Assembly: GCA_963674825.1 (NCBI GenBank)
Contig: OY771587.1
Span: 3,232,001-3,296,000, forward strand
Length of the DNA: 64,000 bases
Reading direction: 5' to 3'
DNA from: Candidatus Cloacimonadales bacterium
GTDB lineage: Bacteria; Cloacimonadota; Cloacimonadia; Cloacimonadales; JAIOQZ01
Shown: positions 1-64,000 of the stretch, piece after piece
How positions within the stretch are numbered: the first letter of the stretch is position 1
How the letters are laid out: each line of letters opens with the position of its first letter
Notes under the pieces: generated by a model
What the model was told of the DNA's origin: nothing
The model's input: only the letters and a program-made list of their open reading frames with translations
Database searches by the model: none
Translations under genes and position numbers: made by a program

Positions 1-856
1 TCTCGATGTTGATGATCACCTTGTCTTCGTTGATCTTGAGCTTTTTGCCGACACCTTCGATGATGCGCAGGTTCGCCTGATGTGGGATGAGGAAATCTAC
101 ATCCTTGATATCGAGATTGTTACGCTTCATGACGGTCTCGCAAGCTCCAGCCATCGATTTGATTGCCAGCTTGAAGATCTTGTTGCCTTCCATGTAGATG
201 GTATGCTGATTATTGCTGACCGTGTTTTTGGATGCGGGATATTTCGATCCGCCAGCCTGCTGGATAAGAAGATCGCCATACGCTCCATCTGCGTGGATAA
301 CAGAATCAAAGAAATGGGAGATGTCGCTTCTCTCGGCGCGCGATATAATAGCGGCTCCGGCAGCGTCGCCGAAAAGGACGCAGGTGTTGCGGTCTTTCCA
401 GTTCACGATGCGAGTAAGGATTTCCACGGCAACCACGAGGATGTTCTGATAAACACCGTTCTCGATGTATTGCCGGGCGATATCGGCAGCATAAATGAAG
501 CCGGTACAGCCAGCGGAAAGGTCGAATGCCGGGCAATCATTCTTGATGCCCAGTTTGTGTTGAAGGATACAACCTGTCGATGGGAATGCGTAATCGGGTG
601 TCACGGTTCCCACGATGATCAGGTCAATGTCTTTCGGACGAATTCCCGCAGCTTGGATAGCTTTTTCCGATGCTTTCAGGGCCAGATCGGATGAAGCTTC
701 GTCGTCAGCCGCAACGCGGCGTTCAAACATACCGGTACGGGTGCGGATCCATTCGTCAGTCGTATCGACGATCTTTTCCAGATCGTAGTTGTTCAGTATT
801 TTGGTGGGATGATAGTGTCCCATTCCAGCGATTTTAGCGTTGTATTTCTTGTGCAT
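1..856 (-). CDS. fabH: 3-oxoacyl-ACP synthase III (partial, runs off window start)
   Basis: Not in the ORF track; translated by hand from ATG at 856 (GAGG upstream): MHKKYNAKIAGMGHY...DEWIRTRTG...DLSAGCTGF...LFGDAAGA...PHQANLRII. Follows plsX. Confidence 0.96.
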   Translation of the reverse strand, partial: MHKKYNAKIAGMGHYHPTKILNNYDLEKIVDTTDEWIRTRTGMFERRVAADDEASSDLALKASEKAIQAAGIRPKDIDLIIVGTVTPDYAFPSTGCILQHKLGIKNDCPAFDLSAGCTGFIYAADIARQYIENGVYQNILVVAVEILTRIVNWKDRNTCVLFGDAAGAAIISRAERSDISHFFDSVIHADGAYGDLLIQQAGGSKYPASKNTVSNNQHTIYMEGNKIFKLAIKSMAGACETVMKRNNLDIKDVDFLIPHQANLRIIEGVGKKLKINEDKVIINIE

Positions 857-893
857 GATAACCTCTCAGGTTACGATGATTAAGCAGTTTACA

Positions 894-1904
894 TCACGTT
901 TGTGAAGTACTGCTTTCAAAAAACTCCCGTGCATGCTCGAGGAATCCCGATTCTGCGATTCGTGCGCTGAAACGCACAGCGTTTTTGATCGCGATCGCGT
1001 TCGAGCTGCCGTGAGCCACCAGGACAGTGCCGTTTATGCCGGTCAGGAGTGCACCACCATGTTCCGAATGATCCAGCTTCTTCTTGAGGTACTGGTAAAC
1101 CGGGAAGGAAAGCATAGCGCCAATCTTGGCAATCCAGTCCTTCTTGATTTGTTCCTTCATCATTCGGAAAATGGAGATAGCAGCGCCTTCGAGCGTCTTG
1201 AGCATCACGTTCCCGACGAAACCATCACATATCACGACGTTAACTTCGCCCTTCATGGCCTCTTTACCTTCGATGTTGCCCACGAAATTGATCCCGGGCT
1301 CCACCAGCAAAAGCTGATAGGTTTTCTTGGCGAGTTCGTTGCCTTTGACACTCTCCTCGCCGATATTAAGCAGGGCGACTTTCGGTTGATCGATCTTGTA
1401 AAAGAATTGAGAATACAACGAGCCCAGTCTCGCAAACTGGACAAGGTAATCCGGTGTGCAATCGACATTTGCTCCCACATCCAGCATTACGGTGTTGCCC
1501 TTCAATGTGGGCAGGTGGATAGAGATTGCCGGCCGCATCACATTCTTGATTCTTCCAATGTTCAACAGTGCCGCCGCCATAACCGCTCCGGTGTTACCGG
1601 CACTCACGGCGGCATCTGCAAGACCGTTTTTGTGGAGAAGTATCGTCTGTACCAGCGATGAATCTTTCATCGACTTACGGACGGAACTCGAAGCCTTGTC
1701 ATCCATCGTCACGACCTGAGACGCGTTAATCACCTCGATGCGGTTCGTGTCGTAGTAGTACTTTTCGAGCTCCTTCTTGAGCACTTCTTCCTTGCCAACG
1801 AGAAGGATTTTCTCACAGGCATTCTCTTTAATTGCAAGAACCGCTCCCTCTACTTCTGGCAGGGGAGCGTGATCCGTTCCAAAGGCGTCAAGAGCTATGA
1901 TCAT
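894..1904 (-). CDS. plsX: Phosphate acyltransferase PlsX
   Basis: IALDAFGTD, SAGNTGA, LDVGANVD, CDGFVGNV, HGSS motifs; rpmF-plsX-fabH synteny. Confidence 0.97.
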   Translation of the reverse strand: MIIALDAFGTDHAPLPEVEGAVLAIKENACEKILLVGKEEVLKKELEKYYYDTNRIEVINASQVVTMDDKASSSVRKSMKDSSLVQTILLHKNGLADAAVSAGNTGAVMAAALLNIGRIKNVMRPAISIHLPTLKGNTVMLDVGANVDCTPDYLVQFARLGSLYSQFFYKIDQPKVALLNIGEESVKGNELAKKTYQLLLVEPGINFVGNIEGKEAMKGEVNVVICDGFVGNVMLKTLEGAAISIFRMMKEQIKKDWIAKIGAMLSFPVYQYLKKKLDHSEHGGALLTGINGTVLVAHGSSNAIAIKNAVRFSARIAESGFLEHAREFFESSTSQT

Positions 1905-2089
1905 CAGGCCTTTTCTTTAATCTCGATGACCTTTTTCCCTTTGTAATATCCACACTTTTCGCAGACGTTGTGCGGACGGCTTGGTTCGCCACAGTTAGGA
2001 CACGTGGTCCAGGTCGGCATCTCCGCTTTGTGGTGCGTTCTGCGTTTGTCGCGGCGCGCCTTAGAGGTTTTCCGTTTCGGTACTGCCAT
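1904..2089 (-). CDS. rpmF: 50S ribosomal protein L32
   Basis: MAVPKRKTSKARRDKRR...CPNC...CEKCGYY. Confidence 0.98.
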   Translation of the reverse strand: MAVPKRKTSKARRDKRRTHHKAEMPTWTTCPNCGEPSRPHNVCEKCGYYKGKKVIEIKEKA

Positions 2090-2185
2090 TTTCAGCTCCT
2101 TCTATTCTATTCTTTTTTATAACAACTTAGCTTCTTTGAACCGCATTCCGTGAAGGATACAATCCAAGATGCAAACAAGATTGCC

Positions 2186-2213
2186 ACAATATTTTCACTG
2201 CAATCGGTGTCAA
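2186..2213 (-). promoter_or_regulatory. Putative sigma70 promoter of rpmF-plsX-fabH
   Basis: Minus strand TTGACA-16 bp-TATTGT about 100 bp upstream of rpmF. Confidence 0.5.
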
Positions 2214-2243
2214 GAAAAATGAAAACCCCTGCGAGTTATAAGA

Positions 2244-2271
2244 AACGCCTGCACTTAGAGGTACAGGCGTT
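2244..2271 (-). terminator. Hairpin, probable terminator after the substrate-binding protein gene
   Basis: aacgcctg...caggcgtt inverted repeat just past the stop at 2289; weak U-tract. Confidence 0.45.
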
Positions 2272-2288
2272 GCGGTTCGAAATGTGTT

Positions 2289-3044
2289 CTATTTCCAGTC
2301 TTTCATTCCATATTTAGCAAGAATCTTCGCCAGTGTTCCGTTGTCGCGGATCTTTTTCATGCCTTCATCAAGGAGCTTAGCATACTCTGCTGATTTGGCG
2401 TTTTTGGGTGAAAAAGCTATGAAGACGTCGTCAGGGCTGCCATCCGTTCCGGCTGCAACGATATCGCTGGTCATCCCCATTTGCTGGATGGTGTATTCAC
2501 CAACGGCTGTTGTGGCGAGAACGATGTCGATCTCACCTTTCTTCAGGGCTGCGAGGTTCTTCTGAAGAGGCAAATCTCCAAATGCCCATTTCGCGTCAGG
2601 ATTGTCTTTCAGAAATTCATCCATGTCTGCACCGTACGAATAATCGAGGATAACGCCAAGTTTCTTCCCTTCGAGCGATTTGATATCTGAAAATTTCCAG
2701 GTATCGCCTGCGCGTACGTAGAAGGTAAGGCTCGATTGCCCCTGTGATTCTTTCGGGAATACAAATCCCTCAGCATCTTCAAGAGCGGCACCGACTACAG
2801 CGCTGTATGCGCCATCTTCGGTTTCTTTGAGCGCTTTTGTCCAGGGCATGGTAACGTAAACAACCTTATAGCCCAGTGGTTCGTAAACTGCCCGTGCGAT
2901 TTCAATCATGAAGCCTTCATTTGCCGATAATTTCGGATCCATGTTGAAGGGTGGCCATGGGTCGGCTGCGAGAGTAATGGTATCTTGTGCGAATATTACG
3001 GTAACTGTAGCGAGAAGCAGTAGGAACAAGATCGTGCGTTTCAT
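2289..3044 (-). CDS. Periplasmic substrate-binding protein (amino-acid-binding family 3-like)
   Basis: Signal peptide, ADPWPPF, MPWTKAL, LEGKKLGVILDYSYG, GTLAKILAKYG; start moved to ATG 3044 behind GGAGGA. Confidence 0.85.
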   Translation of the reverse strand: MKRTILFLLLLATVTVIFAQDTITLAADPWPPFNMDPKLSANEGFMIEIARAVYEPLGYKVVYVTMPWTKALKETEDGAYSAVVGAALEDAEGFVFPKESQGQSSLTFYVRAGDTWKFSDIKSLEGKKLGVILDYSYGADMDEFLKDNPDAKWAFGDLPLQKNLAALKKGEIDIVLATTAVGEYTIQQMGMTSDIVAAGTDGSPDDVFIAFSPKNAKSAEYAKLLDEGMKKIRDNGTLAKILAKYGMKDWK

Positions 3045-3131
3045 TTTTCCTCCTGAGTGTCTGTGCTCTAATATCACTGAATTCACCAATATAATAATCG
3101 CGATTTTATGATTCGCAAGTCAGGAAATATC

Positions 3132-3161
3132 AAAAAAGCGGCTGCATTAAAGCAAGCCGCT
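3132..3161 (-). terminator. Intrinsic terminator after the Skp-like gene
   Basis: Minus strand AGCGGCTTGC-loop-GCAGCCGC followed by TTTTTT. Confidence 0.75.
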
Positions 3162-3185
3162 GTAGTGGTCAAAATAAGGTCGTGA

Positions 3186-3686
3186 TTACTTTTTGTCCAC
3201 GCGCTCCGCGATATCGCCTGTCAGGTTTTTGGGCATGATGGATTCTTTCATGTAGAAGATCTCACCTGTGTCGCTGTAGAAGATGATATCGACATTGTTC
3301 TCATCGACGAATTCCTCGATTGCTTTCTGCGTTTTATCGAGTAACGGATCGATCATCTCGGCATGCTTTGCATCCGCAAGTCCGCCTTCGCCGAGGATTT
3401 CCTGGCGACGTTGTTCGAACTTATCTTGCTTCTTCTGGAGGCGTTCTTTGGTTGCCTGCGTGTTGTCGCCGGCGTCGATCAGCCCCTGAATGCGCTTGAC
3501 TTCCGCCTGAAGCAGGTCAAGCTCGTTTTTCCAGCCTTTCAGTACTTTTTCATACTCTTTCACGGCTTTGACATAGACTGCGGATTCGGTTTGAAGGCTG
3601 TCGCGGTCGAGATAGTAGATTTTCAAAGGTTCCTGTGCATACAGGAATGTTGTTGCAAGTAACAGAGTGAGGATGATGTATTTCAT
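3186..3686 (-). CDS. OmpH/Skp family periplasmic chaperone
   Basis: Signal peptide, KIYYLD beta-strand, long coiled coil, C-terminal DIIF...NLTGDI pattern. Confidence 0.75.
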   Translation of the reverse strand: MKYIILTLLLATTFLYAQEPLKIYYLDRDSLQTESAVYVKAVKEYEKVLKGWKNELDLLQAEVKRIQGLIDAGDNTQATKERLQKKQDKFEQRRQEILGEGGLADAKHAEMIDPLLDKTQKAIEEFVDENNVDIIFYSDTGEIFYMKESIMPKNLTGDIAERVDKK

Positions 3687-3735
3687 CGATCAGGCTCCTT
3701 TTCGATCAGTCATTTTCATTGCGAACCAAAACGCA

Positions 3736-4725
3736 TTAATCGTTTCGGTAGTCAATATAAACGATTTTATCCGCTACTGGAGAAAACCACGCACGGTCGC
3801 CTTCAGCGAGGAGTTGAACGTTATCCCCGTCTATATCCATGATGCGGATGTTGCCGCTATCGGTATAGACGATCGTATTTCCGTCGGGTGAGAGCGATGG
3901 CTTGAAGCCGTAACCGAGGTCAACGAATTCTTCGGTGACAAGATTCATTTTCATGATACGGCCATAGTTTGAGAAAATCACCCAGTTCCCATCAGGTGTA
4001 TAGATCCCCGGCTGATCAGCATAATAGTATATAATCTGACTCCAATCGGATCCATCGGGCCTGATCTTGAAGAGTCCCGGATTGGCACCAGTCATGAAAA
4101 AGTATATCCACTCTTCGTCAGGTGAGAAAATGGGGTAGTAGTATTTCTCGCTCTGCGTGTTGCTCAGCAGGTTTGTCACGGTCTGATCTTCCATATTGAA
4201 GACGCGAAGGAAGCTCGTAGAGTCGGAATTTACGGCATAATAGACGACTTTTCTTCCGTCGTTTGTGCTGCTGGGATAATACTGCTCCGCTCCGTCCGTC
4301 TGATCAGGGATAATCTGGTCCATATCGTAGCTGCCCAGATCAAGAGTGTAGAGCTTCCGGTCGATATAGCTGGTTACAAGCAGCTTATCGCCAGCTTCTC
4401 CCAAGCGCGCTGGTGGCTGGATGTAGAGCATATCTTCAACGATCCAATCAATGACATTACCTTGGAGATCGACCATCACGCCGCAGCGATTGGTTTCACC
4501 CGAATATTGGATAAACACGCGATCACCTGTTCGATTAAAGATTGCGTAGCTCATCTTCAGGTAGCCACCGAACCACTTGATCTCCTGTTTGCCAGAACCA
4601 TCGGCATTGATTACATAAGCATAATCCTTCTCGGTGATGTTGGTTCCATACGAATCGGGACAGCCTGTGAGTAGTAGTGTCATTCCGATGACCAACGATA
4701 GAAGAAGCCATTGAAACTTGCTCAT
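3736..4725 (-). CDS. TolB-like (PD40 beta-propeller) lipoprotein
   Basis: Lipobox LLTGC; repeats PIFSPDEEWIYF, YTPDGNWVIF, PSLSPDGNTIVY. Confidence 0.8.
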   Translation of the reverse strand: MSKFQWLLLSLVIGMTLLLTGCPDSYGTNITEKDYAYVINADGSGKQEIKWFGGYLKMSYAIFNRTGDRVFIQYSGETNRCGVMVDLQGNVIDWIVEDMLYIQPPARLGEAGDKLLVTSYIDRKLYTLDLGSYDMDQIIPDQTDGAEQYYPSSTNDGRKVVYYAVNSDSTSFLRVFNMEDQTVTNLLSNTQSEKYYYPIFSPDEEWIYFFMTGANPGLFKIRPDGSDWSQIIYYYADQPGIYTPDGNWVIFSNYGRIMKMNLVTEEFVDLGYGFKPSLSPDGNTIVYTDSGNIRIMDIDGDNVQLLAEGDRAWFSPVADKIVYIDYRND

Positions 4726-4737
4726 ATGCCTGCCTGT

Positions 4738-5664
4738 TTATTCACCATCTTCGGGATAGAAACCGGCTGCGACGATGAGTGCCTCGCCGCCGACTTCGAT
4801 CTTGCGAAGATAGGATATTTTCTTGACTGCTTTGTCAGTACCCGGCTTGGGCCAGAGGTATTCCATCCAGAGTTCATCGCGGGTCTGGAGCTCTTCGATC
4901 TCTTCACGTACGTGCATACGTCCATCCGCATCTTTCAGGTCCAGGATATTCTTGCCTTCAAGATCGGGGAATGCAGGGTTTAGAAGCTCGATTCCTTGCA
5001 TGTTCTTGATGAATACGTAGCTGTCGAGGAAGATGAATTCACTGCTGCGTTCACGCATGACCTGCATCGCATTATCGCCATTCTTGGCAAGGAGGATGAT
5101 TGCGTCATCAACTGCGTCTTTGACGAACAGTTTTTCCGGTTTCGGGTCGTAGATGCCGGATCCCACCAGCACTTTTCTGCCATCGGGCTGCGTCGCTGCC
5201 ACAATATAAGTTGCTTTCCATACTGGAGCTCCACCTTCCGGTTTCGGCCACTGGTAAAATACCCAACCAGAACCTTTCTCTGCGCTTTCGATGATCATCT
5301 TTCCGATTGGTTTGGCGTTGACATCTTTGAGGTCGGACATGTTTTTGCCTTCCCCGCTTACGTCCGGGGGATAAACATAGCGTTCACCATCCATACCCCA
5401 GATAAAGATATAGTCGTTGTTAAGGAACCATTCCGAACCTTTGTCACGGAACATTGGATAGGCCTCCTCGCCCTTTTCAGCCACCAGATGAGCGGCTTTA
5501 TCTACGAAATTAATCAGTTCTTTCGTTGCCTGGTGCTGCACGAGTATGTCTTCCTTTGCCACAGGCTGCTGTTCGGAAGTTACGGGTTCTGTTTTCTCAG
5601 CGGGTGTACAGAATGTCAGCGTAAGTGTGGCGACTAAGGCCAGAATGATGAATGTAAAGCGCAT
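4738..5664 (-). CDS. Exported protein with two tandem Cache sensor domains
   Basis: Two repeats of Y(I/V)FI...EGKN..DLKD..G...W..Y.WPKP; start at ATG 5664 behind GAGGAGG. Confidence 0.85.
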   Translation of the reverse strand: MRFTFIILALVATLTLTFCTPAEKTEPVTSEQQPVAKEDILVQHQATKELINFVDKAAHLVAEKGEEAYPMFRDKGSEWFLNNDYIFIWGMDGERYVYPPDVSGEGKNMSDLKDVNAKPIGKMIIESAEKGSGWVFYQWPKPEGGAPVWKATYIVAATQPDGRKVLVGSGIYDPKPEKLFVKDAVDDAIILLAKNGDNAMQVMRERSSEFIFLDSYVFIKNMQGIELLNPAFPDLEGKNILDLKDADGRMHVREEIEELQTRDELWMEYLWPKPGTDKAVKKISYLRKIEVGGEALIVAAGFYPEDGE

Positions 5665-5766
5665 GGTATCCTCCTCGTATGATATAAACAACAATTTATC
5701 CGAATCGTATCTTTCAAGTCAAGTAAGCTCTTGAAGATTATTCTGAAAAGACTTCGGCAGCTCGAC

Positions 5767-6020
5767 GGGAGAAATGCGCTCTTTCAGTGGGTGGGTGGGA
5801 GTCGGTCTGAAGCATTGGAAAGGAATTTGCCAATCTATCAGTGTCTTCAAACGCTCATGGACTCGAAGTATAGCAATGTCATCAATCCGTATATGCTATG
5901 CCTTATAGCTCCCTCTTCCGCTTGCGGGAGAGGGGTGGGGTGAGGGTATAAATTATGAAGCAAATGCCGTTACAATGCGAGAATGACCGGGGACTTCTTT
6001 TCTCCGAGCGCATTTCTCCC
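5767..6020. repeat. 254 bp element bounded by perfect 15 bp inverted repeats (MITE-like)
   Basis: GGGAGAAATGCGCTC (5767-5781) and GAGCGCATTTCTCCC (6006-6020) are exact reverse complements. Confidence 0.65.
5911..5946 (+). repeat. REP-like palindrome
   Basis: CCCTCTTCCGC-TT-GCGGGAGAGGG hairpin followed by GTGGGGTGAGGG, resembling the widespread CCCTCTCC...GGAGAGGG..GGGTGAGGG repeat type. Confidence 0.7.
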
Positions 6021-6044
6021 ATTAATCAATAGTGGAGAGTATGC

Positions 6045-6983
6045 TTACGAGTTCTTGAGCTTGATTTTATCTTTGGAGCGGTTGAGGTAAGGAACCGGAT
6101 TACGGGCTTTGCCGTAGTAGATGATTTCGTAATGCAGATGAGGACCGGTTGAGCGTCCGGTGTTGCCCATCAAGCCAATGATCTGACCTTTCTTGACTTT
6201 GTCGCCGGGCTTGACCAGATATTCATCCAGATGGCCGTACACTGTCTTATAGCCATAGCCGTGATCGACTTCGATCATTTTGCCGATAAGCCGCTTGCGT
6301 GCTGCTGACTTGATAACGCCATCGGCTGCTGCGTAGATAGGCGTTCCTTTATCATTTGCGATGTCGAGCCCACGGTGGAAGTCACGCTTCTTCGTGATCG
6401 GATGTGTACGGTAACCAAAACGCGTGGTAATCCTGCCGAAAGTTGGGTAGATTGTCGGAGTATGACGGAAGATATCGTCTTTGAGACGAATATCGTCCAC
6501 AGCTTCTTCATGGGTATTCCGATTGAAAGCTGAAATTCGTTTTAATTGCTCGATGTCTTTCTGGATATCGTTGAAATAAGCGTTTTTATCGGGATCCTGC
6601 TCGAAGATGTCCTTCGTGAGGACGGGGAGACCACCAGTACCAACCTTGCGGATGGCAGGATCGATCGATTTGAGGTTATTATCGTTGCGAACCTTTTCTT
6701 CCCATGTGATCAGGATTTCCAGTTCGCGTTTTGCGTCTTCAGCTTTGCCTGAAAGCTGCTGAAGCATGGCAATCTGTTGATTATATTCTTCAGTCAATTG
6801 CTTGTGTAGTGCGAGTTTGTTGATGTTGTTAACGTGGATTATGCTGCCCGTGATGAGGGCTATAAGCAGGAGAATGCCCGAATAGAGCATGAAGTTGAGG
6901 ACTCCGGTCGGCAGGCTGAAATTGAACACCGAATCCGAATCCGTTCGTTCTATATGAAAATGTAATTTACGCTTAATAAGCAT
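6045..6983 (-). CDS. M23 family metallopeptidase
   Basis: HRGLD, YGHL, TGRSTGPHLHYE; N-terminal TM and coiled coil. Confidence 0.95.
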   Translation of the reverse strand: MLIKRKLHFHIERTDSDSVFNFSLPTGVLNFMLYSGILLLIALITGSIIHVNNINKLALHKQLTEEYNQQIAMLQQLSGKAEDAKRELEILITWEEKVRNDNNLKSIDPAIRKVGTGGLPVLTKDIFEQDPDKNAYFNDIQKDIEQLKRISAFNRNTHEEAVDDIRLKDDIFRHTPTIYPTFGRITTRFGYRTHPITKKRDFHRGLDIANDKGTPIYAAADGVIKSAARKRLIGKMIEVDHGYGYKTVYGHLDEYLVKPGDKVKKGQIIGLMGNTGRSTGPHLHYEIIYYGKARNPVPYLNRSKDKIKLKNS

Positions 6984-7199
6984 ACGCTTCCTTTACAAAT
7001 ATACAAAATCTATCAATTTAGGCAATGATTGAAATGCGTTATTTTGTGTCAAGACATTTCTTTTCAGGCACTTGTGTGATTGTGATGAATCAAGAAGCAA
7101 ATTCTGTAATCTACCTTTTATGAACGGATTACTGCGAACACCCGCTTTTTCCTTTGACAATCATAAATTCGTTTCCGCAATATTGCTACGAGGTACGAT

Positions 7200-8315
7200 A
7201 TGAAAAGCTGTATTACGATCTTGATATTTTCGTTGTTGCTGTCAATTGTCGGCATTGTTTTAGCAGACGAGATGCCCGAAACGACGACAAGCGTGGAGAT
7301 CTCCGATTCAACAGTTGCGATTCTTACCGATTCGGTACAGGTTGTCCTGCCACAATCCGTGCGCATTCTCGGCGTTGGCGATATTATGCCCGGCAGTGAT
7401 TTCCCGGACAGGAAGAAGTACCCCGCCAAGAACGGCGCGAACGTGATCCACTCCGATCTTGTGAAGATTATTCAGTGCGCTGATGTTGCCTTCTGTAATC
7501 TTGAAGGTGCTGTTGGTGATGACATCAAGACAAAGAAGGGCAAGACGTACGCTTTTCGGATTCCCACAAGTTTGGCCGAGCGTTTGGGCGAGTGGGGCTT
7601 CGATCTGGTATCGATAGCGAACAACCATGCCGGCGATTGCGAAGATGCTGGCAGGCACAGCACAATGAAATGCCTCGAATACATCGGGCTGATCTATTCC
7701 GGTTCACTCTTCACACCGGCTGGAGTCACTCTGGAAAAAGATGGCATTACCTACGGATTCATAGCTGTAGCACCGAACAAGGGTTGCAATAATTTCCACA
7801 ATACGAAGCTGATCGAGAATGAGATTCGTGGGCTGGATGAAAAGTGTGACATCGTCATTGTATCAATCCACGGTGGTGCTGAAGGCGAAGACGCCGAACA
7901 CCTGACGAAGAAAGTGGAGTATTACATGGGGGAGAACCGTGGCAATCTCTTCGAACTGACCCACCGGTTTGTCGATGCCGGGGCCGATATTGTATTCGGC
8001 CACGGGCCACATGTTACTCGGGCCATCGAGTGCTACAACGGTCGCTTGATTGCCTACAGCCTGGGTAACTTCTGCACGTACGGACGATTCAATCTCGACG
8101 GTGTCAGAGGGCTTGCGCCTATGATTGAAGTGGAGACTGATCTGAATGGCAAGCTGATTTCCGGCAAAATTTATTCTGTGAAACAGCCCTGGCCGGGAGG
8201 TCCTGTACCGGACGACAATCAGCGCGTTCTGGAGCGTATCATCGATTTGACGGAGCATGACCTTGGCGGGGGAGGAGTTGAGTTCCGCGGTAATCTATTC
8301 TTCCCGATCGAGTGA
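7200..8315 (+). CDS. CapA family metallophosphoesterase-fold protein
   Basis: VGDIM, NLEG, IANNH, IHGG, GHGPHV, YSLGNF; signal peptide. Confidence 0.93.
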   Translation: MKSCITILIFSLLLSIVGIVLADEMPETTTSVEISDSTVAILTDSVQVVLPQSVRILGVGDIMPGSDFPDRKKYPAKNGANVIHSDLVKIIQCADVAFCNLEGAVGDDIKTKKGKTYAFRIPTSLAERLGEWGFDLVSIANNHAGDCEDAGRHSTMKCLEYIGLIYSGSLFTPAGVTLEKDGITYGFIAVAPNKGCNNFHNTKLIENEIRGLDEKCDIVIVSIHGGAEGEDAEHLTKKVEYYMGENRGNLFELTHRFVDAGADIVFGHGPHVTRAIECYNGRLIAYSLGNFCTYGRFNLDGVRGLAPMIEVETDLNGKLISGKIYSVKQPWPGGPVPDDNQRVLERIIDLTEHDLGGGGVEFRGNLFFPIE

Positions 8316-8316
8316 T

Positions 8317-9948
8317 TTAGTGATTAGTCTCCGGGAGGTGGAACGAAAAAGTACTGCCCTTGTCGAGCCTGCTCTCGACCCATATCTCGCCACTGTGTTT
8401 CTGGATGATCTGGCGTGTCATTGCCAGGCCAATCCCGATACCACCCGTTTTACGCTCATTCATTTTACCCAGCTGCTGAAATTGCTCGAATAAGTTGCTG
8501 ATCTCATGCTCTTCGATGCCGCTTCCAGTGTCTTCCACTGAAACCGTTACACCATCGCCTGCTCGTTCTGTCCTGATACGTATGAAACCCGAATCGGTGA
8601 ATTTTACTGCGTTTTCGAACAGGTTCATGACACCCTTTACTATCCAGTCCGCATTCAAATCGACAGGAATAACTTCGGATGAAAGATCCATATACAGCGT
8701 GATTTCCTTGCCGGCGAGAAGCTGCTCCATATCGGGACGAAGATTCTTGATGATCTGATTGATATTGTAGCGCTGCATCTCCAGATTACCGGAAATGAGG
8801 TCAAGACTGCGGAAATCGAGAATGCGGGTAACGATTGCATTGAGCCGCTTGGCGTTCTCACGGATATGGGTTCCGATCTCGATCTGCTCGTCGTTCATCT
8901 CGCCGAGGTCCTGATCGATCAACAATGACATTCCATCACTGATCACTGTGAGTGGCGTGCGAAGCTCATGGCTTATGGCAGCGATGAAGAACTCTTTCAT
9001 GTCCAGGAGTTCCTTAACGTGGATATCTGACTGAATGCTTTCGGAAAGGTTCATATAAAGGTCGCCGATCAAGCGAAGCAGCGGAAAGTTGTGCTGCCAT
9101 TCACGCTGGATGGGCTGCCTGAAGAAAAACGCGATATAGCCTTTCAGTTCTCCTTTGGAAAACATCGGGACAGCTAAGAGTCCGCTACACTGGCAGCGCT
9201 CCATGATCTGAACAACCATCGAATTTTCGATTCTGGCAATATGGGGGAAGAATAAAACCGACTCCTGAGCGAATCGCTCTTGAATCCAGGAGCGGAATGC
9301 CGCTTTAAGCGTAGGAGGAACTCGCTTCTCGATCGATTCTATTTGCAGAAGATTCATCAGGTCGTTATCGAAAAAGACAAGGTGCATCTCATCTGCACCA
9401 ATCTTCTGCGTGATCTTGTCGAACGAGTTCTCCACACCAGGCTTGAGATTCTCTACTTCGATACCCAGTGATTGTGTTGATATTGTTGTCAGGAGCTGTC
9501 CGAATTCCTGAAGATAGCGGATCTCGGCAGTCCTTTCCTGCACGGCAGTCTCAAGTCGTTTGGTGTAGTCTTTGAGATGGAGCGAGTTTTCCACGGCCAT
9601 TTTCAGCTCATAGATACCGAAGGGTTTATGCAGGAAATGGGCGACACCACGTTTATAACAGATTTCCAGAGTCTGATTGTCACCAGCCTGAGTCATTACG
9701 ACAACAGCCCATGGATCTTTATTGGAGAGGTCAATTCGTTCGAGGAATTCCAATCCACCCATGCGCGGCATATTCATGTCGAGAATGATCACGTCAGGAC
9801 GCTTCTTTTCGAACTCGACCAACCCTTCTTCACCGTTTGCAGCTTCGGCAAAGGTGTATTCTGGCGATTCGAGTACTTCGCGTATAATCTCGCGTATCGA
9901 TTCATCATCTTCGACGATTAGTATGTGCCTTATCTGTTCTTCACTCAT
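8317..9948 (-). CDS. Hybrid sensor kinase (REC - GAF-like - HisKA - HATPase)
   Basis: ILIVEDD/LDMNMP/KPF receiver; SHELRTPL; NAVKF, DTGSGI, GIGIGL boxes. Confidence 0.93.
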   Translation of the reverse strand: MSEEQIRHILIVEDDESIREIIREVLESPEYTFAEAANGEEGLVEFEKKRPDVIILDMNMPRMGGLEFLERIDLSNKDPWAVVVMTQAGDNQTLEICYKRGVAHFLHKPFGIYELKMAVENSLHLKDYTKRLETAVQERTAEIRYLQEFGQLLTTISTQSLGIEVENLKPGVENSFDKITQKIGADEMHLVFFDNDLMNLLQIESIEKRVPPTLKAAFRSWIQERFAQESVLFFPHIARIENSMVVQIMERCQCSGLLAVPMFSKGELKGYIAFFFRQPIQREWQHNFPLLRLIGDLYMNLSESIQSDIHVKELLDMKEFFIAAISHELRTPLTVISDGMSLLIDQDLGEMNDEQIEIGTHIRENAKRLNAIVTRILDFRSLDLISGNLEMQRYNINQIIKNLRPDMEQLLAGKEITLYMDLSSEVIPVDLNADWIVKGVMNLFENAVKFTDSGFIRIRTERAGDGVTVSVEDTGSGIEEHEISNLFEQFQQLGKMNERKTGGIGIGLAMTRQIIQKHSGEIWVESRLDKGSTFSFHLPETNH

Positions 9949-9972
9949 GGCTTTACCCGTAGTTATATGAAG

Positions 9973-11913
9973 CTACGATTGCTTTTTTAGCTCGATCAGC
10001 AGTTCATCTACCTTTTTCTTTTTCTCGAAGTTCTGTTGTCTGGAAAGTACTTCAAGTTCGTTTATTGCTTGATTTTTCCGATCCAGACAGATATACGTCA
10101 TGGCGAGTCGAAGGCGTGCGTCAGAGACCTTGTGGGACTGTGGGTATTCATCGATAACAGTCTTGAAATGGCTTGCGCTTCGTTCGTAATCTTGCCGCGC
10201 GTATTGGATTTCGCCAAGCCAGTAATGGACGTTCGGTGCAAGATAATGATGAGGATTCATAGCCAGAAGGTCATTAAACGTCCGCTCGGCTTTTAGAGCA
10301 TCGCCCGACCAAAGCTGATCAAGTGCTTGGTCGTACATACTCTTGAAGTTCATGGATGTCTTGGGTGCTTCCGGTTTCTTGGTTTCTTCAGCCTTTTTTT
10401 CTTCGGCTTTCTTTTCCTCGGGTTTCTTCTCCTCAGCCTTCGGTTTCTCAGCCGGCTTTGGCTTGGTTACCTCAGGTTTCGGTTCAGGCTTCTTTTCTTC
10501 TACTTTCGGCTTCGGAGCAGGAGCTGGCTTCTTCACTGTTTCGGCAGGCTTGGGTTGCTGCTGAATGGGCTGCGTCAACGGGATTGGTTTTTGCCGATTC
10601 GGCTGAAGCTTCTCCATAAGCACTGTCTCGAGATGCAGGCTGTAACCTTCACGATCGGCAGCTTTGAGCTTCGGATAATGGATGCTGACGCTGCAATTAA
10701 GAATATGCTTGTCCAGCTCGCGGAGCAAATTCAAGAACGTACTGCGAATTTCTCTTAAGTACGGGCGGTTTGCATTGTTGAGTAACACCAGATTTTCATC
10801 CGGTGGTGCAATAAGCTCGCCTTTCTTGTTGATATATCCCGTTTGAACCAGTTCGTCGAAGATAAGCTTAGGATCGGTTTTGCGTTGCCGTGCTACCGAA
10901 AGGAAATCTTCCGGTTTCAGCCGGGTCTTGGGTATTACAAAAACCTTAGAGACGATGAATTTCTCGCGAAGACTGAACTCTTTACGGAATTCTTCGAGAA
11001 GATAATCACTTTCGCGGTAGATCTGGCGGATGATACCGCGATAGGAATAACCGTCATTAAACATCACCTTTACGTAGGTTCCCGGACGAACATAGCGACG
11101 ATAGCGGAAATCGAAATAGGTGATAACATAGCGATCGTTGGTGTTCGCGAGTGTCAGGATCGTTTCTGTCTGATCCACGACTTCGTACGGGGTCTTTTTT
11201 ACGGTCGCAACAATGCCGTCGTGCGTTGCGATAAGATGACGGTCGCCATGGCCACCATAGCCGCTTCCGCCGGTGTTACGGACGACAGTTTTTTCGCTGC
11301 CGGCTTCTTTGAGGTTTCGGATCACCAGATATTCGTACTGGATGCTTTTGTTCACCTTTTGCAGCTTGAACTCGATATCTTCTATCTTTTCCTTGTATTT
11401 CCGGAGTTCGGAAGTGGTCAGGAGTTCCTTGCGATAGAGTTCCCGAGCATTTTCCAGCTCTTTTTGCGCTGTTGCAAGCTCTTCCGTGTAGCGATCCTTT
11501 TCCAGTCGCAGAAGTTGCAGGTCTTTCTGTGCGCCGATGATCTTGCTCTGGTCTTTCTGGGTTGTAGTGGAAGTCTGCACAGGTGTGTAAGTTCTTCCTC
11601 CCCAGGCACCTTCGTAATCCACTACCACGAGCGTATCACCGCGATGGACTTCCTGGTTTCGCACGACGTTGATCTCGTCGATCCGCGCTGGGTCAACGGT
11701 TGCAATTCTCGTTTCCGTCGCCGTAAATACCCCCATACCTTTCACAAAGAAGATACGGTTGATCAGGTAATAGAGTGCGAAAACCACCAGTGCAATGATG
11801 ATGGCGAAATAGATCAGCTTGCCGAGCGTTATCCGCTTTCTACGTGGCGGCTCAAGCTTCGACATGGCCTCCGAATGATCGATCAGATCATTACCGCTTT
11901 TTCTCAAGTTCAT
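9973..11913 (-). CDS. HlyD-like membrane fusion protein fused through a P/K/E-rich linker to a CpoB/YbgF-like TPR domain
   Basis: N-terminal TM; lipoyl half-motifs (VVRNQEVHRGDTL; IATHDGIV) around a coiled coil; C-terminal APNVHYWLGE...YPQSHKVSDARLRLA. Confidence 0.8.
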   Translation of the reverse strand: MNLRKSGNDLIDHSEAMSKLEPPRRKRITLGKLIYFAIIIALVVFALYYLINRIFFVKGMGVFTATETRIATVDPARIDEINVVRNQEVHRGDTLVVVDYEGAWGGRTYTPVQTSTTTQKDQSKIIGAQKDLQLLRLEKDRYTEELATAQKELENARELYRKELLTTSELRKYKEKIEDIEFKLQKVNKSIQYEYLVIRNLKEAGSEKTVVRNTGGSGYGGHGDRHLIATHDGIVATVKKTPYEVVDQTETILTLANTNDRYVITYFDFRYRRYVRPGTYVKVMFNDGYSYRGIIRQIYRESDYLLEEFRKEFSLREKFIVSKVFVIPKTRLKPEDFLSVARQRKTDPKLIFDELVQTGYINKKGELIAPPDENLVLLNNANRPYLREIRSTFLNLLRELDKHILNCSVSIHYPKLKAADREGYSLHLETVLMEKLQPNRQKPIPLTQPIQQQPKPAETVKKPAPAPKPKVEEKKPEPKPEVTKPKPAEKPKAEEKKPEEKKAEEKKAEETKKPEAPKTSMNFKSMYDQALDQLWSGDALKAERTFNDLLAMNPHHYLAPNVHYWLGEIQYARQDYERSASHFKTVIDEYPQSHKVSDARLRLAMTYICLDRKNQAINELEVLSRQQNFEKKKKVDELLIELKKQS

Positions 11914-13960
11914 CTTTTTCTACCCTTATATGTAACAGGTTGTTATAGTCATGATACGCCATTCCACGGAAGTTAACAAACACCGATAGTTTGTTGCGCA
12001 GCATTTCTACGCTGTCCCGTAGCTGGTTACGGTTATCAAAATTATCGATATTGACGCCTACAACGACCGGTATGCCGGCGTCTTCGGTATCGTTCATCTC
12101 GTTGTACACTTTTATAAGTAGATCTTCCAGTGATCGCTGGTACGCCATTAGCGTTACTTCATTGACATACGGCAGGATCGTCATAAGATAAGCGGGATCC
12201 GCTTCATCGAAGAATGGAGCGATATCAACTTCGATCCGAATCTGGTCACCGACAAGGCGTTTCACGTACTGAAGCGTTTCTTTGAGAAGTTCCAACCCCG
12301 TGACTTTGTCTGTGTCCCACACCTCGAGGCCCTGCGGTTCGAGGTCAAGATGAAGACCATCGATGCGCTCATCTTCCGGAGCGACGGCATTGTAGTGCAT
12401 TATCTGCTCAATTCTTCTGCCAAGCTCCGGTCGTTTACTTCTGACCAGCCATGAATTTTCCGAGAGCAGTGCGCTGATCTGGATGTTGTGCCGGTGCAGT
12501 TCGGAGATAAGGTTGATCAGATCAGGCGAGCCGGCTTCAAGCTTCTGAATGATCGCCTGCGAGAACGAAAAATAGACGCGATCGATCTTGTACGTGTTGC
12601 AGGTTGTCAGGATTTCACGTGCCTTGCCCTGTGTGAGAAGTTCTTCGGTATTCCAGATCCAGACGCCATTGGAAATATCTTGAGCCTGTTCCGGAGTAGC
12701 CAATTTGAAAACCGATAATGGCAGGAAAGTTGCAAAAGCGAGGTTCATGATCGAGCGTTCCAGCTGAAGCTGTGAGATCTCGTATTCCATCTGCGCCTGC
12801 TGGAAATCAAGCTGTGCCTTATGCATATCCCATGATTGCCAGTCGTCTGTTTGAACGGAAGCGATTTTTAGGCGTTCCTGAGCGATATCACGTTCGATGC
12901 GGATGTATTCAATCTCATTCTGCTTCGATTCGCAGTCGGCATAGAGCCGGATGAGATCATCAATGTTTTCTTCTAACCGCTCCTGATTTTCGATCTCAGT
13001 GTAGCGTTGAGAGACCTTGCGAAGCTTTTTATTGTGTCCCGGGAAAGTCAATATTGAAAGCGGGAAGCTGATTCGCGCGCCTGCTTCGAGGTTGTCGCGA
13101 TCCTGCCCCGAACCATATTCGTACCAGTTGTAGCCACCGTAAATGGTCAGGCTGATATCGCGTAGCGAATTGTAGCGATAGCCGTCAATAGCTTCCTGGT
13201 AGTGAAGCTGACGCCTACCACGCGCATCGTAATAACTGTATAGGCTATCCATGAGAGCGTTGAAATCGGGAAGGTCATGGAAATTGCCGTAATCCTCGAA
13301 GGGAATGGTCTTCGGATCGAGATTATATTTGGCTGCGAAGAGCTCCCGTGTTGCCTGGAACTTGGTCGAATATTCGTCGTATCGGGTATGAACGCGCTCT
13401 ACATCGCGGCTCGACTTCACGAAGTCATCCCGCAGGATTTCACCGAAATAGTATCGACGCTTCACCTTGTCGAACTCGGTGCTGGTCGATGTATCCAATG
13501 CGGAATAGGCTTCTGCCTGGCGCTTGAGGATGAGGAGCTTGAGGTATTCATCGAGAAGCCCTGCTTCGCGTCTGCGGATTAGTTCGTCGATACGGTCGGC
13601 AAGCCTGGCTCGTTCATTCTTTTTCTTTTTAACCTCTGCCGGCGTTGTCACAAAAGTGGTCGTAAGATCCTGTTGCAGTTGCAGCGATGCACGGCTTTCG
13701 GTGCGGTCGTCGCCGATCTCCTCTTCCATATACTCGAGGAAATATCTGCGATAGGACATACTGACGTTCGGACTGTACTGATGTCGGGTGGCGTCGATCT
13801 CATAATCGATCCGCTCCATTTCGGCATTCAGTTTCTGGATCTGATAATCGTTCTCAATCACCTTTTGCTTCAGATCTTCCAGAAACGCGTTCTGACCGAA
13901 TAACCAGGCACATGAAGTTATGAGAATCAATATCGAAACGATACGTTTGGTTATTACCAT
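11891..13960 (-). CDS. TolC-family outer membrane efflux protein fused to a C-terminal glycoside-hydrolase-like TIM barrel
   Basis: Signal peptide; two OEP-like repeats (YSPNVSMSY...LQLQQDL; ISLTIYGGY...ARISFPL); C-terminal GVWIWN...ISALL...IDGLHLDLEP...TLMAY. Confidence 0.75.
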   Translation of the reverse strand: MVITKRIVSILILITSCAWLFGQNAFLEDLKQKVIENDYQIQKLNAEMERIDYEIDATRHQYSPNVSMSYRRYFLEYMEEEIGDDRTESRASLQLQQDLTTTFVTTPAEVKKKKNERARLADRIDELIRRREAGLLDEYLKLLILKRQAEAYSALDTSTSTEFDKVKRRYYFGEILRDDFVKSSRDVERVHTRYDEYSTKFQATRELFAAKYNLDPKTIPFEDYGNFHDLPDFNALMDSLYSYYDARGRRQLHYQEAIDGYRYNSLRDISLTIYGGYNWYEYGSGQDRDNLEAGARISFPLSILTFPGHNKKLRKVSQRYTEIENQERLEENIDDLIRLYADCESKQNEIEYIRIERDIAQERLKIASVQTDDWQSWDMHKAQLDFQQAQMEYEISQLQLERSIMNLAFATFLPLSVFKLATPEQAQDISNGVWIWNTEELLTQGKAREILTTCNTYKIDRVYFSFSQAIIQKLEAGSPDLINLISELHRHNIQISALLSENSWLVRSKRPELGRRIEQIMHYNAVAPEDERIDGLHLDLEPQGLEVWDTDKVTGLELLKETLQYVKRLVGDQIRIEVDIAPFFDEADPAYLMTILPYVNEVTLMAYQRSLEDLLIKVYNEMNDTEDAGIPVVVGVNIDNFDNRNQLRDSVEMLRNKLSVFVNFRGMAYHDYNNLLHIRVEKDELEKKR

Positions 13961-15273
13961 CTTTCCGCCCTTTCTCTGACTCGTTGCGGTACGAAAGGAA
14001 GTTTGTAAGACACCCTGAAAAGCAGCTCGCTAAGGTATGCCGAAGCCCTGATAAGGCGAATGAAATACCCCTTATAGAAGCTGAAAAGCAGAATATACAT
14101 AAATAGGTGGATGTCCTGGTTGCGTTTACCGTTCAAAGACCACGCGATAAGCATCTCCAGAAACACAACGGCGCTGGAGACCACGTGGAAGATAATTAGT
14201 ATTGTCAGGAATGTGTATAGCTTGAAGCTGAGGAAGAGGAACAGGAAGATCACGAAGGTCATGGTAAGAACCAGTTGGAAGAAAACGATGTCCAGCCACC
14301 CGATTAGATTCGTGATGGAGAAATTACTCCACTCAAGGTTCGTCACGTTACGATGCTTTCTCAGCTTGATCTTGATCATACTTGTGTTCCAGCGGAACCG
14401 TTGCTTGATCAGTGCGTATAGCGATTCCGGGACTTTTGTATAACAAATGGCGTCGGCTGCAAAATGGACGCGCCATTTCTTCTTGCGGACTTTTGTCGTG
14501 ATATCCGAGTCTTCACCCGGACCCACCGAATAACCGTGAACCGATTGCAGGATGGAACGCCTGAACGCTCCGAACGCGCCGGACACGATGTAGAGAATGT
14601 TCACGCGGCTGCGGAAACGTCGGCCAGTTGCGATACTGAGCAGATATTCCATACCCTGAAGCGCGGTCACCACGTTCGTATTCGCGTTCAGCACTCGAAG
14701 ATTTCCGCCCACAGCACCCACTTCGGGATCGTAGAAATGGTAAAGAGTGTTCTCGAAGGCACGACGATGGAACAGTGTATCGGAATCGATACCGATGACA
14801 TATTCGCCGCGTGCGTACTGGAGCGCGTGATTTAGCGCACTGGATTTTCCACCGCGAACACTGTTGCGGATCAGCGTGATCTCACCTCGTCTTGCCAGCG
14901 GGAGCGCTGCCTCATAGGTTCCGTCCGTCGAGCAGTCGTCCGAGATGATGATCTGCAAGTTGTTGTACGTCTGTTCCTGCAATGAACGAATCGTTTTGAG
15001 GATGGTCTCCTTTTCATTCATGGAGGGAACGATCACTGAAACGAGTGGCCTTTCGCGGAAGAGCCTTTCCTTGGCGCGATCCCTGAAGAGATTTTCTTCC
15101 GATTTCTGCCGCCTTGGGTGCAGCAGGAATGTCAGAAAACGCGTGAAGAGATAACGCGGAAGATCGAACAGAAGGAAAAACGGCATGAAAATGAAGACCG
15201 TTTGAAGCCGCCAGTGCTGACGGGCAAAGTCTTCCAGAAAGAAGTATGCCGAGTATAGATCCTGTTCGAACAT
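13954..15273 (-). CDS. Processive GT2 polysaccharide synthase (PgaC/IcaA/CESA-like)
   Basis: DDCSTDG, GKSSALN, IDSD, SGAFGAFRR, GED, QRFRW (QxxRW); TM helices at both ends; start at ATG 15273 behind GAGG. Confidence 0.92.
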   Translation of the reverse strand: MFEQDLYSAYFFLEDFARQHWRLQTVFIFMPFFLLFDLPRYLFTRFLTFLLHPRRQKSEENLFRDRAKERLFRERPLVSVIVPSMNEKETILKTIRSLQEQTYNNLQIIISDDCSTDGTYEAALPLARRGEITLIRNSVRGGKSSALNHALQYARGEYVIGIDSDTLFHRRAFENTLYHFYDPEVGAVGGNLRVLNANTNVVTALQGMEYLLSIATGRRFRSRVNILYIVSGAFGAFRRSILQSVHGYSVGPGEDSDITTKVRKKKWRVHFAADAICYTKVPESLYALIKQRFRWNTSMIKIKLRKHRNVTNLEWSNFSITNLIGWLDIVFFQLVLTMTFVIFLFLFLSFKLYTFLTILIIFHVVSSAVVFLEMLIAWSLNGKRNQDIHLFMYILLFSFYKGYFIRLIRASAYLSELLFRVSYKLPFVPQRVRERAERW

Positions 15274-15292
15274 TTCGTTTAGCCTCGTTTCT

Positions 15293-16825
15293 TTAGAATT
15301 CGATGACTTCGTTCTGACGGACAAGCTTTTCAAGTAGCTCGTCGCCGGTTGTTCCGTCTTCGGGATAGGTTACAAACTTGATATCGATGGTGAGCGCAGC
15401 CTTGATGCGCTGCTGGGCCTTCTCCATGATGCCATCGACGACTTTCTTCGCGCGCTTACTGTCAGCTTCCGGGAGGATACTGACGAAGGAGTTCTTGTCG
15501 TAGCGCGCTGGAATATCGACCTTCCAGAGGCTCTCCTTGAGGATTGCCGTGAGGTCTCGGAGGATATCGTGCGCTAATTCTTCGCCACCTTGTTCGATGA
15601 AGTCGTCGAGTCCGACCACTTCGAGAAGCACCAGCGAAAGCGCTCTATCGAACTGTTCAGCACGCTGGAGTTCCTCGCGGAACTTGGTCCGGAAGTAGTT
15701 AAGGTTGAATAGATTGATGTCCTGATCCATCAGCTCCTGCTCGAAGTTAACGGAGAAGAATCGTCCCTGCTGAACCGCTTCGTTTGCCTTGTCGGTCAGC
15801 ACGAAGCTGAAGATGTTCGAGCGGATGGCGTCACCGGCGTAGAATTCGTTTTTACAGTTACGGCACTGGCAAAGGACATCCGGTTCTGTGAACTTGTGCT
15901 GATTTTTGTTGCAGACGAACATCTTGCCGGGTTTGTCGTAGTCAACGCCGATCGCCTCGAGCTCGTCCAGGCATTTCGGGCAGACCAGCGAGAGACCATG
16001 CATGAATTCGCGCTCGGTTCCGATGTAGCCACACTTGTAATGATGGATCGTCGGCATGAGCGAGATATCGGGGCTGCGGTCGGTCGGGCAGACTTCGCGC
16101 AGGTTGAGATTGTGATGGGTGCAGTTGGGGCAGAGGAGGATGCGATCGAAGAAGGTGCGTTTGACCGTACCTTTTTCTTCGAGATAATAAAGCTCCTGCA
16201 GCTCCATGCCTGGCTGTAGATCGAAAAACGATGTGACGTCCTTGTACTCGTAGCCAGATTTGACCAGGATGTTGTAAACTGGGTCGATTTGCGCGATGTT
16301 GCGGTCGATGAGTTCCTTGAGGAATTCCAACCGTTTTTTATCCCGACTGTCAATCGCGAGCGCGGATCCGCCTTCTTCGGGAAGCGCGACAGCGATTTGT
16401 GCGCGACGAAGAACGCTCTGGATACGTGCTGCAAGCTCTTCAGCGTCGTAGGGTTTGGTCATGTAGTCGTCAATACCGAGTTTGAGCGCTTTGATCTTGG
16501 TCTCCTGCGAGACTTTGGCGGTCAGCATAATGATCGGTATGTGACTAACCTTCGGATTGGCACGAATCGCCTGCGCGACTTCGTATCCGTCCATACCCGG
16601 CATCAGAAGATCGAGAATAATCAGATCAGGCGGTTCGTTCTCGATGAACTCAAGCGCTTTTTCGCCTGAATTTACAGAAAAACTGTTATAACCGAGTTTG
16701 CGAAGACGGGTTGTAATGATTTTATTCAGAACAATTTCATCATCGACAACGAGAATTTTTTTCTTGTTATCGTCTTCTGAGTTCATTGCCGTCTGCGGCT
16801 CGTACGTCTCGTTTTTTTCTTCCAT
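15293..16825 (-). CDS. Response regulator: REC - multi-zinc-ribbon (TackOD1-like) - degenerate GGDEF
   Basis: ILVVDDE/LDLLMP/KPY receiver; CPNC..CPTD..HYKCGY..CPKC..GVDY..CRNC; GGDEF position reads ARYDKNSF. Confidence 0.85.
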   Translation of the reverse strand: MEEKNETYEPQTAMNSEDDNKKKILVVDDEIVLNKIITTRLRKLGYNSFSVNSGEKALEFIENEPPDLIILDLLMPGMDGYEVAQAIRANPKVSHIPIIMLTAKVSQETKIKALKLGIDDYMTKPYDAEELAARIQSVLRRAQIAVALPEEGGSALAIDSRDKKRLEFLKELIDRNIAQIDPVYNILVKSGYEYKDVTSFFDLQPGMELQELYYLEEKGTVKRTFFDRILLCPNCTHHNLNLREVCPTDRSPDISLMPTIHHYKCGYIGTEREFMHGLSLVCPKCLDELEAIGVDYDKPGKMFVCNKNQHKFTEPDVLCQCRNCKNEFYAGDAIRSNIFSFVLTDKANEAVQQGRFFSVNFEQELMDQDINLFNLNYFRTKFREELQRAEQFDRALSLVLLEVVGLDDFIEQGGEELAHDILRDLTAILKESLWKVDIPARYDKNSFVSILPEADSKRAKKVVDGIMEKAQQRIKAALTIDIKFVTYPEDGTTGDELLEKLVRQNEVIEF

Positions 16826-16833
16826 GTTGCACT

Positions 16834-19560
16834 CTACTTAAGGTATTTGTTTGTTAATAATTCGCGGATATCGACAAAGCGTTCTTCGATTGTATCGATC
16901 CATTTGAGTATTTCTGGGTCGAAATCCGTTTCACTACTATGTTCGATCCGCTCGCTGACCATTCCGATGCCAACAATGCCCAGTGACAGGCTGTTTGATT
17001 TCAGGGAATGCGCGAAACGGTTCAAATCCGCCAGGTTTCGATCCTTATATGCATTTCTCATGCCACTAATTAGAACCTCGACCTGATCGAGATAGGTTCC
17101 GATAACATCGACCATCTCTTCCTCGAGCGGAAGGAGTTCTTTTTCCAGACGTTCAAAGTCAATCAGTTCGTCTCTGTTTTGCGACATTGGCTTTTCATCT
17201 TTTATTGTTTCAAATTTCGTATGCGTTAGCACTGTAATAAGATCTTCGATGCTGAATGGTTTGCCCATATAATTATCGACGCCGGCCCGATCGAGCCTGT
17301 CCTTAATATCGATATAATCGTAAGATGTCGATACAACGATGCGTGGCTGATGCTCTACAGGAAGGGTTGTCTTGATCTCTTCAGCGATCTCCACGCCGTC
17401 GCGTCCAGGCAAGTTCATATCGATGATCAGAAGATCGTATTTATGTCGGCGTAAGACCTGAAGCGCTTCTTCGCCGGTTGACGTGATATCTGCGTGGTAT
17501 CCCAGCTTCCCCAGATAATTGCTGATGATTTTCTGTTCGAAAATATTGTCATCGCAAACGAGGATTCTGGTGGGATATTGCTCGGCAAGGCGTTTATTGT
17601 CGATATGGTTGCCATTCGTGAATTTATCTTTGATTTCTTCGAGATGGAATGCGCTTGCCAGTGCGTGATACAGCTCTCGTTCTTTGAGCGGCTTGACGAT
17701 CGTAAACGATTCCTCAGAAGACTTGTCGTTGCGAATCGCATGCATCTGATTTCGAGTACCGAGGATCAAGACGGGTAACGTCTCGCGCTTGTACTCAAGC
17801 CGGATTCGATGCAACAAACCGAGGTTGCGGCTTCCAAAGAGCGGGACCGAAATGATGACTGCGTCACTGGAATTGAGCAGGTCGCGGATTTCATTTTGAT
17901 TCATGGTATAATCAATGCGCTGGTAATCCATCCCCCAATATTCTGTATATAGGGGAATAATTTTCCGCATCGTGATATCCGAGCCGATACCGAGAAGCCG
18001 TTTTTTATGAAGAATTTGCTTGAGCTGCTTCGTCGGATCGGGTTCTTTAGCGATCTGCTTTTCTGTGGTTACCGTGAAATGAAAGATAGAACCTTTGCCC
18101 ACTTCAGATTCCACCCAGATCCTTCCACCGAGGAGCTCCGAGAGCTGCCGACAGATGGTCAGCCCCAGGCCAGTTCCACCATGGCGTTTGAAGATGCTCG
18201 AATCAGCCTGGCTGAATGCCATGAAAATCTTTTCGAGGTTTTCTTGCTCAATACCGCTTCCTGTATCCTGTACCTGGAAATGCACTTCGATATTGCCGTC
18301 AGGTAGCACCGTTGAATCGACATACACATAAACATAGCCGATAGTGGTAAACTTGATCGCGTTACTGAGCAGGTTGAGCAGAATCTGGCGGATGCGTTCC
18401 ATGTCGCTATTGATGGTGCGCGGTGTAGCGGGGTTGATATAATATGCGAGCTCGAGGCGTTTCTCATCGGCGTTCTGATCGACGACTTTGAAAGCTTCTT
18501 CCACGCAGGTGTGGATGGACATGGGTTGGTGCTCGATTTCGAGCTTGCCGGCTTCGATTTTGGAGAAGTCCAGCAGGTCGTTAATGATAGTCAGAAGCGC
18601 GTTGCCACTGATTTGAAGGATATTGAGGTAGTCTTCCTGAACAGGATCAAGCACGGTGTCTTTCAGTAGTGTCAGGATACCCAGCATGGAATTGATGGGC
18701 GTTCGGATTTCGTGCGTGATGTGCGAGAGGAATAGCGTGCGGCTTTCGTTTGCGCGTCGGGCATTCTCGATCGCTATACTCAAGCGCTGTTGCACCTCTT
18801 TCTGTTGCGAGAGATCGACCAGCACGGCGAGGAATCCGCGTTTATTCATGAAGTCGACCACCGATTCGACCAGATGAACATCCCACTCGATGCGATTGCG
18901 GTTGGTTATACTCAAATCGTGGTGATTTCGTGTATTGTCCTGAAGAAGCTCCGCTTCGATGGCATCGAGCCTTGCTGCAGTTGATGTGGGGAACACGTCA
19001 GTATTCTTGTATCCAATGACCCGTTCGCGAGGCAGGCCGCACATTTCGATGAATTCTCGATTGCATCCGCGGAAAATCCCGTCCTCGTCCTTAAAAAATA
19101 CAGGATTCGGTACTTCCTGGATAAGCGATTCGATTAACTTGGTGCGGCTGGCGATAACTTGCAGGCTCGAGTCCCCGTCCATGATAAGTGGAGCTGAGCG
19201 GCTAATGAAGTCACTGACAATATCACCTAATAATTGATCATTCCAGGATGGATCGATCATATTCATGTTGGGCAGGCTGGCATGATGATCAGTGAAGATC
19301 GTTGGGTTGTCTGCAATTCCAATGCAAGCGATGTGCGAATGTGTCCTGCGGAAATCGTGGATCATCGCGATTGGCGTATGAGAATCGACAAAATAGACAA
19401 AGTATTTGATATCAAGGTATGTTCGACTGTCGCGAAGCGTATTCCAGCTCGCGAAAGGCGCGTTACTAAAATGATTACTATTACGCAAAGAGTGCATGTG
19501 AGATTCCGGGAATCCCACAAAAATCACGTTGTCCACGATAGATTTTTGCCTGATGTTCAT
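16834..19560 (-). CDS. Cytoplasmic hybrid histidine kinase (PAS - HisKA - HATPase - pseudo-REC - REC - Hpt)
   Basis: PNPVFFKD..G...GCN PAS; THEIRTP; NAIKFT; GGTGLGL; IDMNLPG; AHSLKS Hpt; no TM segment seen; start at ATG 19560 behind AGGA. Confidence 0.93.
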   Translation of the reverse strand: MNIRQKSIVDNVIFVGFPESHMHSLRNSNHFSNAPFASWNTLRDSRTYLDIKYFVYFVDSHTPIAMIHDFRRTHSHIACIGIADNPTIFTDHHASLPNMNMIDPSWNDQLLGDIVSDFISRSAPLIMDGDSSLQVIASRTKLIESLIQEVPNPVFFKDEDGIFRGCNREFIEMCGLPRERVIGYKNTDVFPTSTAARLDAIEAELLQDNTRNHHDLSITNRNRIEWDVHLVESVVDFMNKRGFLAVLVDLSQQKEVQQRLSIAIENARRANESRTLFLSHITHEIRTPINSMLGILTLLKDTVLDPVQEDYLNILQISGNALLTIINDLLDFSKIEAGKLEIEHQPMSIHTCVEEAFKVVDQNADEKRLELAYYINPATPRTINSDMERIRQILLNLLSNAIKFTTIGYVYVYVDSTVLPDGNIEVHFQVQDTGSGIEQENLEKIFMAFSQADSSIFKRHGGTGLGLTICRQLSELLGGRIWVESEVGKGSIFHFTVTTEKQIAKEPDPTKQLKQILHKKRLLGIGSDITMRKIIPLYTEYWGMDYQRIDYTMNQNEIRDLLNSSDAVIISVPLFGSRNLGLLHRIRLEYKRETLPVLILGTRNQMHAIRNDKSSEESFTIVKPLKERELYHALASAFHLEEIKDKFTNGNHIDNKRLAEQYPTRILVCDDNIFEQKIISNYLGKLGYHADITSTGEEALQVLRRHKYDLLIIDMNLPGRDGVEIAEEIKTTLPVEHQPRIVVSTSYDYIDIKDRLDRAGVDNYMGKPFSIEDLITVLTHTKFETIKDEKPMSQNRDELIDFERLEKELLPLEEEMVDVIGTYLDQVEVLISGMRNAYKDRNLADLNRFAHSLKSNSLSLGIVGIGMVSERIEHSSETDFDPEILKWIDTIEERFVDIRELLTNKYLK

Positions 19561-19824
19561 AGTCCTTTTTCCCAACCCGGCAGAAACAGCGTGGACATCG
19601 AACGGACTTCATGATTTCCCCAATAAGCCACGTACTGTCCTACCACGCCATAACATGGAGGATGTCATTTATGTCAATTATAAATTAATCTGAGAAGACG
19701 ATTTTTACTGAAGAATCTGAAATATTTAGGGATCGTAATGTTTTGCTTGTGGGGTAACGGTTTGAAAAGCAGGCCAGAACTCCTTGCGTGACAATCAATT
19801 TAACTGGAATATGTGCTTTTTTGA

Positions 19825-19853
19825 TTGACATATCATATCGGCATAAATATCAT
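19825..19853 (+). promoter_or_regulatory. Sigma70 promoter of the tilS operon
   Basis: TTGACA-17 bp-TATCAT upstream of tilS. Confidence 0.7.
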
Positions 19854-19906
19854 GAATATACAGAATTATCGCAAAGTCGCGTGGCGAAAGCAACGCAATA
19901 TCGGAG

Positions 19907-21349
19907 ATGCACATGACGTTCTTGCGGAATTTCCTGCAACGATTCGAAGATTTTGCCATTGAGAAGAAGCTGCTTCAAAACAGACAGCACATCCTTGTCG
20001 GCGTATCCGGCGGACCCGATTCCACTGCGCTCTTGCAAGCTCTCTACCACTTGAGGCCAAAGTACCGGCTGCATATCCTGGCCGCCCATGTAAACTACAA
20101 CACGCGCGGAGAAGATTCAAAAGCGGACGAAGCATTCGTAAAAAAGCTCTGCTTCGAGCGCAATATCGGTATCGTCTCAAAGCAGGCGCATCTTGACCTT
20201 GATCTCTCCAATTTCGAGAATGAAGCGCGCGAGATCCGTATGGCGTACTTTGAAACGTTGCAGAAGCAATACCGTATTCACCGTATCGCGCTTGGTCATA
20301 ACAAAGAAGATCAGGCGGAGACGGTTCTGTTCCGGATGTTCCGTGGCGCTGCAGTATCTGGCTTGAAAGGGATTCTTCCGCTCAGTGGTGACATCATCCA
20401 TCCGCTACTGCCGTTTTCCAGAAGCGAGATTGAGCATTTTCTTGTCGAGGAAGGCATCCAGTGGCGAACCGATGCGAGTAACCTGGAAAACCATTACACA
20501 CGTAATCGTATCCGCAACGAACTTTTCCCCTGGATTGAAACAAATATCAATCCGCAAATCGTGGATAAGCTATACGATTCGGCAGGCATCTTCGCCGAAA
20601 CGGAAGAAATACTGCGGGATATTGTGCTGAGACGGCTGAACAAGCATAACATCAGCAAGATGGAATTCTCCATCAAGATCCCCATCTCGCTATTGGAAAA
20701 GCAACGGCCTGTGTTGCGGTTTTATATGTATCGCGAGATTTACAACTACCTTAAGGGCGATGAGAAAGACTTTTATACGGTTCACTTCGAGAGGATCGAG
20801 AAGATCTTCGATTCGCGGGGAAGCAAACAGATTGATTTGCCCAGCGATATTGTGCTCTTCAAGGAATACGATCATCTGATATTCTGCCGCAAAGACGCGA
20901 TCGAAGAACCCGAACCCGAAGCCGAGCGCGAAATACCCTCGATTCGAAACCGTTTCATGTTCGGTAGTTACCGCTTCTTCATGAAAAAGGTGAAACAACT
21001 TCCCGCGAAAAAGCGTTCTCCAGTTGAACAAAATGTGTGTTATCTCGATATGGATAAAATCGAGTTTCCTCTCACGCTTCGTTACCGGAGACCCGGAGAT
21101 CGCTTTAATCCCTTTGGTATGGAGCATTCCAAGAAGCTTAAGGATTTTTTCATTGACGAAAAGGTCTCCAGGTTCGAGAGAGATAAGATTGTCATTCTGA
21201 CAGATCAGAATAACATATTATGGATTTGCGGTTATCGTTCCGATCAACGATCAGCGGTTACCGAAGAGACAAAAAATATACTGATGGTTCGCGTGGAGCG
21301 AGTAAACTCGAGCCGTCCGCGAACTGCCAATAGAAAGAAAAAAGGATGA
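19907..21349 (+). CDS. tilS: tRNA(Ile)-lysidine synthetase
   Basis: VSGGPDS PP-loop, GHNKEDQAET, RNRIR, KKLKDFFIDEK; tilS-hpt-ftsH synteny. Confidence 0.96.
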   Translation: MHMTFLRNFLQRFEDFAIEKKLLQNRQHILVGVSGGPDSTALLQALYHLRPKYRLHILAAHVNYNTRGEDSKADEAFVKKLCFERNIGIVSKQAHLDLDLSNFENEAREIRMAYFETLQKQYRIHRIALGHNKEDQAETVLFRMFRGAAVSGLKGILPLSGDIIHPLLPFSRSEIEHFLVEEGIQWRTDASNLENHYTRNRIRNELFPWIETNINPQIVDKLYDSAGIFAETEEILRDIVLRRLNKHNISKMEFSIKIPISLLEKQRPVLRFYMYREIYNYLKGDEKDFYTVHFERIEKIFDSRGSKQIDLPSDIVLFKEYDHLIFCRKDAIEEPEPEAEREIPSIRNRFMFGSYRFFMKKVKQLPAKKRSPVEQNVCYLDMDKIEFPLTLRYRRPGDRFNPFGMEHSKKLKDFFIDEKVSRFERDKIVILTDQNNILWICGYRSDQRSAVTEETKNILMVRVERVNSSRPRTANRKKKG

Positions 21350-21353
21350 TTTC

Positions 21354-21890
21354 ATGAATAACGATATATCAACGGTGCTTTTCGATGAAGGCATGATCCA
21401 GAAGCGCGTTCGTGAATTGGGTGCAATCCTCTCGAAACGCTATGAGGACAAGAATCCCGTCTTCATATGCATTCTTCGTGGAGGTGTTCTATTCCTTTCC
21501 GACATCGTACGCAGTATCACCATTCCCATCGAGATCGATTTCATGTCCATCTCCAGCTATGGCGACAGCACGCAGTCGTCAGGCGTGGTGAAAATCCGCA
21601 AGGATATCGACACCGATCTCACCGGAAGAGATGTGGTGATCGTGGAAGATATTGTCGATAGCGGACTCTCGCTTCAGTATATAATCGAATATCTGAAAAA
21701 ACACAATCCGGCATCCGTCTGTACCTGCGTCCTTCTGGACAAACCCGCAGCGCATAAGATCGATGTCGAGATAGATTACACCGGATTTGAAATTGGCAAT
21801 GACTTTGTGGTTGGTTACGGACTTGATTTCGCGGAGAAATACCGAAACCTACCCTTCATCGGTATTTTGAAAGAGGAAGTATATAAATGA
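21354..21890 (+). CDS. hpt: Hypoxanthine phosphoribosyltransferase
   Basis: [12 protein letters not shown] motif, [15 protein letters not shown]. Confidence 0.97.
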
Positions 21891-23884
21891 ATCAGAATCC
21901 CAGAGATCCCCGGGATGATCAACCGAAAAAAATGTTCCCGAAATTCAAACGGACTCAGTCGATAACACTCTGGATCGTGTTGTTTCTGTTCCTTATAATA
22001 GCCTATAATTTTTATTTTCGTCAGGATACTATCAAGACGGTAACCTATTCGGAATTCATCGCGATGGCGGAGAATGGAGCAATCATTCAGGCGGAGTTCA
22101 ATAACCGCGACGTGCAGTTTGTGAACGGGGCCAATGAGAAATTCCAGACCCATATGCCGTTTGAAGATCCCGAATTGATCCGCGATCTGGCGAAGAAAGT
22201 GAATGTTTCATCACAACGACCGTCGAAGTTCCTCTCCATCCTCATCGGATGGCTGCCTATCCTGATTTTTATCGGGTTCTGGATCTTTATGATGCGATCC
22301 ATGCAAGGCGGTGGGAATCGTGCCTTCAGTTTCGGCAAGAGCCGGGCAAGGCTTTTCATCGGTGGCAAAACGAACAAGACTTTCAAGGATGTCGCCGGCG
22401 TGGACGAAGCTAAAGAAGAGCTGGAAGAGATTGTTGAGTACCTCAAAGCTCCGGCGAAGTTCCAGCGTTTGGGTGGACGTATTCCACGCGGTGTGCTACT
22501 ACTCGGAAGACCCGGTACCGGTAAGACTCTCCTTGCGAAAGCTGTTGCGGGTGAAGCGGGTGTGCCGTTCTTCAGTATCAGCGGTTCAGACTTCGTGGAA
22601 ATGTTTGTTGGTGTGGGCGCTTCTCGCGTTCGTGACCTCTTCGAGCAGGCCAAGCGCAATGCTCCCTGTATCGCGTTTATCGACGAGATCGACGCGGTGG
22701 GACGTCATCGCGGAACTGGCCTCGGCGGTGGCCACGACGAACGTGAACAGACACTCAATCAGCTTCTGGTGGAGATGGATGGCTTTGAGCAAAACGACTC
22801 GGTGATCATCATCGCCGCAACGAATAGAGCGGATGTGCTTGATCCCGCGTTGATGCGTCCGGGACGCTTCGACCGCCAGGTGATCGTCGATCTGCCGGAT
22901 ATCAAGGGCCGTGAAGAGATTCTCAAGGTCCATGTGCGCAAGCTCCCGATCTCGGAATCGGTCAACCTTAAGGTGATCGCCCGGGCAACACCGGGATTCA
23001 GTGGCGCTGACCTGGCTAACCTGGTCAACGAAGCCGCGCTTCTTGCTGCCAGACGCAATCGTAAGAAAATCGAGATGGAAGATTTCGAAGAGGCTCGCGA
23101 CAAGGAGACCCTTGGAAAGGAACGCAAGAGTAAAGTCATCTCCGAAGAGGAGAAAAAGATTACCGCCTACCACGAGGTCGGGCATGTTCTTTGTTCCATC
23201 TTCCAGGAGAAGACCGACACCCTGCACAAGGTGACGATCATCCCGCGCGGATTGGCCGGCGGTGTGACGCAGTACCTTGGCAAGGACCGGATGTACTACA
23301 CCAAGAGATTCCTTGAACAGCGCATCGTGATGTCCCTCGGTGGACGCGCAGCGGAAGAGATCATCTTCGGCGAGATAACCACGGGCGCTTCGAGCGATAT
23401 CGAATATGCTACATACCTGGCTCGCAAAATGATCACCAAGTGGGGTATGAGCGACAGCATCGGTCCGATCGCGATCGGTAAAGAGGATTCGCAGGTATTC
23501 CTCGGTAAGGAGCTGACTCAGCGCGAATCGCTGAGCGAGCACACCTCGATGTCAGTCGATACAGAGATTCACAGCCTCATCATGAATTCTTACCAGACGG
23601 CGAAGAAGATCCTCGAAGATCATCGCGTCGTGCTGGATGAGATGTCGATGGCTCTCCTCGAAAAAGAAACACTCAATCTGGACGAGATGTTCGAGATTAC
23701 ACTCAAGCATATTTCGGATGAAGAGAGAGACATCGTGAAGAAGAAATACGATTCTTCGCTCGAAATGAGAATGACTGATGAAGAAGATCAGACAATCGAT
23801 AACGAACCGGAACCAGTCGAGATGCCGAACGTGGAAGAACCACCGGCAATGGATGAACCAGGCGAGGGAATCAATGAGCATTGA
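21887..23884 (+). CDS. ftsH: ATP-dependent zinc metalloprotease FtsH
   Basis: Two TMs, [26 protein letters not shown]. Confidence 0.98.
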
Positions 23885-24410
23885 GCTTAGGGGAACGACC
23901 ATCATCGGGATGCTGCGCGACGGCAAACTGGCGATTGGCGGGGACGGACAGGTTACCTTCGGAAACACCATTCTCAAGGGTAACGCGGTCAAGATCAGAA
24001 GGCTTTACGGTGAAAATATCATCGCGGGTTTCGCAGGGGCTACGGCGGATGCGTTCACGCTCTTCGAGAAATTCGAATCAAAGCTGAAAGAGTACAAGGG
24101 CAACCTGAAGCGCGCTGCGGTCGAGCTCGCGAAGGACTGGCGCAGCGATAAGGTACTCCGTCGCCTGGAAGCAATGATCATCGTGGGCGATAAAGAAAAC
24201 CTGCTGCTTCTCTCCGGTACCGGCGACGTGGTAGAGACCGAGGACGGTATCACCGCGATTGGTTCGGGCGGAAGCTATGCACTGGCTGCTGCACGAGCAC
24301 TGAATGCGAATACCGGCTTGGAGCCACGTGAGATCGTGCGGAAATCCCTGGAAATCGCCGCGGATATATGCATATACTCAAACCGGAATATTATCGTCGA
24401 AGAACTGTAG
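23874..24410 (+). CDS. hslV: ATP-dependent protease subunit HslV
   Basis: [23 protein letters not shown]; start at ATG 23874 overlapping the ftsH end. Confidence 0.96.
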
Positions 24411-24480
24411 GCTTTCTAATCGCAATATCATCGTCGAAGAGCTATAGGCTTTCGACTCACAAAAGAATCATGGAAGAAGT

Positions 24481-24484
<4 letters not shown>
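24378..24484 (+). repeat. Three diverged tandem copies (37 bp period) of the hslV 3' end
   Basis: Copy 1 TCA AAC CGG AAT ATT ATC GTC GAA GAA CTG TAG gctttc; copy 2 TCT AAT CGC AAT ATC ATC GTC GAA GAG CTA TAG gctttc; weaker copy 3 TCG ACT CAC AAA AGA ATC ATG GAA GAA GTA TGA. Confidence 0.85.
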
Positions 24485-25827
<1,343 letters not shown>

Positions 25828-25854
25828 CGCAATCCTGACGAATCTGAGTTTTAC

Positions 25855-25880
25855 AAGGGCAATCCGATGTGGTTGCCCTT
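25855..25880. terminator. Hairpin between convergent genes, probable terminator
   Basis: AAGGGCAATC...GGTTGCCCTT stem after hslU. Confidence 0.65.
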
Positions 25881-25891
25881 TATATACAACC

Positions 25892-27460
25892 CTATTTCAA
25901 CATGACCATTTTGTGGGAAATGATCTCCTTACCGTTGCTGATACGATACAGATAAATACCACTTGAAACAGGTGTGCCCATTTCGTTCATGCCGTCCCAT
26001 GTTACCTCGTGATCTCCAGCACTCAGACGCTCGTTTAAGAGTGATTTTACAAGTTGTCCGCGAGTGTTATAGATGTTGATTACGACATCTCCTGGAGTTG
26101 GTAAAGATAAAGCGATGGTAGTTGTCGGATTGAATGGATTGGGATAATTTTCTACGACAATCTCGTATGGAGCGGAATTAGTTGGATTGTTGATTGCGAC
26201 CGTGTAAGATCCATGCCATATCTCGATATCCGAACCGTTACAACCGATGAAGACGAGTGTGCCGCTTTCGAGTCGCTCGATATTGCTTGGTGTGAATGGG
26301 GCATTTCCGCAATCAATCACGTCGCCGTTTTCGCGATTACGAATCTCCCAGTGTGAGGATGCGGGAGCGAAGTACATTGTCATCGGTATATCGCTTCCGT
26401 ATGCAATGCAACTAGATGCGCACATTCCGTTGAGAAGCATATCATCGCTCATGGTAGATTCTGTGCTTTCCCATACGATGTTGCCCGAGAGGTCCACCTC
26501 GTAAAATGTGCAGGTGTAGGTCCTGTCTGCTGAGCTGAAATCGACTGAGAGAATGGTTATGGTTGCAGGTGATTCTGTGTAATTATCGGACAACAAAACA
26601 TAGCGATCACAGGTATATGCGTCACTATAGAATTCATGGAGATGTGTATGATGAGTAAAAAAGTAATCATTCGTATAAATTCCATTTGACACACTTGTAA
26701 AAACCTGTTCTCCATCGTAGTGATCTGATCTCGCCGCAAATCGAGCTGCGAAAATAACGGGAAATCCTGAATTATCACCCGATATGACATCCCATCCGAT
26801 GTCTTCAACGTTTTGATAACTTATAGAATCACCGAAGGCTATAATACACGTTTTCGGAAAAGTCCAGTAGTCGTCGTAGTTGAACTCTTCATGATCCTGA
26901 GAGACGCTACTGGTCGAGAATGGAGCACAAAGTGTGCATTCATCGGAAATTCCAGATTGAGTTATGCATTGGTTAGGAACCGCACTGTAGCCCATCAGTA
27001 TGCTTTGCCAATCATCGCTTATGAAAGAACTTGTAAATTCCTGGACGATGTGAGTGTCAATACACTCCGTTGTTTCGAGGTTGTAGATTTCGGAAATCAG
27101 AGTGGTTCTGCTTGTCCAGTTGCGAGTTTCGTATTCTCGTTCACCGACCTCGACCCGATTCAACACGATGTAACGATTATTATCGTATTCGAAGTAACTC
27201 ATCGTTCTGTTGTCAGTGCTATCGGGCATGGCGATGGCCATGCTTTCGATCGGATTCCCTTCGATATCGTGAATTGACACGAAAACATTGAGCATATCCT
27301 GTGAATAGACGATGATCCTGTCTGTTCCCCCTACGGACTTCACCTCTGCAAAAGAGAACTCGCCATTGGTGATTGAGAAAGCTCCGGTTTGATTGAATTC
27401 AACCAACGCAAGAAGTTGAGCTGTGCAAACTAATACGATAAAAGTCCATAAAGCCCTCAT
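25892..27460 (-). CDS. Secreted protein with a C-terminal FlgD-Ig / T9SS-type sorting domain
   Basis: Signal peptide; C-terminal NYPNPFNPTTTI...IYNTRGQLVK...WDG...SSGIYLYR...KMVMLK; start at ATG 27460 behind GGAGG; N-terminal region unrecognised. Confidence 0.88.
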   Translation of the reverse strand: MRALWTFIVLVCTAQLLALVEFNQTGAFSITNGEFSFAEVKSVGGTDRIIVYSQDMLNVFVSIHDIEGNPIESMAIAMPDSTDNRTMSYFEYDNNRYIVLNRVEVGEREYETRNWTSRTTLISEIYNLETTECIDTHIVQEFTSSFISDDWQSILMGYSAVPNQCITQSGISDECTLCAPFSTSSVSQDHEEFNYDDYWTFPKTCIIAFGDSISYQNVEDIGWDVISGDNSGFPVIFAARFAARSDHYDGEQVFTSVSNGIYTNDYFFTHHTHLHEFYSDAYTCDRYVLLSDNYTESPATITILSVDFSSADRTYTCTFYEVDLSGNIVWESTESTMSDDMLLNGMCASSCIAYGSDIPMTMYFAPASSHWEIRNRENGDVIDCGNAPFTPSNIERLESGTLVFIGCNGSDIEIWHGSYTVAINNPTNSAPYEIVVENYPNPFNPTTTIALSLPTPGDVVINIYNTRGQLVKSLLNERLSAGDHEVTWDGMNEMGTPVSSGIYLYRISNGKEIISHKMVMLK

Positions 27461-27675
27461 TGTAACCTCCGTTTGTTTTGACACTGATTAACAAAACCAT
27501 ATCGACTGGCATGGATCTGTCAAAGTATTTTCCTGTAATATGACGTATGCTGTATAAAGCCGTACAAGCATCCTTTGGCATCTCGATTGCACATAGTAAA
27601 TATGGGAAACCGTTTTAGCGGAAAATCTTTCCCATCACTCAATCCAACAGGGAAGTGAAGAATTGAGGATAAGAC

Positions 27676-29373
27676 ATGTGTGGAATCGTCGGAATACTGG
27701 ACAATAGAAATCACCCGAAGCAGGCCGAACTGGATCGTTTCACCGATTCACTGGCACACCGTGGGCCGGATGGTCGCGGAACCTGGCGGGATGGATGCAT
27801 CGCATTGGGACACCGTAGGTTGGCGATACTCGACCTGACCGATACCGGCAAGTGCCCGATGCCCTTCGGAGATAACAACCGCTACTGGATCACCTACAAT
27901 GGCGAGGTTTACAACTTCATCGAATTGCGCCGCGAGCTGGAGTCACACGGCCATCGATTTCGCTCCGAAACCGATACGGAAGTGATCGCCGCAGCCTATG
28001 CCCAATGGGGAAAAGACTGCCTCCTGCGCTTCAACGGCATGTGGGCATTCGCTATCTGGGACAGTGTCGATAAAACCCTTTTTCTTGCGCGCGACAGATT
28101 CGGAATCAAGCCATTCTACTACGCAGTGAGCGGCAGTCGGTTTGCTTTCGCATCCGAGATGAAGGCCTTTCGCGAACTCGCCGAATTCCAGCCGAAGCTC
28201 GATTCCGAAGGTCTGACGGCCTATCTCGCCGACCCCAAAGCAGCGGAAGGCAAGACGGACAGAACGCCGCTCGAAGGTGTTCGCAAGCTCCCCGCTGGTC
28301 ACTGTATGATGCTTGATCGCGATGGAAAGATGCAGCTCACGCGCTGGTGGAGCACCAAAGACCATTTTCCTGAGATTCCGCAAGGCTACCGGCAGCAGGT
28401 CGAACAGCTTCGCGAGCTTTTCCTCGATTCGGTCCGTCTCCGTATGCGCAGCGATGTTTCCATCGGAAGCTGCCTCAGCGGCGGTATCGATTCCAGCGGC
28501 GTGGTGGGTGCGCTGGCGCTTTTGCACAAGCGGGACGCACAGCTTGAACGCTGTCCGCAGGACTGGCAGAAGGCCTTTATCGCGACATTCCCCGATAGCG
28601 CCATCGACGAGCGAACTTACGCCGAAGAGGTGGTCGCCATGACCGACGCGAAGCCCTATTACTGGGTTTTCGATGGTGAACGGGCGGTCCGCAACACGGT
28701 CGATGTAATCTGGTCGCACGAGAGCGTTTATCAGGGGAACATGGTACCCATCTGGGCCACGTACCGCGAGCTCCGGCGCGATGGAACCGTGGTGACGCTG
28801 GACGGTCACGGGGCCGACGAGATGCTCGGCGGTTATATCTGGTATTTCGAGGAGACCTACAATACCCTCAACAGCAAGCTATACGACGATTTCCACCAAG
28901 CGTTGCCAACCCTCCTGCGCAATTTCGATCGCCTCGCCATGGCGCACGGCGTCGAGATTCGTACGCCGTATCTGGACTGGCGTCTGGTCAGCTACATCCT
29001 CGCACTTCCGCCGGAAACCAAGATTGGTAAGGGATTCACCAAGCGCGTCCTGCGCGATGCCCTTGAGGGGATTATCCCGGATCGCATCCGTGAACGCAGG
29101 TTCAAGATGGGTTTCAGTTCACCCATGGTAGACTGGTTTAACGGCGGCATGGAGAAGCTGATCCTGGAGACGATCGAGCACCCACTCTGGAAAAACAGCC
29201 CGTACTGGGACGTAAAGAAAATCAAGCCGGAAATCAAGCTCAAAACCGAACGACACGCCTGGCAAAGCTCCGAAAAGAGCAAGATCAGCAAATATTGGCT
29301 CTATATCAATGCGGTTCTCTGGCATCGATTGTTCATCGATGGCGAGGCACCGGAAAGCCTGAGGACGACATGA
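27676..29373 (+). CDS. asnB: AsnB-family glutamine amidotransferase, probably glycan-modifying
   Basis: MCGI, HRGPD, GHRRLAILD, NGEVYN, RDRFGIKP, LSGGIDSS, GHGADE; ATGA overlap with the giant transferase. Confidence 0.9.
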   Translation: MCGIVGILDNRNHPKQAELDRFTDSLAHRGPDGRGTWRDGCIALGHRRLAILDLTDTGKCPMPFGDNNRYWITYNGEVYNFIELRRELESHGHRFRSETDTEVIAAAYAQWGKDCLLRFNGMWAFAIWDSVDKTLFLARDRFGIKPFYYAVSGSRFAFASEMKAFRELAEFQPKLDSEGLTAYLADPKAAEGKTDRTPLEGVRKLPAGHCMMLDRDGKMQLTRWWSTKDHFPEIPQGYRQQVEQLRELFLDSVRLRMRSDVSIGSCLSGGIDSSGVVGALALLHKRDAQLERCPQDWQKAFIATFPDSAIDERTYAEEVVAMTDAKPYYWVFDGERAVRNTVDVIWSHESVYQGNMVPIWATYRELRRDGTVVTLDGHGADEMLGGYIWYFEETYNTLNSKLYDDFHQALPTLLRNFDRLAMAHGVEIRTPYLDWRLVSYILALPPETKIGKGFTKRVLRDALEGIIPDRIRERRFKMGFSSPMVDWFNGGMEKLILETIEHPLWKNSPYWDVKKIKPEIKLKTERHAWQSSEKSKISKYWLYINAVLWHRLFIDGEAPESLRTT

Positions 29374-32300
29374 CCCATTTCGTTTATGCTGGAAAACTTC
29401 GTGGCGCGGACGATCCCCGCGTTGAATACCTGAAAAAGCTCACCCGCGCATCGATTACCTGGCGCGGTGAATATTCGCATGCCTATTTCATCGATGTGGA
29501 GGAACGCGATCAGCTTCCGGTGGGCGTTTCCGCCTTCCAGTTCGGCGATTACGCTTCCATGGGATGGAAGGATAAGCTGGCGAGTGCTTGCGTTACGGTT
29601 GTCTTTTCCAATGAATTGGAACCGTTTACAGTCGCGATGCGTAACGGATTGAAAATCCTGATGCCTGCGAATCACCCTGCACTTCCACTGCTTAACACCG
29701 AGTCGCAAGTCGTGCCATTCAGCGATGTGAACGATTTCTATCGCAAAGTCCAGACTCTTCTGGACGAAGGCGGAGAGCGCATGATGCCGGGTCGTCGCTG
29801 GAAACAGATTGAAGGCGATCGGCTCGTCTGGGCGCGGTTTGCCGCGGCGTTTGGACAGCAGGCAGCAAGTACGGATGATAGAAGCCGTGACGCTGAAGCG
29901 TACCGCAAGGCAATCCGTGAAAAGGGCTGGCAGGAAAAGGAGAATATCTATCTCGACGAATTCGAGTGGTTTACCAGGAAGCCGTGCGAGAGTCCGCGGA
30001 TCAGCATCGTGATCATCTCCTACGAATACAATCCCGATGTGCTGCTCAACCTGCAAGAGCTCATGAAGCAGCCTGGGCATCAATTGATATTTGTGAACAA
30101 CGGCGGAACGGTCGAGGAGTTCGAGCCGGTTGCCGGGATCCCGCATATTTATTTGAAACTGAAAGAGAATAAGGGTGCGTATCTGGCGCGTAACGCCGGG
30201 GCTGTATTCGCAACAGCGCCGATCATCCTGTTTCTGGATGACGACGCGCTGCCGGCTAAGAACCTGATCCAGACGCACATCGATAATTTCCAGCGCTACG
30301 ACATCCTTTCGTTGCGTGGCGTTTGCTTGCCGCGAACCAACAATCCGTTCAACGGGCTGCCGCGACACTACTATCTGGGGGATGAACCCTTCCCACGATT
30401 CGCTAACATCGAAGGCAACACTTCGTATCGCAGCGATATCTTTTTCCGGGCAGGCGGGTGGTCGGATGATATCCGCTTTGGCGGTGGAGGACTGGATCTT
30501 GCGCTCAGGATCCTGCAAGTCGATCCCGATTTACAGAAGCATATGTTTTCACCTGAGCCGGTCATCTATCACGACTACGTGAACAACACCGAGCATCTCG
30601 CCAAGAAATCGGAGAAGCAGCACAAATCGCGCAGCAGGCTTTTCCGAAAATATCCTGACCATCTGGAAAAGGTAAGCCAGTGGAACACGATGCGACATCG
30701 TACGAATTTGCTCCATGTACGCGAGGGTTTCACGGTCGAGAGCAACGTCATGACCGAGGCGAAGCGATCTCCACAGCTCTATCGCCTCTTGCAGGTGCGT
30801 TCATGGCAGTACAAGTTCGGGTACTACGATTACTATTGGTCGCACGTGGATGAGTTTAATCCACCCGATGAAGTATCAATATCGGTGGTGTTTGTCGCGG
30901 AGCGTCTTGACGACCAACTGCGCGAGAGCATACGCCGGATCAAGCGGCAGGCCGATCACGTAAGCGTCGTGGTCGTCAACAATGCCGGTGACGAGAAGGA
31001 TTTTACCGATCCGGGCTGCGATTATCTGGTGCATCTGAAGAAACGGGCGAACAAGAACACCGCGCGCAACCTGGGCTCGCTCATGGTCAAGTCACCCGTG
31101 ATTCTGTTTCTTGGAAATCATTGTATCCCAACGGATAACCTCATCAAGCGGCATCTGGACACCTTCCTGAAATTCCGTGTGGTAACGCTGGAAGGTGAGA
31201 TATTGATGGAAGGTGACGAACTGCCACAGGACAAGAGAACCTACAGCGTCTTCCCGGTGGAAGAGGACCACATTTCGTTTCTCAATGCGGGCTTTGTGAT
31301 GATCAAGGGATTCGTCGACCATGTGAATGAAGATGGCATCCACGAGTTCAATCTGCGCATGATGAATATCGCTGCCGATCTGGCGCAAAATCGCCATGAT
31401 CCCGGTTGCGTAGTGTATTCGAAGAAGCGTCGCGGTATCAGGCAGGAGGAGGTTATGCAATCACCTCCGCTGCATCTTCAGGAGCGTCCATGGCAGATGA
31501 AAACATATCGCAATTGGCTTGCGCTGGACGATCAGCGCTATCGGATGATCCCGCATCAGGAAGCGATCGAGATGAACAACCTGCTGAACCAGTCGGGTCA
31601 GCTACTTGCACAGGGCAGGCTGAAAGAGGCGTTGCCTGGCTTCGAGAAGTGCGCCGTGATGAACCCGTTGAACTTCCAGTGTGCCAGCATGCTGAGCTAT
31701 ACCTATCTCAATCTGGGTGAGCTCGAGAAGGCGCGCCGGGCGATTCTACCCGCCGTAACCATGCTTCCGCTGAACGAAGATATGGTGGGGAATCATGTGG
31801 CAATTCTGCTGCAAATGGGTAAGATCGAAGAGGCTAAAAGCTTCTGCGAGGGATTCCTGGCCCAAAAAACACACGTGAAGATCCAGAAGATCCTTGTTCA
31901 GATCGAAGAGTATATGAAGCAGAACCGGATGTCGTCCGCAACGCCGGAAGAACGGCTGATCGAACGGACCAAAGCGGAAGAATTCACGTCTGCGCTACAG
32001 CAACAAGTGTACGACTTTCTTCGGAACAAGGGCGAATCCGAGCCACTTGCCATGTGGTATATGAAGAGCATGGTCAAAGAGGCGAAGATTCAGCCAGCGA
32101 GCCGAAGCGTGTCACCGAAGGTGTCCATCGTCATCCCATGTCACAACTACGGACAATACCTGCGTGAGTGCGTCGAATCGGTTCTGTGGCAGACGTTTAC
32201 CGATTGGGAAATGATCATCATCAACGATGGTAGCACAGACGACACGCATGAGGTTGCACAACAGATTTTAAAGGCCTACCCCGACTATCGCATCCGCTAT

Positions 32301-35300
32301 CACAGCCAGGAATGCAAGGGGATCGTGCAGCCGCGTAACTACGGTGTCTCCATCTCGCAGGGGCAATACATTCTTGCCTTGGATGCAGACGACCTTTTGG
32401 CCCCGACTTTCCTCGAAAAGACGGTCCCAATCCTCGACAGCAGGCCGGAAGTGGCCTACGTGAGTACGAAAGCGCTATTCTTCGGCATCAGTAACAAAAT
32501 CTGGCCGCGCTCGCAGTTCAGTCCGTTGAACCTTCCCGTTACCAACCAGCAGACCAACACGACTCTGTTCCGCAGGGCGATGTGGGACGACCTGAGAGGC
32601 TGGGACGAGCGGATGTCGGATGGCTATGTCGATTGGGAATTCTGGGTTCGCGGCACCAAGAAAGGCTGGCTCGGCGAGCAGCTCGACGACTGCCTCTTTT
32701 TCTATCGCCGAAAGGGCGATTCGACCGTCATGGCCGCCAAAAACAAGGGTGCCAGGCTGAAGCTGAAAATTATGGCGCTCAATCCTGAAATCTATACCAT
32801 CGCGAATGCAACCGAGAACGATCCGCGCCTCGAGCGCAAGAACTACATCGATCCATCGTTTATCAGAAAGGATTTTGTCATGCCCGAACGCAAGACAGCA
32901 GAAAGCAGGAAGCGCAATTCGATGATCCTGCGAATCGACCCACAGTCGCAGCCGCAACCGCAAAAGAAAAAACCGCGTATCCTCTTCGTATGCCACGATT
33001 TCCCGCCCTACCGCATGGCCGGCGCACAGCTATACGCTATGAATCTCGCGAAGAAGCTCAACGAAGTGGGGGCGGCCGAGGTGGATGTCCTGTACGCAGT
33101 CTGGCGCGATGAAACGCACCGCGATTACTCGATACGAGAGAGCCGGTTCGAGGGGCTGCGTGTCTATGAACTGGGCAAGATGCCGGTCAATGAGCCGATG
33201 AAGATTTTCGACGAGCGCGTAATCCCCGCCGTCCAGGATTTACTACTCAAAAACGAATACAAAGCAATGCACGTCCACGGGTTAGGGCAGATCACGCTGG
33301 CTCCGGCGATGGTTGCCCATAAGCTCGGGATTCCTGTTTATGCTACGCTGCACGATTACTGGCTGCTGTGCGATCACTGGCATATGATCCGCGAGGACCA
33401 GAGCCAGTGCTCTGGCCCGGAATCGGCTGAGAAGTGTGCTCGCTGCCACATTGAAGACTATATCGCCGACCGGCAACCCGGAATCGAGAAGAAAGCGTTT
33501 GAATACCAGCAGTTCCGCCGCGAGATGATGCGGAAACTTTTTACAACCTACAACCGTGTGTTCGCCCCAAGCAGGTATCTTGCTGAGCGCTTCGCAGAAT
33601 TTGGGTTCAAGGGTATCGAAGTAGCGCCCCTCGGCTTTGAATATGGCGATATCAAAACCGCACGGCCAGGCGATGGACTTTTCCATTTTGGTTATACAGG
33701 ACAACTAATACCACGAAAGGGCGTCAATTTTCTCATCGACGCCTTCATGAAGCTTCCTCATGAGCATGCCCGGCTGGATATCTATGGCCCGGTTGAAGCC
33801 AAGTATGCACTCGATCTTCAGGTACGATCCTCGTCCGATTCGCGAATCAAGTTTCACGGTCGCTATCAGCCCGAGCGCCTCGACGCGATTATGCGCACCT
33901 TCGATATTGCAATGGTGCCCTCCCTAATGGAAAATTACCCGTTGGTGGTTCAGGAAGCTTTCTTGAGGAAGACGCCGGTTATCGCCACTTCCGTGGGCGG
34001 TATTCCCGAGGTTGTTGTCGATGGCGAAAACGGATACATGGTCGAGCCGGAATCGGCTGAGTCCATTCTGGACGCGATGCGACGTGCGATCGAGGATCCC
34101 TCCTGCGTGGATCGATTCTCTCGCAATATCAAGCCTGTTCGCAGGTTGATGCAGGATGCGGAACATTACGCGACGGTCTATTCGGGTAATAAGGTAGAGA
34201 AGCCTGTTGTGCAACCACCGAAGAAGCTGTGCGTCCAGTTTTACATCGAGAAAAACGTGCATCTTCCCATGTTCCGGACGCTGATGGATTACCTTCGAGG
34301 CAAGGAGGAAGTTGAGCAGATCGTGATTTGCATTCCCGATTTCCTCAAGCTTACTTCCACTGATGGAAGATACCAGAATCTGGAAGATATCCTCGCCTAT
34401 CCAGCTACATTCACCAACGATCCCCGTGCGATCCCGGTCGATGTCACGTTCATCGCGGATGCGATCGCGGGTAAAGTAGCCGGTGCGGGAAAAATCGTTA
34501 ACATCGGACACGGCACGATCTCCAAGGGTATCTACTTCAGCGACAGTGTCTGGCTTGAGCGACAGAATTGGGCTGACCTGCTCTGTGTGCCGGGTGAGTA
34601 CGCCCTGAAAGAGGTAGAGAAAGCGCTCGACACACGCGTTGTCGCCACCGGTATGCCCAAGCTCGATCCAGTTTTCTCTGGCAGCATCGATACGCAGGCA
34701 GTTCGTCGGGAACTGAACATTCCACACAGCAAGAAGATTGTCCTCTATGCGCCGACCTTCAATCTCGACCTGAGCAGCCTCTACGATTTTGTGGATCGAT
34801 TCCACGAACTGCGGTCGGACGAGTACGATATCGTTATAAAGCTGCACGGTTCAACGCCGGGTTCCTATTCCATGCAGTATCATCGTATTGCCGAACAAAC
34901 TCCCGGGATTCATTTCTATACCGGAGATGACCTCGCACCGCTCCTGGCGCTATCCGATGTGATGATCTCCGATGTCTCATCTGCCTGGATGGAATTCATG
35001 GCACTTGATAAGCCGGTGATCCTCTACAGTAATCCCAATGCCTCTCGTTACCACGGCTATGACCGAAACAATATCGAGTGGGCATGGCGCGATCTGGGTA
35101 GTGAAGTGACCAGCTTCGATGAATTGAAACGGCTCCTTCCGGCAATTGTCCGCTCTGGTGATGGCAAGTCCACGATTCGCATGAACTACGCCCGGTTGCT
35201 TTTCGCTGATGTAAGCGGCAAGGCATGCGAAAATGTTTGGAACGCTACGAAGGATGTACTATCTGCTCCTGAACGGGCCAAGCCACCCATTGTGACGCTG

Positions 35301-37724
35301 GTTCTGCGATGCGATCGTGAGAATCTGGCGATCCGAAGGGATCAACTTCAGCAGGTTCTAACGCATTCGGTGATGGCAATGCGCCTGTTGATCGTAAGCG
35401 ATGATAGATCACCCGAACTCTCCGAATGGGTGAGTGCGCTGGAACGGGATGGGCGTTTCGTGGATGTGAAGCGATGCCAACGCGATCCCGAAACGCTGGA
35501 TGACGGGCTCTATATATGGATAACCGATGATGCGGAGATTTTTAAGGACTTCGATTATTTCCTGTACCTTACTTTCAAGTCGAATCCGGGTGTGTCGGTG
35601 CTTACCACATGCTCAAACATTGCTGATCGTGGTGGAAGCATCCCAGCTGACATACTTCTGGAGCATCAAACTGACCCGTCCCGATTCGCATTCGATTTCA
35701 TCTATCGTTACAAGGGCAAAGCCGTCGTTCCGTGCGGCGCATCTGATCCCGCTGTGTTGGCGATTGACGCAACCAGGATTCAGGGCAGATATTCTGATAC
35801 TGTGCGTGAGCTTATTCAGAGCGGCATGCTGCCCTGCGCGCTTTCGGTGTATGCGAATATCAATGACGAGCGGATCAAGCCGATGGTCTGGAATTACCTC
35901 TTCCAAAAGGATCGGATGCCAGCTAAGCAACGATATGAATTGGGCATGGGAATCCTGGATTCCATCCACCTTTCCAGCGTTGCGCTGGTAGTGCTGGAAA
36001 CCGCGGTGGAACTGGGTGCTTTTGAGGCACTCGGAAGGCTGCTTTCAATTATCTATCGTGTACGGGCAAACGATCTTGAGCTGCATCGTCACCTGATGAA
36101 GCTCTTCGAGAACCAACCGCAGTTACAGACATTCATCAGGCAGGGGATGCGTATCGCCGAGAAGCTTTCTGAACGAACCGAAGTCACAGAGCAGAAGAAA
36201 CATCGCGCAATGTTCTACTTCTTCAAGAACGTCCATGTGCCGATTCTGATGCAACTCTACCGGAAATTTACCGCAATGGCTCCCAATTGGGATGTGGCGT
36301 TTTCATTCATGCCGTGGGCTCCGCAAATTCGGGCCGGGTTCACGCCGCAACAGATCGAAGCGCTCGACCTGCCGAATGTTACTATCACACGTACACCGCA
36401 GGAGTTCTTGCCAGATATCACTTTTATCGCCGATTCGGCCTATCCGTGGGTGCAGAACTGCGGCAAGCTGGTTCATGTGGGGCACGGCGTGCTTTCCAAG
36501 GGACAATATTATACCAATACCGATATCGCCCGTCGTGACGATGCCGCCGCGCTGGTATGTGTGCCGGGGTCAATCCACAAACAGAATCTTCAGGGCGTTT
36601 TGCGCACCCGGGTTGACGTGACCGGTATGGCCAAGCTCGATCCGTTGTTCTCCGGTGAGATCAGTCGCGAGAAGGCAGCCGCGCAGCTCCGAGTTTCTGC
36701 CGAGGGCCGGTATATTCTCTTTGCACCGACATTCAACGACGAACTTTCCGCGATTCCGTTCGTGCAGGATCGCATCGTCGAAGTGCTGCCGGTGGGCTAT
36801 TCGCTTCTGATTAAGCTGCACGGAAGCGCGAAGCAGGAATACGTACAGATGTACGCTGCACTCGCACGGCGCAATGCCAACGTTCACCTGATCGACGACC
36901 TCACCACCGGTATGGTGCTTGCAGACGTGATGATCTCCGATGTCTCTTCGGCGATGATGGAGTTTGCCGCGCTGGACAAGCCTGTAGTGCTTTTCGACAA
37001 TCCCAGTTGGCGTCAATACGCGAATTTCAATCCGAACGATATCGATTTTCGCTGGCGTGACATCGGTATCCGGGTGCGAAATCTCGAGGAAATGCGCATT
37101 GCGGTGGAGCGTTCGTTGCGTTACCCGGATGAATTTGCGGACAAGCGCAAACTCTACACCGATCAACTGTTTGCCAATAAATACGATGGCAAGGCCTCCG
37201 AGCGGATCGTTGCCTCAGCGATGTCGCTGATGGGGGAGAGGCCCGTTGTGGTGGAAACGGAAGAGGTTGTTGAAGACTCAGGCGTGGTGTTTACCTATGT
37301 TGGGGATTTCTCGAAAGAGCGTGGTGTTCATGTGCTCCTGGATGCTTTTTCAAAGCTGCCGCAGGAGGGTTGGACGCTGAAACTGTATGGCAATCCTGCT
37401 ACTGCCTGGGATATAGCTGAATTTAATGCGATGATGAGCCGGATCAAGCCGGTGCGCATAGCGAAGGATTCACAAGCGCTCAATGGTAGTGATGTCATGG
37501 TTCTTCCATCACGGGATGTTCTGACTCAGTCATTGAAGGCTGGCGTTCCCGCCATCGTGGCGGATGCTGATGGCGTGCGTGATCATATCCGTGATCGGCT
37601 GGAAGGCTTTGTAATTCCATCCGGTGACGCCGAAGCGCTGCACCGAACGGTGAAAATCCTGGTCGGCAATCCGAAAATGATCCAGACGATGAAAGAGAGC
37701 GTTCGCGCCAATCACAGTTCTTAG
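29370..37724 (+). CDS. Giant multi-domain glycosyltransferase (GT2 x3-4, TPR, GT4, two TagB/TagF-like domains), ~2784 aa
   Basis: ISIVII..FLDDD; VSIVIPCHN..LDADD; ILFVCHDFPP..ENYPLVVQEA; two copies of GHG..SKG/TGM.KLD/APTFN/KLHG/ISDVSS; start at ATG 29370. Confidence 0.9.
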   Translation: MTHFVYAGKLRGADDPRVEYLKKLTRASITWRGEYSHAYFIDVEERDQLPVGVSAFQFGDYASMGWKDKLASACVTVVFSNELEPFTVAMRNGLKILMPANHPALPLLNTESQVVPFSDVNDFYRKVQTLLDEGGERMMPGRRWKQIEGDRLVWARFAAAFGQQAASTDDRSRDAEAYRKAIREKGWQEKENIYLDEFEWFTRKPCESPRISIVIISYEYNPDVLLNLQELMKQPGHQLIFVNNGGTVEEFEPVAGIPHIYLKLKENKGAYLARNAGAVFATAPIILFLDDDALPAKNLIQTHIDNFQRYDILSLRGVCLPRTNNPFNGLPRHYYLGDEPFPRFANIEGNTSYRSDIFFRAGGWSDDIRFGGGGLDLALRILQVDPDLQKHMFSPEPVIYHDYVNNTEHLAKKSEKQHKSRSRLFRKYPDHLEKVSQWNTMRHRTNLLHVREGFTVESNVMTEAKRSPQLYRLLQVRSWQYKFGYYDYYWSHVDEFNPPDEVSISVVFVAERLDDQLRESIRRIKRQADHVSVVVVNNAGDEKDFTDPGCDYLVHLKKRANKNTARNLGSLMVKSPVILFLGNHCIPTDNLIKRHLDTFLKFRVVTLEGEILMEGDELPQDKRTYSVFPVEEDHISFLNAGFVMIKGFVDHVNEDGIHEFNLRMMNIAADLAQNRHDPGCVVYSKKRRGIRQEEVMQSPPLHLQERPWQMKTYRNWLALDDQRYRMIPHQEAIEMNNLLNQSGQLLAQGRLKEALPGFEKCAVMNPLNFQCASMLSYTYLNLGELEKARRAILPAVTMLPLNEDMVGNHVAILLQMGKIEEAKSFCEGFLAQKTHVKIQKILVQIEEYMKQNRMSSATPEERLIERTKAEEFTSALQQQVYDFLRNKGESEPLAMWYMKSMVKEAKIQPASRSVSPKVSIVIPCHNYGQYLRECVESVLWQTFTDWEMIIINDGSTDDTHEVAQQILKAYPDYRIRYHSQECKGIVQPRNYGVSISQGQYILALDADDLLAPTFLEKTVPILDSRPEVAYVSTKALFFGISNKIWPRSQFSPLNLPVTNQQTNTTLFRRAMWDDLRGWDERMSDGYVDWEFWVRGTKKGWLGEQLDDCLFFYRRKGDSTVMAAKNKGARLKLKIMALNPEIYTIANATENDPRLERKNYIDPSFIRKDFVMPERKTAESRKRNSMILRIDPQSQPQPQKKKPRILFVCHDFPPYRMAGAQLYAMNLAKKLNEVGAAEVDVLYAVWRDETHRDYSIRESRFEGLRVYELGKMPVNEPMKIFDERVIPAVQDLLLKNEYKAMHVHGLGQITLAPAMVAHKLGIPVYATLHDYWLLCDHWHMIREDQSQCSGPESAEKCARCHIEDYIADRQPGIEKKAFEYQQFRREMMRKLFTTYNRVFAPSRYLAERFAEFGFKGIEVAPLGFEYGDIKTARPGDGLFHFGYTGQLIPRKGVNFLIDAFMKLPHEHARLDIYGPVEAKYALDLQVRSSSDSRIKFHGRYQPERLDAIMRTFDIAMVPSLMENYPLVVQEAFLRKTPVIATSVGGIPEVVVDGENGYMVEPESAESILDAMRRAIEDPSCVDRFSRNIKPVRRLMQDAEHYATVYSGNKVEKPVVQPPKKLCVQFYIEKNVHLPMFRTLMDYLRGKEEVEQIVICIPDFLKLTSTDGRYQNLEDILAYPATFTNDPRAIPVDVTFIADAIAGKVAGAGKIVNIGHGTISKGIYFSDSVWLERQNWADLLCVPGEYALKEVEKALDTRVVATGMPKLDPVFSGSIDTQAVRRELNIPHSKKIVLYAPTFNLDLSSLYDFVDRFHELRSDEYDIVIKLHGSTPGSYSMQYHRIAEQTPGIHFYTGDDLAPLLALSDVMISDVSSAWMEFMALDKPVILYSNPNASRYHGYDRNNIEWAWRDLGSEVTSFDELKRLLPAIVRSGDGKSTIRMNYARLLFADVSGKACENVWNATKDVLSAPERAKPPIVTLVLRCDRENLAIRRDQLQQVLTHSVMAMRLLIVSDDRSPELSEWVSALERDGRFVDVKRCQRDPETLDDGLYIWITDDAEIFKDFDYFLYLTFKSNPGVSVLTTCSNIADRGGSIPADILLEHQTDPSRFAFDFIYRYKGKAVVPCGASDPAVLAIDATRIQGRYSDTVRELIQSGMLPCALSVYANINDERIKPMVWNYLFQKDRMPAKQRYELGMGILDSIHLSSVALVVLETAVELGAFEALGRLLSIIYRVRANDLELHRHLMKLFENQPQLQTFIRQGMRIAEKLSERTEVTEQKKHRAMFYFFKNVHVPILMQLYRKFTAMAPNWDVAFSFMPWAPQIRAGFTPQQIEALDLPNVTITRTPQEFLPDITFIADSAYPWVQNCGKLVHVGHGVLSKGQYYTNTDIARRDDAAALVCVPGSIHKQNLQGVLRTRVDVTGMAKLDPLFSGEISREKAAAQLRVSAEGRYILFAPTFNDELSAIPFVQDRIVEVLPVGYSLLIKLHGSAKQEYVQMYAALARRNANVHLIDDLTTGMVLADVMISDVSSAMMEFAALDKPVVLFDNPSWRQYANFNPNDIDFRWRDIGIRVRNLEEMRIAVERSLRYPDEFADKRKLYTDQLFANKYDGKASERIVASAMSLMGERPVVVETEEVVEDSGVVFTYVGDFSKERGVHVLLDAFSKLPQEGWTLKLYGNPATAWDIAEFNAMMSRIKPVRIAKDSQALNGSDVMVLPSRDVLTQSLKAGVPAIVADADGVRDHIRDRLEGFVIPSGDAEALHRTVKILVGNPKMIQTMKESVRANHSS

Positions 37725-38371
37725 TTCAGGCTACTCCGCAGGAGGCTTTCGATCGCGTTTTGCAGCATCTGCCGATAGGGTGGAGGTGTAAAGCTCATCT
37801 CAAGCATGGTCATTGCCTGCTGCTGCTTCAATGTGTGGTGCGTCATGGAGTAAAGACCGCTGGCAACAGCGATCGACGCAAGATAGAAGGTATGCGCAGC
37901 ACCCTCGTCGCGAAAGCTGAAACAGCTCTCCAGTAGTTCAGCGTGTTGCTCCATGATCTGGTGGACCGTCTTCTTGAATTCCACCAGCTTTTCGATGGAT
38001 GCATGCTTCTCCAGCAGGGTGAACGGAAGTGCAACGAGGCGCAGCAACCGGTTGTGTTGCAGTAGTATATCCACCCAGAAACGCGCGTAGTTATCTGGTT
38101 CACAGGGCTTCTGCTGATCGAAATGGTATTCAATATCCTGCCACCATTTCACGATTTCCACCTGCATCAAATGCAGATACAATTCGTCTTTGTTCTGGAA
38201 ATACAAGTAAAGATTTGAGCGTGTAAATCCAGCTTCTTTAGCTACTTGGGCTAATGTGATGTCTTCATAGAGCATTTCGTCGAATAGGGTTCCCGCAGCT
38301 TCGAGTGCTGTGTCAATCCTCTCTTGTTTCTGCAGGTCGCTGCGAGCTCTCTGCCATTTTTCTTTCGTCAT
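37721..38371 (-). CDS. TetR/AcrR family transcriptional regulator
   Basis: ITLAQVAKEAGFTRSNLYLYFQNKDEL HTH; N-terminal QRARS..QK.ER. Confidence 0.93.
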   Translation of the reverse strand: MTKEKWQRARSDLQKQERIDTALEAAGTLFDEMLYEDITLAQVAKEAGFTRSNLYLYFQNKDELYLHLMQVEIVKWWQDIEYHFDQQKPCEPDNYARFWVDILLQHNRLLRLVALPFTLLEKHASIEKLVEFKKTVHQIMEQHAELLESCFSFRDEGAAHTFYLASIAVASGLYSMTHHTLKQQQAMTMLEMSFTPPPYRQMLQNAIESLLRSSLN

Positions 38372-38451
38372 GATGCGTTTTCCTTCGTTGTTTGAAGATA
38401 CCATGTCATATATTGTCATGGCATATATCTATTTTTCTGTGACCAGAGATC

Positions 38452-38472
38452 ATTATAACAGACACAGTGTCA
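38452..38472 (-). promoter_or_regulatory. Extended -10 promoter for tetR with an adjacent GAC-N5-GTC palindrome
   Basis: Minus strand TGtTATAAT (38452-38460); GACACAGTGTC at 38461-38471. Confidence 0.55.
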
Positions 38473-39510
38473 TGCTTTGATTAGCTGATAAATCGGATCT
38501 CCAAGGCCGATTTTTTGCGCGTAGGGGAATTGCTTTGACCCACGGAACTTCTTACCACGCTGTGCTACGATGTCGTGGCATGCCTTGTCGATGGAGACCG
38601 GATCTGTCGAAACGAAAATGCCGATGTCTTCCATGAGAAGCTTCATATTGCGCGGTTCGCAGTCGCAACCGGCGGTAATGTTCATCGCGAAGTTGATGTA
38701 GATGTTGCGCTTGCCTTTCTGCCCGGCGTATGCGTATTCAACCAGCTTCTCCTGAAAGTTGTTGCCGATTCCGATGAAGCTCATGGCCGATTTCAGGGAT
38801 ATGATCGATACTGCATTATGAGGGCAAATCGACACGCAAGCTCCGCATCCGACGCACTTCTCAAGATCGATATAACTCTTTTCGCCAATCGTTATAGCAG
38901 ATTCGTTACAGCGCGTGAGGCAAAGTTTACAGCGTTTGCACTTGCGGTTAACGATATGCGGCTTGGTACCTAAGTGCATTGCCATCTTACCACCCTTGGA
39001 TGCGTGGCCCATGGAGAGCTGCTTAATTGCTCCGCCAAACCCAGCCAACCGGTGGCCCTTGAAATGCGATATGACGATCAATTGCTTGTATTTAGAGAAT
39101 TCGCTGCCGATCTTGCAGGTCTTGAACTGTTTCTTGTCGATCTCGATCTCGTCGAATGCCTCGCCCTGATCGCCATCGGCGATAACGATAGGAAGTTGTG
39201 TGAAGCCGTGTTCGGTGGCCGTCTTGATGTGCAGATCCTTGCGGTGTCGCTGTCCGCCGTACATGACGCTCGTTTCGATGTAACACGTATCGATGTTTCG
39301 CTCCTGAAGAAAAGAAATGATTCCCACGTAGTTCTCTGAGCGGAGAAAAGTATGGTTTCCCTTCTCACCGAAGTGGACCTTCAGCGGAATGCTTTGCTCC
39401 AACTCGATGCCTTCCTCTTGGATGATTGTCTCCAGCAATTCTTTTGAAATCTGCTGAATCTCCTCAACGGAGGTGCTGGAATTGACCTCTCTGTAATAGA
39501 CATTCGCCAT
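38470..39510 (-). CDS. DUF362 family Fe-S protein with an inserted 2x[4Fe-4S] ferredoxin domain
   Basis: KVHFGE.GN, SHFKGH...FGGAIKQL, CKRCKLC...C, CVGCGAC...CP, GCDC, STDPVSID. Confidence 0.9.
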   Translation of the reverse strand: MANVYYREVNSSTSVEEIQQISKELLETIIQEEGIELEQSIPLKVHFGEKGNHTFLRSENYVGIISFLQERNIDTCYIETSVMYGGQRHRKDLHIKTATEHGFTQLPIVIADGDQGEAFDEIEIDKKQFKTCKIGSEFSKYKQLIVISHFKGHRLAGFGGAIKQLSMGHASKGGKMAMHLGTKPHIVNRKCKRCKLCLTRCNESAITIGEKSYIDLEKCVGCGACVSICPHNAVSIISLKSAMSFIGIGNNFQEKLVEYAYAGQKGKRNIYINFAMNITAGCDCEPRNMKLLMEDIGIFVSTDPVSIDKACHDIVAQRGKKFRGSKQFPYAQKIGLGDPIYQLIKA

Positions 39511-39530
39511 CGTTACCTCCATATGTAAGT

Positions 39531-39572
39531 GACGTGATGTCTCTAATTAAAAGACGTGGTGTCAGTTGTCAA
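39531..39572 (-). promoter_or_regulatory. Promoter of the DUF362 gene overlapped by two GAC-N5-GTC sites
   Basis: Minus strand TTGACA (39567-39572)-17 bp-TAATTA; GACGTGATGTC (39531-39541) and GACGTGGTGTC (39553-39563). Confidence 0.55.
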
Positions 39573-39663
39573 GACAAATCTTCTGGATTCACTTTGAGTT
39601 TCATTTATGACAAATAGGTTGACAAAATATGACATATGGGGCAAATGGGATGCGGAGGCTGAC

Positions 39664-40140
39664 ATGAATGACGAAATGATGAGCATCGAACAGACAGCAA
39701 ACATGCTGAGCGTACATACGCGAACCATTCGGCGCTACCTCAAGAGCGGTACGTTGAAGGGTGTCAAGATTGGCGGGAAATGGCACATTCGTCGTGACGA
39801 TATCGTGAAAATGCTGAATCGAAGCGACGTATCTGAGGAGCTGGAATCGACCTGGAATTCACAGGCTGTCGATTTCATCCAGGGAGCGCCGGCACCGATC
39901 GGAAGCCGGTTCCGCGTATGCGCGATCACTGATTGCGATTTCCACAGCGATGAAGAAGCCGCTACGGTGTCGTCGCAGTTACTGGGGGTTATCAATAGTC
40001 GCGATAGCGCTACTTCGGAAGCGCGGTTCCAGTACAACTATCACAAAGAAGCAAAGCAAGGCCGTTTTATCCTGTGGGGAGATCCCGAATTCATCCGGCA
40101 ATGCATGCAGATACTTGAGAAGAAAGGAGAAGAGAAATGA
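39664..40140 (+). CDS. Excisionase-like (HTH_17/MerR-superfamily) DNA-binding protein with a C-terminal extension
   Basis: MSIEQTANMLSVHTRTIRRYLKSGTLKGVKIGGKWHI; start at ATG 39664 behind GGAGG. Confidence 0.85.
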   Translation: MNDEMMSIEQTANMLSVHTRTIRRYLKSGTLKGVKIGGKWHIRRDDIVKMLNRSDVSEELESTWNSQAVDFIQGAPAPIGSRFRVCAITDCDFHSDEEAATVSSQLLGVINSRDSATSEARFQYNYHKEAKQGRFILWGDPEFIRQCMQILEKKGEEK

Positions 40141-40964
40141 GAAACATCATCGTATTGATACTGGTGTTGGCGTTCGCGGGATGTGCGTCGCAGACGGAAA
40201 AGCAAATTAAGCACTTGCAGAAACTTACAGAAATAACCGAGATCTGGCAAACAGCGAAGGAAATTCACCCGGCGTGGGCGAAGCTTTATCCCGTGTGTTT
40301 GATAGATGGAAAGAAATACACCTTGTATACACCGGATGAAAACGGTGAATGGAAACTGACTGGTGCCGGCATCTATCCGAATCCCCTTCCCAAGGGCATT
40401 AAGGCCGCATTTCGGATCCCAGTGAACAATTACGAGATGGCTTGTGTGCTGGACACTAACAGCTTCTCAACAAAAGAAGATATGACGATTGTGTTCCATG
40501 AGTTCGTACACTGTTATCAAGCCTATAGCTGTGAAGAAGATATCAAGTCTGGTCTGAAGGTTGCACAAGAGAATCAGGACACTGGCGGCATGTGGGAACT
40601 TCAGTACCCCTTTCCTTACGATAACGAGCTTGTCGGTAAGACTTACATCGAGATGACTGAAGCCGCCAAAAGAGGGGACCGTGACGAAGTTGTGAGATTG
40701 CGCAGAATAATCCAGCAAAACGTGTCGGAGCAGGATTGGGAATATATGTGCTGGCAGGAATTCAAGGAAGGCACCGCACGATGGCTGCAAAATGTTCTTA
40801 GCGAGCGTCTTGGTGCAAAACCTGCTACATCAGGCCATTCACTGCCGATCAATCGCGTGATTTTCTACGAAGGCGGCGAGATGATTATCCGGCTTCTGAC
40901 GAAGGATAACGAATCGATTGGGGAGGACTTCCCTGGCTTGTGGCAGGAGATTTACCGGCTCTGA
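40137..40964 (+). CDS. Lipoprotein, putative zinc metallopeptidase
   Basis: Lipobox FAGC; HEFVH plus downstream EGTA (gluzincin-like); ATGA overlap with the HTH gene. Confidence 0.65.
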   Translation: MRNIIVLILVLAFAGCASQTEKQIKHLQKLTEITEIWQTAKEIHPAWAKLYPVCLIDGKKYTLYTPDENGEWKLTGAGIYPNPLPKGIKAAFRIPVNNYEMACVLDTNSFSTKEDMTIVFHEFVHCYQAYSCEEDIKSGLKVAQENQDTGGMWELQYPFPYDNELVGKTYIEMTEAAKRGDRDEVVRLRRIIQQNVSEQDWEYMCWQEFKEGTARWLQNVLSERLGAKPATSGHSLPINRVIFYEGGEMIIRLLTKDNESIGEDFPGLWQEIYRL

Positions 40965-41824
40965 AGTAGCGCTTGAATCTCTTGTGGCGAGTACTCGTAT
41001 TGCTGATCGCAGAAGTGGCATTGCGCAACAACCGGTTCGCCTTTCTCGATCAGCTCTTCGAGCTCTTTACGCCCGAGTGTGAGAAGCGCGCCGAGATATT
41101 TCTCGCGGTTGCAGCCGCAGTTGTAGCGTATGGAAACGCTGTCCAGAAATTGCGGTCTCATGTCCTTCAAAATGTAATTCGACATGATTGATTGAACGTC
41201 GATCCCCATATCGAGGACGTCGGTGAAGTTCGGGAAGTGATTGAGATTTTCTTCCAGCTTCGCGACAATATCTTCTTCTGCGTCTGGCATCAGCTGTACG
41301 ATGAATCCACCAGCACGCCGTATCGATCCATCCGCATCCAGTAGCACGCCTACGCCTACAGCCGTTCGAACCTGCTCGCTCTGTAAGAAGAAATAGGCCA
41401 GGTCGTCTCCGATCTCACCACTGATAAGCTCCACTTCACCGCTATATGAGCGTTCCATTCCTATATCGCGGATAATTCGCAATGCTCCGCTACCAATCGC
41501 GGCAGGGACGTTGATTCCGCGAGCCGTGGGAGGAACCTCGGCTGTTGGATTGTGCACGTAGCCTTTTACATCTCCATTCTTGCCAGCGATAGCCAGCGCA
41601 CCGCCGATGGGGCCGTCCCCATCCACGCGCAGGGTGACCGAATCCGTTTCGCCTTTCAGGTCGATCCCGAGCATGATTGCTGCTGATAAGACCTTTCCGA
41701 AAAGCACTCTTGCTGTTATCGAAAGTTTGTGAATCTCGCTTGCCTGGCGCACGGTCTGGGTGGCGTCGATTGCGAAGAAGCGAATCTGCTTGCTGCTGTC
41801 TGTTCCACGAACTGCTTTATCCAT
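40952..41824 (-). CDS. hslO: Hsp33 redox-regulated chaperone
   Basis: GDGPIG, SGEIGDD..Y...SEQ, AGGFIVQLMP, CGC...CHFC. Confidence 0.95.
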   Translation of the reverse strand: MDKAVRGTDSSKQIRFFAIDATQTVRQASEIHKLSITARVLFGKVLSAAIMLGIDLKGETDSVTLRVDGDGPIGGALAIAGKNGDVKGYVHNPTAEVPPTARGINVPAAIGSGALRIIRDIGMERSYSGEVELISGEIGDDLAYFFLQSEQVRTAVGVGVLLDADGSIRRAGGFIVQLMPDAEEDIVAKLEENLNHFPNFTDVLDMGIDVQSIMSNYILKDMRPQFLDSVSIRYNCGCNREKYLGALLTLGRKELEELIEKGEPVVAQCHFCDQQYEYSPQEIQALLQSR

Positions 41825-41961
41825 AATTACCTAAGCTCCTTGTGGCAATGGAAAGATTGCGGATGAAATCTGTAAAGGAATAAGAGCTGAAAAAAACTGA
41901 AAAAAATGCATTGACAGGAAAACGCCCATTCTTAGTTATGTTCCCACGTTGAACGCAATGC

Positions 41962-42038
41962 GGGGGCGTAGTTCAGTTGGTTAGAACGCCTGCCTGTCAC
42001 GCAGGAGGTCGCGAGTTCGAGTCCCGTCGCTCCCGCCA
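41962..42038 (+). tRNA. tRNA-Asp (GTC)
   Basis: Cloverleaf, anticodon arm CCTGC-CTGTCAC-GCAGG, TTCGA loop, encoded CCA. Confidence 0.97.
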
Positions 42039-42071
42039 CTTTTTCCAACGCATTGTGTTCGATGTCTACGC

Positions 42072-42148
42072 GGGGGCGTAGTTCAGTTGGTTAGAACGCC
42101 TGCCTGTCACGCAGGAGGTCGCGAGTTCGAGTCCCGTCGCTCCCGCCA
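42072..42148 (+). tRNA. tRNA-Asp (GTC), identical second copy
   Basis: Same 77 nt sequence 110 bp downstream. Confidence 0.97.
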
Positions 42149-42305
42149 CTTTTTTTATCCAAACGAGATTTATAAGCACAATTTAACAGTAATTCCTTAT
42201 ACATGAAATTGCAGAAGCAATAGATTTGCTATATGGGTGAAGTAACATTCACAGAACGCAATAAATCCCTAAATAAACGACTCTACTCCCGGATATTGGG
42301 ATAAC

Positions 42306-43268
42306 TTAATACTCTTCCGTCTTAATCAGCTTGCCGGTGGGGTCGTAGTGCTCCTTGCTGGTTGGTTTACCACATTCGAAGTATTCGATTGTTTTTGCGC
42401 CGTTTTTCTTGATCGACTCTTCTTTGGTCTTTTGTTTGTCGGTGCCGTAATATCGGATAGTGGCAAGATGCCCGTCGCGATCGTAGATTTCGGCGCGGAT
42501 CATATCGCCGTTGTTGTTGAAAAAGCTTACCTTATCGAGCATGCCGTTGCGGTCGAACACTTCCTTGCGACAGATGTCGTTTTTTTCGAAATACTCAATT
42601 GTCTTTCTGCCGGTGCGTGAACAATACTCATTGAGTTTGAGCCGGCCCTTCTCGTCAAACTCTGTAATGCGATGGATATCACCGTCTGGCTTGAAGTATT
42701 CGCGCTTGATTTCCTTTTCCCGCTTATCGAAATACACGTTCTCGGTTTTCAGGCTGTCCTTGTCGAACAGCTCGATCATCTCGATGGATTTGTCTGGACG
42801 GTAATGCTCAATCTGTTTGGGGCTATCGGCCGGGAATCGCTCTACAACATTCATGACGCTGTCAGCGTCGAAATACGAGATAGATTCAATCGTATGGTCG
42901 TCATTGTACCATTGTATACGGTCCACTTTACCGTTTTTATAGAATTCCTTGGAGTAGATCGTTTTATCCGGACGTTCCCATTCTTTGCTGAGGATCACGC
43001 CGTTTTCATCATGGAATGTGCGGTAGAGGTTGCCGTCTTGAAGGAGTGCTTCAGTATAACGTAGGACATCATTTCCATCATAGTATTCGGTCTTGTACTT
43101 CAGGCTTTCTTCGTTCGTGTAGCGAATACCGGATTGGTAATCGGTGCGGACCGTTCTGCCGCCATATTTGTTCTTTGGATCAATCGTCTTGCCGTTTTTC
43201 GCGGAAAGATTCAAACCGAATAGCAGCAGGAATACAAGAAGCAGACTCGATGTACGCGATGTGATCAT
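42306..43268 (-). CDS. Exported beta-hairpin repeat protein (MORN/YwqK-like)
   Basis: Signal peptide; about 11-12 aa repeats of E.(Y/F)D..G... Confidence 0.65.
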   Translation of the reverse strand: MITSRTSSLLLVFLLLFGLNLSAKNGKTIDPKNKYGGRTVRTDYQSGIRYTNEESLKYKTEYYDGNDVLRYTEALLQDGNLYRTFHDENGVILSKEWERPDKTIYSKEFYKNGKVDRIQWYNDDHTIESISYFDADSVMNVVERFPADSPKQIEHYRPDKSIEMIELFDKDSLKTENVYFDKREKEIKREYFKPDGDIHRITEFDEKGRLKLNEYCSRTGRKTIEYFEKNDICRKEVFDRNGMLDKVSFFNNNGDMIRAEIYDRDGHLATIRYYGTDKQKTKEESIKKNGAKTIEYFECGKPTSKEHYDPTGKLIKTEEY

Positions 43269-43571
43269 TGGTTCAACCTCCAGATCGTTATCCCATGAGT
43301 TAAATTCAACTCATCAGTATCGTGATGATTTTGTCAATTAATAGATATATCCAGCTTCGAGGTGAATTACCAGGAACTACATCTTTCGCGTGAATAACCA
43401 CTTGACGTATGAGGTGGATTCCAGCATATGGATGTTGCGCTCAAGGCGCAGATATCTTCAGATGAAGCAATGAAAAGAAAATGATTTCTGTCGATAAAAA
43501 GTGTTGACAGGAAATACCCCTAACCAATTCCTTACCTTTAAGTTGTGATTTAGAAAAAAACGGAGGAATAA

Positions 43572-43853
43572 ATGCCGAATCATAAGTCATGTGAAAAACG
43601 GTTGCGCCAGGATAAAAAGCGCGGAGCTCGTAATCACTACGTAAAAAGCACAATAAACACGCTGTCGAAGAAAATGCGCAGCGAAATCAGCCTTGAAGAG
43701 AAGAAAGAACTGATGAGCGATCTTTTCTCAAAGCTTGACAAAGCCGCCAAGCACAACACGATCCACAAACGCACCGCATCGCGTCGTAAAGCCCGGATCG
43801 CCAAGTATTTCAACAAGCTCACGGCGGAACAGCAGGAAAACAAATCCGAATAA
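43572..43853 (+). CDS. rpsT: 30S ribosomal protein S20
   Basis: MPNHKSCEKRLRQ...LDKAAK...IHKRTASRRKAR. Confidence 0.96.
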   Translation: MPNHKSCEKRLRQDKKRGARNHYVKSTINTLSKKMRSEISLEEKKELMSDLFSKLDKAAKHNTIHKRTASRRKARIAKYFNKLTAEQQENKSE

Positions 43854-43891
43854 CGATCTCTGATCGTCGAGGAATATTACATTATAAAACT

Positions 43892-43921
43892 GGCAGGCAA
43901 TCATTCGCCTGCCGTTTTTTT
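43892..43921 (+). terminator. Intrinsic terminator after rpsT
   Basis: GGCAGGC-loop-GCCTGCC followed by GTTTTTTT. Confidence 0.85.
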
Positions 43922-43940
43922 CTGAAAGAAGGGACAGAAC

Positions 43941-44879
43941 ATGTTAGGAATCTTCAAATCGCTCAAGAAGCGGCTGGCAAAGACTCAGAATCAATTTGTA
44001 GGTAAGATCGCCGAAACCATCAGACTGCGCGGTAAGGTTGATGAAGACCTTATGGAAGAGCTGGAGGAAGTGCTCATTCAGGCTGACGTAGGCGTTGACC
44101 TGAGCATGGAAGTTATCGACAAGCTGCGTGAATATATACGATTACACAAAGAAAAAGATCCGAATGAAGTGGAAAAAGAGCTTATCCGCATCATCAGCGA
44201 AATCCTGATCGAAGAATACGCTGATGAGGAAGTGGAACACCCCATGACGGGAATCAAACCCTATGTAATGTTGTTTGTGGGTGTCAATGGTGTGGGGAAG
44301 ACCACCACCATCGGAAAACTCGCATCCAGATACCGCAGCGAAGGCAAGAAAGTTATGCTGATCGCGGGTGATACATTCCGAGCCGCCGCGATTGAACAGC
44401 TCGGAATCTGGGCTGATCGCTCCAAAGTCGAGATCGTCAAGAGCGAGCAGGGAGCCGATCCTTCCTCGATCGTGTACGACGGTCTTGTAGCAGCCAAGAC
44501 ACGCGGCATCGACGTCGTGCTGATCGATACGGCTGGACGCCAGCATACCAGAGTCAACCTCATGAGCGAACTCGGCAAGATCGACCGTACCATCAAGAAG
44601 GTGATCCCTGAGGCTCCGCACGAGGCAATCCTCGTCGTGGACGCTACGACCGGCCAGAACGCTATAACTCAGGCACGTCAGTTCAATCAGGCATCCTCTT
44701 TAAGCGGCCTGGCGCTTACCAAGCTGGATGGAACCGCCAAGGGCGGTATCGTTCTCGGCATCAAGCACGAGCTTGATATCCCGGTGCGTTTCATAGGCGT
44801 GGGCGAGCAGATCGACGATCTACGCGATTTCAACGCACAGGAGTTCTCGCAGGCGATCTTCGGCGAGCGGGAAGAATAA
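43941..44879 (+). CDS. ftsY: Signal recognition particle receptor FtsY
   Basis: GVNGVGKTTT, DTFRAAA, DTAGR, TKLDGTAKGG. Confidence 0.98.
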   Translation: MLGIFKSLKKRLAKTQNQFVGKIAETIRLRGKVDEDLMEELEEVLIQADVGVDLSMEVIDKLREYIRLHKEKDPNEVEKELIRIISEILIEEYADEEVEHPMTGIKPYVMLFVGVNGVGKTTTIGKLASRYRSEGKKVMLIAGDTFRAAAIEQLGIWADRSKVEIVKSEQGADPSSIVYDGLVAAKTRGIDVVLIDTAGRQHTRVNLMSELGKIDRTIKKVIPEAPHEAILVVDATTGQNAITQARQFNQASSLSGLALTKLDGTAKGGIVLGIKHELDIPVRFIGVGEQIDDLRDFNAQEFSQAIFGEREE

Positions 44880-44984
44880 GCTTTACAAAACCGGAATAAA
44901 TCCGTAGTTCATCATTCAAGGCCCGGTTGATCACACGTGTGCTCAATCGGGTCGATACATCCAATATTCTCCACTGCGAGGTGA

Positions 44985-46475
44985 ATGATGAAAAAAACAA
45001 TCACGATTCTGATCCTTTTGTCTCTGGCACTTCTTTTCTGCCAGGACGACTATGAAGCCTGGAAGCGTCAGCAAGCACAGGAAATCGAGCAGTTCATCAG
45101 CGAGCAGGACGCCGCGTTTGTGGAGTTTCTGGAGAAAGACTGGGTCGGATTCCAGGCAATGGCTGGCCGGAAGCGTTTTCAAGAGCCAAAACCGGAGACA
45201 CCACCCGAGATCGAGCCTGTTCCGGTACCGGACATACCGGAGGGTCGTGAGACCGTGAAAATACCGCTTCCAGAGCTCAAACATGAGGTACGCCCTGTTG
45301 CGCTGGTTCCGGTCGAAGATCCATCCGGAAACGTCTCGATGCGCTCCTTCACCGATCCTAACGATATCCCCACAGCGGAAGAAGAGACCATCACCCTCGA
45401 TTTCTACGGCGTTTCCACGCAGATACGATACAAAGCATCTCAGGACGCTGATCCGATTCAATCCACCGATAAGGACGCCATCGCCGCGTTCTGGAAGAAT
45501 ACCGCTTCTGCCGATAACGACGACACGTTGGCCGATCTGCAAAGTCTGCGGTCCTCTCTTCAGATGAACGATTGGGCCTACATCGTCTATCTGAAAGTCC
45601 TTGGGGAAAACCGCTACGCCGAATCGCCCAACAGCGCGCTGCTGCTGACCTGGTACTATCTGGTAAAATCCGGTTATGGCATTCGGATTGGTTACGACCA
45701 GACAGGCGTTTTTCTGCTGATTGCCGGCAAGCAAAAGATTTACGGCTATCCGTACGTCGATATAGATAACGAAACCTATTACGCCATAACCTTTTCCGGT
45801 TATTCCCCTGAAGAAATCTATACTTATCGGGGCGAATACCCGGACGCGATGCGCCTTGTCGATCTGACGCTGAAGAGTGCGCCGGAATTCAATGACAGAC
45901 AAAACGAACGAATGCTCACTTTCTCCTATAATGATGCACTATACGAGATCCCGGTTCGTTATAACCTGTCTGCCATCGAGTTCTACAAAAGCTATCCGGC
46001 AACCGATCTGGATGTTTATTTCGAGACGCCGCTGACAGTCGAATCGGAAGCGAGTCTCACTGAGAAGCTCAGGCCTTTGCTCGAAGGAAAGAATGAAGCC
46101 GAAGCGCTCAACATGCTGCTTCGGTTCGTACAGACTGCTTTCCAATACCGTACCGACCAAGAGCAATTCGGTGACGAGAAGAGCTTCTTCCCGGACGAAG
46201 CAATCCACTATCCCTATTGCGATTGCGAGGATCGATCCATCCTCTTCGCGCGGCTTGTTCGTAATCTTCTGGGGCGAAAGGTGATCGGTCTCAAATATCC
46301 CGGGCATATCGCTACGGCGGTGCAGCTCGATGGCGAAATCGAAGGTGATACTGTAGAATTCGCCGACACAAAATACCTGATTTGTGACCCAACTTACATC
46401 AACGCCAACATCGGTGTCGCCATGCCCGATTTCAAAGATGTTGATCCCGAGGTAATACCGCTACACAAACTATGA
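44985..46475 (+). CDS. Exported protein with a C-terminal transglutaminase-like domain
   Basis: Signal peptide; DCEDRS, PGHIATAV, CDPT (Cys-His-Asp). Confidence 0.75.
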   Translation: MMKKTITILILLSLALLFCQDDYEAWKRQQAQEIEQFISEQDAAFVEFLEKDWVGFQAMAGRKRFQEPKPETPPEIEPVPVPDIPEGRETVKIPLPELKHEVRPVALVPVEDPSGNVSMRSFTDPNDIPTAEEETITLDFYGVSTQIRYKASQDADPIQSTDKDAIAAFWKNTASADNDDTLADLQSLRSSLQMNDWAYIVYLKVLGENRYAESPNSALLLTWYYLVKSGYGIRIGYDQTGVFLLIAGKQKIYGYPYVDIDNETYYAITFSGYSPEEIYTYRGEYPDAMRLVDLTLKSAPEFNDRQNERMLTFSYNDALYEIPVRYNLSAIEFYKSYPATDLDVYFETPLTVESEASLTEKLRPLLEGKNEAEALNMLLRFVQTAFQYRTDQEQFGDEKSFFPDEAIHYPYCDCEDRSILFARLVRNLLGRKVIGLKYPGHIATAVQLDGEIEGDTVEFADTKYLICDPTYINANIGVAMPDFKDVDPEVIPLHKL

Positions 46476-49165
46476 AGACAATATTATACGACTTCCGTGA
46501 CGACCTGATCCTTCGCGCGATCAAACAAAATCGTGATTCGCACGCAATTCTGGTTTTCACCAACCGCAAAAACCTTGTCCGCGCTCAGAAGATCGTTCAG
46601 CGCGAAGTACCGTTCGGACCACTGAAACTGGTTACGCTGGAGCAACTGACAGAGCAATGCCTGAAAGTGACCTCCCCGGTCTTGCGACGAGACCTTAGAC
46701 CGTTCTTACTCTGGAGCAGCCTGACCCAGGATGACCGCGAATGGCTCAACATCGCGTCGTTCCGCGGAGCGCAGACCTTTACGCGCAGATTCTTCCGATT
46801 GATGCAGGAGTGGCGGGACTACCGTCTTTCGCTTTCGATAGATTGGGACGAGCTGTATGAATCGAAGCTATCATCCGATACGATCCAATGGCAGCAGCAT
46901 ACCTGGGAACGGATTCTCGCGATTCGGGAGGCTTACCGGAAACATCTGACCGCCCAGAATCTTACCGATCCGATCTTTATAGCCGAACTGGAAAAACCGC
47001 ATGACCTGAGAGATTATCGCAAGATTCTGGTAGTCAATCCCTTCCGGTTGACACCGTTTGAGCATCAGATATTAGAGCTGTTCGAAGAGGGTATCGTCAT
47101 GCTCAAGGCAAGCCCAGGGTGGGTGAGAGACGGAGGATTGGTGCCGGAGCGGATCAGCTTCGATACGCTCGAAGAGACAATTACCATCGAAGTGGAGATG
47201 ATCGAACGCACCGACCGTATCTCGCTTGATCTGGCGCTACTCGGTAGGCTTCGAGAGGATAGCCGTGCGATCGTCGTGGATAACCAGATGCAAACGGAGC
47301 CGGTCTATCGCCTGGTTGATACCGTTGTCCTCGCTTCCGAGATGCAGGATCCTATTTCGCTGGATTCGGGCTACGTCTTCTTTGTCTCGATGCGCGATAT
47401 CGCGTCACAACTCGAATATCGGGATGATGATCCAGTGCCTCTATTTCCTGCCTACTTGCTGATCCGTGCGATGGAGTGCGACATTTTCCGCGGACTATTT
47501 TTTAATGGTGATTTCCACGCTGAACTGATACGCAAAGTAAAGAATGACAGTATCCGCGCATTGCCACTTGATTTGAACATCTTCAATGGGATTTCAAGCG
47601 ATTTCCATGATGAAATCAGAGCGCTTCTGTCGCTAAAAAGCATGCGTGATCTGAGCGACTATATCTCGCGAATTGTGCTCCGTATCGCGGATTACCTGAG
47701 CGAGAAGATGCTACGAATTCTTCTGGAAACGGCGTCGATCATGAGCAGGACTTCCACGGACATGAAGGGCGTGCAATTGCTGGATGCCTTTCTCGCCATG
47801 CTCGATACGAAGATGATGCACACTCGACGAGCTGGCGGAGCGTCGCATCTGATGACGCTTGCCGATACGGACAACCTGCCAGCGATGGGTGAGGTGCTCT
47901 TCATGAACATTCAGGAGGGTATCCTGCCGTCACAGAATCGCGCTACATACCTGTTCACCGACAACCAGCGCATGAAGCTTGGCCTTCCGACCGCAGATCT
48001 ACGTCGTATGCAAGAGTTCTATCGTTTCATTGCACTTTGCCTCTCCAGCGACAAAGTGACACTCCTTTTCCGCACCGATAATGACGCAAACCTGCACGTG
48101 AGCAGCTTTGCCGAAGCGCTGATGATCTATCGCGGTGCGAAGATCGCCAAGGCGGGTGATGCTTTCGCCTTTGCGGGTGACTACGCTGCGTATCTGAAAG
48201 GGCTTTACCGGACGCAACGCACCGATAGCGACGAGGTGGAACCGATACGAATTCCGCTATCACCCATGCTCGAAGATGGACGTCTTTCGCTTTCTTTCTC
48301 CGGGTTCCAGACGCTTCATCTGGATCCTGCGGCCTATTGCCTGAAGCATTTGGCGGGACTCAATCCACTGGAGATCACTGAAGAGCGCGGGTTGGACAAC
48401 CTGATCTTCGGCAACCTCGTTCACGAAGTGATGCAGAACCTGTTTCTTGAGTTCAACCGCATGAATCTGCAAGATCAGGATGTTCCGATTGAAGAACATC
48501 GTCTGAACGCGCTGATCGAGCGGCAGTTCGACTGGGTTATGCGCAACAGGAAGAAGTTTTACTACCGCATTCCCTGCGGCTATAGTCGAACCTACTTCGA
48601 GCATATTCTGCTGCCCTATTTGAGGGCTTCCGTAGCTGATTTCGTCGTGCAATTCGCCGCACTGGTACAAGCACCTTCGATTCGTCATTTCCGCTTCCAC
48701 ACCGAGTGCGGAAAGCCGATCTGCAGCATGTATCACAATCCACCGCTGGAGCTGAGGTACGAGGACGAAGACAGATCGCTCACGCTCGATCTCCACGGTC
48801 GAATCGATCTTCTGGCGCAAGACCTCTCGTCGAATCGCTTCTGGATCTTCGATTTCAAGACAGGCACCAGCAGCGGTTTCGATAAGGGCGTTTCACCATA
48901 TCAGTCGAGATTTTACGAGCGCATCCTCTTCGCCGACGAGACGGGGGAACCTTCCGCCCACGGGAGCTACGAATCGCGCTATTACTTTGTGATGGACAGC
49001 AAGCTGCTTCCCTTCAGCGCAAAGACATCCTGGGCAACCCTCAAGGTGATGATTGAAAACGCCTTCTATCCGGTCGTGATGAACGATTTCTTTACAGCTA
49101 CCAGCCGTACGGATGCCCGTAACCTGCCCTACCTGGATCTCTACGGAAAGCGAGGTGTGAAATGA
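46472..49165 (+). CDS. AddB-like protein with a C-terminal PD-(D/E)XK nuclease
   Basis: EGILP, FGNLVH, GRIDLL, DFKTG, Q...Y; coupled to an AddA-like gene. Confidence 0.8.
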   Translation: MKTILYDFRDDLILRAIKQNRDSHAILVFTNRKNLVRAQKIVQREVPFGPLKLVTLEQLTEQCLKVTSPVLRRDLRPFLLWSSLTQDDREWLNIASFRGAQTFTRRFFRLMQEWRDYRLSLSIDWDELYESKLSSDTIQWQQHTWERILAIREAYRKHLTAQNLTDPIFIAELEKPHDLRDYRKILVVNPFRLTPFEHQILELFEEGIVMLKASPGWVRDGGLVPERISFDTLEETITIEVEMIERTDRISLDLALLGRLREDSRAIVVDNQMQTEPVYRLVDTVVLASEMQDPISLDSGYVFFVSMRDIASQLEYRDDDPVPLFPAYLLIRAMECDIFRGLFFNGDFHAELIRKVKNDSIRALPLDLNIFNGISSDFHDEIRALLSLKSMRDLSDYISRIVLRIADYLSEKMLRILLETASIMSRTSTDMKGVQLLDAFLAMLDTKMMHTRRAGGASHLMTLADTDNLPAMGEVLFMNIQEGILPSQNRATYLFTDNQRMKLGLPTADLRRMQEFYRFIALCLSSDKVTLLFRTDNDANLHVSSFAEALMIYRGAKIAKAGDAFAFAGDYAAYLKGLYRTQRTDSDEVEPIRIPLSPMLEDGRLSLSFSGFQTLHLDPAAYCLKHLAGLNPLEITEERGLDNLIFGNLVHEVMQNLFLEFNRMNLQDQDVPIEEHRLNALIERQFDWVMRNRKKFYYRIPCGYSRTYFEHILLPYLRASVADFVVQFAALVQAPSIRHFRFHTECGKPICSMYHNPPLELRYEDEDRSLTLDLHGRIDLLAQDLSSNRFWIFDFKTGTSSGFDKGVSPYQSRFYERILFADETGEPSAHGSYESRYYFVMDSKLLPFSAKTSWATLKVMIENAFYPVVMNDFFTATSRTDARNLPYLDLYGKRGVK

Positions 49166-52100
49166 TGATGACGCGCGTGGTCAAAGCCAGTGCCGGTACT
49201 GGGAAAACCTATCGCATCTCAGTAGAATTCATTGCCACTCTGCTACGGATGGGCTTGCAGACAGGCTATACTCGCGACGACATCTACCGCGAGATTCTGG
49301 TGATAACCTTCACTCGCAAGGCGACTTCCGAGATTCGGGAACGCATCTTCGAGCATCTCGGCATGATCGTTCGTCGCGAAGAGGGTTACCTGGATATCCT
49401 GCGGACAACGCTGGACGAGCAGCAGTTCGATTTCCTGCATCGTGTCTTCGACAGTATGCGCCGAAACAAACATCTGCTCATGATTCGCACCATTGACGGC
49501 TTCACGCAGCTTGTTTTCCAGCAACTGGTAGCGCCGGCCATGCAGCTCGACGATTTCACCGTGATCAACGACAACGACGACGAGGTATATCAGCTCATTC
49601 TGGAGCGGATAATCGAGGATAAACCATCGTTGGATGCCTTCTCGAGCGTCTTCCAGAAATACATCCATCGAGGCAAGGATCTCTCAGCTTACCGCAACCT
49701 TGTCAGGGGTATGATCGATAACCGTTGGCTGTTCGACATACGCAGCATGCTGGCCGCGACGCAAAGCACGGGAAACGCATATCAGCAGTATCGCCTCACA
49801 CTGGTTGATTTCATCGGTACCCGGCTCAGTCGCGATATCGCGCTTGGGGAATACTTCATCAAGAGCGATCTGAGAGCCGCCATCGAGCATGATGGAATCG
49901 ATTGGATGAACTTTGAGACAGTCATTCCGACAGCGCTGAACGATGATATGCTGCGGATTCACGCAGCGGGATTCCTGGCGGAGAAGATTTTCAGCAAACG
50001 TAAGACATCCGACGAACTGCGCGAGGTGTATCACCGGGAGGTGTTTCCGCATTTACTTCGGGGTGTCTTCGATGATATCCGCAAGGAAGAGACCACCATT
50101 CGCGGAATCGCGCAGAGCGTGTTCCACGAATACGATCGCATCAAGATGCAAGCACGCGAATTCACCCACAACGACATCCTATGGTACACCTACCAGATGT
50201 TACATCGCGATGAGATGGGGTTGATCGACCCCAGCAGCAACATGGTCACCAACCTTTTCTACGAGTTCCTCACGCAACGCATTCGCTACATCTTTATAGA
50301 TGAATTCCAGGACACCAGCATCCTGCAATGGAAGCTACTGGAGCCGCTGCTGATCGAATACGCCAGCGGCTATGGAACCGCGAATTACGGTGGGTTCATT
50401 ATCGTGGGCGACGAAAAGCAGGCGATCTATGGCTGGCGTGGGGGAGAGCGGGAACTGCTCGGTAAGATCGGTAGCGTATTCCCAACCGTCGAACAGGAGA
50501 CTCTTTCCACATGCTATCGTAGCCACAAGGGCATCCTTGATTTCGTAAACGGCTACTTCGGAGCAATTTCCCGAACACTCGGCGAGCATATCTGGCAGTA
50601 CGATGCAGTCGATCATTTGCCGTATAAAACCGCCGGCTACGTTGAGGTGCGGTTCGATCATTACAGCTATTCGAAGAACACGCCACGCAGCAAGGATCTC
50701 TGCTATAGCGATTTCGTGCAGAAAATGATTGCACCGCGTTTTGCTGTGGATGCCGAAAAGCCGCTCCGGATGCAGGATTCGGTGATTTTGGCGCGCACAA
50801 ACAAAGACCTCGATCGCATCGCGCTGGAACTGGACAGCATCGGGATCCCCTACATCCACGAATCGAGCGCGTCGCTGGCCGAACATAAGCTGGTCAAACC
50901 ACTGATTTTCCTGCTACGCTATCTTGCATGGTTCGATCTGCTCGATCTGCTGGTGTTCCTGCGCTCGGACTATTTCCTGATGAGCAATGAGCTCCTCACA
51001 CGCATTTTGCTCTGGTATCGCCGGAACAAGGACGGTGAGCACAGCCTCGATTTTCTCCGTAAGCTTGCAGAGGCAGTCGACGATCAATCGTTGAACGACT
51101 TGACTTCTGTCCTGGCCGATCAGATGGCAAAACCGCAACTCTATCGGGTTCTGGCGGAGACTATTGGAAGACATGGTTCCACCGGTTGGAATCAGGTTGA
51201 TCTGCGCAATCTTGCAAAGTTCATGGAGTACGTACAGCGATCCGATCAAGATAGCGTGTATGGTTTCCTGCGAGAGCTGGAGAAGAATAGAGGCGACGAC
51301 GCGCTGAGCCAGGTTGGCCTGGAAGAGGGTGACGCGATTCGCCTGATGAGCATCCACAAATCGAAGGGATTGCAGTTCGATAATACGTTCGTATTTCAGC
51401 AGTTCAGCAATCGTGGCGGCGGAAACGCAGGACTCCTGCGGCTGCAATCGTTCTATAGGCTTTCACCGGAGTCGGTTACTCCCGAAGAGCTGCTTCTATG
51501 CAACAGCGAATATGTCTCGCTCCTGAAAAACTGCCTGGAAGGTGCACATGGAACGCCATTCGAGCAGGCTCATCAGTTGATGCAGCATGATGATCTTGCG
51601 GATTTCACCGACCAGATCAACGCGCTTTATGTTGCGCTTACCCGTGCGAAGAACAACCTCTTTCTCTACGCAGTAATGCAAGCGACGGATATCATGGATG
51701 GAGTGAAGAAGGCACAAATCGAGAGCGGTACTCTGAAATCGCTGGCTGGATACCTGTACCAGGTACTCGAGAACGGAATCGATGAGGAATACATTTATCG
51801 TAGTGGTGAAATCACCGTTACCGGTGATGCTGAAGAAGTTACGCAACCCAGATCAAACGCGGAAGTCGAAACGGTCATGAGGTATTTAAATCGTGCGAAC
51901 GCATATCACGAAGATGTAATCTCCGATCCGCAAAACGCGCATCTGCTGATTGCATCCCATCGAAACGATGCGATCTCCCGTGGTGAAATCGTTCATCTGT
52001 GCCTGTCCATGATTCGGACGGGAACCCAAAAGGAATTTGAAGCTGCAAGGACCGCTGCTTATCGCGATTTCGGTGGCATCTACGGCGTTGAGGAGATCGA

Positions 52101-52386
52101 TAATTTGCTGGATCGGCTTCGCGAATGGGCGAAGAATTATCCTGATATCTTCTCTGCGAAGTGGACGCGTATATTCAACGAAATTCCCATTTTTGACGAT
52201 GATGGCAGCGAATACCGCATCGACCGGCTTCTTATCGATGATGAGGACAAACAGATCCTGATCGTGGATTACAAAACTGGTGGAATTTCTGAAGCCTGGC
52301 AGGAACGAAAATACGTTGAAATCGTTATGCAGATAGTTGGTGGGGAATATACGGTTGAATTCCGGTATGCTGAGGTGAGAGTTTAG
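49162..52386 (+). CDS. addA: AddA-like UvrD helicase-nuclease
   Basis: ASAGTGKT, ITFT.KA..E...R, DEFQD, GDEKQAIY.WRG, IHKSKGL, YVALTRA, RIDRL..DYKTG. Confidence 0.88.
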   Translation: MMMTRVVKASAGTGKTYRISVEFIATLLRMGLQTGYTRDDIYREILVITFTRKATSEIRERIFEHLGMIVRREEGYLDILRTTLDEQQFDFLHRVFDSMRRNKHLLMIRTIDGFTQLVFQQLVAPAMQLDDFTVINDNDDEVYQLILERIIEDKPSLDAFSSVFQKYIHRGKDLSAYRNLVRGMIDNRWLFDIRSMLAATQSTGNAYQQYRLTLVDFIGTRLSRDIALGEYFIKSDLRAAIEHDGIDWMNFETVIPTALNDDMLRIHAAGFLAEKIFSKRKTSDELREVYHREVFPHLLRGVFDDIRKEETTIRGIAQSVFHEYDRIKMQAREFTHNDILWYTYQMLHRDEMGLIDPSSNMVTNLFYEFLTQRIRYIFIDEFQDTSILQWKLLEPLLIEYASGYGTANYGGFIIVGDEKQAIYGWRGGERELLGKIGSVFPTVEQETLSTCYRSHKGILDFVNGYFGAISRTLGEHIWQYDAVDHLPYKTAGYVEVRFDHYSYSKNTPRSKDLCYSDFVQKMIAPRFAVDAEKPLRMQDSVILARTNKDLDRIALELDSIGIPYIHESSASLAEHKLVKPLIFLLRYLAWFDLLDLLVFLRSDYFLMSNELLTRILLWYRRNKDGEHSLDFLRKLAEAVDDQSLNDLTSVLADQMAKPQLYRVLAETIGRHGSTGWNQVDLRNLAKFMEYVQRSDQDSVYGFLRELEKNRGDDALSQVGLEEGDAIRLMSIHKSKGLQFDNTFVFQQFSNRGGGNAGLLRLQSFYRLSPESVTPEELLLCNSEYVSLLKNCLEGAHGTPFEQAHQLMQHDDLADFTDQINALYVALTRAKNNLFLYAVMQATDIMDGVKKAQIESGTLKSLAGYLYQVLENGIDEEYIYRSGEITVTGDAEEVTQPRSNAEVETVMRYLNRANAYHEDVISDPQNAHLLIASHRNDAISRGEIVHLCLSMIRTGTQKEFEAARTAAYRDFGGIYGVEEIDNLLDRLREWAKNYPDIFSAKWTRIFNEIPIFDDDGSEYRIDRLLIDDEDKQILIVDYKTGGISEAWQERKYVEIVMQIVGGEYTVEFRYAEVRV

Positions 52387-52410
52387 CGGGATATCGCTGT
52401 TATAGGTTAA

Positions 52411-52692
52411 TTAATAACGGTGTTGAAACGAGTTTCTCGGGCGAGGAGCTCGTTCACGTGCACCGTCAACTTTCAAATTTCTTCCACCGAACATAGAATC
52501 GTTCAGTGCGGTAATCGCGGCCTGCGCACCCTCATCGTCCATTTCGAGGAAACCATAGCCTTTCTTCTTGCCGGTTTCGCGATCGACAATGAGTTTTACA
52601 GATTCGACGGTTCCGTATTGCTCAAACAGTTCCTGAATTTCTTCTTCGCTTGTTTGATACGGTAAGTTGCCGACATACAGTTTTTGACTCAT
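52411..52692 (-). CDS. RRM RNA-binding protein
   Basis: KLYVGNL (RNP2), KGYGFLEM (RNP1); start at ATG 52692 behind AAGGAG. Confidence 0.95.
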   Translation of the reverse strand: MSQKLYVGNLPYQTSEEEIQELFEQYGTVESVKLIVDRETGKKKGYGFLEMDDEGAQAAITALNDSMFGGRNLKVDGARERAPRPRNSFQHRY

Positions 52693-52954
52693 TCGTAGTC
52701 TCCTTGTAGAGTAAGTATCTGGGTGATTCGCAGGATGACTATAGAAAAATTTCAAAAGGCAATTGTATTATATGCGGCAATTACCGATGAAAACTATAGG
52801 CACCTGGAGATCTACGACATCCCGCTTTTCAAAGAACTCACGCCTAGTAAATTTATGTGTCAATTCCTGTCCATGTTTTTTTTTCAATACCTCAAAAAAT
52901 CTTAAAAACTTAGCCGGATTATACCTTATTGTTTTCCAGACCGTTATAGACATC

Positions 52955-55312
52955 TCACTCACCTATGTATCGTTTCAGGAACTGGATGTACTCCGCGATG
53001 AGGTGTAAATGCGTCTCACGTGCCCGGTAGCTGTGATCTTCCAGTGGCAGTTGAAGATAACGGCATGTTCCGCCCAGCTGTGAGATAGCGTCGAAGAGGC
53101 GCTCGCTCTGTATCGGATAGGTCCCTGAATTGGTATCTTCCATGCTGTGGATAAGCAGCAGTGGTTCGTTGATTTGGTCCGCATATAAAAATGGTGACAC
53201 ATTCAAATAAAGGTCTCGTGCTTCCCACAGTGTTCGGCGTTCGCTCTGAAATCCGAATGGTGTAAGCGTGCGATTGTACGCTCCGTTTTTCGCAATACCG
53301 GCAGCGAAAGCATCGCTGTGCGCCAGCAGATTGACAACCATGAATGCACCATAGCTATGACCGATAACCGCTACGCGTGTAGGATCGATTATACCAAGAC
53401 TGTCAAGGTAACTGACGGCTGCTTCCGCACTGGAAGTCACCTGTTCGATGAAGGTCTCGTTGACCGTCTCCGGGTCGCCTACGACGGCGATCTTGGCACC
53501 ATCCAATACCACATAGCCTTCAAGGCAGAGATAAAGCGGAGAATCACCCCAAAGCCAGGTATAACGGTTCTGCTTATTGACAGTCTGCGAGGCCACATCT
53601 TCGCCTGTGTATTCTTCCGGATACGCGGTCAGAATCATTGGGTAGCGTTTGTTCGGATCGTAATCAGGCGGGAGATAGAGCATTCCGTCCAGATCAAGCC
53701 CATCTTTGCGCTTATATCGGATTTGTCGCTTCTCAAGCTGGTTAATCTCGCGGAAGGGATCGTCGAAGTACGTAAGCTGTTGCGAAGAGCCATCCTCGAG
53801 AGAGTATAGGAAGTAATTGGGTGGGTCGTTCGGAGATTCGTTACGATAGATCAGGTGTTGGAGATCAGCACCAAAGGGACCAAGCATTTGCTGGTAAGAA
53901 TCTCTACCGGATTGCCAGATGCGCGTTTTCTCCCAAGTGTCGAGGTTGACACGGTCAAGGAAAGGATAGGTTCCGTCCTCCTCAAAGCCGTTTCCGTACA
54001 AAAAGATCGAATTGCCATCGCGGAGCGCAACTTCGAAGCCTGCATCGGTTTGCGTGGTAACGACCGATCCAGGATGCCTGTACTTCTCGGATACACTGAA
54101 ATCGTGGAAGACATGCTTGTCGCCGGTTTCCAGATTCAAGAAGTAACCGGTTCTCCACCGTTGTTTTCGATCGTACTCATAAACGATCAGTTCATTCTTT
54201 GACACGCAATCGAGGCTGCTGAAACGCTCTTCTGTCTTCAGGTATTCCTGCATTTTGCCCGGATAGTCGCAATAGAGAATATGATCACGATGCGGGACTG
54301 TGGCTTCCGGATCACCTCCGTCCAGAGCTTCGAGAGCGAGGATACGGTGCGGATAGAACGGATGCCAGAAGAAGTATCGCAGTCCGGGCTGCACGCCGCC
54401 GAGAGGGATGTTCTCGCTGGAAGGAAGCTCGGAAAGCACTTCGACTTTCTCGCCTGTCCTGTCCCATAGCTCGTAATGGTTTGGGAAACCCCAGTAAGGT
54501 ACTTTCCGTGAGAATGGATGATCGACGATGCGTACGAGGAAATAATCGCCATCGGGTGATGGCGTAATCCAGCGGATCAGATCAGCATCGCCAAACTTCT
54601 TGTATTTGCCGGTGCGAACGTTCAGCTTGATGAACTGTGTGGTGCCATAGAAGGTGAAAAGCTCTTCGTCACGCTGGTTTTTAAGCAGATTGCGATAGGT
54701 TCGGAGCTGGCTCTTTTCGCCCGATGATTCAAATACCGTTGGTCCGATTGGAAGTTTATCCGGTTTGGGCTTTTCCTCGAAATCATCGGGTACTGCGCGA
54801 AGCAGGATGTGCTCATTGTCCGGCAGCCAAATGAAGTCGGAATCGAACGCTTGGTTGGAGCGTCCTGTAAAAATCTTCTTCACATCGCCGGTTATGCTAT
54901 CCCAGCGCCAGACGGTGATCCGGTCCGGCTCGTATTGATTCATGACGGCATAACGACCGTCGGGTGAGAAAGATGCGGAGCCGAAGAAGCCATCCAGGCC
55001 GAGTTTGGTGGTTTCACCGGAGGCAATATCAAGGATGCGTGGATTCTTTAAGAACGATCCGCGGATTCTTGCTCGGTTCTGCGGGGTAATCTCGATCCCA
55101 CCGAGTTCGAATTTTTCAAGAGAAAGCATCTCCAGCGGCATGTAAGATTCTCGATCCCAGATGACAAGCTTGCCAGCTTTACTTTCGTAAAAAACACTGG
55201 GTGGACGCTCGCGGTTGAATATCTCCGTTATCTCGTCAGGCGGAAGCTGGTATGGGATCTGAGCCGAGATGACCACAGTCCAGAGCATTATGAGTGTAAG
55301 AAACCATTTCAT
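52955..55312 (-). CDS. S9 family (prolyl oligopeptidase-like) peptidase
   Basis: Signal peptide, propeller region, GHSYG, GAYNRTLTPFGFQ, LLIHSMED, EDH. Confidence 0.92.
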   Translation of the reverse strand: MKWFLTLIMLWTVVISAQIPYQLPPDEITEIFNRERPPSVFYESKAGKLVIWDRESYMPLEMLSLEKFELGGIEITPQNRARIRGSFLKNPRILDIASGETTKLGLDGFFGSASFSPDGRYAVMNQYEPDRITVWRWDSITGDVKKIFTGRSNQAFDSDFIWLPDNEHILLRAVPDDFEEKPKPDKLPIGPTVFESSGEKSQLRTYRNLLKNQRDEELFTFYGTTQFIKLNVRTGKYKKFGDADLIRWITPSPDGDYFLVRIVDHPFSRKVPYWGFPNHYELWDRTGEKVEVLSELPSSENIPLGGVQPGLRYFFWHPFYPHRILALEALDGGDPEATVPHRDHILYCDYPGKMQEYLKTEERFSSLDCVSKNELIVYEYDRKQRWRTGYFLNLETGDKHVFHDFSVSEKYRHPGSVVTTQTDAGFEVALRDGNSIFLYGNGFEEDGTYPFLDRVNLDTWEKTRIWQSGRDSYQQMLGPFGADLQHLIYRNESPNDPPNYFLYSLEDGSSQQLTYFDDPFREINQLEKRQIRYKRKDGLDLDGMLYLPPDYDPNKRYPMILTAYPEEYTGEDVASQTVNKQNRYTWLWGDSPLYLCLEGYVVLDGAKIAVVGDPETVNETFIEQVTSSAEAAVSYLDSLGIIDPTRVAVIGHSYGAFMVVNLLAHSDAFAAGIAKNGAYNRTLTPFGFQSERRTLWEARDLYLNVSPFLYADQINEPLLLIHSMEDTNSGTYPIQSERLFDAISQLGGTCRYLQLPLEDHSYRARETHLHLIAEYIQFLKRYIGE

Positions 55313-55315
55313 GAA

Positions 55316-56619
55316 TCAATCCTTTTGAATGTAGAGTGACCACGCATCACGGCATAGATCGCACTGGTGATGCCGGCAAAAGTCGCTATGAAGTTGGATC
55401 ATCCCCTGCTGATGAACGCTCACGGACTTTGTCATCGAGGGTAGGAATCTGCGCATGTTTCTGGTCACACGGTTTTCCGCCTGCGCCTGATATGCGCGAA
55501 AGCAGTGTTCGACGGCTTCCTGCAGGGGTAGATAACCCATTTGACGACTGTAGAGCAACATGATTGGGAGCAGAATATTGACAAAAAAATATCGATGCGG
55601 GATTCCCCAAGATGGTATTTTTCCGGCAACCAGCCTTGCGAATCGAGGAATAACTTCAATACACGTTCGCGCATGGTGGTCACGCTGAATTTTCCCTGTG
55701 GTTGTGAAAAGCAGGCTGCAAAACGCTGGAACAATGAACCGTCGAACGAATCCCAAAGCAATTGAGCAACTTGCATTATACGGATTCCCGGGTGGTTGAC
55801 CGGTCGCTGACGGAAGAGCTTCCACGGAATATCACGCAGGATGTCCATCTCGTCCGGGATCTCTGCCAGTTCGCGCCATTTGGAAATCCAGATCATGGGG
55901 AACGTTGATGGAAGCCTCTCCAGAAGACCGCTGAGGGTAAGAACTGTTCCCAGCATGGCATCGCGGGATTTGCCGGATGTCTTGAACTCCTTGAGGTAAT
56001 CGTAGGTCAGATGCCGCGAGAGGCGAAGCATCTGGAACTTGTTATGGCTATAACCGAGCGATTCGGCCATGCCTTGCCACAGGACCTGATCGTAATCGTT
56101 GTAAATGAGTTCCGCGGCAAACCGATTGCTCTTTTTCCTCAGGCGTGTCATGCCGAGGTTTTCGAAAAATTGCTGAGGATGGCTGAGTTGTTGCAGGAAT
56201 TCGCATTCTTTGTCGCAGGGCGTGAAATCAACACCTTCATAACGCTGTAAGAGTTTTCCGAGCGATGAATCGAGCTGCTTTCGAAGCTGCATGATTTCAA
56301 CGGTGTGCTCCGAGTGTGTTCGAGTGAGAGTGTCACCGGTGTTGTGATCCAGCACAACATGCAGAATGACGTTACGGTAATCGGGGTTGTCGGTGTGGCC
56401 GTGGTTGCACCAGTCGGATGTCTTTACATGGATCTCCACATCACCATGTAAAATCTCATTGCCCACGCGAACAACCGCACCAAGGAAATCTGGCCCGGAA
56501 TCAGTGTTCCACTGACCGTTATACAGTACTTCGAGCTCGTTTCCGGAGACAGTCTCCATCTTCTTCTGCAGATGTCCGGCATCCCAGATGTAATAAAGAA
56601 ACCGCTCCGAAAACTGCAT
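55316..56619 (-). pseudogene. DUF2851 family gene split by a frameshift at a T7 run
   Basis: N-part GPDF, GDVEIH, W..HGH, VILHVV; C-part VNILLP...QGMIQL..FC...CDLC lies in another frame; junction at A7 55583-55589. Confidence 0.8.
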
Positions 56620-56626
56620 AAGCTGT

Positions 56627-59600
56627 TTATATCTCCTTCAATATCTCCTCGATGGCCCGTTTGAGCTGGACATCATCGTCCTGAATGATCTGCTCAGGCG
56701 TCATCTCGACTTTGATGTCTGGCTGAACGCCATTTCCTTCCATGTTCTGTCCGTCGATCGAAAACCATCCGTTGCTTGGCATGCGCATACTGGAACCATC
56801 CATAAACGTGATGTGTCCGGTTCCGATAACTGAGCCGCTGGTCGGCATACCGACGATTTTCCCAAGCTTCAGGTGCTTGAACAGGAATGGGAAGATTTCG
56901 CCATCGGAGAAGGATCCCTCATCGATCAGAAGGATGATTGGCTTTTCCCAGAGATTATGGGGTGCTGGATGCTGCTTTGCGCCGTAATAGCGACTATATG
57001 ACTGTGCATACGCCTTACGGGTGAGTGCTTCGATCATAGAATCGTGTGTGTTACCACCACCGTTTCCGCGGAAATCGAGAACCAGTGCTTGTTTATCGTA
57101 GTTTTGCGTGAAGAGATCGTCCATGAATTTCTGATACGTGCGCCAGTTCATTGCCGGAACGTGGATGTAGGCAACGCGGCCGTCGGTGAGTTCTTCAGTT
57201 GTCCTGCGGCGGTCTTCCACCCACTGCGCCTGGGCAAGATGGTATTCCTGCCAATAGCTGAGGCCTTTGATAATCGCCTCTTTCTCACCATCGTCGGTAT
57301 CGAACATCAGCTTGATCTTCTCCCCGACCTTGTCCATCAGGAGTTTATCGATATCCGTATCCCGATCAATCTCGACACCGTCGATAGATAGCAAAATATC
57401 GCCTTTGCGAATACCGAACGGCTCATAGAGTTTCCCTTGATAGAACACGCGATCGATGCGAATACCTCTCTTGAGCGGATCCTTGTAATCTAAGACAAGT
57501 CCAAGTGTGGCAGGCTCCATGACCTTGAAGGTATTGTCTTTGCGCGGATAGAAACCGGTATGCGATGCGTTGACATCACCGATCATCTCATCGACGATCG
57601 AGGAAAGCATGTCGGGCGTGAGTGCATCATCCACATAAGGCGCGTACAGCTCGAATTCGTGATTCCAATCGACGCCATGCATCTTAGGATCGTAGAATCC
57701 TTGCCCAAACTCGTACCACACACGCTCGAAGACGGTGCGGTTGAGTTCATGTCGGTTCCAGCTATATTTGTAGTTGTTGTCGATAGGCGTGGATTTCTTC
57801 GATTTAATGTCGAATTTCGAGAGCTTCTTGTCTTGTCTCAAATAATATACATCGTTCGCTTTGTTGTAGTTGAAGTCGTTGACTTCGCTCTCGAAGGTGT
57901 GGATCGATTTATCGTCTTTACCCTTATAATCAGTCTTGCGGAGCGTTAGCTCTTCGTCGTAGCTGTTGAAGTAGTAGAATGTTGAATCGCTGTCCACGCG
58001 CACGATGAAATTCTCGCCGTCGCGTGAAACGATGGTCTTGATCCGGTCGCGCATGTTGTTGAGATCGAATTCGATAACGATCTCCTCATCGGCTTCCTTC
58101 TCATCATCTTCGTCGTCATCTTTATTCTTCTTCGAGCTTTCTTCTTCCGGTTCCAGGATTGCTTTCCAATTATCATCTTCTTTATAGTAGTCGTCCTTGG
58201 GAACGAGATCAAGGCGACTGATATTGCTATCTTTCGTGAAAAACACGGTCTTACCATCAAGGCCCCAGTTGAAGCCGTAGAGATAGCTGCCAGACTGGAA
58301 CAACTCGTAATCTTGCTTCTTCTCGAGATCGTACATATGAAGTACCCAATCCCAGATTCCTTCGACCTTGGTGGGGAATAGGAGGTATCGTTCGTCGGGA
58401 CTGAGTGCAAATTGAGGCTCAACGGTCTTGTCGTAGATCGTGGTGAACTTGCTGGCATTACTGTCGGCAATGGCGATCTGGCTGCGAACTTCATCCTTGC
58501 TGAAGAAAACCAGCAACTGATTGGTGGGAAGCCACTCGACCTGATCGACAGCCTTGCCTTTGCTCCACTTTACCAGTTCGATTTCGCCAGGTGTCTTTAC
58601 ACTTGTGCGGAATAGTTGTGGCGCGCCTTTCACGAACGAGGTGAAATAGATCGTGGTGCCATCGTTCATGATCACGATATCGTCAATACCGGCTTGGTCG
58701 TGAGTAAGCTGCATTACCTCGCCGCCTTTTTCCGGCATGGCGAAGAGGTCGTAGTACCCTCTGAAGGCAATGAGCTTGCCGTCGGGCGATACCGCGAATT
58801 CGTCGAAGCGGTTTTTTACATCCTTGTGAACGTTGAAGTCGTCGTGGAACTGCTCCTTGATCTCGATCGGAATCGCTTTGGCTTCTCCTGTTGCGGGATC
58901 GTAACTGCCGATTCGATCGAAGTATTCATACACGATACGGTCGTTGTCCCGAGCGATCATCAGATCGCGTGCGGACCACGTGTCGAAGTGCGTGAGCTGT
59001 TCACGCTGACTCAATTCGTTCATCGGAGCTTTGAATATCTGGAATATCTCGCCGTCCGAATAACAGAAATAGACGTCGTCCGTCTGGCGAGAGATGGCCG
59101 GATAGCGCTCGGTAAGCTCCGTGTCAGTCAATTTTGTGTAGGTGTCGGTATCGAGATCGAGTTGCCAGAGTTCACCGTTGATACTGCCCCTGTATTTTTC
59201 GCGAAATGGCTCACCGTGCTGGCAATAGATGATCTTCTTGTCGTCTTTGGATATTGCCGACTGCACGTTGCCAATGCCGCCGATCTCGACGGGTCTGCTA
59301 CCATCAAGATATACTCGATAATTTGCCCACCCTTGTTTCGGAACTGAGCGAACTACCAGGATCGACTTGCTATCGGAAAACCAGTCGACAACCCAGGAGA
59401 ACTGAGTTGCTACGAGCTTGGCAAGTCCGCCTTCGGCCGGCATGATGTAGGTACCGGGAAAGCCCTCGAAATTCGAATAATAAGCGATCCATCTGCCGTC
59501 CGGTGAATATGCGGGAGATGCGTCCGCGCCTTCGGTGGCGGTGAGGCGTTTGGCTGTTCCACCCTCAAAGGGTACGGTCCAGAGATCGCCCATATAGCTG

Positions 59601-59713
59601 AAGCAAACGGTATTGCCGTCAGGAGAAATAGCTGGATCGATCATGAAGTGCGGTTCGTAGGCCGTGAGGTTAACAATAAGGAGCAGGATCAGTGCTGCAA
59701 GTGTCCATTTCAT
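56627..59713 (-). CDS. Tricorn-like S41 family protease
   Basis: PD40 propellers, PDZ-like region, DFRGNGGG, SFSDGE, PTSGSVIG, EGNGVQPD. Confidence 0.93.
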   Translation of the reverse strand: MKWTLAALILLLIVNLTAYEPHFMIDPAISPDGNTVCFSYMGDLWTVPFEGGTAKRLTATEGADASPAYSPDGRWIAYYSNFEGFPGTYIMPAEGGLAKLVATQFSWVVDWFSDSKSILVVRSVPKQGWANYRVYLDGSRPVEIGGIGNVQSAISKDDKKIIYCQHGEPFREKYRGSINGELWQLDLDTDTYTKLTDTELTERYPAISRQTDDVYFCYSDGEIFQIFKAPMNELSQREQLTHFDTWSARDLMIARDNDRIVYEYFDRIGSYDPATGEAKAIPIEIKEQFHDDFNVHKDVKNRFDEFAVSPDGKLIAFRGYYDLFAMPEKGGEVMQLTHDQAGIDDIVIMNDGTTIYFTSFVKGAPQLFRTSVKTPGEIELVKWSKGKAVDQVEWLPTNQLLVFFSKDEVRSQIAIADSNASKFTTIYDKTVEPQFALSPDERYLLFPTKVEGIWDWVLHMYDLEKKQDYELFQSGSYLYGFNWGLDGKTVFFTKDSNISRLDLVPKDDYYKEDDNWKAILEPEEESSKKNKDDDEDDEKEADEEIVIEFDLNNMRDRIKTIVSRDGENFIVRVDSDSTFYYFNSYDEELTLRKTDYKGKDDKSIHTFESEVNDFNYNKANDVYYLRQDKKLSKFDIKSKKSTPIDNNYKYSWNRHELNRTVFERVWYEFGQGFYDPKMHGVDWNHEFELYAPYVDDALTPDMLSSIVDEMIGDVNASHTGFYPRKDNTFKVMEPATLGLVLDYKDPLKRGIRIDRVFYQGKLYEPFGIRKGDILLSIDGVEIDRDTDIDKLLMDKVGEKIKLMFDTDDGEKEAIIKGLSYWQEYHLAQAQWVEDRRRTTEELTDGRVAYIHVPAMNWRTYQKFMDDLFTQNYDKQALVLDFRGNGGGNTHDSMIEALTRKAYAQSYSRYYGAKQHPAPHNLWEKPIILLIDEGSFSDGEIFPFLFKHLKLGKIVGMPTSGSVIGTGHITFMDGSSMRMPSNGWFSIDGQNMEGNGVQPDIKVEMTPEQIIQDDDVQLKRAIEEILKEI

Positions 59714-59723
59714 AGTGATTCCT

Positions 59724-62423
59724 TTATTCGTTTTTCATGTTAATCTGATTGATGCGCTTGTTGCCTTGGTACAGGTTGATCTCCAGCAAATCTCCATTGC
59801 CGAATCCGAAATGAAGATACTGGCTGTTCTGTGAAGTAGTACCTTTAGCGCTTGAGAGCTCACGAATAAGCTTTCGTCTCCCTGCAGGATAGCTTTTATC
59901 GTAATATACCAATTCGACACGTGTGCCCCAGCCAGGCGTGTTGGGCATATAACGTCGCCACCCATCGCGAGCGACCATCGAGAGATTTTCCATGTTCCAG
60001 AATGGCTTGATGAGGGCAGAACGATTGCTGTTCTTCGTGGTATTAAGAAACAGCTTGAAGCCGCTTCCGCTTCCGACACAGATATCGAGCTTCCCATCCA
60101 GATCGATATCGGCGATGGCATTCCCCCAGCCGTTGTAGCTGCGGCATCCACTAAGCCATGTGATATCGGTGAAAGTACCGTCGCCGTTGTTGCGGTATAA
60201 GTAGGATCGGTCGTTCTGGTAGATAGAGGTCATGAAGAGATCAAGGTCGCCATCGTTATCTGCGTCGAACCAACTCGGATCGGAGTGCAGCTCGTCGTAG
60301 GTAATGCCGGCTTCCCGTGTGACATCGGTAAACTGTGTGTACGTAACTTCTTCTCCATCAATGATTCTGTACGTCTGGCCGTCGTTTCGAAGCAGCATAC
60401 TGACATCGGAAAACTCGATGTAGCGGGGGTGTGCGAGGTTGCACATGAAGAGGTCGAGATCGCCATCGTTGTCATAGTCACCCCAGTCGGCACCGATGGT
60501 GTGACCATACCAGCCGCCGACATTGTGCCCGGCAAGTCCCTCAAGTGCGGCGATATCGGTGACTTTACCGGTCTTGGGATCGTAGTTGAAAAGAAAATTG
60601 CGATCGAGGCGGTAGTTGCACACCAGAATTTCCTGCTCGCCGTCGTTATCGTAGTCTGCAGGCGCGATGCCACGTCCGGCCTGGGCGTCCAGGGAGTCGT
60701 TGTATTGTGTCCTGAAGCCAAGGATGTCTGTCATATCGATCATCTCGCCGTTCAGATTATCGTAGAAGTAATCGGGCAGACCGATGTATTCGCCTGCTAC
60801 TTCGTAGCTTGCCATATAGAGTTCGGGATAGCCGTCCCAATTGAGGTCGGTCCAGGCAGCGCCTTCGGTAGGGTAGGGGTCGCTGATAGTCGTATCGGCT
60901 TTGGGATAGAATCCCACGCCCATTGCGGGGTAGAGTGCGTCGCTGGAATTGGATGTCACGACAATATCGAGATACCCATCGCGGTTGTAGTCTGCCCACA
61001 GGCCACCGGTTGCTCCCTTTGGTTTGAATGAGGCTTTTTCGGTGATGTCGGTGAAGGTTGCATCACCGTTGTTACGCCAAATCTTCCTGCCGGAAAGAAG
61101 CAGATCGTCGTCGCCGTCGTTATCGAAATCGCCAAACGCGACGCGCGATTCATGGCAGTCACCCAATCCTGCTTCAATGGTAATATCGTCGAACTGGATG
61201 TCGTAATAGCCCACAATTTCTCTCACCCACTGCATCGTCGGTGTGAAGATCTCATGGTCGATGAGGATTCCTTCCAGCAGCTCATATGCCTTCTCGTCGT
61301 AGCGCTTGCGCGGCGCACCGAGGACAAGGCACTCGATCAGGGACTTGGCGGCTGTGTATTCGGATCCAACCTCGCGGCTCATGGAAAAGATGCGACCGTT
61401 CCAGAATGCTATTTCGGCAAGTTGACCGGTATCATTGATATCGTAATGGATCTCGCTGAGGATTTCGCTCGCTTCGCGGATTGTCTCCTCCCGTTCATCC
61501 GATCCGATAAGATCGTACTTGAGCTTGTAGTAAGTCAGTTGCGTGCGGAGCAGTCCGATTTTTTTGTCGAATTCATCCGGTGAATAACGATCGTACATGA
61601 ATCGTACTTTTTCGGGTTTCGCGTCCGATTCACCCATCTGATTGATGATGAATTCAGCGTTCTCGAGAAAATCCCGTAGTTCGTTCCGCTGTTGCAGTTC
61701 GTCGAGTAGATCGCTGTTTAGCATAGCTCTGACAATCGCATATCGCTCAATGTCATCTCGAGCAGGTATCCTGACCAGCGCTTCCAGAGCGGCATCGAAC
61801 TTTTTCTGGTTTAAAAACGAATTAACCCGTAGATAGTGAAGCGAAGGCGTCCACTGCGATTCGGGAAGCATTTTAAGCAGCGCATCGATTTGGACGATAC
61901 GCAAGCTGTCGTTGCGTTCAACGGCAATGTCATCTACCTTCTGTTTGGCGAATGATTCCAGGATGACATTTGCTTCGCCGTAACGCCCCAGCAAGTTGTC
62001 AATACGATTCTGGCGCAAAGAATCATTCTCGATGGCGTCGATGGCAAGCTGAATGACCTGCTGCTCGTCTGGCAGGGTAAACTCGATGTCGCGCAGGAAG
62101 GTCGATTGGGTTTCATGATTGGGATCGCGTTTTTCGAGGGATACGTAGCTGTAGGCAGATTCCAGATCGTGAAGGTTCCGGGCTCTGTCGAAAAGCGTAA
62201 GCGCGTAATGGACCGAGTCGTCGATAGCCCGGTAGTAGTCCAAGAGGATGGTATAGAGGTACGTGTCATCTGGAGCGTTATGTAACTGCTGGCTGATCTG
62301 TGGGAGGTTGCGTTCGAGGATATTCCAAAGTTCGTGTTGATGGACGAATTCGAGTTCGGTACGGGTTAATGAAAAAAGAGCTGAAATCAGTAGCGTGAAC
62401 ACCAGCAGAAACCGTTTCCGCAT
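59724..62423 (-). CDS. Exported FG-GAP/CRTAC1 (ASPIC/UnbV-like) repeat protein with a helical N-terminal half
   Basis: Repeated D.DNDGD.DL motifs, RNNGDGTFTDIT, C-terminal SQN...LHFG; start at ATG 62423 behind GGAGAGG. Confidence 0.88.
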   Translation of the reverse strand: MRKRFLLVFTLLISALFSLTRTELEFVHQHELWNILERNLPQISQQLHNAPDDTYLYTILLDYYRAIDDSVHYALTLFDRARNLHDLESAYSYVSLEKRDPNHETQSTFLRDIEFTLPDEQQVIQLAIDAIENDSLRQNRIDNLLGRYGEANVILESFAKQKVDDIAVERNDSLRIVQIDALLKMLPESQWTPSLHYLRVNSFLNQKKFDAALEALVRIPARDDIERYAIVRAMLNSDLLDELQQRNELRDFLENAEFIINQMGESDAKPEKVRFMYDRYSPDEFDKKIGLLRTQLTYYKLKYDLIGSDEREETIREASEILSEIHYDINDTGQLAEIAFWNGRIFSMSREVGSEYTAAKSLIECLVLGAPRKRYDEKAYELLEGILIDHEIFTPTMQWVREIVGYYDIQFDDITIEAGLGDCHESRVAFGDFDNDGDDDLLLSGRKIWRNNGDATFTDITEKASFKPKGATGGLWADYNRDGYLDIVVTSNSSDALYPAMGVGFYPKADTTISDPYPTEGAAWTDLNWDGYPELYMASYEVAGEYIGLPDYFYDNLNGEMIDMTDILGFRTQYNDSLDAQAGRGIAPADYDNDGEQEILVCNYRLDRNFLFNYDPKTGKVTDIAALEGLAGHNVGGWYGHTIGADWGDYDNDGDLDLFMCNLAHPRYIEFSDVSMLLRNDGQTYRIIDGEEVTYTQFTDVTREAGITYDELHSDPSWFDADNDGDLDLFMTSIYQNDRSYLYRNNGDGTFTDITWLSGCRSYNGWGNAIADIDLDGKLDICVGSGSGFKLFLNTTKNSNRSALIKPFWNMENLSMVARDGWRRYMPNTPGWGTRVELVYYDKSYPAGRRKLIRELSSAKGTTSQNSQYLHFGFGNGDLLEINLYQGNKRINQINMKNE

Positions 62424-62454
62424 ATCCTCTCCTTGCAGCGAATCAATAGCGTAT

Positions 62455-62489
62455 AAAAAACAAAAGGCGGTTTTAATACCGCCTTTTGT
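62455..62489 (-). terminator. Intrinsic terminator after pyrH-frr-ferredoxin
   Basis: 12 bp stem ACAAAAGGCGGT/ACCGCCTTTTGT with a T-run on the minus strand. Confidence 0.85.
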
Positions 62490-62507
62490 CAATGTATTTC
62501 GTCCGGA

Positions 62508-62681
62508 TCAACCGCCGTTTCCGCGTATCGCGTCAACAGGGCATATCTCCTGGCATTTTCCGCAGTCGATGCAAGCGTCAGTTATTTCGTGCATGCCGTC
62601 GCCTTCAACAATCGCCGAAACGGGGCATACATCGACACATTCGCCGCAATTAACACATTCTGATGTAATCACAAAGGGCAT
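62508..62681 (-). CDS. 2x[4Fe-4S] ferredoxin, 57 aa (absent from the ORF track)
   Basis: Hand translation MPFVITSECVNCGECVDVCPVSAIVEGDGMHEITDACIDCGKCQEICPVDAIRGNGG; GAGG RBS. Confidence 0.95.
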   Translation of the reverse strand: MPFVITSECVNCGECVDVCPVSAIVEGDGMHEITDACIDCGKCQEICPVDAIRGNGG

Positions 62682-62690
62682 ATTTTCCTC

Positions 62691-63248
62691 TTAGATTTCC
62701 ATGATCTCTTTTTCTTTGTGATCTGCAACTTCAGAGACTTTCTCGATCCATTTATCGGTCAGTTCCTGAATATCCGAGAGAAGCTTCTTCTCATCGTCTT
62801 CTGTGATCTCACTGTTTTTTTTCATCTTTTTGCCGATTTCGTTTCCGTCTCTCCGGATATTCCGGATCGAGATTTTAGTATCTTCGGCAAGCTTCTTGAT
62901 CTGTTTGACGATGTCTTTACGCTTATCTTCGGTAAGCTGCGCAAAGGGAAGACGAATCACGTTTCCATCGTTTTCCGGTGTGATGCCGAGGTTGGCAGCC
63001 AGGATTTCTTTTTCGATATCGCCAAGGGTCGTTTTGTCCCAAGGCTGAATCACGATCAGTCGTGGCTCGGGTATCGAAACATTACAAAGCTGCTTGATTG
63101 GCGTTGGTTGACCGTAATAATTTACACGGATATCGTCGAGAATCGCGACGCTGGCACGGCCGGTGCGCAGTTTCGCGAATTGATGAAGCAGGCTCTCCTG
63201 AGCCTTCTGCATCTTCTGGTCCAATTCCTTTTTCAGCTTTTCCATCAT
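62691..63248 (-). CDS. frr: Ribosome recycling factor
   Basis: LRTGRA, IQPWDK, LGITP.NDG, IRNIRRD. Confidence 0.98.
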   Translation of the reverse strand: MMEKLKKELDQKMQKAQESLLHQFAKLRTGRASVAILDDIRVNYYGQPTPIKQLCNVSIPEPRLIVIQPWDKTTLGDIEKEILAANLGITPENDGNVIRLPFAQLTEDKRKDIVKQIKKLAEDTKISIRNIRRDGNEIGKKMKKNSEITEDDEKKLLSDIQELTDKWIEKVSEVADHKEKEIMEI

Positions 63249-63265
63249 ATTACTCCTGTTTCCGT

Positions 63266-63985
63266 TTACGGATGAATAAACGTACCCATAGTTTTCGACA
63301 TAATCGCCTTCTGAAGACTCCCGGGCTGATTGAGGTTGAAAACCTTCAATGGAATCCCATAGTCACGGGCAAGCGAAAACGCCGTCATGTCCATTACCTG
63401 GAGCTTACGAGCGAGAACCTCGTCATAGGTAATTTCGGGAATAAATTCGGCATCGGGATTTGTCACCGGATCATCGGAATAAACACCATCGACTTTGGTA
63501 CCTTTAAGGACCAGGTTAGCGCCAAGTTCCGTCGCTCGGAGCACCGCAGCGGTATCCGTAGTAAAATACGGATTGCCTGTTCCAGCGCAGAAGATACAAA
63601 TCTTGCCTTCGCGGAGCGACTTCTCCGCACGGTCATGGGTATAGAACATCGCGACCTTATCCATCTGTACGGCAGAATAGATATCGGCATGGTAGTTACG
63701 GTTACGAAGATATTCAGCCAGCACGAGCGCGTTCTGAACAGTCGCCAGCATTCCGATGTGGTCAGCGGTGACGCGACGCACTTCGGCTTCAGCCTGGCCA
63801 CCACGGTAGATGTTACCACCACCCAGGACGAGTCCCAGGCTCAGGCCGTCACGACGAACCTGGATGATATCTTCCGCGATACGGATCAGGACTTCATTGT
63901 CGTACCCAAACGATTTCCCGCCGGCAAAAACCTCGCCGCTTACCTTGACGATGACGCGATGTATCTTTTCCGGTGAATAAAACAT
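63266..63985 (-). CDS. pyrH: UMP kinase
   Basis: KVSGE, GGGNI.RG, D..GMLAT, GNPYFTTD. Confidence 0.97.
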   Translation of the reverse strand: MFYSPEKIHRVIVKVSGEVFAGGKSFGYDNEVLIRIAEDIIQVRRDGLSLGLVLGGGNIYRGGQAEAEVRRVTADHIGMLATVQNALVLAEYLRNRNYHADIYSAVQMDKVAMFYTHDRAEKSLREGKICIFCAGTGNPYFTTDTAAVLRATELGANLVLKGTKVDGVYSDDPVTNPDAEFIPEITYDEVLARKLQVMDMTAFSLARDYGIPLKVFNLNQPGSLQKAIMSKTMGTFIHP

Positions 63986-63987
63986 GC

Positions 63988-64000
63988 TTATGCCTCGCCC
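63988..64000 (-). CDS. Last codons of an upstream gene (..GEA*), probably elongation factor Ts
   Basis: GGC GAG GCA TAA just before pyrH; identity inferred only from the usual tsf-pyrH-frr order. Confidence 0.35.

Follow-up and report, generated by a model that had tools for sequence, protein, structure and literature searches.

The window analysed here is a 64,000-nucleotide stretch of DNA from a Candidatus Cloacimonadales bacterium, and it carries six minus-strand genes that we treat as one operon (Table 1). An earlier sequence-only reading described them as co-oriented, with overlaps or gaps below about 25 bp. The ORF coordinates agree, with intergenic distances along the operon of +8, +19, -7, -23 and +24 bp. 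For these figures the start of the GT2 gene was taken as the ATG at 15273, in agreement with the 439-aa database protein P0001. Annotation with Pfam HMMs also returned the domains that reading had called: a hybrid kinase, a REC-TackOD1-degenerate GGDEF protein, a GT2, an OEP protein whose C-terminal domain is unannotated in Pfam, an HlyD_3 protein with TPR, and a REC-kinase. A look for sigma-70-type promoters on the operon strand between 19300 and 20000 gave none.

Table 1. Genes of the operon, with positions in the window.
Coordinates	Strand	Feature	Basis
16834..19575	-	Soluble hybrid histidine kinase	Pfam (PAS-HisKA-HATPase-REC-Hpt), motifs, hydropathy
15293..16825	-	MxdA homologue, 510 aa	Pfam, alignments, model of residues 155-510
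13954..15273	-	MxdB-like GT2 synthase, predicted processive, 439 aa	Pfam, NCBIfam, BLAST, conservation
11891..13960	-	TolC/OEP-family protein (residues ~20-415) with GH18-like barrel (424-686)	Pfam OEP, barrel model, fold matches
9973..11913	-	MxdC-like membrane fusion protein, one TM helix (33-51)	Pfam HlyD_3, hydropathy, profiles
8317..9948	-	Soluble REC-kinase: REC (D57), unannotated middle domain, HisKA (H327), HATPase	Pfam, motifs

The same order of six genes is found in three other genomes of the genus (4/4 with the window's own), so the arrangement is more than chance. As the sequence-only reading had it, domain annotation found no ABC ATPase, Wzx or Wzy among the six genes, and Pfam found no ABC domain in these or in five scanned neighbours. 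Type I protein secretion was ruled out because the cluster has no ABC ATPase or permease.

Synthase, switch protein and export genes

The GT2 has the motifs D113, D163-x-D165, GPGED255 and Q291-R-F-R-W295 and is without a C-terminal regulatory domain. Across 51 GT2 sequences QxxRW, GPGED and DxD show little or no variation. Its best NCBIfam match is PgaC/IcaA (174.5 bits, cut-off 422.3), and it aligns with E. coli PgaC, a protein of 441 aa, at 33% over 257 aa. TviB-like UDP-HexNAc dehydrogenases are present in 10 related loci, co-oriented in 9, and all five of the dehydrogenases that were scanned from related loci score best to TviB.

The switch gene lies directly upstream of the synthase gene, as in Mxd, and the TackOD1 gene is single-copy both in the window's genome and in the Mxd-reference genome. 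Its product has an intact REC (D28-D29, D72, T102, K124), a multi-cysteine TackOD1 domain (147 bits in Pfam, cut-off 32) and a GGDEF fold that is dead, with YDKNS at the active-site loop and WKVD where the RxxD I-site would be. These residues support a loss of the c-di-GMP motifs in a protein with an intact receiver. The model of residues 155-510 (pLDDT 91.6) matches a GGDEF fold at Z 18.0 (rmsd 2.2, 144 aligned), and the GGDEF domain filled the matches in fold searches with this TackOD1-GGDEF model. We ruled out an active diguanylate cyclase because of YDKNS instead of GG[DE]EF; no aligned homologue of the switch protein has the canonical motif, and three canonical GGDEF motifs are kept elsewhere in the window's genome.

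RxxD is used here as a proxy for the c-di-GMP effector site of MxdA, and it is only a proxy because that site is not mapped in the Mxd literature covered. The I-site is present in 22/22 proteins of the MxdB clade versus 0/5 in the window's family, and all five of the family's proteins have an intact REC; the five family genomes are related and amount to about one event for both counts. I-site and REC occur together in one Bacteroidota protein (L155), and 11/15 have neither. From these alignments, I-site loss and REC gain are not strictly coupled. TackOD1 (PF18551) has been described from archaea, where this multi-cysteine output domain occurs alongside REC and has a function called obscure, and the part of that text available to us draws no link to MxdA (PMC5847659). 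The window's copy is from a bacterium, has a dead GGDEF behind it and is linked to a GT2 gene.

The TolC::barrel protein has a signal peptide and two OEP repeats, and OEP (PF02321) scores 40.1 bits (cut-off 22) in two stretches. It aligns with P0254 at 25% over 676 aa, and P0254 itself matches OEP at E 1.6e-24. The TolC-family assignment comes from sequence, the structure model being of the barrel; no solved structure matched the OEP profile or P0254 at E 0.01. The model (pLDDT 84.8) is an eight-stranded (beta/alpha)8 barrel with the key residues H537, D539, E541, P542, M605 and Y607 and a conserved H-x-D-x-E-P motif. Cwp19, which we take to be a peptidoglycan hydrolase, is the top fold match (Z 19.7, rmsd 3.6, 243 aligned); GH18 entries score Z 17.4-17.8 and SleL Z 17.3. 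GH18 chitinases, GH5 enzymes and PgaB differ from the top match by no more than about 3 Z units, so the fold does not tell these apart. The GH18 motif is DxxDxDxE, and the window's barrel reads DGLHLDLE, where the second Asp is replaced by His. Pfam gave no match for this barrel, and 5/25 relatives match PF00704 below the cut-off.

Both the model and the fold matches support a glycoside hydrolase-like domain fused to TolC. We rejected uniqueness of this fusion, which is widespread: among the best 150 barrel relatives at least 96 carry it, and 35 stand alone. SPOR domains are appended in 2/25 scanned relatives (P0285, P0313). The family comprises 2,957 clusters at 50% identity, and a word-index search gave 3 matches only, all at genus level. 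Pfam has no dedicated model for these barrels, which may represent a new family of hydrolases.

The adaptor has a helical insert of ~70 aa and a Pro/Lys/Glu linker, and it ends in a CpoB/YbgF-like TPR domain. This HlyD::TPR fusion was seen only in the window's family, where it also occurs in another genus (G121). A 14-sequence profile of the MxdC clade ranked the adaptor first in the genome (E 1.2e-11), with two other proteins nearly equal, and pairwise BLAST of adaptor against MxdC gave no match.

Relation to Mxd and other polysaccharide systems

The sequence-only reading had recognised no named system in this architecture. We found that, by sequence comparison, the core is homologous to the Mxd genes of Shewanella: the TackOD1/dead-GGDEF protein to MxdA, the GT2 to MxdB and, probably, the HlyD adaptor to MxdC. 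Our Mxd reference was a locus that shows the published hallmarks of mxd; an mxd promoter primer had 0 matches in metagenome contigs, and the mxd primers had no close match in 10 other gammaproteobacterial-type loci. The switch protein matches MxdA at 23.7% over 308 aa (E 5e-29) and the GT2 matches MxdB at 29.8% over 436 aa (E 4e-54), and the best matches of MxdA and MxdB in the window's genome are the window's genes. We consider the cluster a distant relative of the Mxd biofilm genes, and on that reading its architecture is not unprecedented.

S. oneidensis MxdABCD (PMC3691769, PMC7666153, PMC13713693) shares with the operon its gene order (switch protein, GT2, adaptor), the TackOD1 and dead GGDEF in MxdA, a GT2 that aligns at 30% along the whole of MxdB, and a receiver-domain input through CheY3 and MxdA. 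Mutants in mxdA and mxdB show no aggregation and no three-dimensional biofilm in the text available to us (PMC3691769), and the exopolysaccharide is termed putative in the Mxd papers covered. Phosphorylation control has a precedent, because CheY3 binds MxdA and its phosphorylation is needed for biofilm, according to the text available to us (PMC7666153). MxdA differs from the window's protein in having no intact REC and in retaining RVTD at the I-site. Its N-domain aligned with a REC profile at an hhalign probability of 12.8% (E 0.002, 36 columns) where controls gave about 0.1%, a match too weak for us to read the domain as a degraded receiver. The mxd locus has no TolC or barrel gene and no kinases, and its adaptor is of a plain 351-aa type, whereas the window's operon has no counterpart of the small membrane gene mxdD (no MxdD match in the window's genome at E 1e-4). 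In a quick tree the two GT2s lie in different subclades, which have support of 100 and 96, and the node uniting these has only 78. Searches by title and abstract start found no description of the window's operon, and the mxd literature they returned was centred on Shewanella.

BgsA has a C-terminal c-di-GMP-binding extension. Against a pSymB protein that we presume is BgsA because it follows an adaptor gene in an unannotated record, the GT2 aligns at 21.6% over 259 aa, with lengths of 439 and 669 aa, and we rejected BgsA membership on these figures. Mxd is the closer system, because the GT2 matches MxdB at 30% over 436 aa and the BgsA-like protein at 22% over 259 aa. S. meliloti BgsBA with TolC is like the operon in combining GT2, HlyD adaptor and TolC in a proposed tripartite exporter without an ABC pump, and differs, in the sections of the paper we had, by c-di-GMP activation and a tolC outside the bicistronic operon (PMC13438883). 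The 28 kb read around bgsBA holds no TackOD1 partner or barrel fusion. E. coli PgaABCD, which makes PNAG, has a synthase of the same size and a GH18-like barrel tied to export (the PgaB C-domain is among our fold matches), and it exports by a TPR-porin where we predict adaptor and TolC. We rejected PNAG membership, given the PgaC score of 174.5 against 422.3 and the absence of PgaA and PgaB (no BLAST match in the window's genome at E 1e-4). Cyanobacterial cellulose synthase-HlyD-TolC systems, as far as the available text describes them, also have an adaptor and TolC-like exporter replacing BcsB/BcsC, and differ by BcsZ where the window has the TackOD1 switch and the TolC-fused barrel (PMC8892547). 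Membership here was rejected as well, at only 41 bits to the CelA model (NCBIfam cut-off 699).

Distribution of the core and the flanking kinases

Our synteny sample was 19 TackOD1-anchored loci from two other phyla. All 19 have both a GT2 and an adaptor, 13/19 have a TolC-like gene and 7/19 the TolC::TIM-barrel fusion; a linked TolC is missing in 6/11 sampled Pseudomonadota loci. The core is linked across phyla. These counts leave out 66 of the 80 loci that one search gave, which are generic GT2s with partial matches (one was read and eight served as outgroups). Among the Pseudomonadota and Bacteroidota genomes sampled, about 3% hold the TackOD1-GT2 family.

In 4/4 genus genomes the core has a soluble kinase on either side, and this form was seen only in the window's genus; a co-oriented kinase of any kind is present in 5/19 sampled TackOD1 loci. 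The hybrid kinase has H288 in HisKA, D719 in REC and H856 in Hpt (numbered from TTG 19575, although translation may really begin at ATG 19557), an unannotated N-domain and no hydrophobic segment over the threshold. Among 5 genomes, its full-length N-region and the middle domain of the REC-kinase were found only in the genus. Within the genus the kinases are 61-84% identical (the hybrid kinase 61-70%) versus 92-94% for the synthase. Neither kinase was found in the fragmentary G121 (81% complete). From this distribution, we regard the kinases as a genus-level addition outside the conserved system. Our own profiles count 52 kinase and 72 REC ORFs in the window's genome, so adjacency does not fix the wiring.

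Proposed mechanism and alternatives

We give a probability of roughly 0.6 to an Mxd-type operon in which a polymer is made by the GT2, exported through the adaptor and TolC-like channel, and switched by receiver phosphorylation. Gene content and domains support the part of this that the sequence-only reading had proposed, a synthase-dependent polysaccharide system with an adaptor and TolC-like channel in place of an ABC pump. What is particular to the operon is control, with an intact REC, no c-di-GMP I-site and two flanking kinases. The GT2 likely polymerises an extracellular polysaccharide, probably one containing N-acetylhexosamine; the hint comes from the PgaC/IcaA best match, the TviB-like dehydrogenases and the likeness of the barrel to GH18, PgaB GH153 and GH191. 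The phosphorylated receiver of the MxdA-like protein likely turns the synthase on, and the flanking kinases most likely phosphorylate it.

We infer five steps, given here in falling order of confidence. The GT2 would be a processive synthase-translocase, and therefore no ABC pump would be needed. Adaptor and TolC would form a periplasmic conduit. The MxdA homologue would act directly on the synthase, its fused REC doing in cis what CheY3 would do in trans in Shewanella. The hybrid kinase may give the phosphate, passed from H288 through D719 and H856 to D72, with the REC-kinase tuning or draining the relay. Finally, the TolC-fused barrel might lie in the periplasm and there cut or bind polymer escaping from the conduit.

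It is possible, though we think it doubtful, that the barrel acts on peptidoglycan instead, opening the wall for conduit assembly while the CpoB-like TPR couples the machinery to synthesis of the wall. This would replace only the fifth step and is compatible with the rest. The matches to Cwp19 and SleL and the SPOR domains of two relatives point this way, and TolC is a sealed tunnel, so that a periplasmic domain lying outside it would not meet the polymer. Against this stand the similar Z scores of chitinases, GH5 enzymes and PgaB and the stand-alone relatives, and synthase-dependent operons normally carry hydrolases for their own polymer, such as PgaB, BcsZ and AlgL. A less likely arrangement is the same polysaccharide machine with the kinases as passengers or acting elsewhere, and the MxdA homologue phosphorylated by other kinases of the cell or still answering to c-di-GMP at a non-canonical site. 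The kinases' spacing of 8 and 24 bp from the core, the order kept in 4/4 genus genomes, and the failure to find their distinctive domains in three near-complete family members without the operon argue against this. However, the genome is rich in kinases and receivers, 14/19 sampled loci are without a co-oriented kinase, the REC-fused homologues L152 and L155 have none in the 20 kb read, and the REC-kinase is frameshifted near its end in G117 (real or an assembly error).

We consider it improbable that the product of the GT2 is a short glycan or a glycosylated lipid or protein and not a long secreted polymer, with adaptor and TolC partnering an inner-membrane pump encoded elsewhere. Hydropathy gave only two strong TM segments at the threshold used, the best solved-structure sequence match is 6yv7, a non-processive-type GT2 entry, and the adaptor profile is closest to EmrA. 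The Bgs system requires TolC, and the part of that paper available allows that its role in glucan export may be indirect (PMC13438883). A long polymer is favoured by the near-invariant motifs in 51 sequences, the PgaC-like size, the matrix-type phenotypes of mxdB mutants, and the loci read, where no pump gene tracks the core by our own profiles and partial Pfam scans.

If an Mxd-type operon swapped its I-site for a receiver and recruited kinases, it would represent another way of gating a synthase-dependent polysaccharide system, for which c-di-GMP is the usual gate. The orphan TackOD1 domain would gain a concrete role, with a hint at how CheY3 acts on MxdA. More speculatively, the operon could encode a self-contained, c-di-GMP-independent secretion machine. 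A private phosphorelay would act on a zinc-ribbon subunit that opens the synthase, the polymer would be new and HexNAc-based, a dedicated TolC trimer would bear a new glycoside hydrolase family in triplicate, and the TPR arm of the adaptor would tie the conduit to the cell wall. The TackOD1-GT2 family would then be an uncharted synthase-dependent class, with Mxd its reduced member. A dedicated TolC within the operon makes direct polysaccharide conduction by TolC testable, a point that the available part of PMC13438883 does not settle. The TolC::barrel version is also present in culturable carriers, on an Aeromonas caviae plasmid (L006) and in Chryseobacterium taichungense (L020).

The operon and its relation to Shewanella Mxd

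Re-reading the window bore out the six minus-strand ORFs, their order and their tight spacing, and Pfam with NCBIfam upheld every domain call of the sequence-only reading. The operon runs from a hybrid kinase through a TackOD1 switch protein, a GT2 synthase (439 aa, start ATG 15273), a TolC-family outer-membrane protein (OEP) fused to a barrel and an HlyD adaptor fused to TPRs to a REC-kinase. It sits in a 3.9 Mb genome of one contig. A homologue at 54% identity, P0004, is named Candidatus Cloacimonetes, which points to Cloacimonadota as the phylum. With a cut-off of E 1e-60, 5 of its 232 genomes have the synthase: the four of the genus and one from another genus in the family. All six genes keep their order in three congeners, and the last kinase is frameshifted in the congener G117. 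The genome from the other genus, G121, has the four core genes split over two short contigs and shares the REC, TolC::barrel and adaptor::TPR fusions.

As Mxd reference we used a locus with the published mxd hallmarks (L194, G1141). It matches 4/4 published mxd promoter primers with zero mismatches and agrees with published mxd in its 462-aa protein with NVDEF and its upstream pseudouridine synthase gene; its MxdA contains the TackOD1 domain. Between this MxdA and the product of the operon's second gene, identity is 23.7% over 308 aa (E 5e-29); the operon's GT2 and MxdB share 29.8% over 436 aa (E 4e-54). These two genes are the best matches of MxdA and MxdB in the window's genome (the reverse search covered the locus only), and with an MxdC-clade profile the adaptor ranked first in the genome, by a narrow margin. 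No match to MxdD was found in that genome. The mxd locus has neither a TolC nor a barrel gene, whereas the operon has both, fused.

The suggestion that the cluster belongs to no named system was not supported: its core is homologous to that of Shewanella Mxd, which has already been described genetically. The operon is an Mxd homologue and is predicted to work like Mxd, but two defining Mxd features fail, so we file it as an Mxd variant. Three things are new: homology to Mxd was tested directly, the c-di-GMP inhibitory site (I-site, RxxD) appears to have been exchanged for a receiver in a protein whose operon is flanked by kinases, and the adaptor is fused to TPRs. In the literature searched, which takes in only a minority of subscription journals, no paper connected TackOD1 with MxdA or reported the TolC::barrel fusion.

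In a quick tree of 68 GT2s, the clade that contains MxdB has support 100; the window's GT2 belongs to a second clade (96), which also holds KSB1, Planctomycetota, Alphaproteobacteria and Bacteroidota. The two are joined at support 78 against 11 outgroups, a junction that is not firm. The TolC::barrel fusion is found in both clades.

A core conserved across phyla

The GT2-anchored set consisted of 18 family loci (4/15 plasmid hits and 14/80 genome loci), and all 18 had a TackOD1 gene upstream of GT2, immediately so in 16 loci and with one gene in between in the other 2. A search anchored on TackOD1 had hits above the cut-off in 11 of 401 genomes of Pseudomonadota and in 9 of 251 of Bacteroidota, each count including its seed genome. 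All 19 non-seed loci fetched from these phyla have a GT2 and an adaptor; 13 have an OEP gene, 7 show the OEP::barrel fusion, and 5, every one in Bacteroidota, carry a kinase in the same orientation. Across 57 loci, many of which are kin, there were 57 with GT2, 55 with the adaptor, 25 with OEP, 13 with the fusion and 14 with a same-strand kinase. By these counts, TackOD1, GT2 and adaptor make up the core, which a TolC often accompanies, and the kinases are local.

An Aeromonas caviae plasmid (L006) carries precisely the four core genes, arranged as in the window. It is a 29-kb mobilisable plasmid with toxin-antitoxin, partition and recombinase genes around them, and therefore the cassette is mobile. 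TackOD1 genes also occur on haloarchaeal plasmids (5/20 plasmid records); at the one such locus read, no annotated GT2 or adaptor was near.

BLAST located members of a lipoprotein family, some of them with DUF4114, within or next to 10 related loci, among them L010, L012, L020 and L148-L153. This family may be a fifth component.

Coordinates of features in the window and related loci
Feature	Source	Position (strand)	Remark
CapA/PGA_cap-family gene	window	7200-8315 (+)	converges on operon end, 1-bp gap
Adaptor helical insert	window	about 10650-10860 (-)	residues about 350-420, in last barrel of adaptor
Asparagine-synthase-like amidotransferase	window	27673-29373	precedes the 2,860-aa frame
2,860-aa open frame	window	29142-37724 (+)	three GT2, two GT4, two CDP-glycerol glycerophosphotransferase stretches, TPR
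Lipoprotein homologue	window's genome (L204)	G000:C1:3093135-3094517	~150 kb off, adjoining two other kinases
MxdA	L194	7379-8767	NVDEF ~30 residues before I-site and active-site loop
Four-gene core	L006 (pKAM329_3)	7425-13247
Barrel gene, then conventional TolC	L008, Methylocystis	11362-13876	split form of fusion
Lipoprotein	L010	14342-15571
TackOD1 protein with REC, without GGDEF domain	L019, Planctomycete	8835-9836	separate CBS-GGDEF gene between it and GT2
TackOD1	L098, haloarchaeal plasmid	6878-7861
Adaptor	L203, G121	1708-3960	helical insert apparently in two copies

Switch protein and flanking kinases

Residues 155-510 of the switch protein were modelled confidently (pLDDT 91.6), and its C-domain is predicted to have a GGDEF fold (Z 18.0). 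The literature takes NVDEF of MxdA as the GGDEF analogue; in our alignment it pairs with GLDDF of the window's protein, not with the active-site loop. Where MxdA has RVTD, at the inhibitory site, the window's protein has WKVD. RxxD is present in 22/22 MxdB-clade proteins having a GGDEF domain (L009 is without the domain and was excluded), in 106 of the 108 scorable proteins out of a 119-protein set of query-biased kin, in 3/15 Bacteroidota proteins and in 0/5 from the window's family. The receiver is intact in all five family proteins, in one Planctomycete protein and in two from Bacteroidota, of which L152 lacks RxxD and L155 has it; a profile search found it intact in 0/119 of the larger set.

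In Shewanella, according to PMC7666153, CheY3 binds MxdA, MxdA binds c-di-GMP, and biofilm needs CheY3 phosphorylated by unknown kinases. By analogy, the REC fusion reads as a cis form of the CheY3-MxdA interaction, as inferred from about one evolutionary event.

Hydropathy indicates that both flanking kinases are soluble. Their H, N, G and receiver motifs are intact, and the first has an Hpt histidine as well. A congener shares the distinctive domains of these kinases, which were not found in three near-complete genomes of the family that lack the operon or in G121 (81% complete). Since the window's genome has 52 kinase and 72 receiver ORFs, together with three GGDEF motifs of canonical form, wiring of these kinases to the switch protein is plausible but putative.

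Polymer, barrel and adaptor

PgaC is closer to the window's GT2 (33% over 257 aa) than a BgsA-like protein is (22% over 259 aa). Genes for a TviB-like UDP-HexNAc dehydrogenase occur in ten related loci; the operon has none, and its genome has no PgaA or PgaB homologue. The PgaC closeness, the TviB-like genes and the GH18-like barrel favour a polymer that would contain N-acetylhexosamine or its uronic acid. The model as a whole, with phospho-gating and with TolC as the conduit, is doubtful, at a probability of roughly 0.3.

The C-terminal 263 residues of the TolC fusion were modelled as an eight-stranded barrel (pLDDT 84.8). Its top fold match is Cwp19 (Z 19.7). GH18 chitinases score Z 17.4-17.8 and the hydrolase domain of PgaB Z 16.4-16.6, and GH5 enzymes are also among the best matches; Foldseek matches also include GH168 and GH191, and ESM Atlas listed GH18 at 0.88, below unnamed clusters at 0.93. 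The barrel profile matched 2,957 clusters at E 0.001. Among the best 150 relatives, 96 have OEP by profile, 35 are stand-alone and 19 are other, 6 of which do show OEP in Pfam. Conservation of H537, D539, E541, P542, M605 and Y607 at 93-99% suggests a putative active or binding site, and the substrate may be the exported polymer or peptidoglycan.

The neighbouring CapA/PGA_cap-family gene is probably unrelated to the operon, and the 2,860-aa frame is, judged by its domains, a predicted giant multi-glycosyltransferase. The adaptor's helical insert, which has no Pfam match, is present in one copy in the window's protein.
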